From assembly GCA_032718475.1 (NCBI GenBank), contig JAUCBJ010001945.1:39434-103433 (forward strand): 64,000 nucleotides of DNA. The letters are read 5' to 3'. Each line of letters opens with the position of its first letter. Positions within the stretch are counted from its first letter, which is position 1. Positions 1 through 64,000 of the stretch are shown piece after piece. The notes beneath the pieces were generated by a model. It was not told the origin of the DNA and made no database searches. It worked only from the letters and a program-made list of their open reading frames with translations. This DNA is from Nemertoderma westbladi (Eukaryota > Animalia > Xenacoelomorpha). A program made the position numbers and the translations under genes.

Positions 1-84
1 CACATTCCTTCCTGGAATCGGTCCATTCAGCTGAGTAACAGCTGTTCGTCCTTATCTCAACCCCCGTCATCGATACGCTCGTAT
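1..84 (+). CDS. Partial penultimate exon of an unidentified gene (HIPSWNRSIQLSNSCSSLSQPPSSIRSY)
   Basis: Open frame 1 ends at a consensus donor GTAAGT (85-90); phase-0 join to exon at 341. Confidence 0.55.
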
Positions 85-204
85 GTAAGTATATCAGTTC
101 TAATTGTAATGACGCTGAATTAGTCGTTTATTATAAGATTCGAGTAGTAATGACACTGAATCAGTTATTTTGTAAATAAAAGTAATTGCGTAATTATGTG
201 ACCT

Positions 205-312
205 CTAATACTTTATATGACTGCTAATACTTTATGTGACTGCTAATACTTTATGTGACTGCTATACTGATAATACTTTATGTGACTGCTAATACTTTAT
301 GTGATTGCTAAT
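205..312. repeat. Intronic 19-bp tandem repeat (tgactgctaatactttatg)
   Basis: About 5 imperfect copies visible. Confidence 0.8.
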
Positions 313-340
313 ACGTCCATGGGTTTATTTCTGTCTCCAG

Positions 341-511
341 GGTGATTTATCCTTCAATCGCAGTGGCAACCCTCAACTCCCACCGCTGGAATTACCAGGA
401 ACAGAAGATGACAGTACCACCTACCGGTCTGTAGGCGAACTCCACACTGCTAGTGTGCGCAGCTACAATTCGGTAGAAGGCGTTCGTCTTGGATATCCAA
501 AACGTTTATAA
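341..511 (+). CDS. Terminal exon of the same unidentified gene (GDLSFNRSGNPQLPP...YPKRL*)
   Basis: Acceptor ttatttctgtctccag ends at 340; in frame with exon 1-84; GC richer than flanks; TAA stop. Confidence 0.55.
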   Translation, partial: GDLSFNRSGNPQLPPLELPGTEDDSTTYRSVGELHTASVRSYNSVEGVRLGYPKRL

Positions 512-1255
512 TCCCGCAAACGTATGAAGTTACAACAGTTAACGTACCAAACTTTTTTATGTATATTCAGAACCCTCGCTGTTATCTCCACATCAGAACT
601 TTGTTCATATCCCCTTCGGTCTCAAGTAAATTATCTCACTAATTCCAGAATTTAATTAAATTTCCATAACATTAGAAATTAATAACATAAACATATATTG
701 GATCAGATATTTACTGGAATAGGTAGGCCTCCGAAGCGAGCTGACGTTGTGTTATTCATGAATCTGATTAGTTTTAATTCAGGTCGATTAAAGTATTATA
801 CAGTGTCATATATTATTAGTTCAGTGTTACATAATACGTGGCTTTAGTGCATTAAGTAAGTTGGTACTATTTCATCTATATTTCGGGCACTCTTATTATA
901 TGAAGTTAATTTGAATGGATAATTAAATGTACTTAAGACATAAACGATTGTGATAATGTTGAAAATGGTATAAAGTAATTTTCAGCAGGTCAACACGTAC
1001 CAAACATTAGGCCCACTGTCATGGCGACCTTACTCAAGCCCATGACAACACTAGGGTCTCTAACTGAGTGAGGTCGCCATGCCTAAACTGTTGTGCATAC
1101 ATAATATGCCTATAATTATTAAGTATACTTCTACCATATTATTCTTCTACTATATTACTATTATGAAATATATTTATTATGTTATAAATATAGGACAAGT
1201 GGAATTTGTGACAACACCTAAAAACGGCGATAACACTCAGTCTCATTAAAAAACT

Positions 1256-1358
1256 GTGGACCAAGTGAAACGGTGGACCAAGTGAAACGGTGGACCAAGT
1301 GAAACGGTGGACCAAGTGAAACGGTGGACCAAGAGAAACGGTGGACCAAGTGAAACGG
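1256..1358. repeat. 17-bp tandem repeat (tggaccaagtgaaacgg) x6
   Basis: Direct inspection. Confidence 0.9.
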
Positions 1359-1520
1359 TAGTCACACAATGTGAATAACAGTTTAGATCGCAGTCCTAAA
1401 ATAAATTCTGCCAAGTTTCGGCGCCGAGCAAACAAACGTCTTGGGATAACACTCAAAATGTCAAGACAACACTCAAATCATATGATTTAGTATTCTGCAA
1501 TACTGTTCACCACTTATCTT

Positions 1521-1813
1521 CCTGTAGGCCTACACTGTGTTGTATGTAGTTCTGTTCCTACTGTGTAAGTGCTGCAGTGTCAGCAGAGTGAATAGTTTGT
1601 GAGCTTATCATAGGGCCCTACTGTTACCGCTGTCTGTCTGTTCGTCGGTCTGTCTGCGAATGTTTGAAGGCTAATAAAAATCTTCGATGGAATTAACTAT
1701 AGGCAATGGTTGGAAATTAAATAGTGACACCCGTACGGTACACTATTCACTCTTCTGACACGACACTACAGCACTACATAACAGAACTTCATACAACACT
1801 GTAGGCCTACAGG
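1521..1813. mobile_element. Small MITE-like inverted-repeat element
   Basis: cctgtaggcctacactgtgttgtatg...agagtgaatag is mirrored by ctattcactct...catacaacactgtaggcctacagg. Confidence 0.55.
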
Positions 1814-1835
1814 TTAGCAACTACAGTAGTGATAG

Positions 1836-2730
1836 TTAGGAGCCCGCTCGACAGCGGGATACTTACTGTAAAAATCTCAGGTTATATAACACTGACTGAC
1901 TGACTGACTGATAATTACTAGGTTCAGGCACTTCCTGCCTGGTGATTTTGATGAAATTTTGCAAGTACATTGCTTTGGTGGCTCATAATCGCGTTACAAA
2001 ATTCCAGATCAATTCTATGTGTGGTATTCGATATACTTTGTTTTTTGACATTATTTTGTCGCGAAATTAATAGCAATGGTATAATAACAGCTGGTGTTCA
2101 TGATGAAATATGGCTTAATATGTTATACACAATCATAGTAAAACGTGTTGGTGGCCAAGTTGTTAAGGGGTGGATCAGGCGAATGAATTTTAGTTACACA
2201 AAGCAGTGTGTTGTGTCCTATTGCAGTTGTTACTCACTGTGGATTGCAAAATGTTTTATAGTTGACCTACACTATAATACAGTAGTTGCATGTATTTAAG
2301 GAGCCCGCTCTGGCCTACCGCCTAAGGAGTACCTATATTACATATTCACATAGAATTCACTGGGAAGAGATATTCCGCTTGACGACGGGGTAATACCTAT
2401 AGAAGGAAACTAAATTTGTTATTTGGCTCTATTCGTTGTTATTTATCTGGTTGTGCATCATAGGCATTTTTTATAAATATTCGGTAATCGTATCTTATAT
2501 CTTGTAAACGTGCTTGATAATGAAATTATTTGCTTCATATTATATTTTTGTTAGTGGTAGCTAAGTTGCATTTTTTATTATGTGGGGCGAGCCACAAAGT
2601 CAGCTAGCCTCACGCCTTGCAGTTTAGACAATTTTAGTTTACTTACTGCTGACTGACATAGTTCTTTGTAATAGTCTTGGCTAGGATTTTCCCCCCGGGC
2701 TCCTTCCAGCCAGCTTGCTGGCTTTCTAGT
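1836..2730 (+). mobile_element. Non-autonomous Helitron/Helentron (DINE-1-like) element
   Basis: Subterminal IR aggagcccg (1838) / cgggctcct (2696-2704); (ctga)n microsatellite; gattttgatgaaatttt core; 3' hairpin agccagc-tt-gctggct followed by CTAGT. Confidence 0.6.
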
Positions 2731-3371
2731 ATTGCATAATACTGAATTATATGATTTGGGTGTTGCCCTGACTTTTTTGAGTGTTATCCCCAGACGTTTG
2801 GATGTTTACGACTTGCCATCGCTGTGCGGAGCCGAAACCTAGCAAAATTACTTTTAGGATTGCTATCTACTGGTATTCACAATGTTTGCGAAGTAGAAAA
2901 AAGTGGCCCCCCAGAACTATACTCCCCAGCAGTACTCATTTGGCTAGCATTTAAAGGATGCAAGGCAGAGATGCGCCCTGGCTAGTCCCTTTAAAGTTTG
3001 ACTGTTGTCTAATAATTTGATTGTGACTGATTATTATCATCGTTTTAGTGTTGTCACAAATTCAACCTATCCATAAATATACGATGTTTTTCTTACAAAT
3101 CTCTGTTAAGATGTGTATTTATAGTTGTTTCCATTTATTCGTTTTGTGCAAAATGTTAATATTTTTATTATTTTTGTATGATATACTATATTTCGACGTG
3201 GACCCTTGTGTATAATGTGCTATAAAGCATTAATGATTTCTTATGACCGTTTAAATAGAGATTACATAATAATAATATGTCGTTTTTTTCATTATTATCT
3301 ATACAACACTTACTATCCCTTATTTTGATTTATTACGTTATGACTCACGTTGAATTGTTCTAACGTATTTA

Positions 3372-3504
3372 GCCGAGCTTTAAGGTACAATACACATCGC
3401 TGTGGCAACCACCCTCCGTGAACACAGATTAAGATTCAGTGGGCACTGCTGGAGAAGTAAAGACGAGGTCATACCAGATCTACTTTTCTGGCAACCAACC
3501 CATG
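3372..3504 (+). mobile_element. RTE LINE 3' fragment, left half (target of the BEL/Pao insertion)
   Basis: Near-identical to about 48288-48417 of the longer LINE; continues at 18301. Confidence 0.9.
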
Positions 3505-4760
3505 TGTAAAAGCTTCTGTGGGATATAACTGGCCCCTTTTGCTTCGCAATCCAGTTTCCCCCCAGGCGCTGGAATACTCTAAAAAGGTTCTCTAACTGTA
3601 CATATATTCCCCTCGCCCGCAAGGTACCGTTACAGGTGTTTTAACGGACATAAAAGTCATTCTGCTATATACGTGTTTTGGCGGACATGGTAAGGCAAAA
3701 ATCCTGCAATGCACCAACTACCTTTCACAGCTTAGCCGTGATGATTCATATTACGACATCTAACAGCTGGTTGCTGACATGGAAACAGCCATTGGACGCA
3801 TGGTTCTTTGTTTGGCTTGAGCCAATCAGAGCGATTTTTCCTGTCGACGTGTAGCTTTTCGGCCGATCATAAGGAGAGTGTTCAGTCTTACTGTTTTCAC
3901 TTGATACTTTGTTGTTATTGCTGTCTAAGCCAGAAACACCGGCTCTAGAGTTAATTCTTTTCATACTTTAAGAAGAAACATTAGTAGGCTTAAATTATAG
4001 AGCGTATGACTGTTATCAGTCAAATCCATTCACAATTCAATACTTTGTTGTTATTACTGTTCAACATACATTATTATACTGCTATTTACTGTTGTGTTTG
4101 GTTGAATATTATTTGGAGAACATATATAAAGAACCCAAATTTCCCAATTTTCTTGATACACTACAGGTTAGAGAGACGGGTTATATATAGCGATTGCGAC
4201 TTATATTGTTGTGGTTTGTAGTGAATTTAATGCTATTTGATAAGCACTACATTGGTCCGTTGCTATTCCCTTTATATATGATAAAATACATTGACGGGCG
4301 GCAAATTAGTGAGCAGTATTGTGTGTTACCGGTAGTGTGCATGATTGTGACCGATAACTAAGCATTTCCTAAAGAATGCGCCTCATACGTGAATCTTAAG
4401 CCTTACCGACTTACCGTTGTGATTAGTATAAGTCATATCTCTGTTTACTTAGATAGAGCGCCACGTCCTAAAAGGAACTGTTAATATTTCCCGAAAGTGA
4501 ATAATATTAGTCAGAAATTAATTATTAATGATCAATCGAATAATACAATACCGTAAGCTTCACTGCAATAATAATCTAAGCCGACAGAATCCAGTCTCCC
4601 GGGATTATCCAGCGGGTGAATGGACGCGCACTAGGCTGGCTTCTGCTAATGTTGTGTTTATTGGTATTAAATATTGTCATCTTCTAGAGTCGATTTATAA
4701 ACCAAAAGACATATAAATTTTGGCAGGTTAAACTGCTAAAGGTCTTCAAAAGCGCGTACA
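3505..4760 (+). repeat. 5' LTR of BEL/Pao element
   Basis: Direct repeat of 17040-18295; only one substitution noticed by eye (3618 C vs 17153 T); CCAAT boxes near 3790 and 3822. Confidence 0.95.
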
Positions 4761-4771
4761 ATAACAGTCAT
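4761..4771 (+). promoter_or_regulatory. Non-tRNA primer-binding site ATAACAGTCAT, complementary to LTR 4006-4016
   Basis: Abuts the LTR end, lacks TGG, exact reverse complement of ATGACTGTTAT in the LTR. Confidence 0.6.
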
Positions 4772-4825
4772 TGACTTTATTGCAGTAAGCAATAAAGTTG
4801 AAAGTACCGATCGACTGGTAAACCT

Positions 4826-4955
4826 GAACCGGTACTTCTGTAGGTCAGTAGGCCCAACTGCCAGAACCGGTACTGCTGTAGGTCAGTAGGTCCAACTGCC
4901 AGAACCGGCACTTCTGTAGGTCCGTAGGCCCAACTGCCCTAACCGGTACTTCCAG
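4826..4955. repeat. 38-bp tandem repeat in BEL leader (ccggtacttctgtaggtcagtaggcccaactgccagaa)
   Basis: About 3.5 copies. Confidence 0.8.
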
Positions 4956-5109
4956 TATAAGTACATTAGTATTATTCGATTTTGATTATAGTATACCGGT
5001 AGGTCTTAGTATTTAATCAGGGAACGGCCGCCCTGATTTTTATTTGAGATTCTACTTATTTCTGTCGGTTTTATTTACTAGTAGGCTAATATTGAGCAGA
5101 AGGCGTGTG

Positions 5110-5705
5110 ACCCTGCTCAGATTGTTCAGATAATTGTAGGCTGAGCTGCTGTCTGACTGTTGTTGGGTTTGGAGAGATTACGGCGTGTGTGGAGTTTGTC
5201 TGATAAAGTGCTGTTAGTAAGTTGGGGCAGCCATATGCTGCAAGGTCAATCCCCTCTTAAAGAATAAGTCGTACTACCGTGTTAGAACGCATACTAACTA
5301 ACTATTTCAGAATCTGCATATACTGTAGTTTATTTAGGCTTGATCGTAGTCTGCCAGCGTTTTGGCCTGTGTTTGTTTGTGTGGTCTGTTCAGGTACCGT
5401 AATAGTTATTACTCAGATATTTTGTAGGCTGGATTGTTGTCTAGCTATTATTAGGTCTGAAGAGATTGCTGCGTGTGTAGAGTTTGTCTGATAAAGCTCC
5501 GTTAGTAAGTTGGGCAGCCATAGCGGTAAGGTCAATCCCCTCTTAAAGAATAAGTCGTACTACCGTGTTAGAACGCATACTAACTAACTATTTCAGAATC
5601 TACACGTACGGTAGTTTATTTAGGCTTGGTGGTAGTCTGCCAGCGTTTTGGTTTGTATTTGTTTGAGTATTCTGTACGGGTAGCGTAATATTTATTATTC
5701 AGAGT
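5110..5705. repeat. About 288-bp tandem duplication in BEL leader
   Basis: ggtcaatcccctcttaaagaataagtcgtactaccgtgttagaacgc occurs at about 5243 and 5530. Confidence 0.8.
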
Positions 5706-7026
5706 TTATGCGATTATTCGCAACATTCATGTCCCCAAGTTTATTCCTACAGTAATTGTGTTTGTTATACATACCGTTATAGTTAAATTAACCCCGGTAC
5801 TACACGGGCTGCTTGGCGTAGGTAAAGACTGGTGACTTTGTGCTTCGGTCACTCCAGCAGATGCCGTGGTTCTTTTAACTGTTCAAGTATATCTAACTAC
5901 TGATTATTTGTTGTACCGGTACTTGTACCTAATTTAGGGTTTAGTGTACAGTGCTTTCCGAAGTAATTAGTGTGTAGGCAGTATATTTGTGTTGTAAAGT
6001 GGTTAATAGGCACGCTGGATCTGGTAGTCCGCGGTAATTAACTTCTAGGTAGGAACAATCCGTGATACATAACGTAGTACCTATAGCGATACGGTTATAG
6101 GTCGTCAGGCGGTGGTATTTTCCTATCTGGACAACGCAGTGTATTTACTACTACTTATTATTTTCAAATACCGTAGTACCCTGTCCGTTGTAATAACCAG
6201 GATTCTAACCCTTTGTTAGGCTGGTTTGTAGACTTCCTGTAAAATTACCCTAAAAATCTCGTACGTAATATTTTTGTTGTGTTTAACTAGAGATTTAATC
6301 TCACCCGTATCGTAAGTAATTTGTAGTATTAAGTAACTTAGGTAAATTAGAATTATCAGTTTTAGTGTCAAATAAATAGCACTTCACTGAGAGCGCACAG
6401 CTTCTGTGTAGTGACTCCCCCAGAAATAATAACATTTATTTCAAATATTGACAAAACCCTTTTAAACGGGTATATAAATATTATAAATCAACTCAAACGA
6501 TTTATAAATAGTAGGCCTGCCATACAACAACTAGGTCTCAATATCAGTTGGACTGCTGCTTAAATAACGGTAATAAAGTATGTTTAAGTAACCAAGTAAC
6601 CCTAAAATATTCAGAAATTCAATTATTCTAAAATAATTGACATACCGGTATTTACCATAGGCTTATTATATTTATTTCTATAAATTTGAGCTGAAATCAT
6701 ACCGGTATTCTGTAATTAATTCTAGTAATAATTATACTTATATATACTATAAGTGTCAGCTGTATACCGGTATTCACGATAGGCCTATTATATATTTATA
6801 TATATTTGTGCTAAAATTATATACCGGTACTCTGTGACAAATCTAGTCTGTAATAATACTTATATATATATATTATAAGCATACCGGTATTCTAATATAT
6901 TATATATATATCACGCTACACTGAGAAGCAGTATCGGTAATTAATTATTAGGCTAACAGTGATACTGAATTACTAGACTTGCTTTAACTGTAATATAGCA
7001 GTAGGCATTCGACTGTACAATCAAAC

Positions 7027-8238
7027 ATGGCTGACACAAGGCAAACTCTGTCAGATAGTCTCCTAGAAACAACAGCCTGTTTCTCGGATCAAAGTGTAGA
7101 GAATCCCAGACCGAGGTCTGAAACCCCTCATACTGTAAGAAGGGCAACCCCTGCAGTGGTTGTGACAGAACCTAGGTTGGTAGAAAAGATTTCGCAATTT
7201 GCGAAGTTAGTGAAGCGCCGTTGGTCTGCCATAGGCACTCGGGCCCAAGTCAAGCGGGATCAAGAAGAAGCTATAAAACAGCAGCAACCTCCTAGCCAAG
7301 AACCTGGTTCACAGCGGTCCGATAGCTCCAGTAGTTCGGATACTGTTGAGCGGACGCCAGAACGCGGAGCGAAGATGGCGGATACGGTTTATGATGGGCG
7401 GCCAGCCTGTGGGGAATCAACCGACGCCACTTCTTCTCAAGTGGAAAGTGAGGTGGAAAGCGAAGTGGAAAGTGAGGTGGAAAGCGAAGTGGAAAGCGAG
7501 GTGGAAAGCGAAGTGGAAAGCGAATTAACATCAGCAGAGAAGCCGCGAACTAGAGACGCTATCGACATTTATTTGTCCGACTATCAGCGATTCCTAGGAG
7601 ACGAAGAGTTGAGGAGACGGCTGTCTGGACTTTCCCCTAATAGTGAAGGAACCAAGCTTGTGTTGGACGCAATCGATGCCGAAATGTTAGCTGCAAACCA
7701 AGCTGAATGTGATGAAAAACTCCGCCTCATTAGAGTCCGAGAAGAACAAATAAAGAAAAGAAAGATAGAGGAACAAAGGGCGGCGGCTATGGCAGAAGCA
7801 GAAGTAGAAAGAAAGGCAGCGGCGGCAGATGCAAAGGCAGCGGCGGCAGATGCAAAAGCAGCAAAGGCAGTGGCAGAAGCAGAACGGAGAGCCGCTGAGC
7901 AGACTACCCAACTGGAGTTGGAAAATCTGCAAGAGACACAAGACAGTATAAATAAACAGTTTACTGCTAATCAAATGCAGATGATGAGAAAATCTACTCC
8001 CAAGCGCCAGGGATACACATCCTCGGAGGAAGGCGAGACCACCGATCCTGAAGGCGGAGGAAATAGATCTCATCTAAGTAGGCGTAGAAAAACATCTTAC
8101 CGTCGCAAATTGCCTGATTTGCCCCCAGCTGTTAAAAGACAGCTAACTAGCACAGACTTAGGTAGTGCAGAACCCATAGAACAATTTATCCAGGTCAAAA
8201 GGCTCCCTACAGATGCAGGAGACTGTCCACCAACTTAA
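7027..8238 (+). CDS. N-terminal coiled-coil/low-complexity part of BEL Gag (403 aa)
   Basis: (VESE)n and Ala/Lys/Glu-rich helix; overlaps the next ORF and is fused to it by removing one A at 8197-8200. Confidence 0.7.
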   Translation: MADTRQTLSDSLLETTACFSDQSVENPRPRSETPHTVRRATPAVVVTEPRLVEKISQFAKLVKRRWSAIGTRAQVKRDQEEAIKQQQPPSQEPGSQRSDSSSSSDTVERTPERGAKMADTVYDGRPACGESTDATSSQVESEVESEVESEVESEVESEVESEVESELTSAEKPRTRDAIDIYLSDYQRFLGDEELRRRLSGLSPNSEGTKLVLDAIDAEMLAANQAECDEKLRLIRVREEQIKKRKIEEQRAAAMAEAEVERKAAAADAKAAAADAKAAKAVAEAERRAAEQTTQLELENLQETQDSINKQFTANQMQMMRKSTPKRQGYTSSEEGETTDPEGGGNRSHLSRRRKTSYRRKLPDLPPAVKRQLTSTDLGSAEPIEQFIQVKRLPTDAGDCPPT

Positions 8239-10888
8239 GGGAACAGTGAGGGAAGGTAGAGCAGAGTTGCAAGAAGTGCAGCAAAGTATCGCACTAGAAC
8301 GCGATAAATTAGTCAATATACAAAAGGGCATACCAATACCCCCTGTAACATTGTGTCAACCTGTTAGGTCTGAAGTATTACATGCGCAAGGTGTGGAGCC
8401 TACACGCATCTATACTGCTAGTGAAGTTGAAACTCCTATAGCAAACCCTATTAAGGGTGATTATAGACCTGTTATTAATGATATTCCCTATAGACCTGAT
8501 AATGATCCGAGAACTTTATATACCGATAATTCGATATTAAATAACACGATGGCCCAAGAAAGCTTTACGCGTCAGATGGCTAGAACAGAAGCCCGCCAAG
8601 CGGTCAAAGTGGGAGAGATCGTCAAATTCAATGGAGATGAGATGAAATGGTTACCTTTCAACGAATATTACAAAGATAGCATACAGAACTCTGTACTATC
8701 TAACGGAGAGAAACTTAGATTCCTCATCAAGTGCTTGGAAGGACCTCCCAAGTTAATGGCGTTAAAGTTTATTGGACATCCAGATGGATTAAGACAAGTT
8801 TGGGATACATTAAACATCAGGTATGGTAACAAGGATAACATAGCTAAGTATTTGTATGCAAAATTAGTAGCCCCCCGACACTTCCTTAGTAGCGGGATTA
8901 TAGAGTTTTCCGATGAAATTCAAGAGATCTGTAGACAACTGGACTGGTTAGGTAAGTCGCATGAATATCAGAGTTCCATGGTCATTGGAGCCGTAGTCTC
9001 TACTTTACCAAAGGGTGGAGTATGTACGCGCTGGGACAAGAAAGTGTTGTACATGAATGAACAACAACGACGAAGTCCTACCATGGCTGATCTCATGTCT
9101 TTCTTAGATAGTGAAGTAAAATTACAACTCATAAGGCAGTCCCGAGAGAAAACATCGGAAAATAAGGTAAGTGAGAAACCCGTTTCTAGGAGAAGGATAA
9201 TACCAGTGTGTTATACTGACGACGGCGAAAGCCAAGCTTCTCAAGAAGAGGACAGCGGGAAAGACACAGCAAAATCTTACTATGACAACAAGACCTATAA
9301 AGACGTAAGTAACTACAAGTCTCGAACCAGTGACAGGAGAGAACAGGTAACAACAACTCCTCCTACGTCTCCTAAGATAATTCACGGAAGAAAGCCCGAA
9401 GAAAGAACGAGAGTGCAGAACGTTAACCAAGTTAAGGTGAGTAACATCAAACCAAAATGTGCGCTGTGCGACGGGCCCCACCGTTTGAGTGCGTGTGCAG
9501 AATTCCTAAAGAAATCCCTGGCAGATAGACGTGGAGTCCTGTGGGATAAGCGGTTATGTTATAACTGTCTCAGACGCGGACACCAGCGGCGAACCTGTTA
9601 CTCTGACGCAAGGTGTGCTAAGTGCGGCGCGAAACATCATAGCTTGTTGCACACGGAATTCGAACGAAACAGCCCGAGTCAGGTAAGTGAGCCCAAATCA
9701 CATGTCCAATTCAGTGATGTGAACGACACTGACCAAAGTTCTGAGTGGGAAGGATTCTATACGGACGAATTCTCCGATGCCAACGAATCCTGTTATCTAA
9801 TAAATACCGCAGTGTATCGAGCACTTACGTACGAAAAAGACACCGACACGGAGTTCCCCCCAACCACCTTTGACAAACAACCATCTTGGAAAGCTCCAGC
9901 TTCCAACGTAGGAATCAGAGAATTTCCTGTAGTTCAAGTAAGAGTTCACGGTCTTAACAAAAGCTACATAGTGAACGCCCTCCTTGACTCCGGCAGCACA
10001 GGAACATTCATCGATCAAGAACTGGCCGAAGATATCTTTGCTGGACAACCCAAGTTCCGGACTAAATTGAATATGTCAGGAATTATGCAGGTTTGGAAAT
10101 CTACCCTAACGGCAGATTACTATGTAGGTGTGTTGTCCACCACCCAGGATAAGTTAGGAACACAAGGTATAAGGTCAGTAAAAATGGTGGCTATAAAGAA
10201 CTTTGCTACTACTCAAGCAGAACCTTATAACTGGGACGAGGACGAGTGCATCCAACATCTTGAGATACCTCGATTCCAGACAGATTATCCTGGAGTGCAA
10301 ATACTCATCGGCCAAAACGCGCATGAGGCGCTCGAGACATTGGAGAAACGGCCTGCTCAACCGCAGCCATTACAAACCTATGCGGTAAGAACTAGAGTAG
10401 GTTGGTACTTCACTGGCCCTTCCCGTAGAACGCTCAAAGAGAGATTACCTCAACAACAGGTATACAAAGTAAAGGAATGGGAAGTGGAGAGCAGTGATGT
10501 GGACGATCCAACTGAGGGAACACCATACTCCTCAGATAATGACGATATTAACTCCAATGTAGATCTATGGAGACATTGCCTTGGGACGATTAATCCAGCC
10601 GACATTGCTTCCAGAGGAGCAACTCCTCAAGAAATGATAGATACTCCAGGCTGGTTAGGTGGATCCGACTTCTTAAGTAAAGAAGAAGAATGGCCTCCTC
10701 ATCTTACCACGGCTGAGATTAGACAGGCCAAGGGAGCGGAGAAAGTAACACAACAACTCAATCGCCCAGCTAGTCGTTTATGTTTACTGGAAAGAGACCG
10801 AAAACTGTCCGGAAACTATGGAAGGCAAGATACTCTTCCTACGACTACTTCCCTAATCCGACAAATATCTAGGGACTCCATAACGTGA
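8213..10888 (+). CDS. BEL/Pao Gag-protease with remnants of the RNase H and integrase C-termini
   Basis: DUF1759-like capsid (KFNGD..W..F...EKLRFL..CLEG); CX2CX3HX4C, CX2CX4HX4C and CX2CX3HX4H knuckles; ALLDSGS; WRH..G..NPADIASRG..W.GG..FL...WP; RP.SRLCLLE; no RT or DDE core. Confidence 0.9.
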   Translation: MQETVHQLKGTVREGRAELQEVQQSIALERDKLVNIQKGIPIPPVTLCQPVRSEVLHAQGVEPTRIYTASEVETPIANPIKGDYRPVINDIPYRPDNDPRTLYTDNSILNNTMAQESFTRQMARTEARQAVKVGEIVKFNGDEMKWLPFNEYYKDSIQNSVLSNGEKLRFLIKCLEGPPKLMALKFIGHPDGLRQVWDTLNIRYGNKDNIAKYLYAKLVAPRHFLSSGIIEFSDEIQEICRQLDWLGKSHEYQSSMVIGAVVSTLPKGGVCTRWDKKVLYMNEQQRRSPTMADLMSFLDSEVKLQLIRQSREKTSENKVSEKPVSRRRIIPVCYTDDGESQASQEEDSGKDTAKSYYDNKTYKDVSNYKSRTSDRREQVTTTPPTSPKIIHGRKPEERTRVQNVNQVKVSNIKPKCALCDGPHRLSACAEFLKKSLADRRGVLWDKRLCYNCLRRGHQRRTCYSDARCAKCGAKHHSLLHTEFERNSPSQVSEPKSHVQFSDVNDTDQSSEWEGFYTDEFSDANESCYLINTAVYRALTYEKDTDTEFPPTTFDKQPSWKAPASNVGIREFPVVQVRVHGLNKSYIVNALLDSGSTGTFIDQELAEDIFAGQPKFRTKLNMSGIMQVWKSTLTADYYVGVLSTTQDKLGTQGIRSVKMVAIKNFATTQAEPYNWDEDECIQHLEIPRFQTDYPGVQILIGQNAHEALETLEKRPAQPQPLQTYAVRTRVGWYFTGPSRRTLKERLPQQQVYKVKEWEVESSDVDDPTEGTPYSSDNDDINSNVDLWRHCLGTINPADIASRGATPQEMIDTPGWLGGSDFLSKEEEWPPHLTTAEIRQAKGAEKVTQQLNRPASRLCLLERDRKLSGNYGRQDTLPTTTSLIRQISRDSIT

Positions 10889-10960
10889 TAGCATGTGGAG
10901 TGGGCGTGTGACTACATTATTTTATATTTGTTTTTATTTTATATTTATGTATGTATTATT

Positions 10961-12444
10961 ATCAGGAACCGAGAGGTTCATTACTGTAAGAATTGTTGGC
11001 TGATTGACTGGCTGACTGGCTAATCTATAGTCAAAACTACTCTAACGATTTTGATGAAATTTTCACAGCGGCTGGATACCGCGATTCTAAGGTCCCTGGT
11101 ATGTTCCGCTATTTCGTCCATGAGCCGTGGGCTCGAAAAATAGACATAAACGAAAAAACGCCATAGGCGCAATGGTAAAATAACACCAATAACAGCTGGT
11201 GTCGTGATGAAAAATGGCTTATGTAATGGATTTCTACACAAGGCTTAGTATAAATCGATGAGGTTGCCAAGATTATTGTACTCAGTACACCCATACTGTT
11301 TGTTTAGGCCCTAGGACACTCTGTCAAAGCAAATATTAACTGGTTGGTTTAGTTTGAAATCTATTATCGCCTCAGCTGAATTACTCTTCCCAATGCATTC
11401 TATGCGAATATCTCACTCTGCTAATGTAAGCTGAATGACGGTTTAGTACACAGTGTGTTGGCTACATTAATGCCAACATTATTGCAAAATGTTTTATTGT
11501 TGGATTACTCTCTGTCAGTCTCCCCTTCAGAACATTGTATAGGGAATTTACTTTAGTTTACTCTACTGTGCATTCAGCTGAATGGATTTGAGCGATTGCC
11601 AAGTACAGAGTTGGATCATTCTCTGACCATAGGCAAAGACAAATCTTTTTAAAAATATACTTTTTAATGTTTTTTTTTCTGACCAAAAATTTCAAAAAAA
11701 TTTTTTCGTAGTCATTACTGCCAATCGATTCGCCATCAAAAATAACGTAAAAAATTTTTTTTGCAAAATTTTAAATTACTGTAAATTTTTGGCGACTGGG
11801 GGGGGTCAATTTTTTTTGATCCGCTATAACTCCGGAACGCTTTGTCCAAATTCGATGGGGTTTTCATTTTTCAACTTAATTCGATGTCCTCTTTCAGCCT
11901 ATCCATGTTTCGAAACCCCAAACAGCGCCGTTCAAAAATTAATTTTTTCTAGTTCTAGAATTTTACAAATTTCAAAAAAGTTGCAGTATTTTATTAACGC
12001 CTTTACGGAATTCGATAGCGTTTTCGATTTTTATATTAAACGCAATATCCTGAATCTCACTAGCCTAGTTTCGCGTCACCAATGCCAAGATTTCATACTT
12101 TTTGAGGAAAATTTTTCTAGAATAATTTTTATTTAATTACATTTATCGCGATTTCTTATTACTGATTGCACATGAATTGATGGAGTTTTCAATTTATTAA
12201 CTAAACACGATATTGCGCATCGCACCAGCGTGGTTTCGAAATTCCAAAACGAGGTCTTCACTAGTTGCAGGTCGATTTTGTTCTAGAATTGAGCAACTAA
12301 TAATGGATCGAATTTATTAATAATTATTGTATGAAATATGATTGTATTTTTAGATAATTATTAGTTCTATACTAATTATCGTTGTCTCTTTTATTTAAAA
12401 TAAAAAGTCGGTTCCTTATCGGGCCGCTAGGCCCGTCACTAGTT
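10961..12444 (+). mobile_element. Helitron/DINE-1-like non-autonomous element inside the BEL element
   Basis: Sub-TIR aggaaccga (10964) / tcggttcct (12408); 3' hairpin cgggcc-gcta-ggcccg then CTAGT; core shared with 1836-2730. Confidence 0.65.
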
Positions 12445-14030
12445 AGGAACCGAAGGTTACTTTCTGTAAGAATTTGATGTAATAGTAATAGTAATAGTAA
12501 TAATAGTAATATTTTGAAGCGAAATAACATAAAAACGGCTCTAACGATTTTGTTAAAATTTTGCATAACGCAATGTTTTGATGACCACTATCGTTTCCCG
12601 CTGGTCCCATGTCTGTCCATAGAATGTGGGCTCGAAAAATAGTCATAAACGAAAAAACGCCATAGGCGCAATGATAAAACACCAGCTGGAGCGCATGAAA
12701 AATGTATAGAGGGCCTAGTGATTCTATTCAATAGAGAAAGGGCCAACTAACAAGGATGTACTTTCTGTGCCAAGTTTTTAGTTAATCACTCACTCTTTCA
12801 ACCCAGACTATAAGCAAACATTAACTTGGTTAGTAATGTACTATTATCCCATCAGCTGAATAACTCTTCCCCGTGCTTCCTAAGGGAATATCTACAAGGT
12901 GGTGGTGGGTTGTGGGTCAGCGGAATGAATTTTAGTTACACACATAGTGCTGGTTACCGTTAATGGTACTATACTCAGCTAATAATAAAATAATAATTGA
13001 TGTATTTAATAATCCGAGAGGGAGGTGAGTTAATGACTTGCTTGGCAAACATTAATTATATTAATCTGTCAAACCAGAGGGAATACAGAGTGGGATCTAC
13101 AGTACCTGTCTCTGTATAACTTTTTACCCAGCTGATAGCTCCTTTAATCCAACACAAACTGTTGCCCTGGATTCAATGAATGCGAATGTCTATTACAGTA
13201 GGTTCCTGGGAAAAGCTGGCCACCTGAATGACTTTTTAGTTATAGAGTAGTGTACATGAGTGAGGCCTAACTCTTTCAGCGAACAATTATAATTATACTA
13301 TGGCTAGTTATATATTCTGACTTTGGCTTCCGACACACACATACACTGAAACCTACACCTAAGTTCGCTGGTTATTCGCAGTTCTGACTCGCCATATATG
13401 AACCTAACTGTAGGGTACTATTGATAAACTATACTAGTTGCAATGTTCAATTAAAATCAGAGTTTGGAGGTCTAATTATGTTTTGGCAACATTAATACTA
13501 TGAGTGGTGTTTGGTATTATATATAATTTTGATGTAGACAGGATATGTTGCCCTAACTGCTTTAATAATTACTAGGAACAGATTTTGAGATATATGAGTT
13601 TCTTTTCCCTAAATTGAGAATTTAACATTGAGGCGGGATATTAATTTGCCAAGGTGGGTTTTGCGTCCACTTCCCACCCTGTCTCCTTTGTTCACTACCT
13701 TGGTGCAATTTTTTATTATAAATGCTGAACATACGTGCAAATTACAGTATTAGTATAGGTAGTGCTGGCTGATACTGGGTGCTCATATTTGCAACCATTT
13801 GTAACAAATTGTAACCAGGGACATCAATTCGTGACAAGGTGCTCATATTTTTAACCAAACACAATGATTCGTAATGCGGAAATACAGATTTGTAACCAGG
13901 CGCTCAGATTCGAAACTGGTTTAGAGATGATATCCTGAAAAAAATAGTTAGCGGCTTATGGCTGGTAAAAATATTAGTTTCGGTTTGGTTTAACTTCGGT
14001 TCCTTCACGGCGTCTCGACGCCGTCTTTAA
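12445..14030 (+). mobile_element. Second, tandem Helitron/DINE-1-like element
   Basis: aggaaccgaa (12445) / ttcggttcct (13995); (tagtaa)n microsatellite; hairpin acggcgtc-tc-gacgccgt; shares gggctcgaaaaatag.cataaacgaaaaaacgccataggcgcaatg with the previous copy. Confidence 0.65.
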
Positions 14031-15512
14031 TGTAATGTTATTATAATCATTTTTATTCAATTTTATTTAGTAGAATGTTATTTTAGTGATTATTTAGTAG
14101 ATTAGTGCAATATATTAGTGTTTATTACGTACGTAATTACTTATAATATACATTTAGTGCGACGGCGAGAAAATAATTATTTTTCTCTTTCCTTACTGTC
14201 CGTATCATATTATAAATACGTGACTACAGTAAGATGAAATGTCCGTACTTATGTCCGATTTTTATGAAATAATAAATAAAATAAAATTAAAGTACAATAA
14301 GGCCACTACTATATTCAAGTATTATTGGTAGGCAGAGTGTTGGGAATGCAAAGTTCAGATCCTCGTGTCTCGGCTAAACCAAGCTCTGGGTAGACCTTGG
14401 AAACGACTTGCCTCTTCACACTGACATTGCTTCGTGCGATATTGCTCTTCTACCTTATATTAAATAATACATATAGTAGCGTGATGTCCCTATAACAGTA
14501 GCGTAAAACGCAAATAAATTTGTTAAACTTTTGACCATCTGTAATTCTAGTCGATTAAGATATCGCGGCACCCACCGATATACTTGAAAGACAAATTCTA
14601 GAATCAGTGGTTAACGTCCCCAGACAAGATCTGGAATAAATCGGTGCCCATCTTAAATATTAATTTAATATTTATTAAAATCTGTAAAATTCAGATCCGT
14701 TAACAATTCTAGTCGATTAAGATATCGTAGCACTTACCGATACTCTTAAAAGACAAATTTCATAGAATTAAGGATCCTATGTCCCCAGACCTGCTCTGGA
14801 ATCAAATTGTGTCAATTTTAACATCAAATAATAAAATTCACGGGAATAAATTTAAATTCATATTTTAAATAAATTTCATAAATTGTCATTTTGTACAATT
14901 TATAACATTCCCAAAATTCCATTAATTAATAGATCATGGGAGCGGAGATTCATCCTATTGAGTGTATTAGAGTGCGAGAATCTCCAACATATAGTCAATA
15001 GCCGATAAAATTAATAAAATCATGCATAAAGAGGATATTGACAATTAAAGAATTATTATTAAATAGCATCCCAGATCTGTATGCATGAGAATTACCCTAA
15101 TTCTACCGCTAGCATTCCATAATGTCACCATAGCAACACCCACGCTAGAATTAGAGGCAAGTTAAAAGAGTTAAAAGTAAAAAGTACAATTGGTGACAGT
15201 TGTGTGGAATTTGTGCGTTTGTAGGTGAATGTTACTGCTAAGGTGTGTTTACAGTAGCTAGTCGCAATTGTGAAAGTAACCCAACTCTCCTATAGAAAGA
15301 ACCTAAAGTGGATTCAAGCCTTTGGGACGGACAGTGGAGTGACTTGTGCCGGTTGTCGTTGTCGTACTGTTGCTACATGTTGGCGTAAACACCGCGACAA
15401 CGGTACATCGGCGCTGAGGATCCCACTGTCCGGGGGCAAAGAGAGGTAGGCAGCGACGTCCGCTCGCCTAAACATAAACTCATTTCGATATTAACAAACT
15501 CAGATAGCAGAT

Positions 15513-15911
15513 ATGACGGAGTTGATAGAAGATGATCTTGGTATCAAGGAGCGATATACTCTACCTTTGCAAGCATTTGTGGATAGCTTAATACGCGGTG
15601 AAGCCGATCCAACCATTACGGAGGACGATGGTCGTTATATCGAACCGCCGATGTCCCAAGAGCAACTTGCGCGTGAATTGGACTATCGAAAATCCACCGC
15701 GCGCTATACGCATCGTAATAGTACGTATATGGACTTCCTAACTACCGGCCATCCTATCGATTTACCTGATACGGACGATGTAGACACCGAAAGGGAAATG
15801 GTTCTATTTAAATATCATACCCAGCGGAGTCGTAACGATAAACCGAGAATAGATCACGAAAATTCTATTCGTAACAGACTGGGAAGACGAACCAATATGC
15901 CTAGAATCTGA
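15513..15911 (+). CDS. Accessory ORF of the BEL element, N-terminal part, unknown function
   Basis: 132-aa ATG ORF with coding-like composition; same frame as 16068-16961. Confidence 0.5.
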   Translation: MTELIEDDLGIKERYTLPLQAFVDSLIRGEADPTITEDDGRYIEPPMSQEQLARELDYRKSTARYTHRNSTYMDFLTTGHPIDLPDTDDVDTEREMVLFKYHTQRSRNDKPRIDHENSIRNRLGRRTNMPRI

Positions 15912-16067
15912 GGAGATTCAGCCTAGCGCGCCCGGAACAGCGACAACGATTACATCCTAGAATGGTATCAAGGTCCACAGTGTCTCACTGCGTACGATTA
16001 TCGCCATGCCAACTATGTTTCTCGGCAACGTTGTCGGTTATGCGCATCGAGAGACCATGTTACGCCC

Positions 16068-16961
16068 ATGGACACAAACGTCCGCTGTTCCTATTTCCAC
16101 GAACAACCGGCGATGGAAATTTATTGCGCGTATTGCAGATTTAATAATTTGCATATTTTTGCGGTTTGCCCTCAATTTATGACTCAATGTCACCATTGTC
16201 AACTAAAGGGACACGCCAGTTTCGATTGCCCTTTTAATCACGATTTGAAAAGCGTAGATGAAATGATCACACTACGTTACATCAGAGCTTGGGAAGCGAA
16301 CGCTAATTTACATTGTGATTCGCGCCATCGTTATTATCCTGGACGCGCTTACGAAGGAATTTATGCGTTCCATCCTTATCTATTCGCTTCTGTCGAACAG
16401 AAATCACGCATATCGAGTTACGAACTACTGAAGCGCGTCGGAGAATGTATTTCAACTAAATTCGTACGCAAATTTCTCAGGAGTGTTAATCCTAGCGACC
16501 TTCATTCCTATAACTTAATCAATTATATCCGTCAGGATCCGGACTATGGAGACTTGTTTGTTAACTCACACCCCGAGTTACAGGAAGTACATCGACGGCC
16601 TTACGAATACCGAGCCCGCGAACGCGAGTTGGAAAGGACCATTAAACCCCGGAGGTTTCTAACTGCCTATGGTCCATCCACGGCCCTCGTTCAGACCACT
16701 CGTAAAGGACCCGTAAGAGCGGCTGTCTTGAAACGAGCTCTCAAAGCCGTTAGACCCCTCTCCCCGGACGTTGATGTCAATCAACCCGGTACTTCGACTG
16801 GCGGATACACCGACCATAATCCTACACCCTCTGATGCAATCATATTGCACCCTTCACCCGGGGGTTATAGCCCTCCTTGTAAAGTGGCTCGCCCCAAAGA
16901 GAAAAGGACTCTGGCTAGCTTTAAAAAACTGCGTAAACGCCGTCCGCGCAAGAAAGACTAA
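16068..16961 (+). CDS. Accessory zinc-knuckle protein with basic C-terminal NLS-like tail
   Basis: CAYCRFNNLHIFAVC and CHHCQLKGHASFDC; frame is open upstream to 15927 with CRLCASRDH; ends KKLRKRRPRKKD just before the 3' LTR. Confidence 0.65.
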   Translation: MDTNVRCSYFHEQPAMEIYCAYCRFNNLHIFAVCPQFMTQCHHCQLKGHASFDCPFNHDLKSVDEMITLRYIRAWEANANLHCDSRHRYYPGRAYEGIYAFHPYLFASVEQKSRISSYELLKRVGECISTKFVRKFLRSVNPSDLHSYNLINYIRQDPDYGDLFVNSHPELQEVHRRPYEYRARERELERTIKPRRFLTAYGPSTALVQTTRKGPVRAAVLKRALKAVRPLSPDVDVNQPGTSTGGYTDHNPTPSDAIILHPSPGGYSPPCKVARPKEKRTLASFKKLRKRRPRKKD

Positions 16962-17039
16962 CTGTTTAGAGTATTTACGTATATTAGAAACTGTGATTTT
17001 GTATATTTTATAGACTCAAATCCCATTTTCTGGGAGCGG

Positions 17040-18295
17040 TGTAAAAGCTTCTGTGGGATATAACTGGCCCCTTTTGCTTCGCAATCCAGTTTCCCCCCAG
17101 GCGCTGGAATACTCTAAAAAGGTTCTCTAACTGTACATATATTCCCCTCGCCTGCAAGGTACCGTTACAGGTGTTTTAACGGACATAAAAGTCATTCTGC
17201 TATATACGTGTTTTGGCGGACATGGTAAGGCAAAAATCCTGCAATGCACCAACTACCTTTCACAGCTTAGCCGTGATGATTCATATTACGACATCTAACA
17301 GCTGGTTGCTGACATGGAAACAGCCATTGGACGCATGGTTCTTTGTTTGGCTTGAGCCAATCAGAGCGATTTTTCCTGTCGACGTGTAGCTTTTCGGCCG
17401 ATCATAAGGAGAGTGTTCAGTCTTACTGTTTTCACTTGATACTTTGTTGTTATTGCTGTCTAAGCCAGAAACACCGGCTCTAGAGTTAATTCTTTTCATA
17501 CTTTAAGAAGAAACATTAGTAGGCTTAAATTATAGAGCGTATGACTGTTATCAGTCAAATCCATTCACAATTCAATACTTTGTTGTTATTACTGTTCAAC
17601 ATACATTATTATACTGCTATTTACTGTTGTGTTTGGTTGAATATTATTTGGAGAACATATATAAAGAACCCAAATTTCCCAATTTTCTTGATACACTACA
17701 GGTTAGAGAGACGGGTTATATATAGCGATTGCGACTTATATTGTTGTGGTTTGTAGTGAATTTAATGCTATTTGATAAGCACTACATTGGTCCGTTGCTA
17801 TTCCCTTTATATATGATAAAATACATTGACGGGCGGCAAATTAGTGAGCAGTATTGTGTGTTACCGGTAGTGTGCATGATTGTGACCGATAACTAAGCAT
17901 TTCCTAAAGAATGCGCCTCATACGTGAATCTTAAGCCTTACCGACTTACCGTTGTGATTAGTATAAGTCATATCTCTGTTTACTTAGATAGAGCGCCACG
18001 TCCTAAAAGGAACTGTTAATATTTCCCGAAAGTGAATAATATTAGTCAGAAATTAATTATTAATGATCAATCGAATAATACAATACCGTAAGCTTCACTG
18101 CAATAATAATCTAAGCCGACAGAATCCAGTCTCCCGGGATTATCCAGCGGGTGAATGGACGCGCACTAGGCTGGCTTCTGCTAATGTTGTGTTTATTGGT
18201 ATTAAATATTGTCATCTTCTAGAGTCGATTTATAAACCAAAAGACATATAAATTTTGGCAGGTTAAACTGCTAAAGGTCTTCAAAAGCGCGTACA
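17040..18295 (+). repeat. 3' LTR of BEL/Pao element
   Basis: Repeat of 3505-4760; preceded by a short purine-rich tract gggagcgg. Confidence 0.95.
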
Positions 18296-18300
18296 CCATG

Positions 18301-18468
18301 GAAAGCGTAGTCGTGGACGACCGGCTATACAGTAACATATATCGACCAGCTTGAAAGGGATATTGAACTTGGGAGAAACGAAATTGCGACAACTATGGAG
18401 AATCGGAAAGCCTGGAAGGATCTCATTTCCACTATCCGAGTTCGCTCACCTATAAATTAGTAGTAGTA
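18301..18468 (+). mobile_element. RTE LINE 3' fragment, right half, with (TAG)n tail
   Basis: Matches 48418-48572; ends tagtagtagta. Confidence 0.9.
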
Positions 18469-18529
18469 CATGTAAAGTTACAACGACGCGGAGCGCACAC
18501 TGCGTAAGCGGTGATAGGCTTACACCGCG

Positions 18530-20708
18530 CTAACTAACCATTGGGATGCAGCATCGTGTACTCTAGTAACTAACCATTAGGGTGCAGCTCATCATGTACA
18601 CTAGTAACATACCAGTGGGATGTATCATCGTGTACACTAGTAATTAACGAGTGGGATGCAGTATCGTGTACACTAGTAACTAACCATTGGGGTGTAGCTC
18701 ATCATGTACACTGGTAACTAACCATTGGGGTGCATCTCATCATGTACACTAGTAACTAACCATTGGGGTGCAGCTCATCATGTACACTAGTAACTAACCG
18801 GTGGGATGCAGCATCGTGTAAACTAGTAACTAACCATTGGGTGCAACTCATCATGTACACTAGTAACTATCCATTGGGATGTTGCACCGTGTACACTAGT
18901 AACTAACCAGTGGGATGCAGCATCGTGTACACTAGTAACTAACCATTGGGGTGCAGCTCATCCTGTACACTAGTAACTAACCGGTGGGATGCAGCATCGT
19001 GTACACTAGTAACTAACCAGTGGGATGCAGCATCGTGTACACTAGTAACTAACCATTGGGTGCAGCTCATCATGTACACTAGTAACTAACCATTGGGATG
19101 CAGCACCATGTACACTAGTAACTAACCAGTGGGATGCAGCATCATGTACACTAGTAACTGACCATTGGGGTGCAGCTCATAATGTACACTAGTAACTAAC
19201 CGGTGGGATGCAGCATCGTGTACACTAGAAACTAACCAGTGGGATGCAGCATCGTGTAAACTAGTAACTAACCATTGGGGTGCAGCTCATAATGTACACT
19301 AGTAACTAACCATTGGGATGCAGCACCGTGTACACTAGTAACTAATCAGTGGAATGCAGCATCGTGTACACTAGTAACTAACCATTGGGGTGCAGCTCAT
19401 CATGTACACTAGTAACTAACCGGTGGGATGCAGCATCGTGTACACTAGTAACTAACCAGTGGGATGCAGCATCGTGTACACTAGTAACTAACCATTGGGG
19501 TGCAGCATCATGTACACTAGTAACTAACCATTGGGGTGCAGCTCATCATGTACACTAGTAACTGACCATTGGGGTGCAGCTCATAATGTACACTAGTAAC
19601 TAACCGGTGGGATGCAGCATCGTGTACACTAGAAACTAACCAGTGGGATGCAGCATCGTGTAAACTAGTAACTAACCATTGGGGTGCAGCTCATCATGTA
19701 CACTAGTAACTAACCATTGGGATGCAGCACCGTGTAAACTAGTAACTAATCAGTGGAATGCAGCATCGTGTACACTAGTAACTAACCATTGGGGTGCAGC
19801 TCATCATGTACACTAGTAACTAACCGGTGGGATGCAGCATCGTGTACACTAGTAACTAACCAGTGGGATGCAGCATCGTGTACACTAGTAACTAACCATT
19901 GGGGTGCAGCTCATCATGTACACTAGTAACTAACCAGTGGGATGCAATATCGTGTACACTAGTAACTAACCATTGGGATGCAGCATCGTGTAAATTAATA
20001 ACTAACCAGTGGGTTGCAGCATCGTGTACACTAGTAACTAACCGGTGGGATGCAGCATCGTGTACACTAGTAACAAACCAGTGGGATGGAGCATCATGAA
20101 CACTAGTAACTAACCAGTGGGATGCAGCATCGTGTACACTAGTAACTAACCGGTGGGATGCAGCATCGTGTACAATATTAACTAACTAGTGAGATGCAGC
20201 ATCGTGTACACTATTAACTAACCAGTGGGATGCAGCATCGTGTACACTATTAACTAACTGGTGGGATGCAGCATGGTGTACACTAGTAACTAACCGGTGG
20301 GATGCAGCATCATATACACTAGTAACTAACCTTTGGGATGCAGCATCGTGCACACTAGTAACTAACCCGTGGGATGCAACATCGTGTACACTAGAAACTA
20401 ACCAGTGGGATGCAATATCGTGTACACTAGAAACTAACCAGTGGGATATTGCAACATGTACACTAGTAACTAACCGGTGGGATGCAGCATCGTGTACACT
20501 AGTAACTAACCAGTGGATGCAGCATTATTTACACTAGTAACTAACCAGTGGGATACAGCAACATGTACACTAGTAACTAACCGGTGGGATGCAGCAGCGT
20601 GTACACTAGTGATTAACTGGTGGGATGCAGCATCGTGTACACTAGTAACTAACCAGTGGGATGCAGCATCGTGTACACTAGTAACTAACCGATGGGATGC
20701 AGCATCGT
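18530..20708. repeat. 36/38-bp minisatellite (tgtacactagtaactaaccagtgggatgcagcatcg)
   Basis: About 60 tandem units without spacers. Confidence 0.95.
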
Positions 20709-21874
20709 AAGTTACAGTGCCATTAGTGATTGTTTTTCTTGCGAAATCTCTAATTTGTCACAAAATGTGCCCGAAAAGTTATAGAAAAAACACCAATCCC
20801 CCCATATTTATCAATACCGCTTTGATAAATTGGATAAAACCATGCTGCGCACATGCTCGAAATGAAACTAAATTTGGAAAAAGTGTTGTTGCTGATTTGG
20901 AATCGGCATGTATTTCTGTTTCATTTTCAGATAAGGAATATTACTAAATTATATTACTATTCATTCAAACTATCTTCAATAAAGAATACGGTATTCAGGT
21001 GACAGTCGAAATTTATTGGAAATTTTATATTTTGTATTTTTAATTTTTTAGTGTATTATTGTGCTTAATTCGTTCTCCTAACCTCCACAGATACTAATTC
21101 GTTTATTTAGATTCTCAGCCCGTCTGTAACCTGGCTAATTGCTTTTAACAAGCATCTGGTATTCTCCATCAAGGGGAAACTCCAGTATACTTTGGTATAC
21201 TGGTATACTTTTTATGGGCCCTTATTGTTTGTGGGTTTATGCGTTAATGGCATATTATTTATTACAAGTATGTGAGGGCAGTAAGTCCACTAAATTCAGA
21301 TGAGCTTTTTCTGCGAGGAGTATAATTAATTAGTGGACTAAGTCAAGTCATTCGCCCCCTAGCGGTCGACATAATAACTAGAGAGGTTTGTCTGTGTGTA
21401 TAATTTCTAAACTTGTGATAGACACAAGTCTACATATTACATTTCAACAAAGATAAACGATTTATTAGCCTTCATACATTTCCAACGACGACAACGACAA
21501 TGCGTCCACTACGGTAAGGCTCACCAGGACTTACGTGGCTCGCCCCACAGCTGATCTTGTCTCACTTATTTCAGAATTTCATCAAAATGTCCCATTTAAA
21601 ATTCAGGAAAAGTTAAAGGGACTTGGTACACGAATACAATATAATTTGTTTCATGTTTTTGTGGAAATAAAATATGTTTCGTTACAGTTGGAGGTGTCGT
21701 TGAGATTACAAATAACGTTCTTAAATTATACAAACGAAAGATCAACTGTTACTATTCACTTAATCAATTAATTGATAAACTAAAAGCACAACGTGGCTAA
21801 TCTACAACGAATTACGTTGGCTGGCGAAGTTATTGCGACGCTATAAATATTATATCTAGAAAAAATGGGAGCCG

Positions 21875-23245
21875 CTAGAGAAAGTTGAGCCCGATGCCAA
21901 ATTGAGGCCCTTTACGCTGATTGTCCTGAGCCTGGTACTTAATGGGAAAGGCGAAATTAAATTCGGCGCGAGCGGGGAACGGGAATCCTTTAGTGGCGAG
22001 GGAAACTCCGAAACCGAGAGAAAGTCGGGTTGCCTTGGTGTCCAACAGTTCGGAGAGGGTGCGGGTCATACCGAGTCGGTTGTCGACGTTAACTAGGTTC
22101 CCGAGGGTGGAGAAGAGATGGAAGGAGGCACACATAGTCTCATCCGTCTGCTCCTCTCGTCGCCATGGGTAGAGTCGGTACCGCGCGTGGACCCCCATCC
22201 CGTAGTACAGGTTGCCGCCCAGCATGACCTCGCGTCTCCCGGGACCGAGACCGTTGAGATCGAATCCGCGCACGGTGGTGGGGCCCCCATAGAAGAATCG
22301 GTCGGCTATCGAGCTGCGCGTCCCCACCGAGTTGAGATGCCCCGTCTGGAGACCCGCAGTCACCACCAGGTCATTCAGCAAGGAGTAGTTGAACTCCAAA
22401 TCGAGTTGATTCTTAATCCCCAAGGTGTCCCCACCTAGTAGGCCCATCACCTCGGTAACAAACCGAACCAAGGAGCCGCGCTTCGGTTCCAACACGTTGT
22501 CCCGGGAGTCATTGGTTACCGAGTGCCGGAGGGATTGCTTTACTGTGTTCCCAGCCTCGTTTCGTATCTCCATCAGATCGACCGCTTTGTACGGCTCGAT
22601 CTCCCGCCACACGGCTTCGTACGCCGCAGTGTGGCGCCCCAACGAGGAGGTGAAGTTGATCGCGGTCGACATGCCGCGTTGCGTCTCGACGTATCGCGAC
22701 CAGAAGCAGTCGTTCTCTCGTTGGAACACCGAGGCCTCGCCGTCGATGTGTCGGTAGTTATGCAACGTCGGTTTGTGGAAGGTGGCGGAGAACGCGTTTC
22801 CGCGCGTCTGTAGGAACTCTCGTTCTGCGTTTAGCGACAATCTTTCCCCCCTCCCCAGCGGGTTGAGACATTGCAACCGAAGATCGACGTCCCACGCACT
22901 GCTTCCAACGTGCGACGCCAACCTTCCATCCCATAACTTTTCAACCGCTGTGAAATTAATCTGAACATCTGAACTTCCCTTATCGCATTGTTCAACCCTC
23001 CACTCAACCGGCCCTTTATAGATTCCTAAAGCTTCCAGCTCATTCTTCACTTTCTCCGATAATTCGATGACATCTGCCAGAGGAGAATCCACAACATCCA
23101 GAAGAGGTCCTAGGAATAGGGCTAGAAAATCGCCCTTAGTTCGTCCTGAGTTTATTCGAACACGCTTTACGTTGACGCGTTTATCTTCGGAAATATTAAG
23201 CTCACCACTCCGTTGAGGATTCGAACCAAATAATTTACTCTTCAT
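21875..23245 (-). CDS. SAMM50: Sorting and assembly machinery component 50 (Omp85 family), intronless
   Basis: N-terminal POTRA-like region (GRTK.DFL); DRFFYGGPTTVRGF motif; C-terminal beta-signal QFGIGLNFL. Confidence 0.92.
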   Translation of the reverse strand: MKSKLFGSNPQRSGELNISEDKRVNVKRVRINSGRTKGDFLALFLGPLLDVVDSPLADVIELSEKVKNELEALGIYKGPVEWRVEQCDKGSSDVQINFTAVEKLWDGRLASHVGSSAWDVDLRLQCLNPLGRGERLSLNAEREFLQTRGNAFSATFHKPTLHNYRHIDGEASVFQRENDCFWSRYVETQRGMSTAINFTSSLGRHTAAYEAVWREIEPYKAVDLMEIRNEAGNTVKQSLRHSVTNDSRDNVLEPKRGSLVRFVTEVMGLLGGDTLGIKNQLDLEFNYSLLNDLVVTAGLQTGHLNSVGTRSSIADRFFYGGPTTVRGFDLNGLGPGRREVMLGGNLYYGMGVHARYRLYPWRREEQTDETMCASFHLFSTLGNLVNVDNRLGMTRTLSELLDTKATRLSLGFGVSLATKGFPFPARAEFNFAFPIKYQAQDNQRKGPQFGIGLNFL

Positions 23246-23727
23246 AACTCTCTAACTTTAAACTAAGACATTAACATAACATTAATTATTATTATATTAA
23301 CATTAACACTTTTTTGCGGTCACAATAATTCATAGTAGGGTAATTAATACCGGTAGTAATTATTACACACGCTTCGAACTACAGTACTGGTACCGGTACG
23401 GTATATTACCTGTAACTTTTGAACATTTTTCAGAAAGAGTCACCCAACTACAGCTAATACAGTTTGCCAACACATTGTTACTACCCTACTACAGAACTAA
23501 TCATCATTGTTAATAAGAAAGCAACAACCCTTGGACTCTATTCACTACTTCACGTTTGCAGCGCAAAGCATAACGTCGGTACTAATTATAATTAATTATA
23601 ATGTACCATCTGTACGTATAAAGTTGTTCATACTAGTTTTTGTTTTTACAATCTAGTTAATAAAAAATTGTTCTTAGGGATATGTTAGGTAGTTAGTTAT
23701 TTAAAATGTTAATATTCTAGAACACTA

Positions 23728-24465
23728 CACCTTGCGTAGGCCCTACCCATCGACCAGATTTTCTATACTACCTAGTTTTTCTACGTTTTTTTATGTTCCA
23801 GAACGTGTTCGCTATCAATTTATTAAGAAAAATATTAATGTTCTAGAACACATTTTTTTTTGTTCTGACAATTTTATTTAAAAAAACATATTTTTTAAAC
23901 TAGCTAGTTTTTGAGACTTTTTTTAAATGTTCTAGAACATGTTGTTTGTTATGTTAGCTATCCATTACGAAAAATAGTAATGTTCTAGAACACATAATTT
24001 TGGTTCTAGAATATTTCTTCGAAAGAAAATTTAATAGTACAGGGATCGTTATAGAACCTGTATTAAAAACAAATTGTCATTTCAAATGATTGGCCCTCTT
24101 ATAGTAACTTACAGTATTTTGAATCTAGAACGTAGGCCTATAACACACAAACACTCGATTTATATTGTTATAGGAGGATTTGTTTGGTAGTTAATGTTAT
24201 AAATATGAGAGGTGGAGGTGGTGATGAGGGTCGTCACTCCTATATTACACTTACAAAAGATTGTATATAATATAAAATAATTCACCGCAAATTTGAGTAG
24301 TGAAAATGAAGTTATTTTTTAAAATAAAATGTTATAGAACAAAAAATATTTATTCCTGAACACAATTTGTTTTAAAAATAAATATAAAAAGTGTTCTAGA
24401 ACCCTTAAAAAAAGGTAACAAAAATTAGCTCGTGTAAATAATCTCGTCTATGGGTACCCAAGGTG
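23728..24465. mobile_element. TA-flanked MITE with CACC...GGTG ends (Tc1/mariner-type)
   Basis: TA|caccttg...tacccat at left, atgggtacccaaggtg|TA at right; internal gttctagaac repeats. Confidence 0.6.
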
Positions 24466-25921
24466 TAGTTAAGCGAAATATTAGCTGGGAGTAGTGGGGG
24501 GTTATTGTTTCACTGAGGTACCAATTATAGGCCTACGCATTGCAATTGGATATTCACACTGACTACATGAAGGGATAGTTTATGGTTTTATCTCTCGAAC
24601 CCAACCCCTTCAAATCCAGATATCTTCAAAACCTTTCGACGGAAACTTTTGGATAATTGTATATTACAGCTTAGTTAAAGATTCTATAAAAAAAAGTTCC
24701 GTATGCAGTCGCATTTTCCAAAATTTTTTTATGAAATACAATAGGCATATATTATGACTTATTTAGAACTAAATTACCATCGTTGACTTCCACAAAACAT
24801 TTTTCAAATAATAGCTAATTTCAGAACAATTGCTATTGCTACCGCTAATAAAAAATCAAGGTATATTTTTTAAATTAGCTATATGTTCTAGAATTTAAAT
24901 TTTTTACTTTATTTTTGTTCTAGAATAGTATATAATACTTTTCTATTGTTCTAGAACTCTTCAACGTTGCCATAGTAACAATGAGATATGTTTTTAAAAT
25001 GTAGTGCTATACGGAAATCTAGCCTAAAAAAAGTAGAAAAAACTAGCTTGTATAAAAAATAAAATTGTGTTCTAGAACAAAAATACTTTTCCAAATTGAT
25101 AGTCAACACATGTTCTATAATATTTATCAAAAATTAGCAAAGACTAGCTAGTATAAGATGTTATTACTTAATAAAAAATTACGAGCTAGTCGATTAGCTA
25201 ATGTTCTAGAACACAATGTATTTTTTGAAAAATGTTGGATTGAAGTCAGTGGTGATATTACTATGCAAAAAGGACATAAGTTCATTAATTAATATCAAAG
25301 ATGTCTAAGATGAATATCAGATGGGATTGGAAGATGCAAACCAAGAATGACTTGCATCAACCAAAAACTGCCTCCCATCTAATGTAATACACATTCGCCT
25401 AGGCAAACAAATCATAATCACAATTACTGCGATGTATTAAATGTTATCCATATCCGTAACCTGGGAAACGGTCCCAAAGAGCAGTTTATTTTGCGGAGGG
25501 GTCTTTCTGTATTAGAAAAATAAAATAAAGAATACGAATTATTTATACCTAATACATTCTCAGTTAGCCTAATACAAACATCGGAGCAACCAATATAATG
25601 TACAGTACATGTACAAGCCTCGACTATGAAAGTTTGTGAAATCTTCCATTAAGTCTACCCAACAGCCGTTGGTACCCGGCTGGCACCCTGGTTTAGTTTT
25701 CTGGTTTTGTTAGTTTAATCGTCAGCTGTTGTAAACGTCCCAGATATACAAAACCTACTAAACCTATACATTATAATTGACCTTAGCCTGAGTTAGTTGA
25801 TGACAGTATTATAACAATGACAATAGACCCTATATATACATTACGACATATAAATGATGTACTGCTTGCATTTACACTAACTGACTGAATAGAGATAGAA
25901 CAATAATTTACGATATAATTA

Positions 25922-26802
25922 CACCACAACCCTTAATACAACAACCATTTTTAGGGGGTCGGAGCCCCCCCCCCCCCCTAATTTTTTTCAAATTTCAATA
26001 AAATGCTACGAAATTTGGTATGATGATAGATCGACACCTTTTCTTACTGGTGGCCTGGCCGGATTTTTTAATTTATGAGCTATTTCGATACAACAAGCCG
26101 TTAAAAATCGTATATTTCGCAATATTTAGCCACCTCCGTCGGCTTTATTTTTCGTCTTTGGAATGAAATCTAGATATAATTAGATCCGCCTTCATCTGCA
26201 GATTCCGAATCTCAAACCCTTTGTAAATTTCACCAAGAACTTCCGGAGATATTATCAAAATACTAAGGTGTAAATTTTTGTGACGTAAATCCCAATAATT
26301 CTAATGTTTTTTTTACTCAATTCTAGAATATTAATTATGGATAATGAAAAAACAAGATCGAGAGTTTTAAACGCTCAGCTAAATAATAATTAATATTCTA
26401 GAATAAAGACAACAAAACATCAGAATTATGGCGATTTACGTCATATAAATTTACCCCTTAGTATTTTGATAATATTTCCGGAAGTTCTTGGTGAAATTTA
26501 CAACGGGTTTCATATTCGGAATCTGCAGATGAAGGCGGTTCTAATGATATCTAGATTTAATTCCAAAGACGAAACATAAAGCTGACGGAGGTGGCTAAAT
26601 ATTGCGAAATATACGATTTTTAACGGCTTGTTGTATCGAAATAGCTCATAAATTAAAAAATCCGGCCAGGCCACCAGTAAGAAAATGTGTCGATCTATCA
26701 TCATACCAAATTTCGTAGTATTTTATTGAAATTTGAAAAAAATTAGGGGGGGGGGGGGGCTCCGACCTCCTAAAAATGGTTGTTGTATTAAGGGTTATGG
26801 TG
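25922..26802. mobile_element. Foldback MITE with about 415-bp inverted arms, TA TSD
   Basis: TA|caccacaacccttaatacaac... and ...gttgtattaagggttatggtg|TA; arms mirror each other up to a short spacer near 26340-26385. Confidence 0.85.
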
Positions 26803-28211
26803 TAAATATACGTAACTCCAATTGAGAATAAGTAGTGAAATGTTGTTCAGCTGTAAAAGTGTAGTTGTGGGTATTTAATTTCGCGTTCCATAATGTTGAT
26901 AGTATGCTAATATTTCGAATATCGCACATCGAATCGTTCCCAACTCTTTTTATTCAACAACTAAATAATAATTGATAAAGAGTTGCGTTTACAATTTTTT
27001 AATACAAGCAAGTGGTTTGAAGCCATTTGGTGGTTATACATACAAACATACAGTACATCCATCATGTTTTTGCCGGCCTCAGCTTTAGACAAAAACTACC
27101 CAGTATAAAGACAGATTCGTTATTAAGTTTAAAGACAAATTTTCAAGCGTAGGAAACGTTAGCTAGTGGAAACAGTTGGATGGGGTGTCGAAATGGCGTA
27201 TGGCGAATCAATACCCCAAACAGTAAATCACCCACCCATAGGCCTATTGGTTTGTTTATACGGTAACTTAAAGGTAGGCGGCCTACTGGTGTGTCATACT
27301 AGGTAGACAAACCCCCCTTAAAATTTTATGCACCAGCTACTTTTTGCCATTCTTTTTTGGAAAATGTTCTAGAACATGTTGGCTAGTATAAAAAAATTAA
27401 AAATGTGCAAATACTTTCTGTTCTCTGGAACATCGTAGCTATTCGGAACTGTAGAAAGTTTCTCGAACAAAAATTTTTTGTTCCAGAAGATTATATAAAA
27501 AATATAATATTTTTGTTTAATCTAATAAAAAAAAGTTTTTTAATAATCTCTTTGGTTTTCACTATCAGACAATTCGTCATTACATCATTTTATTCAAGTT
27601 ACAGGACTGGTTACTGGAATTATAGCCTCGAAAATCGTAGAATCTCATATTTTTGATCAAAAAATGCCAATATGACTTACCACCACTAAAATTACACCAT
27701 GTCCTGGAATATAGTGTCGTTATTCAGGTACATACCCCCCCCCCCCCCAAATTTTTCTACAAATCTTAATGAGATTGCATGAAATTTGAAACAGAGATAG
27801 TTTCACCTCCCTCCTCCTTACTGGGTGAGCCAGAATTTTTATTTTTGCTTTCATTCTTTAGCTACAAGCGTTTAAAAAAAGTGTCTCCGTCGATATTGCA
27901 CCAGTTACACCGCAGTTATTCTTCAAACATTTAGTGATTTCTTGGAACTAGTGGAAAGCTGACCGACCGTGCAAGGATTCCAAATATGTAAAAATATTTA
28001 TATTTGGTTGGGAAATACCTGAGATATGGGCATTCGAATTTTGCATGTATTTGATTCCGCTGCAGGCCATTTATTATATTAAATAAATACACAATGTTCT
28101 AGAACATTTTGTTTATCTCATAAGTAGCTTGGCAACAATGCAATGCCTACATGATAATACTAGTTTATAGATATTCCAGATATTCCCACATAATCAAAAT
28201 GTAGTTCCGAC

Positions 28212-28845
28212 GTGGCTACATTTTGTACTTATAGTTCCGCCCATGGCTACATGTTGTTCTTATAGTTCCCGAGATCCACCCGTGGCTATATTTTGTTCTT
28301 ATAGTCCAATAGCTACATTTTGTTCTTATAGTCCAATAGCTACATTTTGTTCTTATAGTCCAATAGCTACATTTTGTTCTTATAGTCCAATAGCTACATT
28401 TTGTTCTTATAGTTTCGCCTGTTGCTACATTTTGTTCTTATAGTTTCGCCTGTTGCTACATTTTGTTCTTATAGTTCCATCCGTGGCAACATTTTGTTCT
28501 TGTAGTTCCACCCGTAGCTACATTTTGCACTTATAGTTCCGCCCATGGCTACATTAAGTTAATATAGTTACGCCCATGGCTACATTTTGTTCTTATAGTT
28601 CCGCCCGTAGCTACTGTTTTGTTCTTATAGTTCCATCCGTTGCTATATTTTGTTCTTATAGTTCCACCCGTAGCTACTATTTTGTTCTTATAATTCCGTC
28701 CATTGCTAAATTTCGTTCTTATAGTTCCGTCCGTGGCTACATTTTGTTCTTATCGTTCCGCCCGTAGCTACTATTTTGTTCTAATAGTTCCGTCCATTGC
28801 TAAATTTTGTTCTTATAGTTCCGTCCGTTGCTAAATTTTGTTCTT
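28212..28845. repeat. 27-32-bp minisatellite (gctacattttgttcttatagttccgcccgtg)
   Basis: About 20 units. Confidence 0.9.
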
Positions 28846-28959
28846 TTAAATAAATATAAATTTAATCAATAAATCAATAAAATAAAATCAATAAATTTAT
28901 TGTCAATTAGAATTATAGTCCCACGCACATTAAATAGTTCAATGACTACAACAATTAGC

Positions 28960-30333
28960 TTAGTGCTGCTTGTCGGAAGGCAATTTTTTTTTAGCGAATG
29001 TTAAAGCAAACAAGTAGCACAAAGGTAAAGTTAAATGCATAATAAAATAAATCGAAGACCAATATGTGAACGTATCCTTAGCAGAGAGTAGCAGGAATCC
29101 CATGGCCAGATAGTCGAAATGACGCATCTTAAAGAACCAGTTGCACCAATCGAACAATGCGAGTTGACTAGGGTTATTAGCGACACGGCTGCGAAGTTTA
29201 TTGCGGACAAAGTCCTCGACATAGACGATAACGGGGACAGTGAGGAAGCTCAGGTAGTACCCGGAATGGATTCCGTGCCAGTAGGCGCTAATCCACATGG
29301 TGATGGTGGTCCGTAATGGTGCCAGACTGGCGGGGACTCGTCTGTAGACGTAGTGGGACAGCCACCACTGGACCGTCATGTTCCAGGAACGCATTCCCTC
29401 CCGGAATGTCGTCCCAAAATCGCAACCGTATAGGTCCACATTGTAGATTGTGCGGAAGTCGATATCGTCGCGTTCGAAGGTCTCTTTAACGTCCCCCTCG
29501 GCGGTGTCCGAAGGGCCCAGGCCGGAGCGCGACTTACACGACTTGGGGTAGGCCCCGAGATGGGCCGCCATACAGACCAGTTCCGATGAGATCCAAGCGA
29601 AATACATCCGAGAGCGAAACACAACGAAACTCGCGACCATGAAGAACAAACGGAAGGCGAAATGGCGATCCCCAAACGCAGACGTGGTGACGTAGTCCAG
29701 AGGAAAATAATAGCTGGTTACGAGGAAGGCTAAACCGATAAACGGTAGATACTTCCCGCGATCTAAAATTCTTGGCAACAATTTGTTTAGCGGTAAATAT
29801 TCTCTGCGTTGGATCATATGAGAGAAGGTTTTGTAGGTAAAGTGGGGCCCAGTGAGGAGCCCCAAGAAGCAGTACGAGTAGGTAAACAGTTCGTAACAGA
29901 GAATGTACCAGCTTGGTTCCTTCTTACGGGGTTTGTGTTCGTCGAGGTTTAATAAATCGGGATTATCGTGGAGCTCAAATCCAAACCCGACGAGTTTTAG
30001 AGTCAATAAAAGTTGAATGACATTGGTGAAGGATGATGCTTTAGGGAGACCGAATGTGGTAGACAGTCTGACGAATAGAAGGAAGACGAAGCTCGTGAGG
30101 AAGTTTACTTTATAGCCGATAGACGTGGGTAATAGTGCGAGTACGAGGAATGTAAGAGTGGTGGCCGCCAGAGAGAATATAACCTGGTAACGGCAGGTTG
30201 TTACAGCGAGAAGTAACCCTACCAGAGTGCAGTAGATAATTCGAGTGGTGCCTGTAGGAACGCGGTTAACTGGGAACGCAAGGAGGAACGAAACGATCAG
30301 TACAAGTAAATAAATCCATTCGTCGTCAGTCAT
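28960..30333 (-). CDS. MBOAT7: Lysophospholipid acyltransferase 7 (MBOAT family), intronless
   Basis: Y.YC..GLLTGP, WNMTVQWWL and catalytic SAYWHG.H.GYYLSF motifs; AATAAA on minus strand at 28896-28901. Confidence 0.92.
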   Translation of the reverse strand: MTDDEWIYLLVLIVSFLLAFPVNRVPTGTTRIIYCTLVGLLLAVTTCRYQVIFSLAATTLTFLVLALLPTSIGYKVNFLTSFVFLLFVRLSTTFGLPKASSFTNVIQLLLTLKLVGFGFELHDNPDLLNLDEHKPRKKEPSWYILCYELFTYSYCFLGLLTGPHFTYKTFSHMIQRREYLPLNKLLPRILDRGKYLPFIGLAFLVTSYYFPLDYVTTSAFGDRHFAFRLFFMVASFVVFRSRMYFAWISSELVCMAAHLGAYPKSCKSRSGLGPSDTAEGDVKETFERDDIDFRTIYNVDLYGCDFGTTFREGMRSWNMTVQWWLSHYVYRRVPASLAPLRTTITMWISAYWHGIHSGYYLSFLTVPVIVYVEDFVRNKLRSRVANNPSQLALFDWCNWFFKMRHFDYLAMGFLLLSAKDTFTYWSSIYFIMHLTLPLCYLFALTFAKKKLPSDKQH

Positions 30334-31207
30334 AGTTCCCTCGCTAAATCCAATGTATCTTTTAGCCGATAAATATATCCGGCTAATTACAGACAGGCGT
30401 ATATTTTTTACAACCGGTATACTAAAATAAACATTAGCCTACAAGCGATGCACTAATTATACTATCACAACGTAATGACTTCACATATACAGATATGTAC
30501 TTAATAGAAAGTGAAACTGAAACTATTTAAAATGTGTACCAGTTTCGTACATTATTTGCAGTATAAACCACAGACAAGTATTCATCAAGTGGGGAAACTT
30601 GGCGCAAATCTCATCAATATTGTAAAAGGGAAAGGAACAGCTTACATTAGCACGTTATTCCAACCAAAACAATACACGAGATTAAACCATCATTTTCTGT
30701 TATTTGCACCGATTTTACACTTGAGAGGTTAATTTTGATTGCGTCAAGAAAGAGTGTTTATTGTTTTGGTTATAATATGCCACTGTAAGACGGGTTATTA
30801 ATTCAGCGAGCTATTTGCACTGCCAATACCCCCCCCCCCCCCACCCCGCTGTCGCATAAGGAATAAACCAATAATATTATAACGAAGTATTTAATAGTAT
30901 TCACATTAAAAAAGGATTCAAATTACTAGAGGAGACCCCTTTAATAACCCTTTAATTACTTACTACTAGTATACCGGTACTAACTATACACTATACACAG
31001 CTATAGGCAGCATGGTAGATTTTAATTAAAAGATGCCAATAAAATTAATGATTGACATATTATCACAAATAAAGTTGAACAAACTCGCGATTGCCACATC
31101 CCCGTCTCCATGGTGTCCTATGTCAATACGTACAAAAATAAAATATCTAATAAATATACCGAATACAATAAAACAATGTAGTTTGCAGGTTTGTGTGGAA
31201 TTTACTC

Positions 31208-31921
31208 CTACAAACATATGTTGTACAAGAATCCATCGTCGTTATCTTCTATAAGCTGTTGCGTGGCGACCGCTGACATCACTAATTCAGACTTCCACCT
31301 GTGACAGTCGACAAGCGGCTCCCCTTTAGTCATCGCATATAAGTAGTAATGGAACGAGTCTCCCTGGTTGAGTACCTGAGTGCTGACACTCCAACCGTAA
31401 CGCCCTCTAGCTAGCACCGGCTCTCGGAAGTGAGGCTGTCCGAAGGAGATGGACAGGAACCGGCCGTGGGTGGAGAGAATCCGCGCCACTTCGGATAAGG
31501 TCGCGTCTACCGCGGCCTCGGTCCGGGGTGACAGTGTCCAAGGGGACGGGTCGGAGGCGAATAGCGCGTCTAGGGTCGCCTTCTCGACGACAGCGTCGAA
31601 CGTGTCGTCCGGGATTCCGGACATCCGAGTCATGTCGACCTCCCGCCACTCCAGGTCCGGGAAGCGATCCCTTTGGCGCGCAATACACACCGAGGAAACG
31701 TCTGAGTTTACGACGCGGAGGAACCCCAGACCACGGACTAGGTCCGACGAGAGACGACTCGTCCCGCAGCCCAAGACCAGGACTCGGGCATTCCTGTCTG
31801 GGAGTTCCTTTTCTATGAGATCTAGGATTTTCTGGTAACACGGGCCTAACCATTCGTGGCCATCTTCACTCCCGTATCTGTCGTCCCAATATGAGACGGA
31901 CGAATAATCCGGTGGCTTCAT
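31208..31921 (-). CDS. EEF1AKMT4: eEF1A lysine methyltransferase 4-like class I methyltransferase, intronless
   Basis: YWD.RY, VLVLGCGTS.LS, FDAVVEKATLDAL...PW and SISFGQPHFR motifs; ATG at 31921. Confidence 0.8.
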   Translation of the reverse strand: MKPPDYSSVSYWDDRYGSEDGHEWLGPCYQKILDLIEKELPDRNARVLVLGCGTSRLSSDLVRGLGFLRVVNSDVSSVCIARQRDRFPDLEWREVDMTRMSGIPDDTFDAVVEKATLDALFASDPSPWTLSPRTEAAVDATLSEVARILSTHGRFLSISFGQPHFREPVLARGRYGWSVSTQVLNQGDSFHYYLYAMTKGEPLVDCHRWKSELVMSAVATQQLIEDNDDGFLYNICL

Positions 31922-32701
31922 AAACAAATAATAATTTATAAAAGTTTGTTTACGTTACACCGTAGTACATACTGACATAGTAGACCTACCTGCTGTGCTG
32001 ACCTGGTTGGCTGGCTGCCTGGTATAGGCCTACAATTCTACAATAACTGAATAAACAAGCGCGAAATCGCGCAAAGGTCCGCGTCTACTAACGCATGAAC
32101 TTTCTCCTTGAACAGTTGAATGGCTTAGGCCTACTACCAAACCAATCTTACAAATAAAAATATTCACCCATGATCCATGAACTGTCTCCTTGAATGGCTT
32201 ACTACCCTGCTACCGGTAGGCTACCAATCTTACAACAAAAAACACTCACAGGGAGGGATGGGGGTACCTAGAGATTCCCAAGTCCCACGCTCTGTCAACT
32301 GAGTCACTGCAGCACTGGGGCCGTATCAATCCTTAATACCAAAACCTAGCGAGAAATTAACAACAACAACACCAACAACGGAGTTAATAACTGTAATAGG
32401 CCTACTGGAGCAGAGGTCTCGCTACACTTACACGGACCTAAAAATGTTATAAATAAATTAGGCCTAAAGCTACAGCTGTACAGTATCCTGGTATCAGGAC
32501 TGCAGGACTAACGTGTGAACATTATTAGTTTGTTCTAGAAAGTTTAAGTGCATAACTACTAATAATTAATTCCCCACAAATAAATAAAATTAGATTAGCC
32601 ATTGTTCATAATTAGCACTTTAAAGCTATACGGCCCTCGTTCAATTATTTGATTAAATTATGATTTGATTAGATTTGATTAAAATCACTCGTGCTGGAAC
32701 G

Positions 32702-33386
32702 TACGGTGGCTGAATTGTGCCACTTAATACTTTTTTTTATTTATTTTTTTAAGGGACTTTTTGGTCGACCAAAAAGTACTTTTTGGTCGACCAATAAGTC
32801 GACTTTTTGGTCGACCAAAAAGTACTTTTTGGTCGACCAATAAGTACTTTTTGGTCGACCAAAAAGTCGACTTTTTGGTCGACCAATAAGTAGTTTTTGG
32901 TCGACCAAAAAGTACTTTTTGGTCGACCAAAAAGTCGACTTATTGGTCGACCAAAAAGTACTTTTTGGTCGACCAAAAAGTCTGGAAGTATTATCCAATA
33001 GAAAACATACAACTATTTTCGAGGCAAAATCAAATTACATTAAGTGAATTAGGTGGTTATTTAAAACCGTAACACTATCATGATGAAGGATTAATATCCT
33101 AGGTACCGGTAGGCCTAGCGATCAATGTGTTTAACAAAGCTTTATGTACACCGGTACAGTAATTTGATTTTACCTCCAAAATAGTTATATATATGTTTTC
33201 TATTGGATAATACTTCCAGACTTTTTGGTCGACCAAAAAGTACTTTTTGGTCGACCAAAAACTACTTTTTGGTCGACCAAAAAGTCGACTTATTGGTCGA
33301 CCAAAAAGTACTTTTTGGTCGACCAAAAAGTCGCTTCAAAAAAAATAATAAAAAAAAGTATTAAGTGGCACAATTCAGCCACCGTA
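32702..33386. mobile_element. IS3EU-like non-autonomous DNA transposon
   Basis: TIR TACGGTGGCTGAATTGTGCCACTTAATAC; 6-bp TSD GGAACG (32696-32701 and 33387-33392); arms made of palindromic ttttggtcgaccaaaa repeats. Confidence 0.75.
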
Positions 33387-34487
33387 GGAACGCTATAAAG
33401 TGCTATTTTATGAACAATGACGTATATAGTTATTATTTCCGCCTTAAAACGCAATAATGTTTATCTTGCCAGCCATTACGAAATAAGATGAATATATATT
33501 ATGTAAGTCTTTATCGTGGTGCAATGCATACTGCTGTACCAGTGTGTGTACTGTATAACACGTTCGTGGGGCTATCGCGCAGGACGAGGCTCAGTTATTA
33601 GATACATATTAAAATTGAGCAATTCTATCCCAAAATCGGTACTAAAGAAATTTAAATAAATAAATAAGAAATTTAACCAAACCGCCTATAAGAATAAATC
33701 AAAGAAGAAAAGAAAGTTTCCCTTACCTTATGCCGATAGTATTAATACTGAAATATTAATTTATCATGTTAATGCCTCAACGAAATCATTTAGCTAATAT
33801 CTAAAGAATCACCATTAAATTCAGCCAATCATTGTGCAAGATAGAGCAAGCTCAGTGGCAGGATGATTGGAATGTTTCCCATCTAATAGGCAATATCAAG
33901 AATGCCAAGGAATGATGAGATTGGAAGTATAGAGTGATGGAATGCATTTTAACTTAATTATGTTTAGATCCATTAAAAACACATTTCTTAAAGCAAATCT
34001 CTTGAACTAATTAAAAACTATACTGGAATGACGAGTGATATCAAAATTGAGTTTACTGTAATTTTCTCCAAATCGTGCGTTGTCTTTTTTTCTGTCATTT
34101 GTATTTTTAAGTTTGAGATATATTTTTATTGATACCGGTACTGGCATAGGCCTAATTAAACAAAACAAACATCAGAACATACATAGAATAAACAAACATA
34201 GAATATTATTGATAGTCGGGGTGTAGTCCTGTAGTATCTGCTGATACCGGTACTGCAGTACTGTGATAGTTATGTGTGTGATAGCTTCATACCGGTACAT
34301 ATACAGATTACAGACAGATATCAGGATATAGGTCTAATTAAACTCCTCCATTGGCTCCTGTTGTCGTTGTCCTTGTGTTGTTGTGTATCTTAGTCTGTTA
34401 GTGTTGTAACCACGGTACCGTACCGTATCGCTACACTGGTCTGCTGGTATTGTAGCCATACGCCAACGCCATCTTGCCATCATCATT

Positions 34488-35882
34488 ATGAAATCGATTC
34501 CTTGTTGGAGCGAGAAAACTGGAGGTTGTATTTACGCAATTTGTTTGAATCCAGATGGTAGCGAACTTTTGGTGACCTCTGGAAGTAAAATAAACATAGT
34601 CAATGTAACGGATGGCAGCGTAATCAAGAGTTTAAAGGGACACAAAGACACGGTACTGTGTCTGTGTTACTCCCGCGATGGTAAACGCTTCGCTTCCGGG
34701 GGTGCCGATCGCGCCGTTATTATTTGGACTTCGGCCTATGAAGGGATTCTCAAGTACACCCACGGCGATTCCATACAGGCGCTCTCATACAACCCGCAGA
34801 CGCACCAGCTCGCCAGCTGCGCAATGTCCGACTTCGGTCTGTGGAGCCCCGAACAGAAATCCGTCTCGAAGCACAAGCTGTCGTCCCGGGTAACATCGTG
34901 CGGTTGGACCAACGACGGTCAGTTCCTCGCGTTGGGTCTCTACGGCGGCGCGGTTAGCGTACGCACCAAGTCGGGCGACGAGCGACTGCGTGTGGAGCGG
35001 GGCGAGCCGGTGTGGTGCGTGGCGTGGAGTCCCGCTAAAGGGGACGGCGACGTGCTGGCCGTCGCCGACTGGGGGAAGAAGCTCTCGATGTATCAACTCA
35101 ACGGGAAGCAGATAGGGAAGGACGTCGTTCTTCTGGGAGACCCGACGTGCCTCAGTTGGTTCCCCAACGGGCAATTCCTCCTAATCGGCTCCTCCGATAA
35201 GAAGCTCTACCTCCACTCCAAGGAAGGAGTCCGTCTGCAGGAGATCCAGTCCCTCCCTGGGTGGCCCTGGTCCGCGGTAGCACATTGCAACTCGCAGACT
35301 CTCGTCTACTCCGCCTGTCAGGAAGGCAGTCTCAGCAGCCACCAGCTAACCTTCAGCGTCGTCCACGGTCTCTACAAGGAGCGCTACGCTTACCGCGACA
35401 ACATGACTGACGTTGTCGTGCAGCACCTGATAACCGATCAAAAGATCAAGATCAAGTGTCGGGAGTTGGTGCAGAAGTTGGCGATCTACCGAGGGAGGTT
35501 GGCGGTGCAGTTGCCAGGACGTCTGGTAGTCTACGAGTTGTACACGGACGACGCCAACGATATGAGTTACAGAGTGAAGGAGCGCATCAACCAGTCCATG
35601 GAGTGTAACCTGCTAGTGGTGGCGAGTCATCATCTCGTTCTGTGCCAGGAGCGGCGACTCCAATGCGTCTCGTTCTTGGGTATCAAGGAGCGGGAATGGA
35701 CTGTGGAATCGACCATCCGTTACGTGAAGGCAATCGGTGGCCCGGTTGGAAGGGAGGGAATCCTACTCGGGTTGAAGTCCGGCTCCGTCCTCAAGATATT
35801 CGTGGACAATCCCTTCCCGGTCCAGATTCTCAAACACAATGTGGGGGTGCGTTGTCTGGATATGAGTCCTTCAAGGAAGCAG
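34488..35882 (+). CDS. IFT122: Intraflagellar transport protein 122, exon 1 (WD40 repeats)
   Basis: LKGHKDTV, GKRFASG, VVHGLYKERYAYRDNMTDV; donor CAG|GTAGGT at 35883. Confidence 0.93.
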
Positions 35883-36819
35883 GTAGGTACATACAGACAG
35901 ATGTTATACTCTAGTCTATACTCACTAACCATGTCCTGGAATACAAGTATAGTGTCTTAATTCAGGCACCAACCCCCCAACCCAACCTATTTTTTGCAAA
36001 TGTTAATGAGATGATTTAAAACTTATATATTTAAATATTCAAACTTTTATCGGGTGATATGTAATTTTTTATGAATTTTATTGAGAAATAACTAAGATAG
36101 ATATGAGCATTCGAAAGAATGTTTTGTATGATATGAGCTGAGCATTTGATCATATTTTTGTATTTCCGCGAGGATATTTATATATTTACAAAACATTCTA
36201 GAACAGTAAATAATATTGGAAAACCCCAATGTGATGCTGATAAACCCATTTCTACTAATTAAGTACCGGTACCGGGTAATCCCAAATGGTCATGTAAAAC
36301 AATTGGAAATTGTTGCGATTGTGGAGTCTGTATTTTTGAGAGATTAACCATTTCAATGTGTTTAGTTACAGTTTATGCTGAATCCGATGAAAATATCACT
36401 TCACACCTATACTCTTGTAGACCTACCCCTAGTGGATAAACTGAGCTGCAAGTAATGCTTAGCAGTCATTGGGTATTCTGCCGGTGCTCTTCCGTTTGTT
36501 TTTTTTTGTAAAATTTTCTATTATTTTATCACATAATATTAATTGCATTATAATATCCAATTATGTCGCTATTTCATGTTTTTGACGTACACCCAGTATT
36601 GTAAATTTTTACTTTATACTTTAACCTCGCAAATTTTCCTTTCATAATTCCCTTCAATTTCTTTAGCTAATAGCGTTGCCCAATCAGGGGGTATAATGAC
36701 TAACAACCATTCTACGTTTACCTCTCACACTAACACGTTCGTGTTAAACGAATTAAAATTGTTTGATTAATTTGACAAATTAATTTCAAAAACACAGCAC
36801 AACACAGCTACAGTATTCC

Positions 36820-39800
36820 AGAACACAAACAACCAAACAATTATCTAGCATATTCAAGAACACAACTAAACAATTATCTAGCTTATTCCAGAACACAACC
36901 AAACAATTATCTAGCATATTCCAGAACACAACCAAGTACCGGTAATTATCTAGCATATTCAAGAACACAACCAAACAATTATCTTGCTTATAGTTTAGAA
37001 CACAACCCCTGATCTAGCATATTCCAGAAACAACCAAACAATTATCTAGCATATTCCAGAACACAACCAAACAATTATCTAGCATATTCAAGAACACAAC
37101 CAAACAATTATCTAGCATATTCCAGAACACAACCAAACAATTATCTAGCATATTCAAGAACACAACCAAACAATTATCTAGCTTATTCCAGAACACAACC
37201 AAACAATTATCTAGCATATTCCAGTACACAACCAAACAATAATTATCTAGCATATTCCAGAACACAACCAAACAATTATCTAGCATATTCAAGAACACAA
37301 CCAAACAATTATCTAGCCTATTCAAGAACGCAACCAACACAATGATCTAGCATATTCCAGAACACAACCAAACAATAATTATCTAGCATATTCAAGAACA
37401 CAACCTAACAATTATCTGGCATATTCAAGAACACAACCAAACAATTATCTTGCTTATAGTCTAGAACATAACTTTATCTAGCATATTCAAGAAAGCAAAC
37501 AAACAATTATCTAGCATATTCCAGAACACAACCAAACAATTATCTAGCATATTCAAGAACACAACCGAACAATTATCTAGCATATTCAAGAACACAACCA
37601 AATAATTATCTAGCATATTCAAGAACACAACCAAACAATTATCTAGCATATTCAAGAACACAACCAAACAATTATCTAGCTTATTCCAGAACACAACCAA
37701 ACAATTATCTAGCATATTCCAGTACACAACCAAACAATAATTATCTAGCATATTCCAGAACACAACCAAACAATTATCTAGCATATTCAAGAACACAACC
37801 AAACAATTATCTAGCCTATTCAAGAACACAACCAAACAATTATCTAGCATATCCAAGAACACAACCAATCAATTATCTAGCATATTCCAGAACACAACCA
37901 AACAATTATCTAGCATATTCCAGAACAAAACCAAACAAGTATCTAGCATATTCCAGAACACAACCAAACAATTATCTAGCATATTCCAGAACACAACCAA
38001 ACAATTATCTAGCATATTCCAGAACACAACCAAACAATTATCTAGCATATTCCAGAACACAACCAAACAATAATTATCTAGCATATTCCAGAACACAACC
38101 AAACAATTATCTAGCATATTCAAGAACACAACCAAACAATTATCGTGCTTATAGTCTAGAACATAACTTTATCTAGCATATTCAAGAAAGCAAACAAACA
38201 ATTATCTAGCATATTCCAGAACACAACCAAACAATTATCTAGCATATTCCAGAACACAACCGAACAATTATCTAGCATATTCAAGAACACAACCAAACTA
38301 ATTATCTAGCCTATTCAAGAACACAACCACACAATGATCTAGCTATATTCCAGAACACAACCAAACAATAATTATCTAGCATATTCAAGAACACAACCTA
38401 ACAATTATCTAGCATATTCCAGAACACAACCAAACAATTATCTAGCATATTCAAGAACACAACCAAACAATTATCTAGCATATTCCAGAACACAACTAAA
38501 CATAATTATCTAGCATATTCCAGAACACAACCATTCAATTATCTAGCATATTCCAGAACACAACCAAACAATTATCTAGCATATTCAAGAACACTACCAA
38601 ACAATTATCTAGCATATTCCAGAACACAACCAAACAATTATCTAGCCATATTCCAGAACACAACCAAACAATTATCTAGCATATTCCAGAACAAAACCAA
38701 ACAATTATCTAGCATATTCCAGAACACAACCAAACAATTATCTAGCATATTCCAGAACACAACCAAACAATTATCTAGCATATTCCAGAACACAACCAAA
38801 CAATTATCTAGCATATTCCAGAACACAACCAAACAATTATCTAGCATATTCCAGAACACAACCAAACAATTATCTAGCATATTCCAGAACACAACCAAAC
38901 AATTATCTAGCATATTCAAGAACACAACCAAACTAATTATCTAGCATATTCCAGAACACAACCAAACAATAATTATCTAGCATATTCCAGAACACAACCA
39001 AACAATTATCTAGCATATTCCAGAACACAACCAAACAATTATCTAGCATATTCAAGAACACAACCAAACAATTATCTAGCATATTCCAGAACACAACCAA
39101 ACAATAATTATCTAGCATATTCCAGAACACAACCAAACAATTATCTAGCATATTCCAGAACACAACCAAACAATTATCTAGCATATTCAAGAACATAACC
39201 AAACAATTATCTAGCATATTCCAGAACACAACCAAACAATAATATCTAGCATATTCCAGAACACAACCAAACAATAATTATCTAGCATATTCAAGAACAC
39301 AACCAAACAATAATTATCTAGCATATTCCAGAACACAACCAAACAATAATTATCTAGCATATTCCAGAACACAACCAAACAATTATCTAGCATATTCAAG
39401 AACATAACCAAACAATTATCTAACATATTCCAGAACACAACCAAACAATAATTCTACCATATTCCAGAACACAACCAAACAATAATTATCTAGCATATTC
39501 CAGAACACAACCAAACAATTATCTAGCATATTCCAGAACACAACCAAACAATTATCTAGCATATCCAAGAACACAACCAATCAATTATCTAGCATATTCC
39601 AGAACACAACCAAACAATTATCTAGCATATTCCAGAACAAAACCAAACAAGTATCTAGCATATTCCAGAACACAACCAAACAATTATCTAGCATATTCAA
39701 AAATACAACCAATCAATTATCTAGCATATTCATGAACACAACCAATCAATTATCTAGCATATTCCAGAACACAACCAAACAATTATCTAGCATATTCCAG

Positions 39801-40865
39801 AACACAACCAAACAATTATCTTGCATATTCCAGAACACAACTTCATCTAGCATATTCAAGAACACAACCTAACAATTATCTAGCATATTCCAGAACACAA
39901 CCAAACAATTATCTAGCATATTCGAGAACATAACCAAACAGTTATCTACCATATTCCAGAACATAACCAAACAATTATCTAGCATATTCAAGAACACAAC
40001 CAATCAAATATCTAGCATATTCCAGAACACAACCAAACAATTATCTAGCATATTCCAGAACACAACCAAACAATAATTATCTAGCATATTCAAGAACACA
40101 ACCAAACAATTATCTAGCATATTCCAGAACACAACCAATCAATTATCTTGCATATTCCAGAAAACAACCAAACAATTATCTAGCATATTCCTGAACACAA
40201 CCAAACAATAATTATTTCGCATATTCCTTAACACAACCAAACAATAATTATCTAGCATATTCAAGAACCCAACCAATCAATTATCTAGCATATTCCAGAA
40301 CACAACCAATCAATTATCTTGCATATTCCAGAACACAACCAAACAATAATTATCTAGCATATTCCAGAACACAACCAAACAATTATCTAGCATATTCCAG
40401 AACACAACCAAACAATTATCTAGCATATTCCAGAACACAACCAAACAATTATCAGCATATTCAAGAACACAACCAAACAATTATCTAGCATATTCCAGAA
40501 CACAACCAAACAATTATCTAGCATATTCCAGAACACAACCAAACTAATTATCTAGCATATTCCAGAACACAATCAAACAATTATCTAGCATATTCCAGAA
40601 CACAACCAAACAATTATCTAGCATATTCCAGAACACAACCAAACTAATTATCTAGCATATTCCAGAACACAATCAAACAATTATCTAGCATATTCCAAAA
40701 CAATTTTCTAGCGTATTCCAGAACAGACAATCAAAATAATTATCTAGCATATTCCAGAACACAATCAAACAATTATCTAGCATATTCCAGAACACAACCA
40801 AACAAGTATCTAGCATATTCCAGAACACAACCAAATATTTATTTAGCATATTCCAGAACACAACT
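36820..40865. repeat. 33-bp satellite in the IFT122 intron (aattatctagcatattccagaacacaaccaaac)
   Basis: About 120 tandem units. Confidence 0.95.
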
Positions 40866-41042
40866 AGGTATCGATCGAGCACAAACCCGGACCACCTGTC
40901 GCTTATATTTTTGCCGTAAAGTGTTAGGTACCAGTTGTTGTCTTGTTTTATTTATTTTTAATAAAACTTAGGGAATACATTAAATGGTATTGCTAATACA
41001 CACATGTGCAATGTTATACATGTTTGTTTATATTGTTAATAG

Positions 41043-43178
41043 GTTGCCATAGTTGATGAGCAGAGCACGCTGTATGTGTACGACATAGCCACCGGCAAAG
41101 TGGCATTCCAGGAGGCCAACGCCACATCAGTGGCCTTCAACACCCACAACGAAGACATGTTGTGTTACAGCGGGGGAGGAGTCCTCAACATCAAGGCGGG
41201 TAACTTTCCGGTCCACAAACAGAAGCTTCATGGCTTCGTTGTCGGATTCTCCGGCTCTAAGATCTTCTGCCTTCAGCTGTTCTCGATGAGTTGCGTTGAC
41301 GTGCCCCAGGGCGAGGCGATGCACCAGTACCTGGAGGAGGGTAACTTCGCGAAGGCCTATAGGATCGCGTGTCTGGGGGTCACCGACTCCGACTGGCGGG
41401 GTCTCGCCCTCCAGTCCCTCGAGGGGATGGATCTCGAGGTCGCGAAGAAGGCCTTCATCCGTGTCCGGGACCTCAGGTACTTGGAGTTGATTTACGGTCT
41501 CGAGGAGAAGGTAAAACGCGGGGACACCAGCAACGAGCAGCTATTGGGCGATATTCTATCCAATCAGGGGCGTTTCCACGAGGCGGCTAAGTATTACAAG
41601 AAGGCGGGGCGAGGTAACGTCGCCATGGCGATGTACACGGACCTCAAGATGTTCGAGTTGGCCAAGGAGTTTATGGGTTCCGGCGACGTTATCGATAAGA
41701 AGCAGCTGCTGGCGAAGCAGGCCGATTGGGCGAAGTCGACCAAGTCCTTGAAGTCGGCGGCTGAGATGTACCTGAGTGCGGGGGAGACGTTGAAAGCGAT
41801 CGATATAATCGGGGAGAACGGCTGGACGGACATGTTGGTGGACGTGGCCCGTCGACTGGACAAGGCGGAGCGGGAGGCCCTCCTGCTCTGCGCCAAGTAC
41901 CTCACGCGGGCCCAGGAGTACGGCTTTGTCGCGGAGGTTTACACCAAGTTGGGCGAGACGCGACTGCTGGTCGAGTTGCAGGTGCTCGCGGAGAACTGGG
42001 AGGACGCCTTCCAGATGGCGGGAAAGTTCCCCGAGTACCGGGACGCGGTTTACCTGCCGTACGCGCGGTGGCTCGCCGAGAGCGACAAGTTTGAGGAAGC
42101 GCAAGCCGCCTTCCACAAAGCGGGGAAACAGCAGGAGGCGGTGCGGTTCCTGGAGACGTTAACGTTGAACGCAGTGCAGGAATGCCGGTACAACGACGCC
42201 GGTTACTACTACTGGAAACTCTCCATCCAATGTCTCGATCTCGCCGCTTCGCTCGAGGATTTACGTTTCGCTATGTTGGATAAATTCACGCTCTACCAGC
42301 GTTACGCCTCCATCTACTACTCGTTCCACACACTCTACCGGTCCATAGAGGAACCCTTCACCTCCGAGTCCCCGGAGACTCTGTTCAACATCGCCCATTA
42401 CCTCCACCAGGAGCTGCTGGACGGTGTCGACCCGCCCCAGGGTATCTCCCGCGTCTACCTCCTCTACGCGCTCAGCAAACACGCCAAGAACCTCGGCGCG
42501 TACAAGCTGGCGCGCGCGGTGTACGAGCGGCTCCAGAAGCTGCGCGTCCCGTTGCGCCTCCAGGACCTGGTGGACCTCGGCTCCGTCACGGTCCGCTCCA
42601 AACCCTTCCAGGACCACGAGGACCTCCTCCCGATGTGCTACCGCTGCTCCACGACCAACCCCCTCGTCAACCCCGCCGGTAACCTCTGTATCAACTGCGG
42701 CCAACCCTTCGTCTACTCCTACTCGAGCTACGAGATACTCCCGCTGGTCGAGTTCAAACTCGGCGAGGGAATCAGCGACGAAACCGCCTTGAATCTCCTG
42801 GAACTCGAGCCGAATTCGGTGGAGACGGCCCAGTGGAAGGAGAGTCAGACGGAGGGGTACGAGTCGCTGACGTTGGACGCACCCAGCGCACCCGTCGGGT
42901 TGACCCAGGAGGTGGACCCGTTCCGTCTGCCCCCCGGTTCCGTGGATTCCTTCTCTCCGGTTGTGGTCGGAACGTCGACGCTCCGGAAACTCTCCCGTTC
43001 CGAGGTTCTCGTTCGCCGATGGCCCTTCCCGCTCCGCTACCAGTTCTACCGCTCCGCCCTTCCCGATATCCCCATCACTCTCTGTTCTTCCTGCAATATG
43101 ATGTTTATTACGGACGACTACGAGCTCCTTACTCTACAGAAAGGTCATTGCCCTTTCTGCCGCGTCCCGGTCGTTTAG
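41043..43178 (+). CDS. IFT122: IFT122 exon 2 (TPR-like region and C-terminal zinc ribbons); spliced protein 1176 aa
   Basis: Acceptor ttaatAG| at 41042; phase-0 join gives SRKQ|VAIVDE; ACLGVT..DW, CYRCSTTNPL and CPFCR motifs. Confidence 0.93.
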   Translation, partial: VAIVDEQSTLYVYDIATGKVAFQEANATSVAFNTHNEDMLCYSGGGVLNIKAGNFPVHKQKLHGFVVGFSGSKIFCLQLFSMSCVDVPQGEAMHQYLEEGNFAKAYRIACLGVTDSDWRGLALQSLEGMDLEVAKKAFIRVRDLRYLELIYGLEEKVKRGDTSNEQLLGDILSNQGRFHEAAKYYKKAGRGNVAMAMYTDLKMFELAKEFMGSGDVIDKKQLLAKQADWAKSTKSLKSAAEMYLSAGETLKAIDIIGENGWTDMLVDVARRLDKAEREALLLCAKYLTRAQEYGFVAEVYTKLGETRLLVELQVLAENWEDAFQMAGKFPEYRDAVYLPYARWLAESDKFEEAQAAFHKAGKQQEAVRFLETLTLNAVQECRYNDAGYYYWKLSIQCLDLAASLEDLRFAMLDKFTLYQRYASIYYSFHTLYRSIEEPFTSESPETLFNIAHYLHQELLDGVDPPQGISRVYLLYALSKHAKNLGAYKLARAVYERLQKLRVPLRLQDLVDLGSVTVRSKPFQDHEDLLPMCYRCSTTNPLVNPAGNLCINCGQPFVYSYSSYEILPLVEFKLGEGISDETALNLLELEPNSVETAQWKESQTEGYESLTLDAPSAPVGLTQEVDPFRLPPGSVDSFSPVVVGTSTLRKLSRSEVLVRRWPFPLRYQFYRSALPDIPITLCSSCNMMFITDDYELLTLQKGHCPFCRVPVV

Positions 43179-43771
43179 ACCTGCCATTCCAGCCAAGTCA
43201 CTAACTCTGGGAACATTAAACATGTCTCACATTCCTTGTAATATTATTTAAATTATTTATAAGCGTTCGCATAATAATATGACAACCTAATTGTAACTGA
43301 ATTCGATTATTTATAATAATAATTTATATAATATATAATAAAATTTTTTTTATAAATAATATTCTCCTTAATATTTTGTAAACATGGTAGTTGGTTGTGT
43401 AAATAACATTCGTAATATTTTGTTAATTTTTTCTTATTTTTTGTGTGATGTTGTAAATATTTCATATTTTGTTGTCGTGAGTTTATCGTATTAAAAATAT
43501 TTTAATGTTTTTTGTTATGTTACAATAACATTGAAGAGCTTGTTCTTTGTAGACTTAAGCGTAAGTTAGATCTGTTATTATAAATCAATTTAACTAAAAT
43601 ATATAACCAATATCGCAATATATGAATTATTGTTACGAATAATGATAAAAAACTCGACTCATATGATAATTCTTACACCGCGCCGTGGCCACATTGCAAA
43701 CTAGTAGTCGAGCGGTGCGTGGTGTAAGTGTTATCCAGAGACCTGGTGTCGTCAGCAGTTAGAGCCCATCA

Positions 43772-43840
43772 TGGGCTGCCGTAGAGCAACACAGGCTCCA
43801 CTGCTGCACGGAAAAGGCGCACCTTCACCCCCAGCAGTAC
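43772..43840 (-). mobile_element. Short remnant of a diverged RTE LINE RT thumb
   Basis: KVRLFRAAVEPVLLYGS resembles KTKFFRATVESVFLYGG of the neighbouring LINE. Confidence 0.55.
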
Positions 43841-44748
43841 CTCAGTAGACAACAATGTTCGAATACACCTCAAAATCGGTAGAAATAGGAAGTAATCAAT
43901 AGGATTGCATTGATTTTTCTTGTTTTTACCGGCGAAAATGTCAAATAAAATATTTTTGGTGGAATTTCTTAAATTGTATTTATTACATATATTGAAAGAG
44001 CACCGACATAGAAAAGGTTTGCACGTAATTTGAGCCAAATCCATTCACACACTTAAAAGTTATTGCAACTTAGGTGTCTGCAAGGCGTGTAGTTTTTATG
44101 TAGTTAAGCGGTTCTCTAGTTACGTAATAAATATTCGAGAACACTAAATTATTAAACATTGAATAAAGTCAGGAGTTGAGGAGTAAAATTTTTTGAATCG
44201 CGGTAACTTTGGACGCAATGCAGTAAAATACATCTCAATTTACAGTTCAATTCTCTCGACCCTTAATTTCCCTCGCTCACGCTCAATATATAAAATGCCT
44301 CGATAATAGTGAAACTCAACTCAACTTTTTAACCCATGTAATAAATACGTTGTTTGATGTATGAACAATGTAAATATCGTAGTTGTTATCATAATCAAGT
44401 GTGAGTAGATACCGATTCTGTCGGATCGGGATCGGTCGATCTGTGGTTCGGACAACATAATTGTGACTGCAGAGATCAGACTCAGTTTGAGAGCCAGCAA
44501 ACCCAGGACAAGCAAGCAAATCAAATATGACTGGGAGAAACTCAGAACTGACAATGCTGTAAAGGATGCTTATACAGTAGAAGTTCAAAACCGCTTTGAA
44601 GCACTTCAGTCAATGGATGAAGACCAATCCACCAATTCAATATACCAGAATATAATAACAGCTCACAATGAATCAGCTAAGAGGCATATCCCCCAGAAAC
44701 CCAAACGAAAACAGTATGTGCCATGGCAAAACTCTGAGGTTAGAAGCG

Positions 44749-46700
44749 TATGGAAACCCATATGGACAATATATGCTAGCAGATACTAACCCATAGGGAC
44801 GGACAATATATGCTAGCAGATACTAACCCATAGGGACGGACAATATATGCTAGCAGATACTAACCCATAGGGACGGACAATATATGCTAGCAGATACTAA
44901 CCCTCTAACCCATATGGACAATATATGCTAGCAGATACTAACCCATAGGGACGGACAATATATGCTAGCAGATACTAACCCATATGGACAATATATGCTA
45001 GCAGATACTAACCCATAGGGACGGACAATATATGCTAGCAGATACTAACCCTCTAGGACAATATATGCTAGCAGATACTAACCCTCTAGGACAATATATG
45101 CTAGCAGATACTAACCCTCTAGGACAATATCAGCTAGCAGATACTAACCCTCTAGGACAATATCTGCTAGCAGATACTCACCCTCTAGGACAATATCTGC
45201 TAGCAGATACTAACCCATATGGACAATATATGCTAGCAGATACTAACCCATAGGGACGGACAATATATGCTAGCAGATACTCACCCTCTAGGACAATATC
45301 TGCTAGCAGATACTAACCCATATGGACAATATATGCTAGAAGATACTAACCCTCTAGGACAATATCTGCTAGCAGATACTAACCCTCTAGGACAATATCT
45401 GCTAGCAGATACTAACCCTCTAGGACAATATCTGCTAGCAGATACTAACCCTCTAGGACAATATCTGCTAGCAGATACTAACCCATATGGACAATATATG
45501 CTAGCAGATACTAACCCTCTAGGACAATATCTGCTAGCAGATACTAACCCTCTAGGACAATATCTGCTAGCAGATACTAACCCATATGGACAATATATGC
45601 TAGAAGATACTAACCCTCTAGGACAATATATGCTAGCAGATACTAACCCTCTAGGACAATATCTGCTAGCAGATACTAACCCATATGGACAATATATGCT
45701 AGAAGATACTAACCCTCTAGGACAATATATGCTAGCAGATACTAACCCTCTAGGACAATATCTGCTAGCAGATACTAACCCATATGGACAATATATGCTA
45801 GAAGATACTAACCCTCTAGGACAATATCTGCTAGCAGATACTAACCCTCTAGGACAATATGTGCTAGCAGATACTAACCCTCTAGGACAATATCTGCTAG
45901 CAGATACTAACCCTCTAGGACAATATCTGCTAGCAGATACTAACCCATATGGACAATATATGCTAGCAGATACTAACCCTCTAGGACAATATCTGCTAGC
46001 AGATACTAACCCTCTAGGACAATATCTGCTAGCAGATACTAACCCATAGGGACGGACAATATATGCTAGCAGATACTAACCCTCTAGGACAATATATGCT
46101 AGCAGATACTAACCCTCTAGGACAATATCTGCTAGCAGATACTAACCCTCTAGGACAATATATGCTAGCAGATACTAACCCTCTAGGACAATATCTGCTA
46201 GCAGATACTAACCCTCTAGGACAATATCTGCTAGCAGATACTAACCCATATGGACAATATATGCTAGAAGATATGCTAGAAGATACTAACCCTCTAGGAC
46301 AATATCTGCTAGCATATACTAACCCTCTAGGACAATATCTGCTAGCAGATACTAACCCATAGGGACGGACAATATATGCTAGCAGATACTAACCCATATG
46401 GACGGACAATATATGCTAGCAGATACTAACCCTCTAGGACAATATCTGCTAGCAGATACTAACCCATAGGGACGGAAAATATATGCTAGCAGATACTAAC
46501 CCTCTAGGACAATATCTGCTAGCAGATACTAACCCATATGGACAATATATGCTAGCAGATACTAACCCTCTAGGACAATATCTGCTAGCAGATACTAACC
46601 CTCTAGGACAATATCTGCTAGCAGATACTAACCCACTAGGACAATATATGTTAGCAGATACTAACCCTCTAGGGCAATATATGCTAACAGATACCTGCTA
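44749..46700. repeat. 33-bp satellite inside the LINE ORF (ctagcagatactaaccctctaggacaatatctg)
   Basis: About 58 units. Confidence 0.95.
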
Positions 46701-48566
46701 ACAGAAGATCTTACGATAGCCTACAAAGTTAAAACCGAACAACCAACAACCGAACACATTAACAAGGTTGAGACAGCTAAGGACGATCTTAAATTGGCCT
46801 ACAACATCAGCCAGGAAAAGTACATACAGGATAAAACTGAAGCAATTACAACTGCTCACATACAGCAACAATCAAGACTTACCTGGCAATCTGTAAATGA
46901 GGTATCTGGTCGGAAAAGTTGTGCAAAGGGGCGCCTCAGGGCCGATAGTCCTGAAGAACGTGTTGGGAAGTGGAAAAATCACTTCAGCAACTTGCTTGGG
47001 CAGCCACCAAACATCGATGTCAGCCCTACAAGGAAAATATATGACAAGACACTACCCATAGAAACAGGGGACTTCACACCTGCCGAACTCCAAAGAAGCA
47101 TTAAAAGCATGTCCAATAATAAAGCGAGTGGATTAGATGAAATCCCAGCGGAGGTATGGAAAACCGGAGTGCTAAACAGACCATTATTGAATGTTTGCAA
47201 CCGGATGTTAAAAGGGGAAAAGCCACCTCCAATTTGGACTAAAGGCCAACTAAAGCCTCTCCCCAAGAAAGGAGACATCGGCATACTAACAAACTATCGT
47301 GGGATCTGTCTGCTTGTGGTAGCTGCCAAAATATACAATAAAATGATTCTATATAGGATTAGGCCTCACATAGAGAAACTACTGCGTAAGAGCCAAAACG
47401 GATTTCGACCAAGTAGATCAACAATAGCTCAGATACTTGCACTACGGAGTCTGATTGAAGGAATTAAGTCAAAGAATCTCCCCGCAGTCATGACGTTTGT
47501 GGACTTCAAGAAGGCATTCGACTCCATCCATAGAGGTAAAATGCTTGAAATCCTAAGAGCTTATGGAATACCAGAAGTAATTGTTGCAGGCATTGGATTG
47601 TTATATTGTGACACAGAAGCGCAGGTACTCTCATCAGATGGTGAAACTGCGTTTTTCTCAATCCTGGCTGGCGTACTGCAAGGTGACACATTAGCACCAT
47701 TACTATTTGTAATTGTGCTGGATTACGCAATGAGGACGGCCACAAAGGGTGAAGATCTGGTATTCACACTTCAAGAACGCAGAAGTAGTACATATCCGGC
47801 AACTACAGTCACAGACACCGAATTCGCGGATGACATCGCCCTGCTCTCTAATACGCTAGCAGATGCACAGCTTCTACTAAATAAAGTGGAGAGGGCTGCT
47901 AAGGAGGTTGGATTGCATATAAATGCTACAAAGACCGAATTCATGACCTTTAATGTTGATGGAAACTTGACAACCATTGATAATAATCAACTAAGGAAGG
48001 TCGATGACTTCCAGTACCTTGGATCATGGATAGAGAGTAGCAAAAAGGACATAGAAATTAGGAAAGCAAAGGCTTGGGTAGCTCTATCAAAAATGGATAC
48101 CATCTGGAAATCAGATCTCTCCAGGCACCTGAAGACTAAGTTCTTTCGAGCCACAGTGGAAAGTGTATTTTTATACGGGGGTGAGACCTGGACACTGACT
48201 AAATCGCTTGAACAACGAATTGATGGTTGCTACACAAGACTACTAAGGGCAGCCCTAAACATCAGCTGGAGACAACACATGACAAACGCCGAGCTTTATG
48301 GTACAATACCACCTGTATCAACCACCCTCCGTGAACGCAGATTAAGATTCAGTGGGCACTGCTGGCGAAGTAAAGACGAGGTCATACCAGATCTACTTTT
48401 CTGGCAACCAACTCATGGAAAGCGTAGTCGTGGACGACCGGCCATAACACATATAGATCAACTTGAAAGGGATACTGAACTTGGGAGAAACGAAATTGCG
48501 ACAACTATGGAGAATCGGGAAGCCTGGAAGGATCTCATTTCTACTGTCCGAGTTCGCTCGACGTAG
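46701..48566 (+). CDS. RTE LINE reverse transcriptase (open frame downstream of the satellite)
   Basis: NYRGICL, QNGFR..RST, FVDFKKAFDS, GVLQGDTLAPLLF, EFADD and FQYLGS motifs. Confidence 0.9.
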   Translation, partial: TEDLTIAYKVKTEQPTTEHINKVETAKDDLKLAYNISQEKYIQDKTEAITTAHIQQQSRLTWQSVNEVSGRKSCAKGRLRADSPEERVGKWKNHFSNLLGQPPNIDVSPTRKIYDKTLPIETGDFTPAELQRSIKSMSNNKASGLDEIPAEVWKTGVLNRPLLNVCNRMLKGEKPPPIWTKGQLKPLPKKGDIGILTNYRGICLLVVAAKIYNKMILYRIRPHIEKLLRKSQNGFRPSRSTIAQILALRSLIEGIKSKNLPAVMTFVDFKKAFDSIHRGKMLEILRAYGIPEVIVAGIGLLYCDTEAQVLSSDGETAFFSILAGVLQGDTLAPLLFVIVLDYAMRTATKGEDLVFTLQERRSSTYPATTVTDTEFADDIALLSNTLADAQLLLNKVERAAKEVGLHINATKTEFMTFNVDGNLTTIDNNQLRKVDDFQYLGSWIESSKKDIEIRKAKAWVALSKMDTIWKSDLSRHLKTKFFRATVESVFLYGGETWTLTKSLEQRIDGCYTRLLRAALNISWRQHMTNAELYGTIPPVSTTLRERRLRFSGHCWRSKDEVIPDLLFWQPTHGKRSRGRPAITHIDQLERDTELGRNEIATTMENREAWKDLISTVRVRST

Positions 48567-49277
48567 TAGTAGTGGTAGATACCGATTGGTTACAGATTGT
48601 TTTTCTTAAGATTCCTGACAACACCCCCCCTCACCCCGACTCCCCCCTTCCATGTGAAATTGTTTAAATTTTTGAACAGCAACATTGAAATTAGTCAGTT
48701 TGTTGCATTTTTTAAACAATCAGTTTAAATACTTAATAATTCTAGAACTATTTTATTTACATCATTGTGTTTATAAAATAATTCAAGAATTGTTATCTTT
48801 TATCTCCCACCCCCAAATATAATTTTTGGCTTCGTCACATATAGCCATTGGGTGCTGCATCATTGTACAGCAGCCATTATGTTTCTCCAATAGAACCACC
48901 AAATATGTCGATAATTGCGGCAACGCGTGTGACCTAACGATGCAGTATTTATGATACAGGACCTAGTGCCATTTAGACATAATAACCCGGGGGGGGGGGG
49001 GGGGGGGGGGTCAACATTAATCACCAAATATCGGCTCCGTCTCCGGCCGGAGCTCATATTGCAACCCGGAGAAACCTCCGGCTCCGGATGAAATTTTAGC
49101 TCTGTTGCATCCAGAAGCTTTGCAGCAATCGATATAAACGAGATTCCACGAAAAGTTCCATAAGTTGTTAGGTTGCCCTTCTTTAGAGCGTCTATGGTCT
49201 TCTTAAGATGGTCTTCGGACCATCTTATTTGTTTATATAGGCCTATTTGAACCTGGCTTGTATAAAAAAAAAATGTA

Positions 49278-49990
49278 TATGTGGCGTGTCAAGTAGAAAC
49301 GTATAGTATCCGAAAAATCTATGTTTTTATGGTCCATTCTGGTAGATAATTTTTCGGGCTATCTAGTGGTATTTAACACTTATCTTCTATCATTTTACAT
49401 TTTGGAGTAATTTCACGAAAACTAAAGTGTAATTGCTCATAATTTATTCAAACGACTTCAGAGCTCAAAACGACACCAGACATCCATTCATATTTCTGTC
49501 TGTCGGTCTGTTTGTCTGTCAAACATTAAAAAAGCAGACAAACTAGCTAAAATTCTCGCTATGGCTATTTTCCAGTTTCGTGATCTCTTTTGCGATGTCA
49601 GGTTGCACATTTCACGTAATATAGACTGTCTGTGCGTTTGTCTGTTTGTCCGTCTTTTTGTCAGACTGTCTGTCAAACATTAAAAATGCATACTAACTAA
49701 AATTTTCGCTAAAGGGGTTTTCCAGGTTCGTGATTTCATTTCCAATATCAGTTTTTCACAATTCACGAAATCTATACAACCAGTCCGTCTGCCTGTCTGC
49801 TTGTCCGTAGTTTTTTCTTTGTCAGACTGTCCGTCAAACATTAAGTAAACATACAAACTAACTAAAATTCTCGCTATGGGGGTTTCTCGGGTTCGAATTT
49901 CATTTCTGATGTCAGTTTTCACATTTCACGAAATCTAGACTGTCTGTCCGCCTGTCTGACTGTCCGTCATTTGTCAGTTTGTCTGTCATC
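49278..49990. mobile_element. Partial copy of a (GTCT)n-containing non-autonomous element related to 56352-57262
   Basis: Shared terminus atgtggcgtgtcaagtag; internal blocks are reverse complements of 56640-57250. Confidence 0.65.
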
Positions 49991-51594
49991 AGATAATTTG
50001 CGAACAAATGATTGCATCTACGTAGTTTAAATCAACATTTTCGGATTCCTCGTAAAATGTTGGTCAGAAACTGTCGTTCTAGCCCATTTTCACCATTACA
50101 CTATCACATAATACACCATTTTCGGACAAATCTTCGATTTATCACTCTCAGTGTTTCAAAATTGTTTGGTTTTGGCTATAATTTGGAATACAGATACCTA
50201 AGAAGCTATTCTGCATGACAGGTCATAAAAATTTTATTTTTCGCTATTTAATATTAGTTAATACTAGTTAACAATAAAAAAAACTTGGTTATGCTAAAAA
50301 CCTTAAGGCTTTTACAGTTTTGAATCTAATCACATGAAAGTTTTTTTATATGATAGATCAAAGATGGGCAACATAACTATCAGGCGAAATTTTGTGAAAA
50401 TAATTCTGCACCGCTAGGTGGCGCTGCAAATTTATGCTAATTTTTTAGGTTTGTTATAAATAGTATTAAATTTTATTAACAAAAAATTTCAAAAAGTTGT
50501 CTGATACTTTTATGCAGGGTGGCTATCTAGACACCCACAGGAAGTTTCAGACTAATTACTCAAAAATTGTAGAAGTAGTTAGGGTTTTGAAGTTGACAAT
50601 TTCATAAAAAAAATATTTGGAGATAATCGGCCTTTCATTAGTAATAGTAATTTCAATTGGTCTCCCAAAATGGAAATTGTTATAACTTGAAAACTAAAAG
50701 CACAGCTATTAAATCGCGGTTTTCAGATTTGGAAACAACATTTCATCGTGCATTATAATAGATCACAAAAATAATTTCGATATATTTTGGACCAAAATGG
50801 TGTACCCCCCCCCCTCCCCCCCTTAACTTCCAGAAAAGTTTATTTTCCGCGCACCTAAACACCACAACGTGTATAGCACTAACTGTACGCCAAGGGGCTC
50901 TGGAACACATCGTGGTATCCACCACGTGTATAAGAATCGCAAGTGCCGATATTCGGGGACTCAGTCCCATAAGCTCTATGGTCGGCATCATTTACCATCC
51001 TCTGTTCACTCTCACCAAAAGTGCCCTAAACACTATCCGCACTTCTTGTAGTGCCTTACTGTTGGAAGTTTCACCCAAACCAGGTACCATACGAAAGGTG
51101 CAGTAATTTTATTTCCAATTTCGTCATCACTTTTTTCAAATGGCAGAAAATACATTATGGGTCCTAAAAAGTAATTAATCTGGTAAAAGATGGCTGTTTT
51201 TAAATGTCCGTAAGTACTGTAAAGTATAGGATATATTGTAATTGTTGAGGGAACAGTATTCTACCTACAGCTCTACACCATATACATCTCCAGAAAGATG
51301 AAAGAATTCTGCTCATGATGCAATATGGTCCACATCGATTAATTCACGTTTAAAACGTGAAGCACCTCAATAACTCAGTGTCCGCAGATCTGGCTATATT
51401 GCGCGTCCTTCATGGTTACAATATGGACAGTTTATTTTTAAACACTCCAAAATTGCCCGTTACATGACCGGACATTTTTGTTACATGAAGGACGACCTTT
51501 CAACCCCTCATTTTTATTTTCATGTCTCTAAAAGAGATTGGCAATTACCACCATTGAGTTCGTCTCGAAATCAACTGATATATGGTTTTCCATA

Positions 51595-51881
51595 TGTCGT
51601 AGCTTTAATAATGAATAAACACCATTCTAATATAACCATAGTCTTTATTATTACAAAAGCAGTTTTTATGTATAAAGCAACGGTAATTACTAAGTCTACA
51701 TTACTAAGTGTAATATAGTACAATACAGCAATGTAGTGTGTTACGCTAAGTAGGCTTCCTAGCCTACCGGTACTACACAGCAGTTCAGTATGTTGTTACA
51801 ATACCTAGCCTAATGCATTACAGCAGTATAGTCCAGTACAACATTTTAAATTTCCCTCTATAGTTTATAGTAATCTCCACA
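51595..51881 (-). repeat. Gypsy 3' LTR
   Basis: Two differences from 55909-56195 noticed. Confidence 0.95.
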
Positions 51882-51893
51882 TACTCCCCTCCC
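51882..51893 (-). promoter_or_regulatory. Polypurine tract GGGAGGGGAGTA
   Basis: Immediately upstream of the 3' LTR on the minus strand. Confidence 0.85.
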
Positions 51894-51913
51894 AAATAAA
51901 AGGCATGTACCGT

Positions 51914-54900
51914 CTAAGTTTTGAAATGTTTATAGATTGTCCCTTTGCGGGTAGTAGATGGAGACGACATCCCAACCACTACTGGTGATATGTCCTGGAT
52001 TTGGTCCTGGGTGTTATTCAAATCTGAATCCACCTCTCCAAGAAGGTCATTTTGAAAGTTATGAATTTCCTCTGACCTATCTTCCACAATAGACATTTCT
52101 TCTTGGTCAAATTCATTTCCAGAAATGCTGTTAGACCCACCCAAGATATTACTTTCAGTTTCCTCTCCTATTGGATTATATTGTTGTTGGGGTCCCCTCG
52201 ATAGTTTACGTACATTCACTGTATCAGACCAACCATCCCCATCATTAACACGCACAACGTAGTCAGATAGAATCTCCGTAATAAATACTTTAGCCACCTG
52301 CTGTAGCTTTCCCTTCTTGCAATAAACCATCGATCCCACTTGAATCCAGTTTGGTAGGTTACAGGCATTGAGCTTAACGTTTGTTGGTGCTGGGTTTGGA
52401 GCAATTGTGGATAATCGACTAAAACCCATAAATCTCTCATGTGGTGATGTCCCTGTGACACGGTTCTTCAGAGTACGTATATTGCCTAAAGCATTATCTA
52501 GTTCTGACTCCCACTGCATAATAGTCTTTCCAGCTTCTCTTAATCTCAACTTAATAGCTGACCAAATGATGCCATTATACCTCTCGCATTGGCCATTACC
52601 GGCTGGGTTATATGAAGTTGTTCTTGACTTTCTTGTATTCCATGAGCTTAAGAAATTACGAAATTTATCTGAAATCAGCTGTCTTCCTCTGTCCGAATGT
52701 ATAGATCTACATGGCCCAAACAAGTTGAACAATATGGTTAAGAACCTTTCCATAGTTTCCATTGTCACGTCTGGAACAGCAAAAGCAAAGGGAAACCTGG
52801 AGTATTCATCTACACAAACAAATAAATATTTATTTCGTGTTGCTGATGGTAAGGGACCCTTGAAGTCAATAGAGACTCTTTCCCATGGTGATGTAGACTG
52901 AATCACATTTCCTGGTGTTATTTGGGCAAAGTGAGGTTTTAACTCGCAACACAGCTCACACTCTCGACAGACATCCACACAATCTTGTTTCAGACCATCC
53001 CAACAGTGGTATCTTTTAATAAAATCATTCAAGCGATCAACTCCAGGATGACCTAGTCCTTTATGAACCTCTCTCACTAAAGTCGTATTATTATACTGCC
53101 CATTAGAATTTAAAAGATTCCCATTAAAAGCAGTACATCGACTTAATGCATCAGCAATGACATTTTGCTTTCCAGGGCGATATTGAATATCAAAGTTAAA
53201 CTCTGCAAGTTCTAAATGCCAGCGACACAGTTTATTATTCTTAATTTTGCTTTTGGGGCGTTCATCCATTAAATATGCTACACCTTCTTGGTCTGTGATT
53301 ACTTCAAATTTCCTTCCTACCAGGAAATGACGCAGTTTATCAATACAGTAATGCACTGCAAAAGCCTCTAGCTCAGGCGTGGACCAGTTTTTATCAACAG
53401 CAGTCAACTTGTGTGAAATGAAAGCCACAGGTTGACCATTTTGGGACAAGACACCACCTACAGCCAAACTCGAAGCATCTGTCTCTAGTACTAGGATATC
53501 TGTTGTATTGGGAATCAATAGCATCGCATCTTTCAGTTTGGATTTGAGTTCAACAATGGCTCGGACACCAGCTTCATTTAATGGAAACTTTGGTGAATTG
53601 CAAGTATCAAATAGAGGAATTGCAACAGTTGCAAAGTTTTCTATCCACTTGGAATAATAGACAAACATGCCCAGTAATGTTTCTAGTTCCTTCTTCGTTT
53701 GGGGAACTGCCATTTCCATTAGTCCAGCAAATCGATCAGGGTCAGGACTGATTCTTCCATTTTTAAAGATATGTCCAAGAAATCGCAGTTCGTTTTGTCG
53801 GATCAGACATTTCTCTTTCTTAAATCTGATACACTTCTCTCGAGCACGAGTTAGAAATTCAATCACACGAGAATCATGTTCTTCCTTTGTTTTCCCCCAT
53901 ACCGCCACATCATCTAACAATCCCGCACATCCCTCAATTCCCTCTATAACCGTCATAATTTCTCTTTGGAAAACAGCACTTCCATTTGTTACACCAAAAG
54001 GTAAACGAGTGTATTGATATAGGCGTCCGTTTGCTTCAAAGGCTGTATAAGGCCGTTCATTCTCTACAATGGGTAGCTGATGATAGGCTGAGCGAAGATC
54101 AAACCGTGAATAGAATATACCCTCTCTGATTTTATCCAATAGATCTGGAATGAGTGGTAGTGGGAAAGCATCAACTTCTGTAAACCGGTTTATAGTAGAG
54201 GCATAATCAATACAAACTAGAATCTTATCTCTCTCAGGAACCAACACACACTGAGATCTCCACGGGCTTGTTGATGGTTCAATGACACCTACATTTAAGA
54301 GTTTCTTAACTTCTAATTCAATTATGTGCTGGTCATCTTTGGATCTATAGCGCGATGGCATTCTTACTGGTTTTGTTTTTGGATCCATTCGTATAACGGA
54401 GACTGGTGGAATATTTAAACCAACAATTTTGTCATCAAACAAATCTTTAAATATTTCAAAGAGATCATCGTCAATATGCTTCTCAGAAGCAGAAATGCTA
54501 GACTTAGCAAATCCAGATACTGTTAAATTTCCAAGACTTCCTCCAAACTGTATATGTAGTTCATTAAACTGGTCCAATGCAGAGACACCCATAATTGCTG
54601 GATCAAATAAATTCTTGGCAATAAACAGATTAACCGGAACATAGCGACCATCTATTTCCAAAATCTCTGTAGTTTCTCCAACCAAGGTTAATGGCTTATC
54701 TCCAATATTTTTACAAAGTTCCGAATTCTTCAACCGTTTAAATGAAAGCCCCACTGATTGAGCTGTAGCTTCACTGACTACAGTAATGTCAGACCCTGGA
54801 TCAACTAACCACTGAATGAGCGAGTTATTTAACTTTGACTGTATAAATTTGCGATTACTAGAATATTTTTTGTTATCTTTCTCTTCTAGAGTTGCAACAC

Positions 54901-55303
54901 AATAATTCCCCAGAGTTGCGACATTATAACTCGCTGATTTACCCATTGCAGATCCAGTTTCGGATGTACCCTTCCTTGTTTTACATTCTCTTGCAAAATG
55001 CCCAATTTTCCCACATTTGTAACATTTTTGGTTTTGAGCTCTGCAATCACCCTTATCATGCCAAGTGGTTATTCCACAAAAGAAACACTTCCAATTCTTA
55101 TCCGTTCCTGACCGGGGATTATTATAGCGGGTGCCCGAACTACACACATTCCTTTCTTCAACTTTGATTTCTGATAATGCAGATTGCATTGTCTCTACTA
55201 GAGGAGCAGCAGCCAATTTTCTCGAATACATAGTGTCTGTGCTATGGGAATCAGTGACTGCCTTTAAAGAAGACAATTCAACTTCAGCTGCTGAAAATGC
55301 ATC
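51914..55303 (-). CDS. Gypsy Gag C-terminus and Pol (zinc knuckles, protease, RT, RNase H, integrase)
   Basis: CYKCGKIGHFAREC; LVDPGS; FDLRSAYHQ, LPFG, LLDD; ETDAS; HKGLGH..C..C; IDFKGP, HSDRG, GQCER. Confidence 0.93.
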   Translation of the reverse strand, partial: DAFSAAEVELSSLKAVTDSHSTDTMYSRKLAAAPLVETMQSALSEIKVEERNVCSSGTRYNNPRSGTDKNWKCFFCGITTWHDKGDCRAQNQKCYKCGKIGHFARECKTRKGTSETGSAMGKSASYNVATLGNYCVATLEEKDNKKYSSNRKFIQSKLNNSLIQWLVDPGSDITVVSEATAQSVGLSFKRLKNSELCKNIGDKPLTLVGETTEILEIDGRYVPVNLFIAKNLFDPAIMGVSALDQFNELHIQFGGSLGNLTVSGFAKSSISASEKHIDDDLFEIFKDLFDDKIVGLNIPPVSVIRMDPKTKPVRMPSRYRSKDDQHIIELEVKKLLNVGVIEPSTSPWRSQCVLVPERDKILVCIDYASTINRFTEVDAFPLPLIPDLLDKIREGIFYSRFDLRSAYHQLPIVENERPYTAFEANGRLYQYTRLPFGVTNGSAVFQREIMTVIEGIEGCAGLLDDVAVWGKTKEEHDSRVIEFLTRAREKCIRFKKEKCLIRQNELRFLGHIFKNGRISPDPDRFAGLMEMAVPQTKKELETLLGMFVYYSKWIENFATVAIPLFDTCNSPKFPLNEAGVRAIVELKSKLKDAMLLIPNTTDILVLETDASSLAVGGVLSQNGQPVAFISHKLTAVDKNWSTPELEAFAVHYCIDKLRHFLVGRKFEVITDQEGVAYLMDERPKSKIKNNKLCRWHLELAEFNFDIQYRPGKQNVIADALSRCTAFNGNLLNSNGQYNNTTLVREVHKGLGHPGVDRLNDFIKRYHCWDGLKQDCVDVCRECELCCELKPHFAQITPGNVIQSTSPWERVSIDFKGPLPSATRNKYLFVCVDEYSRFPFAFAVPDVTMETMERFLTILFNLFGPCRSIHSDRGRQLISDKFRNFLSSWNTRKSRTTSYNPAGNGQCERYNGIIWSAIKLRLREAGKTIMQWESELDNALGNIRTLKNRVTGTSPHERFMGFSRLSTIAPNPAPTNVKLNACNLPNWIQVGSMVYCKKGKLQQVAKVFITEILSDYVVRVNDGDGWSDTVNVRKLSRGPQQQYNPIGEETESNILGGSNSISGNEFDQEEMSIVEDRSEEIHNFQNDLLGEVDSDLNNTQDQIQDISPVVVGMSSPSTTRKGTIYKHFKT

Positions 55304-55869
55304 TCAAAACCGAAGCTCTTGGAAGACTTTTCCGCCATTTTAAAAGCGCGAAATACTGCAAGTTTCATGTCATCTAGAAACAATCCCGTACAAAATGCAT
55401 CTCTCAGAGCTTCATTCTCGAAACTCACTGGAAACTGACAAAATGAAATAATCTGTCGCAACTTTGACACAAAATCATCCAAGCTTTCTTTATCTACTTG
55501 TTTTGTTGAGTATAATTTTACCCGTTCACTCAAGGAATTTCGTTCTGCTATAAACTTCTTTGTAAGAAACTCTGCCACTCTTTGAAATTCCGTTTGTCCA
55601 TCTGCTAGGACAGCCCACTGGCTTACTTCATCATAATACTTTGCTGCCTTTGTTCCAGCATATAACAACAAATAATCAACTTTATCATCTTCTGCAACTT
55701 TGGATACCCGAAGATATCGCTTAAATTGGCTTAACCATATTTGGAAATCATCCACCCCTGGATTGAATATCGGAACTACCTGTTGTTTCAATCCACAAGG
55801 CCGATCCCCTCTGAATTCATTATTTCCACCATTACCTAGGGCGGGATCGTTACTCGCTGAATCTGCCAT
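55264..55869 (-). CDS. Gypsy Gag N-terminus, separated from the rest by a 1-nt frameshift near 55304
   Basis: W..QF.RY...Q...ESLDDFVSKLR....C.F...LRD.F motif; alternative frame continues DAFSAAEVELSSLK into Pol. Confidence 0.85.
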   Translation of the reverse strand: MADSASNDPALGNGGNNEFRGDRPCGLKQQVVPIFNPGVDDFQIWLSQFKRYLRVSKVAEDDKVDYLLLYAGTKAAKYYDEVSQWAVLADGQTEFQRVAEFLTKKFIAERNSLSERVKLYSTKQVDKESLDDFVSKLRQIISFCQFPVSFENEALRDAFCTGLFLDDMKLAVFRAFKMAEKSSKSFGFEMHFQQLKLNCLL

Positions 55870-55892
55870 GTTGCAGTGCTCTTCTTAGATTA

Positions 55893-55907
55893 TTATACAT
55901 AAAAACT
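55893..55907 (-). promoter_or_regulatory. Self-complementary primer-binding site AGTTTTTATGTATAA
   Basis: 1 nt from the 5' LTR, no TGG, exact 15-bp inverted match to LTR 55975-55989. Confidence 0.75.
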
Positions 55908-55908
55908 T

Positions 55909-56195
55909 TGTCGTAGCTTTAATAATGAATAAACACCATTCTAATATAACCATAGTCTTTATTATTACAAAAGCAGTTTTTATGTATAAAGCAACGGTAA
56001 TTACTAAGTCTACATTACTAAGTGTAATGTAGTACAATACAGCAATGTAGTGTGTTACGCTAAGTAGGCTTCCTAGCCTACCGGTACTACACAGCAGTTC
56101 AGTATGTTGTTACAATACCTAGCCTAATGCATTACAGCAGTATAGTCCAGTACAACATTTTAAATTTCCCTCTATAGTTTATAGTAATCTACACA
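55909..56195 (-). repeat. Gypsy 5' LTR
   Basis: Repeat of 51595-51881; contains AATAAA on the minus strand. Confidence 0.95.
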
Positions 56196-56351
56196 CCATA
56201 TATCCATGTATTCACTGTATCTTAGAACTTGTTAAAAATCCACCTCGGTTTGGGAATGGTAACTTTTGGTGAGATTGACCCAGCTGGGTTTCTCAGAAAC
56301 ATGTTGGATGTGCTGCCCGATTTTGATGAACTGTAATACCTTTAATTCAAA

Positions 56352-57262
56352 ATATGTGGCGTGTCAAGTAGAAACGTATAGTACCGGTATAAAAAAAAAG
56401 GCGTTCTGAGAAAAACGCATTTAAAGTTTTATGATATGTTTATTTTCCTTCTTGCAGGACCCTATGGGATTGAACGACAGTTTCTGACTCAAAATTTTAC
56501 GAGGAATCCGAAAATTTTGATTTAAACCAGGTAGACACAATCCTTTGTTCGCAAATATCTAATCCAATACCTAAGCAAATATATATTCCCTTATTGTCTC
56601 CATGCTCGGAGTCCCCACAACCCAAATATCTAATGACAGACAGCTTGGTAAAATGACGGACAGTCAGACAGGCGGACATACAGTCTAGATTTCGTGAAAT
56701 GTGAAAACTGACATCAGAAATGAAATCACGAACCCGAGAAACCCCCATAGCGAGAATTTAGTTAGTTTGTATGTTTTCTTAATGTTTGACGGACAGTCTG
56801 ACAAAAAGACGGACAGACAGACAGACTGTATAGATTCCATGAATTGTGAAAACTGATATCGGAAATGAAATCACGAACCCGAAAAACCTCTTTAGCGAGA
56901 ATATATAGTTAGTTAGTATGGTTTTTAATGTTTGAAAGACAGTCTTACAAAAAGACAGACAGACAGACAAACGGACTGACAGTCTATATTACGTGAAATG
57001 CGAAAACTGACATCGGAAATGAAATCACGAACATAAAAAACCTCTAAGGCGAGAATTTTAGTTAGCAGACAGGAATATGAATGGATGTCAGCTGTCGTTT
57101 TGAACTCTGAACTCGTTTTGAAGAAATTATGAGCGATTACCCTTTAGTTTTCGTAAAATTACTCCTAGATAGTCTAGATATACCACTAGGTAGGCCGAAA
57201 AATTCTCTACCAGAATCGACCATAAAAAAATTTCTGATACTATACTTGACACGCCACAAATG
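56352..57262. mobile_element. Non-autonomous element with inverted ends and (GACA)n-containing internal repeats
   Basis: tgtggcgtgtcaagta (56355) / tacttgacacgccaca (57243-57258). Confidence 0.6.
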
Positions 57263-57485
57263 TATAAAATTTGCATAATAAGAGTTAAACATTTCGTTGA
57301 CAATAACATACAGTAATATATTTCTAAAATGTGATGACGAATTATCTTATTAATCCAGACAGAAGGAATTAGCGAGATAAATGATCTGGTAATGTTGAAC
57401 GCTAGAACCATTCTGGAAGTTTTTTGAAATTATGTTATTATATACAGTAATATTACAGTAATAATTGCGGAATAATTTTAAGTCT

Positions 57486-58373
57486 TTATATGATTGGGTT
57501 CTTGGCGCCAATGATGAGAGTTAAAGACGATGCCAAAGTTGCTATAGTAAAGATGTATGCCAATAGGCGATCTACAATGAGAGCTAAGTACCGCCATTCG
57601 CCGAGAACGGATTTCTCTTCGTCCTGCCGTTTCATCACGCCGACCATATAATCGAGATTCTCCGATATAGATACCATTGCCTCGTTAGTCGCCTCGGCGA
57701 TGAGAGCGTTGCTGTTCCGGAAAGCATCGTCTGTGTCCGCGCAGCCATTCCCTTTGTTTCTCGAGTGCTGACGCACGTAGTTCTCGTACACGTGGTCGCT
57801 GGGAGTGGCTGGAGCCTCGAAATAGTTGGACCGCGTATCCGCCGCACTTACTTTCTCCCGATGAAGAAACACCAAGTGCGAAAGATAGTTGAAGAACAGA
57901 TTCTTAACCCACGGCGGGACGCGTTTGGAGGGCGTCCGAGGGTAGTGGATATCCAGTACAATTGTCGTCATAAGCAACGAACATGCGACCAATCCGATTG
58001 TGGTAATAAAGTACTGGCCGATGATTGGTAAACTTGTACTGGTTGGAGGCATCATATCTGCGACTAGTAGAAGGTTGACCGTGAGGGAGAGAAGCACCGT
58101 AATCGCTAGCGTAACCTTCTCTCCGCTCTCACAGGGAAGGAAGAAATCTAGAAGAGTAATTGCTGTGATCATTGCACACGGTATGATTAGGTTAAATTCG
58201 TAGTAGAAAGCCTGGCGTTTTAGGTTGATCATGAAAGTGACAGCTGAGTAATTCTCTGTACCGAAGTAGCTAGTTACTGTCCGTTTCACGGGTATAGCGC
58301 CAAGCTCCCATTCTCCGTTCTTTTGGTAACTGCCATTGTCGCCACCACTGTAATCAGCGGGTATAATGTCCAC
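57486..58373 (-). CDS. Last exon of a nicotinic acetylcholine receptor non-alpha subunit (loop C, M1-M4)
   Basis: NGEW, R..FYY.FNLIIPC, LP.ESGEKVTL.ITVLLSLTV, P.TS.S.P.IG.YF and EW...A...DR motifs; acceptor gttttAG|GTG; upstream exons not found in the window. Confidence 0.9.
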   Translation of the reverse strand: MDIIPADYSGGDNGSYQKNGEWELGAIPVKRTVTSYFGTENYSAVTFMINLKRQAFYYEFNLIIPCAMITAITLLDFFLPCESGEKVTLAITVLLSLTVNLLLVADMMPPTSTSLPIIGQYFITTIGLVACSLLMTTIVLDIHYPRTPSKRVPPWVKNLFFNYLSHLVFLHREKVSAADTRSNYFEAPATPSDHVYENYVRQHSRNKGNGCADTDDAFRNSNALIAEATNEAMVSISENLDYMVGVMKRQDEEKSVLGEWRYLALIVDRLLAYIFTIATLASSLTLIIGAKNPII

Positions 58374-58926
58374 CTAAAACATTAAATTAAATAATTTCAT
58401 CCGAAAGAAAAAAAACACGTTTAAGTGAGAAAACTCTCATTTAAATTTTTAAATGAAATAAACTAATACTATTTTTGCTCATCAATATAATTCCTTTTTA
58501 TCACTTCTTAATACTTGTTAATATTTCCACAAGTGATAGAAAGATTTAGTAGTTTTAGTGCTATAATAGAACAATGGCCGCATAAAATAAAGTCTCGAGG
58601 GAGTGTAATTTATGTGGGTGAAATGAAACGCTTATGGGAGGTGAAATTAAACTCTAGGTTGACATGGTTTTTCAATAGCGATACACCTATAAATTGGTAT
58701 CTCTTATCCCTCGGCTCTCATCTTATCTTTAATATATCGGATCACATTTGAATTCATAATTTATTTTCTCTCTTAATTAATGCTAAGCTGCATTCCTACC
58801 TGGAATGTAACTTACTTGCAATGTGTAAATGAAGATGAACCTCCAGAGAGTTGTACATGTACAGTACAGGTGCCAGGAAGGTTTAAGATGACGCGCCCAC
58901 AAGAATTGGTATATTGTAGTAGGTAG

Positions 58927-60092
58927 CACGAACTTAGTTCCAATCGAGGCTAACTTAGCGAACTTAGTCCAAATGGAAGCGAACTTAGTTCAAATGGAAG
59001 CGAACTTAGTCCAAATGGAAGCGAACTTAGTTCAAATGGAAGCAAACTTAGTCCAAATGGAAGCGAACTTAGTTCCATTGGAAGCGAACTTAGTTCAAAT
59101 GGAAGCGAACATAGTTCCAATGGAAGCCAACTTAGTTCAAATGGAAGCGAACTTAGTTCCAATGGAAGCAAACTTAGTTCAAATGGAAGCGAACTTATTT
59201 CAAATAGAAGGGAACTTAGTTCAAATGGAAGCTAACTTAGTTCAAATGGAAGCTAACTTAGTTCAAATGGAAGCGAACTTAGTTCAAATGGAAGCGAACT
59301 TAGTTCAAATGGAAGCGAACTTAGTTCAAATGGAAGCGAACTTAGTTCAAATGGAAGCTAACTTAGTTCCAATGGAAGCGAACTTAGTTCAAATGGAAGC
59401 GAACTTAGTTCCAATGGAAGCGAACTTTGTTCCAATGGAGCGAACTTAGTTCAAATGGAGGCGAACTTTGTCCAAATGGAAGCGAACTTAGTTCCAATGG
59501 AAGCGAACTTAGTTCCAATGGAAGCGAACTTTGTTCCAATGGAGCGAACTTAGTTCAAATGGAGGCGAACTTTGTCCAAATGGAAGCGAACTTAGTTCCA
59601 ATGGAAGCGAACTTAGTTCCAATGGAAGCGAACTTTGTTCCAATGGAGCGAACATAGTTCAAATGGAGGCGAACTTTGTCCAAATGGAAGCGAACTTAGT
59701 TCCAATGGAAGCGAACTTTGTTCCAATGGAGCGAACTTAGTTCAAATGGAGGCGAACTTTGTCCAAATGGAAGCGAACTTAGTTCCAATGGAAGCGAACT
59801 TAGTTCCAATGGAAGCGAACTTAGTTCCAATGGAAGCGAACTTAGTTCCAATGGAAGCGAACTTTGTTCCAATAGAGCGAACTTAGTTCAAATGGAGGCG
59901 AACTTTGTCCAAATGGAAGCGAACTTAGTTCCAATGGAAGCGAACTTAGTTCCAATGGAAGCGAACTTTGTTCCAATGGAGCGAACTTAGTTCAAATGGA
60001 GGCGAACTTTGTCCAAATGGAAGCGAACTTAGTTCCAATGGAAGCGAACTTAGTTCCAATGGAAGCGAACTTAGTTCAAATGGAAACGAACT
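58927..60092. repeat. 21-bp minisatellite (gaacttagttcaaatggaagc)
   Basis: About 55 units; higher-order blocks in the right half. Confidence 0.95.
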
Positions 60093-60619
60093 AGCCAAAA
60101 TGTCAATTGTCAAATTGAACATACCAAAATTGATTATTCAAGCACCAATATAAATTTTTCAACACCAAAACAAATTATTCGCACCAAAATTAATGACAAA
60201 ACCCCAAAAACAAATACATTTTCCCCCAAAATAATTACAAATTTTCCCAAAACAAATACATTTCCGTCTAAAATAATTACAAATTTTCCCAAAAAAATAC
60301 ATTTTCGCCCAAAATAAAGACTACTGCCGCAATAGGCCTGTATAAATGAATATTTTGAAAAAATACATTTTATTCTTAAATAGTTACTTTTTCGCTCGAA
60401 TATACCCCAAAATCGGGAGAAAAAGTTTCACTTTTTTCCCTAGGGAAATTTTTTTTTTTTTTTTTCAATATTCTCTCGACCCTTTATTAACCTCGCTGAC
60501 GCTCGGTAAATAAAATGCCTCGTGAATAATGAAAAAAAAGTTCTACTTTTTTTTCCCATGTAATAAATAATTATTCCATAAAATATTTGGTGCTGGAATA
60601 ATTTTTTTTGGTTGACAAA

Positions 60620-61035
60620 TAATTGTTTTTGGGGGATGATTAATTGTTTTTGGGGGATGATTAATTGTTTATGGGGGATGAATAATTGTTTTTGGGGAAT
60701 CAATATATTTTTTTGGGGATGAATAATTGTTTTGGTGAATCAATAATTGTTTTTAGGGGAGGAATAATTGTTTTTGGTGAATCAATAATTGTTTTTGGGG
60801 GATGAATAATTGTTTTTGGGGGATGAATAATTGTTTATGGGGGATGATTAATTGTTTTTGGGGGATGATTAATTGTTTATGGGGGATGAATAATTGTTTT
60901 TGGGGAATCAATATATTTTTTTGGGGATGAATAATTGTTTTTGGGGGATGAATAATTGTTTTTGGGGGATGAGTACTTGTTTTTGGGGGATGAATAATTG
61001 TTTTTGGGGGATAATAATTGTTTTTGGGGATGAAT
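60620..61035. repeat. 21-bp minisatellite (gggggatgaataattgttttt)
   Basis: About 19 units. Confidence 0.9.
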
Positions 61036-61877
61036 ATTTTTTTTGGTGAGAGGGATATTCAAAATTGGGGGATGTAAATTGGTGCTACAAAAAAATTTAT
61101 AATAAATTTATTTTGGTGTTAAATCATCTAATTTGGGGTGGCATTCAATTAGTGGCGTTATTATTTACCCAACCCCCTAATAGTGGCATTAAACAGAAAA
61201 ACTAAATTCGCATGCAATGGAACTAAATTCGTTTCCATTGGAACTAAATACGGGGAATCCATACATTAAGTGTACTGTATCTGGACTTTCTACATACAGA
61301 ATATATATCGCCTGTAGTACTTTGATATGATCTATTATTAATATGATAGAGACAGAGGGCACCATATTTCATAAATCATGGTAATTACTTATTAATTATA
61401 TTTATTATAATAATAATAAATTACCATAAGCAAAATATAGCATATAGGTAAGTATTAGGGGTCTACACTGGCTGAATATTGTAATGAAAACGCTGGATTT
61501 GGTGAACGTTTTCGCCCTACCGGGCTACGTCAGACCTATTATATTAATAAAGCATAAAGGAGTAATTAAATTAGATTCGAAATTCCCGCCACCTAAATAA
61601 AGCACTAATATAATAGATAGTTCTAAGTAGGTCCTATATGTAATATAATATAAACAAAGTCGAAAACAAAATCAAAAAACAAAAGTCTCCAGAATAAAAT
61701 AGATTTTTATCCAAACTTACATAAAGTAAAAATCTAATCGTGTCTCTAAGTAGCTCTCGTACTATTATTATAAAAACAAAAACCTCAAAACGCTCAGTTT
61801 CAACTCCGTATAACAAGTAAGGTAATATACAGCCAAACACACATTAGCAACCCCCATATGCGTACTATCCATTCCCA

Positions 61878-64000
61878 AAAACATTCAATATGCGCGCTGC
61901 TCGTTAAGTAAGTTAGATTAAAGTTAGGTTAATGAATAAGTTTAACTGTAGATTATGCAATGTATAAGTTTAAGTTCAAAAAATAAGTAATATTGAAAAT
62001 AATGCATGAAACAACAGATTAAGACAACCCAAAAATATTCAAAATGCGCGCTGCTCGTTAAGTAAGTTAGATTAAAGTTAGGTTAATGAATAGGTCTAAC
62101 TGTAGATTATGCAATGTATAAGTTTAAGTTCAAAAAATAAGTAATATTGAAAATAATGCATGAAACAACAGATTAAGACAACCCAAAAATATTCAATATG
62201 TGCGCTGCTCGTTAGGTAAGTTAGGTTAACATTCAATATGCGCGCTGCTCGTTAAGTAAGTTAGATTAAAGTTAGGTTAATGAGTAAGTCTAACTGTAGA
62301 TTATGCAATGTATAAGTTTAAGTTCAAAAAATAAGTAATATTAAAAATATTGAAAATAATGCATAAAACAACAGATTAAGACAAACCAAAAACATTCAAA
62401 ATGCGCGCTGTTCGTTAAATAAGTTAGGTTAAAGTTAGGTTAATGAATAGGTCTAACTGTAGATTATGCAATGTATAAGTTTAAGTTCAGAAAATAAGTA
62501 ATATTGAAAATAATGCATAAAACAGCAGATTAAGACAAACCAAAAACATTCAATATGCGCGCTGCCCGTTAAGTAAGTTAAGTTAAAGTTAGGTTAATGA
62601 ATAAGTCTAACTGTAGATTATGCAATGTATAAGTTTAAGTTCAAAAAATAAGTAATATTGAAAATAATGCATAAAACAGCAGATTAAGACAAACCAAAAA
62701 CATTCAATATGCGCGCTGCCCGTTAAGTAAGTTAGATTAAAGTTAGGTTAATGAATAAGTCTAACTGTAGATTATGCAATGTATAAGTTTAAGTTCAAAA
62801 AATAAGTAATATTGAAAATAATGCATAAAACAGCAGATTAAGACAAACCAAAAACATTCAATATGCGCGCTGCCCGTTAAGTAAGTTAGGTTAAAGTTAG
62901 GTTAATGAATAAGTCTAACTGTAGATTATGCAATGTATAAGTTTAAGTTCAAAAAATAAGTAATATTGAAAATAATGCATAAAACAACAGATTAAGACAA
63001 ACCAAAAACATTCAATATGCGTGCTGCTCGTTAAGTAAGTTAGGTTAACATTCAAAATGCGCGCTGCTCGTTAAGTAAGTTAGATTAAGGTTAGGTTAAT
63101 GAATAAGTCTAACTGTAGATTATGCAATGTATAAGTTTAAGTTCAAAAAAAAAAAATAAGTAATATTGAAAATAATGCATAAAACAACAGATTAAGACAA
63201 ACCAAAAACATTCAAAATGCGCGCTGCTCGTTAAATAAGTTAGGTTAAAGTTAGGTTAATGAATAAGTCTAACTGTAGATTATGCAATGTATAAGTTTAA
63301 GTTCAAAAAATAAGTAATATTGAAAATAATGCATAAAACAACAGATTAAGACAAACCAAAAACATTCAATATGCGCGCTGCTCGTTAAGTAAGTTAGGTT
63401 AAATTTAGGTTAATGAATAAGTCTAACTGTAGATTATGCAATGTATAAGTTTAAGTTCAAAAAGTAAGTAATATTGAAAATAATGCATAAAACAACAGAT
63501 TAAGACAAACCAAAAACATTCAATATGTGTGCTGCTCGTTAAGTAAGTTAGGTTAACATTCAATATGCGCGCTGCTCGTTAAGTAAGTTAGATTAAAGTT
63601 AGGTTAATGAGTAAGTCTAACTGTAGATTATGCAATGTATAAGTTTAAGTTCAAAAAATAAGTAATATTGAAAATAATGCATAAAACAACAGATTAAGAC
63701 AAACCAGAAACATTCAGTATGCGCGCTGCTCGTTAAGTAAGTTAGGTTAACATTCAATATGCGCGCTGCTCGTTAAGTAAGTTAGATTAAATTTAGGTTA
63801 ATGAATAAGTCTAACTGTAGATTATGCAATGTATAAGTTTAAGTTCAAAAACATTCAATATGCGCGCTGCTCGTTAAGTAAGTTAGGTTAACATTCAATA
63901 TGCGCGCTGCTCGTTAAGTAAGTTAGATTAAAGTTAGGTTAATGAGTAAGTCTAACTGTAGATTATGCAATGTATAAGTTTAAGTTCAAAAAAATAAGTA
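61878..64000. repeat. 154-bp satellite with optional 40-bp sub-duplication; runs off the window end
   Basis: tgcgcgctgctcgttaagtaagttag recurs at 61891, 62045, 62199 (variant) and 62239. Confidence 0.95.

Follow-up and report, generated by a model that had tools for sequence, protein, structure and literature searches.

Self-priming has been demonstrated experimentally for the yeast retrotransposon Tf1 and is predicted for its kin and for a few plant copia families. Tf1 and Tf2 of Schizosaccharomyces pombe, Tj1, Tosmo1-3 and the Tf1/sushi elements lack a tRNA primer-binding site (PBS); in them, the 11 nt that follow their LTR are complementary to the LTR itself. According to PMC7175516, bases 1–11 make up the Tf1 primer, and RNase H cuts between bases 11 and 12. 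The accessible text of PMC6317226 predicts self-priming for plant Tcn1 (gypsy) and for TAR/Houba/Osr-1 (copia) from a complement of at least 10 bp that starts 0–5 bp after the LTR, and self-priming is thus already predicted in two superfamilies. For the BEL/Pao elements, the ICTV profile of the Belpaoviridae (PMC8742986) lists a PBS of 18 nt for tRNA-Arg or tRNA-Gly, with LTRs of 0.2–1.2 kb and a genome of 4.2–10 kb, and their replication is poorly understood. Our literature search turned up no proposal of self-priming or of a splice-built primer in BEL/Pao; subscription journals, Repbase reports, GyDB and the original Levin and Poulter papers lay outside this search, and an earlier mention of BEL/Pao self-priming is possible. 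By term counts, PBS and tRNA are absent from the accessible main text of PMC3118150 and PMC554778 (supplements excluded).

The locus described here lies in a 64,000-nt stretch of Nemertoderma westbladi DNA, which we call the window and to which all coordinates refer. Positions 3505–18295 hold a 14.8-kb LTR element (Table 1). The end of its 5′ LTR is fixed in three ways, by the two LTR copies, by the CCATG duplication and by an uninterrupted copy of the host repeat at 48288–48559, and these bear out the first-pass annotation, which had ended the LTR at 4760 and seen a site without TGG after it. ORF2 matches DUF1759 at E 4.6e-12, its RNase H part corresponds to the last ~50 residues of BEL RNase H, and its gag, protease and RNase H tail can be aligned to BEL polyproteins by tblastn; homologues carry PF05380 and PF03564. 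The nearest proteins are ~30% identical, and no relative came up when metagenome contigs were searched with the protein of the element itself. Three BEL polyprotein queries gave no RT or integrase match within 3500–18300, and by the same queries the element is without a complete PR-RT-RH-IN pol. Because RT and integrase are absent, we file it as a deleted derivative and not as an autonomous member: it is a young, recently inserted, non-autonomous BEL/Pao derivative.

Several further features of the copy may be mentioned. Its long 5′ leader contains 38-nt tandem repeats and a duplicated block of ~290 nt (4823–5703), and the 344-aa 3′ ORF is Cys/His-rich, without a Pfam match and with zinc-knuckle leads below 0.9 in Atlas. 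The element is inserted within another repeat (3372–3504 plus 18296–18447, compared with 48288–48559), whose uninterrupted copy directly follows a LINE-like RT ORF (46665–48566). The empty insertion site is also visible in contigs of X1, one of the public runs.

Table 1. Features of the element and its candidate priming signals (window coordinates; a dot marks features without strand).
Feature	Position	Strand	Basis or remark
Left target-site duplication CCATG, 5 bp	3500..3504	.	uninterrupted host repeat at 48288-48559
5′ LTR, 1256 bp, TG...CA	3505..4760	+	LTR comparison
Two putative CCAAT boxes (3791 reverse, 3822 forward)	3791..3826	.	motif scan
Inr-like TCAGTC, candidate upstream transcription start ~3884	3882..3887	+	motif scan, inference
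Candidate self-primer, uninterrupted (no intron)	4006..4016	+	overlaps donor-like GTATG at 4004
Stretch strongly variable between family copies	4018..4060	+	here a degenerate copy of 3882-3924
LTR arm with predicted partner 4777-4790	4557..4571	+	folding; 14 Watson-Crick pairs, one bulge
LTR arm with predicted partner 4752-4757, 6 bp	4624..4629	+	folding; no better than shuffles
Candidate primer-binding site ATAACAGTCAT	4761..4771	+	offset 0 from LTR, without TGG
Predicted 10-bp local hairpin	4774..4798	+	folding; competes with 4557-4571 helix
ORF1, stop to stop, ATG at 7027	6994..8238	+	low-complexity, without Pfam match
ORF2: BEL-type gag (DUF1759, zinc knuckles), protease, RNase H tail	8180..10888	+	
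Two extra 3′ ORFs, 138 and 344 aa	15495..16961	+	ORF list
Candidate PPT, short purine-rich tract GGGAGCGG	17032..17039	+	adjoins 3′ LTR
3′ LTR, 1256 bp	17040..18295	+	single mismatch vs 5′ LTR (at 3618); second primer copy 17541-17551
Right copy of target-site duplication CCATG	18296..18300	.	sequence comparison

The element shares with the Belpaoviridae (Semotivirus: BEL, Pao, Tas, Suzu, Sinbad, Dan, Flow) its TG...CA LTRs, DUF1759 gag, protease and RNase H tail. Unlike them, this copy has no tRNA-type PBS, carries 1.26-kb LTRs, measures 14.8 kb and is without RT or integrase. What follows the LTR instead resembles the arrangement in the Tf1/sushi group, although those elements are Ty3/gypsy chromoviruses and the proteins encoded here are of the BEL type. 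Directly 3′ of the terminal CA stands ATAACAGTCAT, which occurs once, and each of the two LTRs contains its reverse complement. At offset 0, the match covers exactly 11 nt without extension; a sequence search thereby upheld the exact complementarity of 4761–4771 to LTR positions 4006–4016 that had been noted before. The element would thus be called self-priming by the published sequence test applied to the plant families (accessible text of PMC6317226), which belong to plant lineages and other superfamilies and for which that text describes no splice-built primer. The first-pass annotation also gave a Tf1 PBS beginning with ATAAC; these first five letters agree with the accessible part of PMC11042837 and begin the PBS of the window element too. 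The shared letters are probably coincidental, since none of the 12 self-complementary relatives described below has them.

A match of this length was reached by 0.00047 of 61,368 window positions and by 0.0009 of 12,239 internal positions. When the LTR was shuffled so as to keep its 2-, 3-, 4- or 5-mers, 4, 8, 11 and 11 of 4000 shuffles reached it at offset 0, and 7, 16, 28 and 21 of 4000 did so at offsets 0–5. The chance level is thus ~0.0005–0.007, which for a single element from a genome scan is suggestive, not decisive. No TGG adjoins the 5′ LTR end, the 64-kb window contains no tRNA gene, and Rfam gave no match at E <= 1 over 3400–7100. A TGG at ~4816 was rejected as a PBS, since 55 nt separate it from the LTR end and position 4816 differs in most copies.

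The candidate primer of the window element is a contiguous 11-nt segment that is not split by an intron, the same state as in the relative L081. A splice-built primer was rejected here because the best joint, 10 nt long, would use GTTATC at 4012, a poor donor; in the single host intron that was read, the donor is canonical. An acceptor-like site stands at 4166, and no joint matching a 4004–4166 intron was found among those listed from public-run contigs. The contigs of X5, possibly an RNA run, have no cover over 3954–4121 and say nothing on expression or splicing.

We turned to related elements, a comparison that the first-pass annotation had proposed. An alignment of 22 BEL polyproteins yielded 80 metagenome loci (the best 80 of at least 583) and 36 loci from genome bins, and it had no match among viral contigs. 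The latter 36 BEL/Pao-encoding loci (L081–L116) sit in prokaryote genome bins and are most likely animal DNA. In 48 of the 116 loci the coding region is flanked on either side by a repeat, and from these we chose 17 by eye in which two LTR copies fix the 3′ end of the LTR. Ten of the 17, classed by TGG alone, have a TGG-starting site of the tRNA type, and none of the ten matches itself (best 4–6 nt, no joint of at least 9). All seven relatives without TGG pair with their own LTR, so that differing PBSs are each matched by the LTR beside them: five across a canonical GT-AG joint (L020, L026, L046, L051 and L083, over 12, 12, 15, 10 and 11 nt) and two contiguously. L081 has an 11-nt contiguous match with its LTR. 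L059 has one of the same length in its 3′ LTR, with an acceptor in the 5′ LTR at the same joint; it scored 5 nt when only the shared 180 bp were searched, and the 11-nt match comes from the search of the 3′ LTR. A single contig thus carries a 5′ LTR with the acceptor and a 3′ LTR that lacks the intron and is joined at the primer (139–327 and 6918), with the caveat that the LTRs are only 88% alike, the donor is off the contig and an assembly chimera is possible.

Fourteen further loci, in which only the LTR start or a partial repeat is present, gave nine blanks and five joints (L005, L006, L013, L029 and L064); in these five the LTR ends were defined by the signature, and they are hence no independent tests. 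The paired segment lies at offset 0 in the window element and at 0–4 in the relatives. Donors are mostly GTAAG or GTGAG and introns 71–168 nt long, L083 being an exception with two possible donors and a longer intron. The part of the primer before the donor measures only 3–9 nt in the intron-bearing relatives, and L020 has a TCAGTC 22 nt before its donor. L031 is a tandem array of elements: its three LTR-PBS units follow one another at 6,138 nt and share an identical 168-nt LTR intron.

Shuffled LTRs reached the observed match in 0–2 of 200 trials for the window element and ten relatives, compared with 33–176 of 200 for nine TGG controls (L046, L059 and L061 were omitted, as their 5′ LTR is cut short). 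The primer sites differ among the 12 self-complementary relatives, and every one is matched by the LTR of the same element. When leaders were compared with LTRs in a 20 x 20 matrix, the 11 self rows scored 10–12 on the diagonal; off it, a score of 10 was reached in 3 of 380 cells, two pairing the related L005 and L026 and one due to chance. That each non-TGG primer site matches only its own LTR supports tRNA-independent self-priming, and the sequences argue strongly for a clade-wide self-match signature in these BEL relatives.

The two kinds of PBS also separate by descent. A tree of RT-RNase H with 84 rows (FastTree, midpoint root) divides into two clades, each with a support of 99. The 16-row clade holds all eight TGG elements present together with four rule-called ones, and the 68-row clade holds all 12 self-matching relatives, most of its 68 rows not being scorable for PBS. 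TGG and self-complementary sites therefore fall into separate clades. The window element, without RT, could be compared only on its gag-protease-RNase H tail, where it forms a long branch: it joined the TGG rows in one tree, a result flagged for long-branch joins, and was unplaced in a 29-row IQ-TREE run. Its top pairwise scores, 159–152, are with L081, L083, L031 and L029, compared with 118 for the best TGG row. A point against self-priming here is the distance from primer to LTR end, 744 nt in the window element versus 44–216 nt in ten relatives.

Contigs of the public runs reveal an abundant and varied family, whose summed depth is no copy number. Its copies agree through 4017, one base past the primer, and then diverge in three runs: the depth is 79,286 at 4012–4017 and then 13,296 and 2,440 in X1, 66,488 and then 11,241 and 2,063 in X3, and 241 and then 39 and 0 in X4. 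In X1 and X3 loose ends begin behind 4017, in X4 behind 4020; X5 contributed nothing to the profile. The best part of an alignment of 4016–4060 with 3882–3924, around the upstream Inr-like site, is identical at 20 of 21 positions, and by eye one X4 contig has 11 letters equal to 3881–3891 within the variable stretch. This stretch may be the footprint of template jumps onto the RNA 5′ end. Within the PBS, C4769T is the commonest variant among the matches listed (depth 54,594 of 74,814 in X1, 37,744 of 37,744 in X3 and 9.3 of 12.9 in X5, X6 being left out, with a share of 0.10, two contigs and no cover of 4769). Opposite G4008, the base of the window copy, it would form a G-U pair (-10.2 vs -12.4 kcal). 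The pairing kept in this way lends weak support to a primer helix, since 7 of the 11 transitions would keep pairing likewise. As read from its sequence, the T4769 variant is also an interrupted palindrome that could pair between two RNAs.

The predicted local fold of 4545–4810 contains both flanking helices and leaves the first five PBS bases open. The helix of 4557–4571 with 4777–4790 was reached by 0 of 150 and 2 of 60 shuffles, and the one on the U5 side, of 4624–4629 with 4752–4757, by 41 of 150. A predicted PBS-adjacent duplex between LTR and downstream sequence recalls the Tf1 'pretzel' as described in the accessible part of 10.1101/2022.12.06.519325. A general pretzel among the relatives was rejected: the flanking helix was reached by 10–56 of 60 shuffles in ten of them, none significant, and by 1 of 60 in one TGG-type control, so that such a helix is not diagnostic. 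The predicted primer helix itself scores 0.69–0.92 for RNAs starting at 3990–4006 and ending at 4775 or 4800, and 0.10–0.81 when they end at 4830; no primer helix was predicted for starts at 3884, 3930 or 3970. We regard such long-range folding, computed without pseudoknots, as weak evidence for the helix.

These predictions bear on where the transcript starts. The CCAAT boxes reported earlier at about 3790 and 3822 were recovered by the motif scan, but the AT-rich, TATA-like stretch reported with them has no TATA[AT]A match within 3672–4122. An Inr-like TCAGTC does stand beside the primer, as had been said, but its A falls at 4018, downstream of the primer. A second TCAGTC begins at 3882, ~60 nt after a CCAAT box. 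A transcript start at 4006, with the primer as its first 11 nt as in Tf1, is unproven: it is favored by the folding, which predicts the primer helix only for starts of 3990–4006, and it is disfavored by the upstream Inr-like site and by the few nucleotides of primer that precede the donor in relatives. The earlier reading is thus strengthened in its first half, self-priming, by the relatives' matches to their own LTRs, while evidence on its second half, the start at 4006, points both ways.

Could the site be primed by something other than the 5′ LTR? If a host RNA (a tRNA half, a tRNA fragment or another small RNA) primed at 4761–4771, the LTR match would be due to chance or structure. The last primer letters presumably resemble the tRNA-Asn anticodon loop over ~6–8 nt, the LTR contains five ACTGTT words, and the geometry of the window element makes it an outlier among its relatives. 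BEL/Pao elements are moreover described as tRNA-primed (PMC8742986), and half-tRNA priming is known in copia lineages (accessible text of PMC6317226). We nevertheless consider a host primer unlikely, given that the chance level given above holds even with 5-mer-preserving shuffles, that the differing PBSs of twelve relatives are each matched by their own LTR, and that the likeness among family copies stops one base after the match. Self-priming could also draw on the primer copy in the 3′ LTR (17541–17551) or on a second RNA, in which case transcription would begin near 4018, at the Inr-like site there; the RNA would then form a closed loop, and a template jump would have left the variable stretch after 4017 as its scar. 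The A of TCAGTC at 4018, the divergence of copies directly after 4017 and a long R-U5 that would need no fold-back all suit this arrangement. We think it improbable, however, as the primer of L083 ends 44 nt before the LTR end with AATAAA immediately after, which leaves little room for a downstream start, and as spliced primers combined with retained genomic introns would better fit a cap-proximal 5′ copy.

It is also conceivable that the pairing is regulatory, either masking the donor-like GTATG at 4004 or acting as a switch between hairpin and long-range helix, and that the real primer is another. The donor-like motif over the primer 5′ end and the acceptor-like site at 4166, the predicted competition between local hairpin and long-range helix, and the potential of the T4769 palindrome to pair between two RNAs are all compatible with such a role, but the paired segment lies exactly where minus-strand synthesis must start (offset 0; 0–4 in relatives) and no other primer is apparent, which makes a purely regulatory role very improbable. 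Self-priming of the window element in one form or another seems to us highly probable, and priming from its 5′ LTR is probably the form it takes.

Priming from the 5′ LTR would proceed as follows. The transcript would start at or upstream of 4006, and RNA bases 4006–4016 would fold back and anneal to the PBS. By analogy with Tf1, a cut just after 4016, probably made by a helper RNase H, would free a 3′ end, which a helper RT would extend across U5 and R to 4017; the nascent strand would then transfer to the 3′ LTR. Most relatives would assemble their primer by splicing, with the LTR intron taken out, and the primer spans a predicted splice joint that is not described for Tf1 in the sources as far as accessible. 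Because only 3–9 nt of primer precede the donor, the primer there probably lies inside a capped piece of greater length. For the intron to persist over generations, the 3′ LTR copy would have to stay unspliced: the cap-proximal 5′ copy would lose the intron, whereas the 3′ copy would retain it and so pass it on. Rare splicing of the 3′ copy could give rise to lineages with a ready-made, uninterrupted primer, such as L081, the 3′ LTR of L059 and the high-copy window family, and the uninterrupted primer of the window copy possibly stems from past copying of a spliced RNA. That a large and widespread BEL/Pao branch has dropped tRNA priming and relies on host splicing of an LTR intron to build its primer we would put at even odds.

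The surroundings of the element offer a second candidate. Host genes in 21875–58373 are intron-poor, with SAM50-like and MBOAT each in a single ORF, and IFT122 in the same region is split by a ~5-kb intron full of 33-nt repeats. On the minus strand at 51595–56195 lies a young Ty3/gypsy element with 287-bp LTRs (2 mismatches), a TATGG duplication and a long open pol. It has no TGG site; positions 55907–55893 are a 15-nt exact complement of LTR positions 55989–55975, and a match of even 11 nt was reached by 30 of 20,000 shuffles. Neither this element nor the 120 homologues listed out of 962 show a chromodomain family, which makes it a candidate for self-priming outside Tf1/sushi. The 15-nt self-match in this neighbor suggests that tRNA-free priming is common in animals.

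If our reading of the BEL/Pao elements is right, a third superfamily would self-prime, apparently across a deep clade, and most of the members read here would need a splice for their primer to exist at all; the window copy itself, defective and with an uninterrupted primer, would be a plain instance. The signature would also supply a rule for annotating BEL elements that have no recognizable PBS. Replication in this branch would then be tied to RNA processing, and host splicing would act as a checkpoint for retrotransposon replication.
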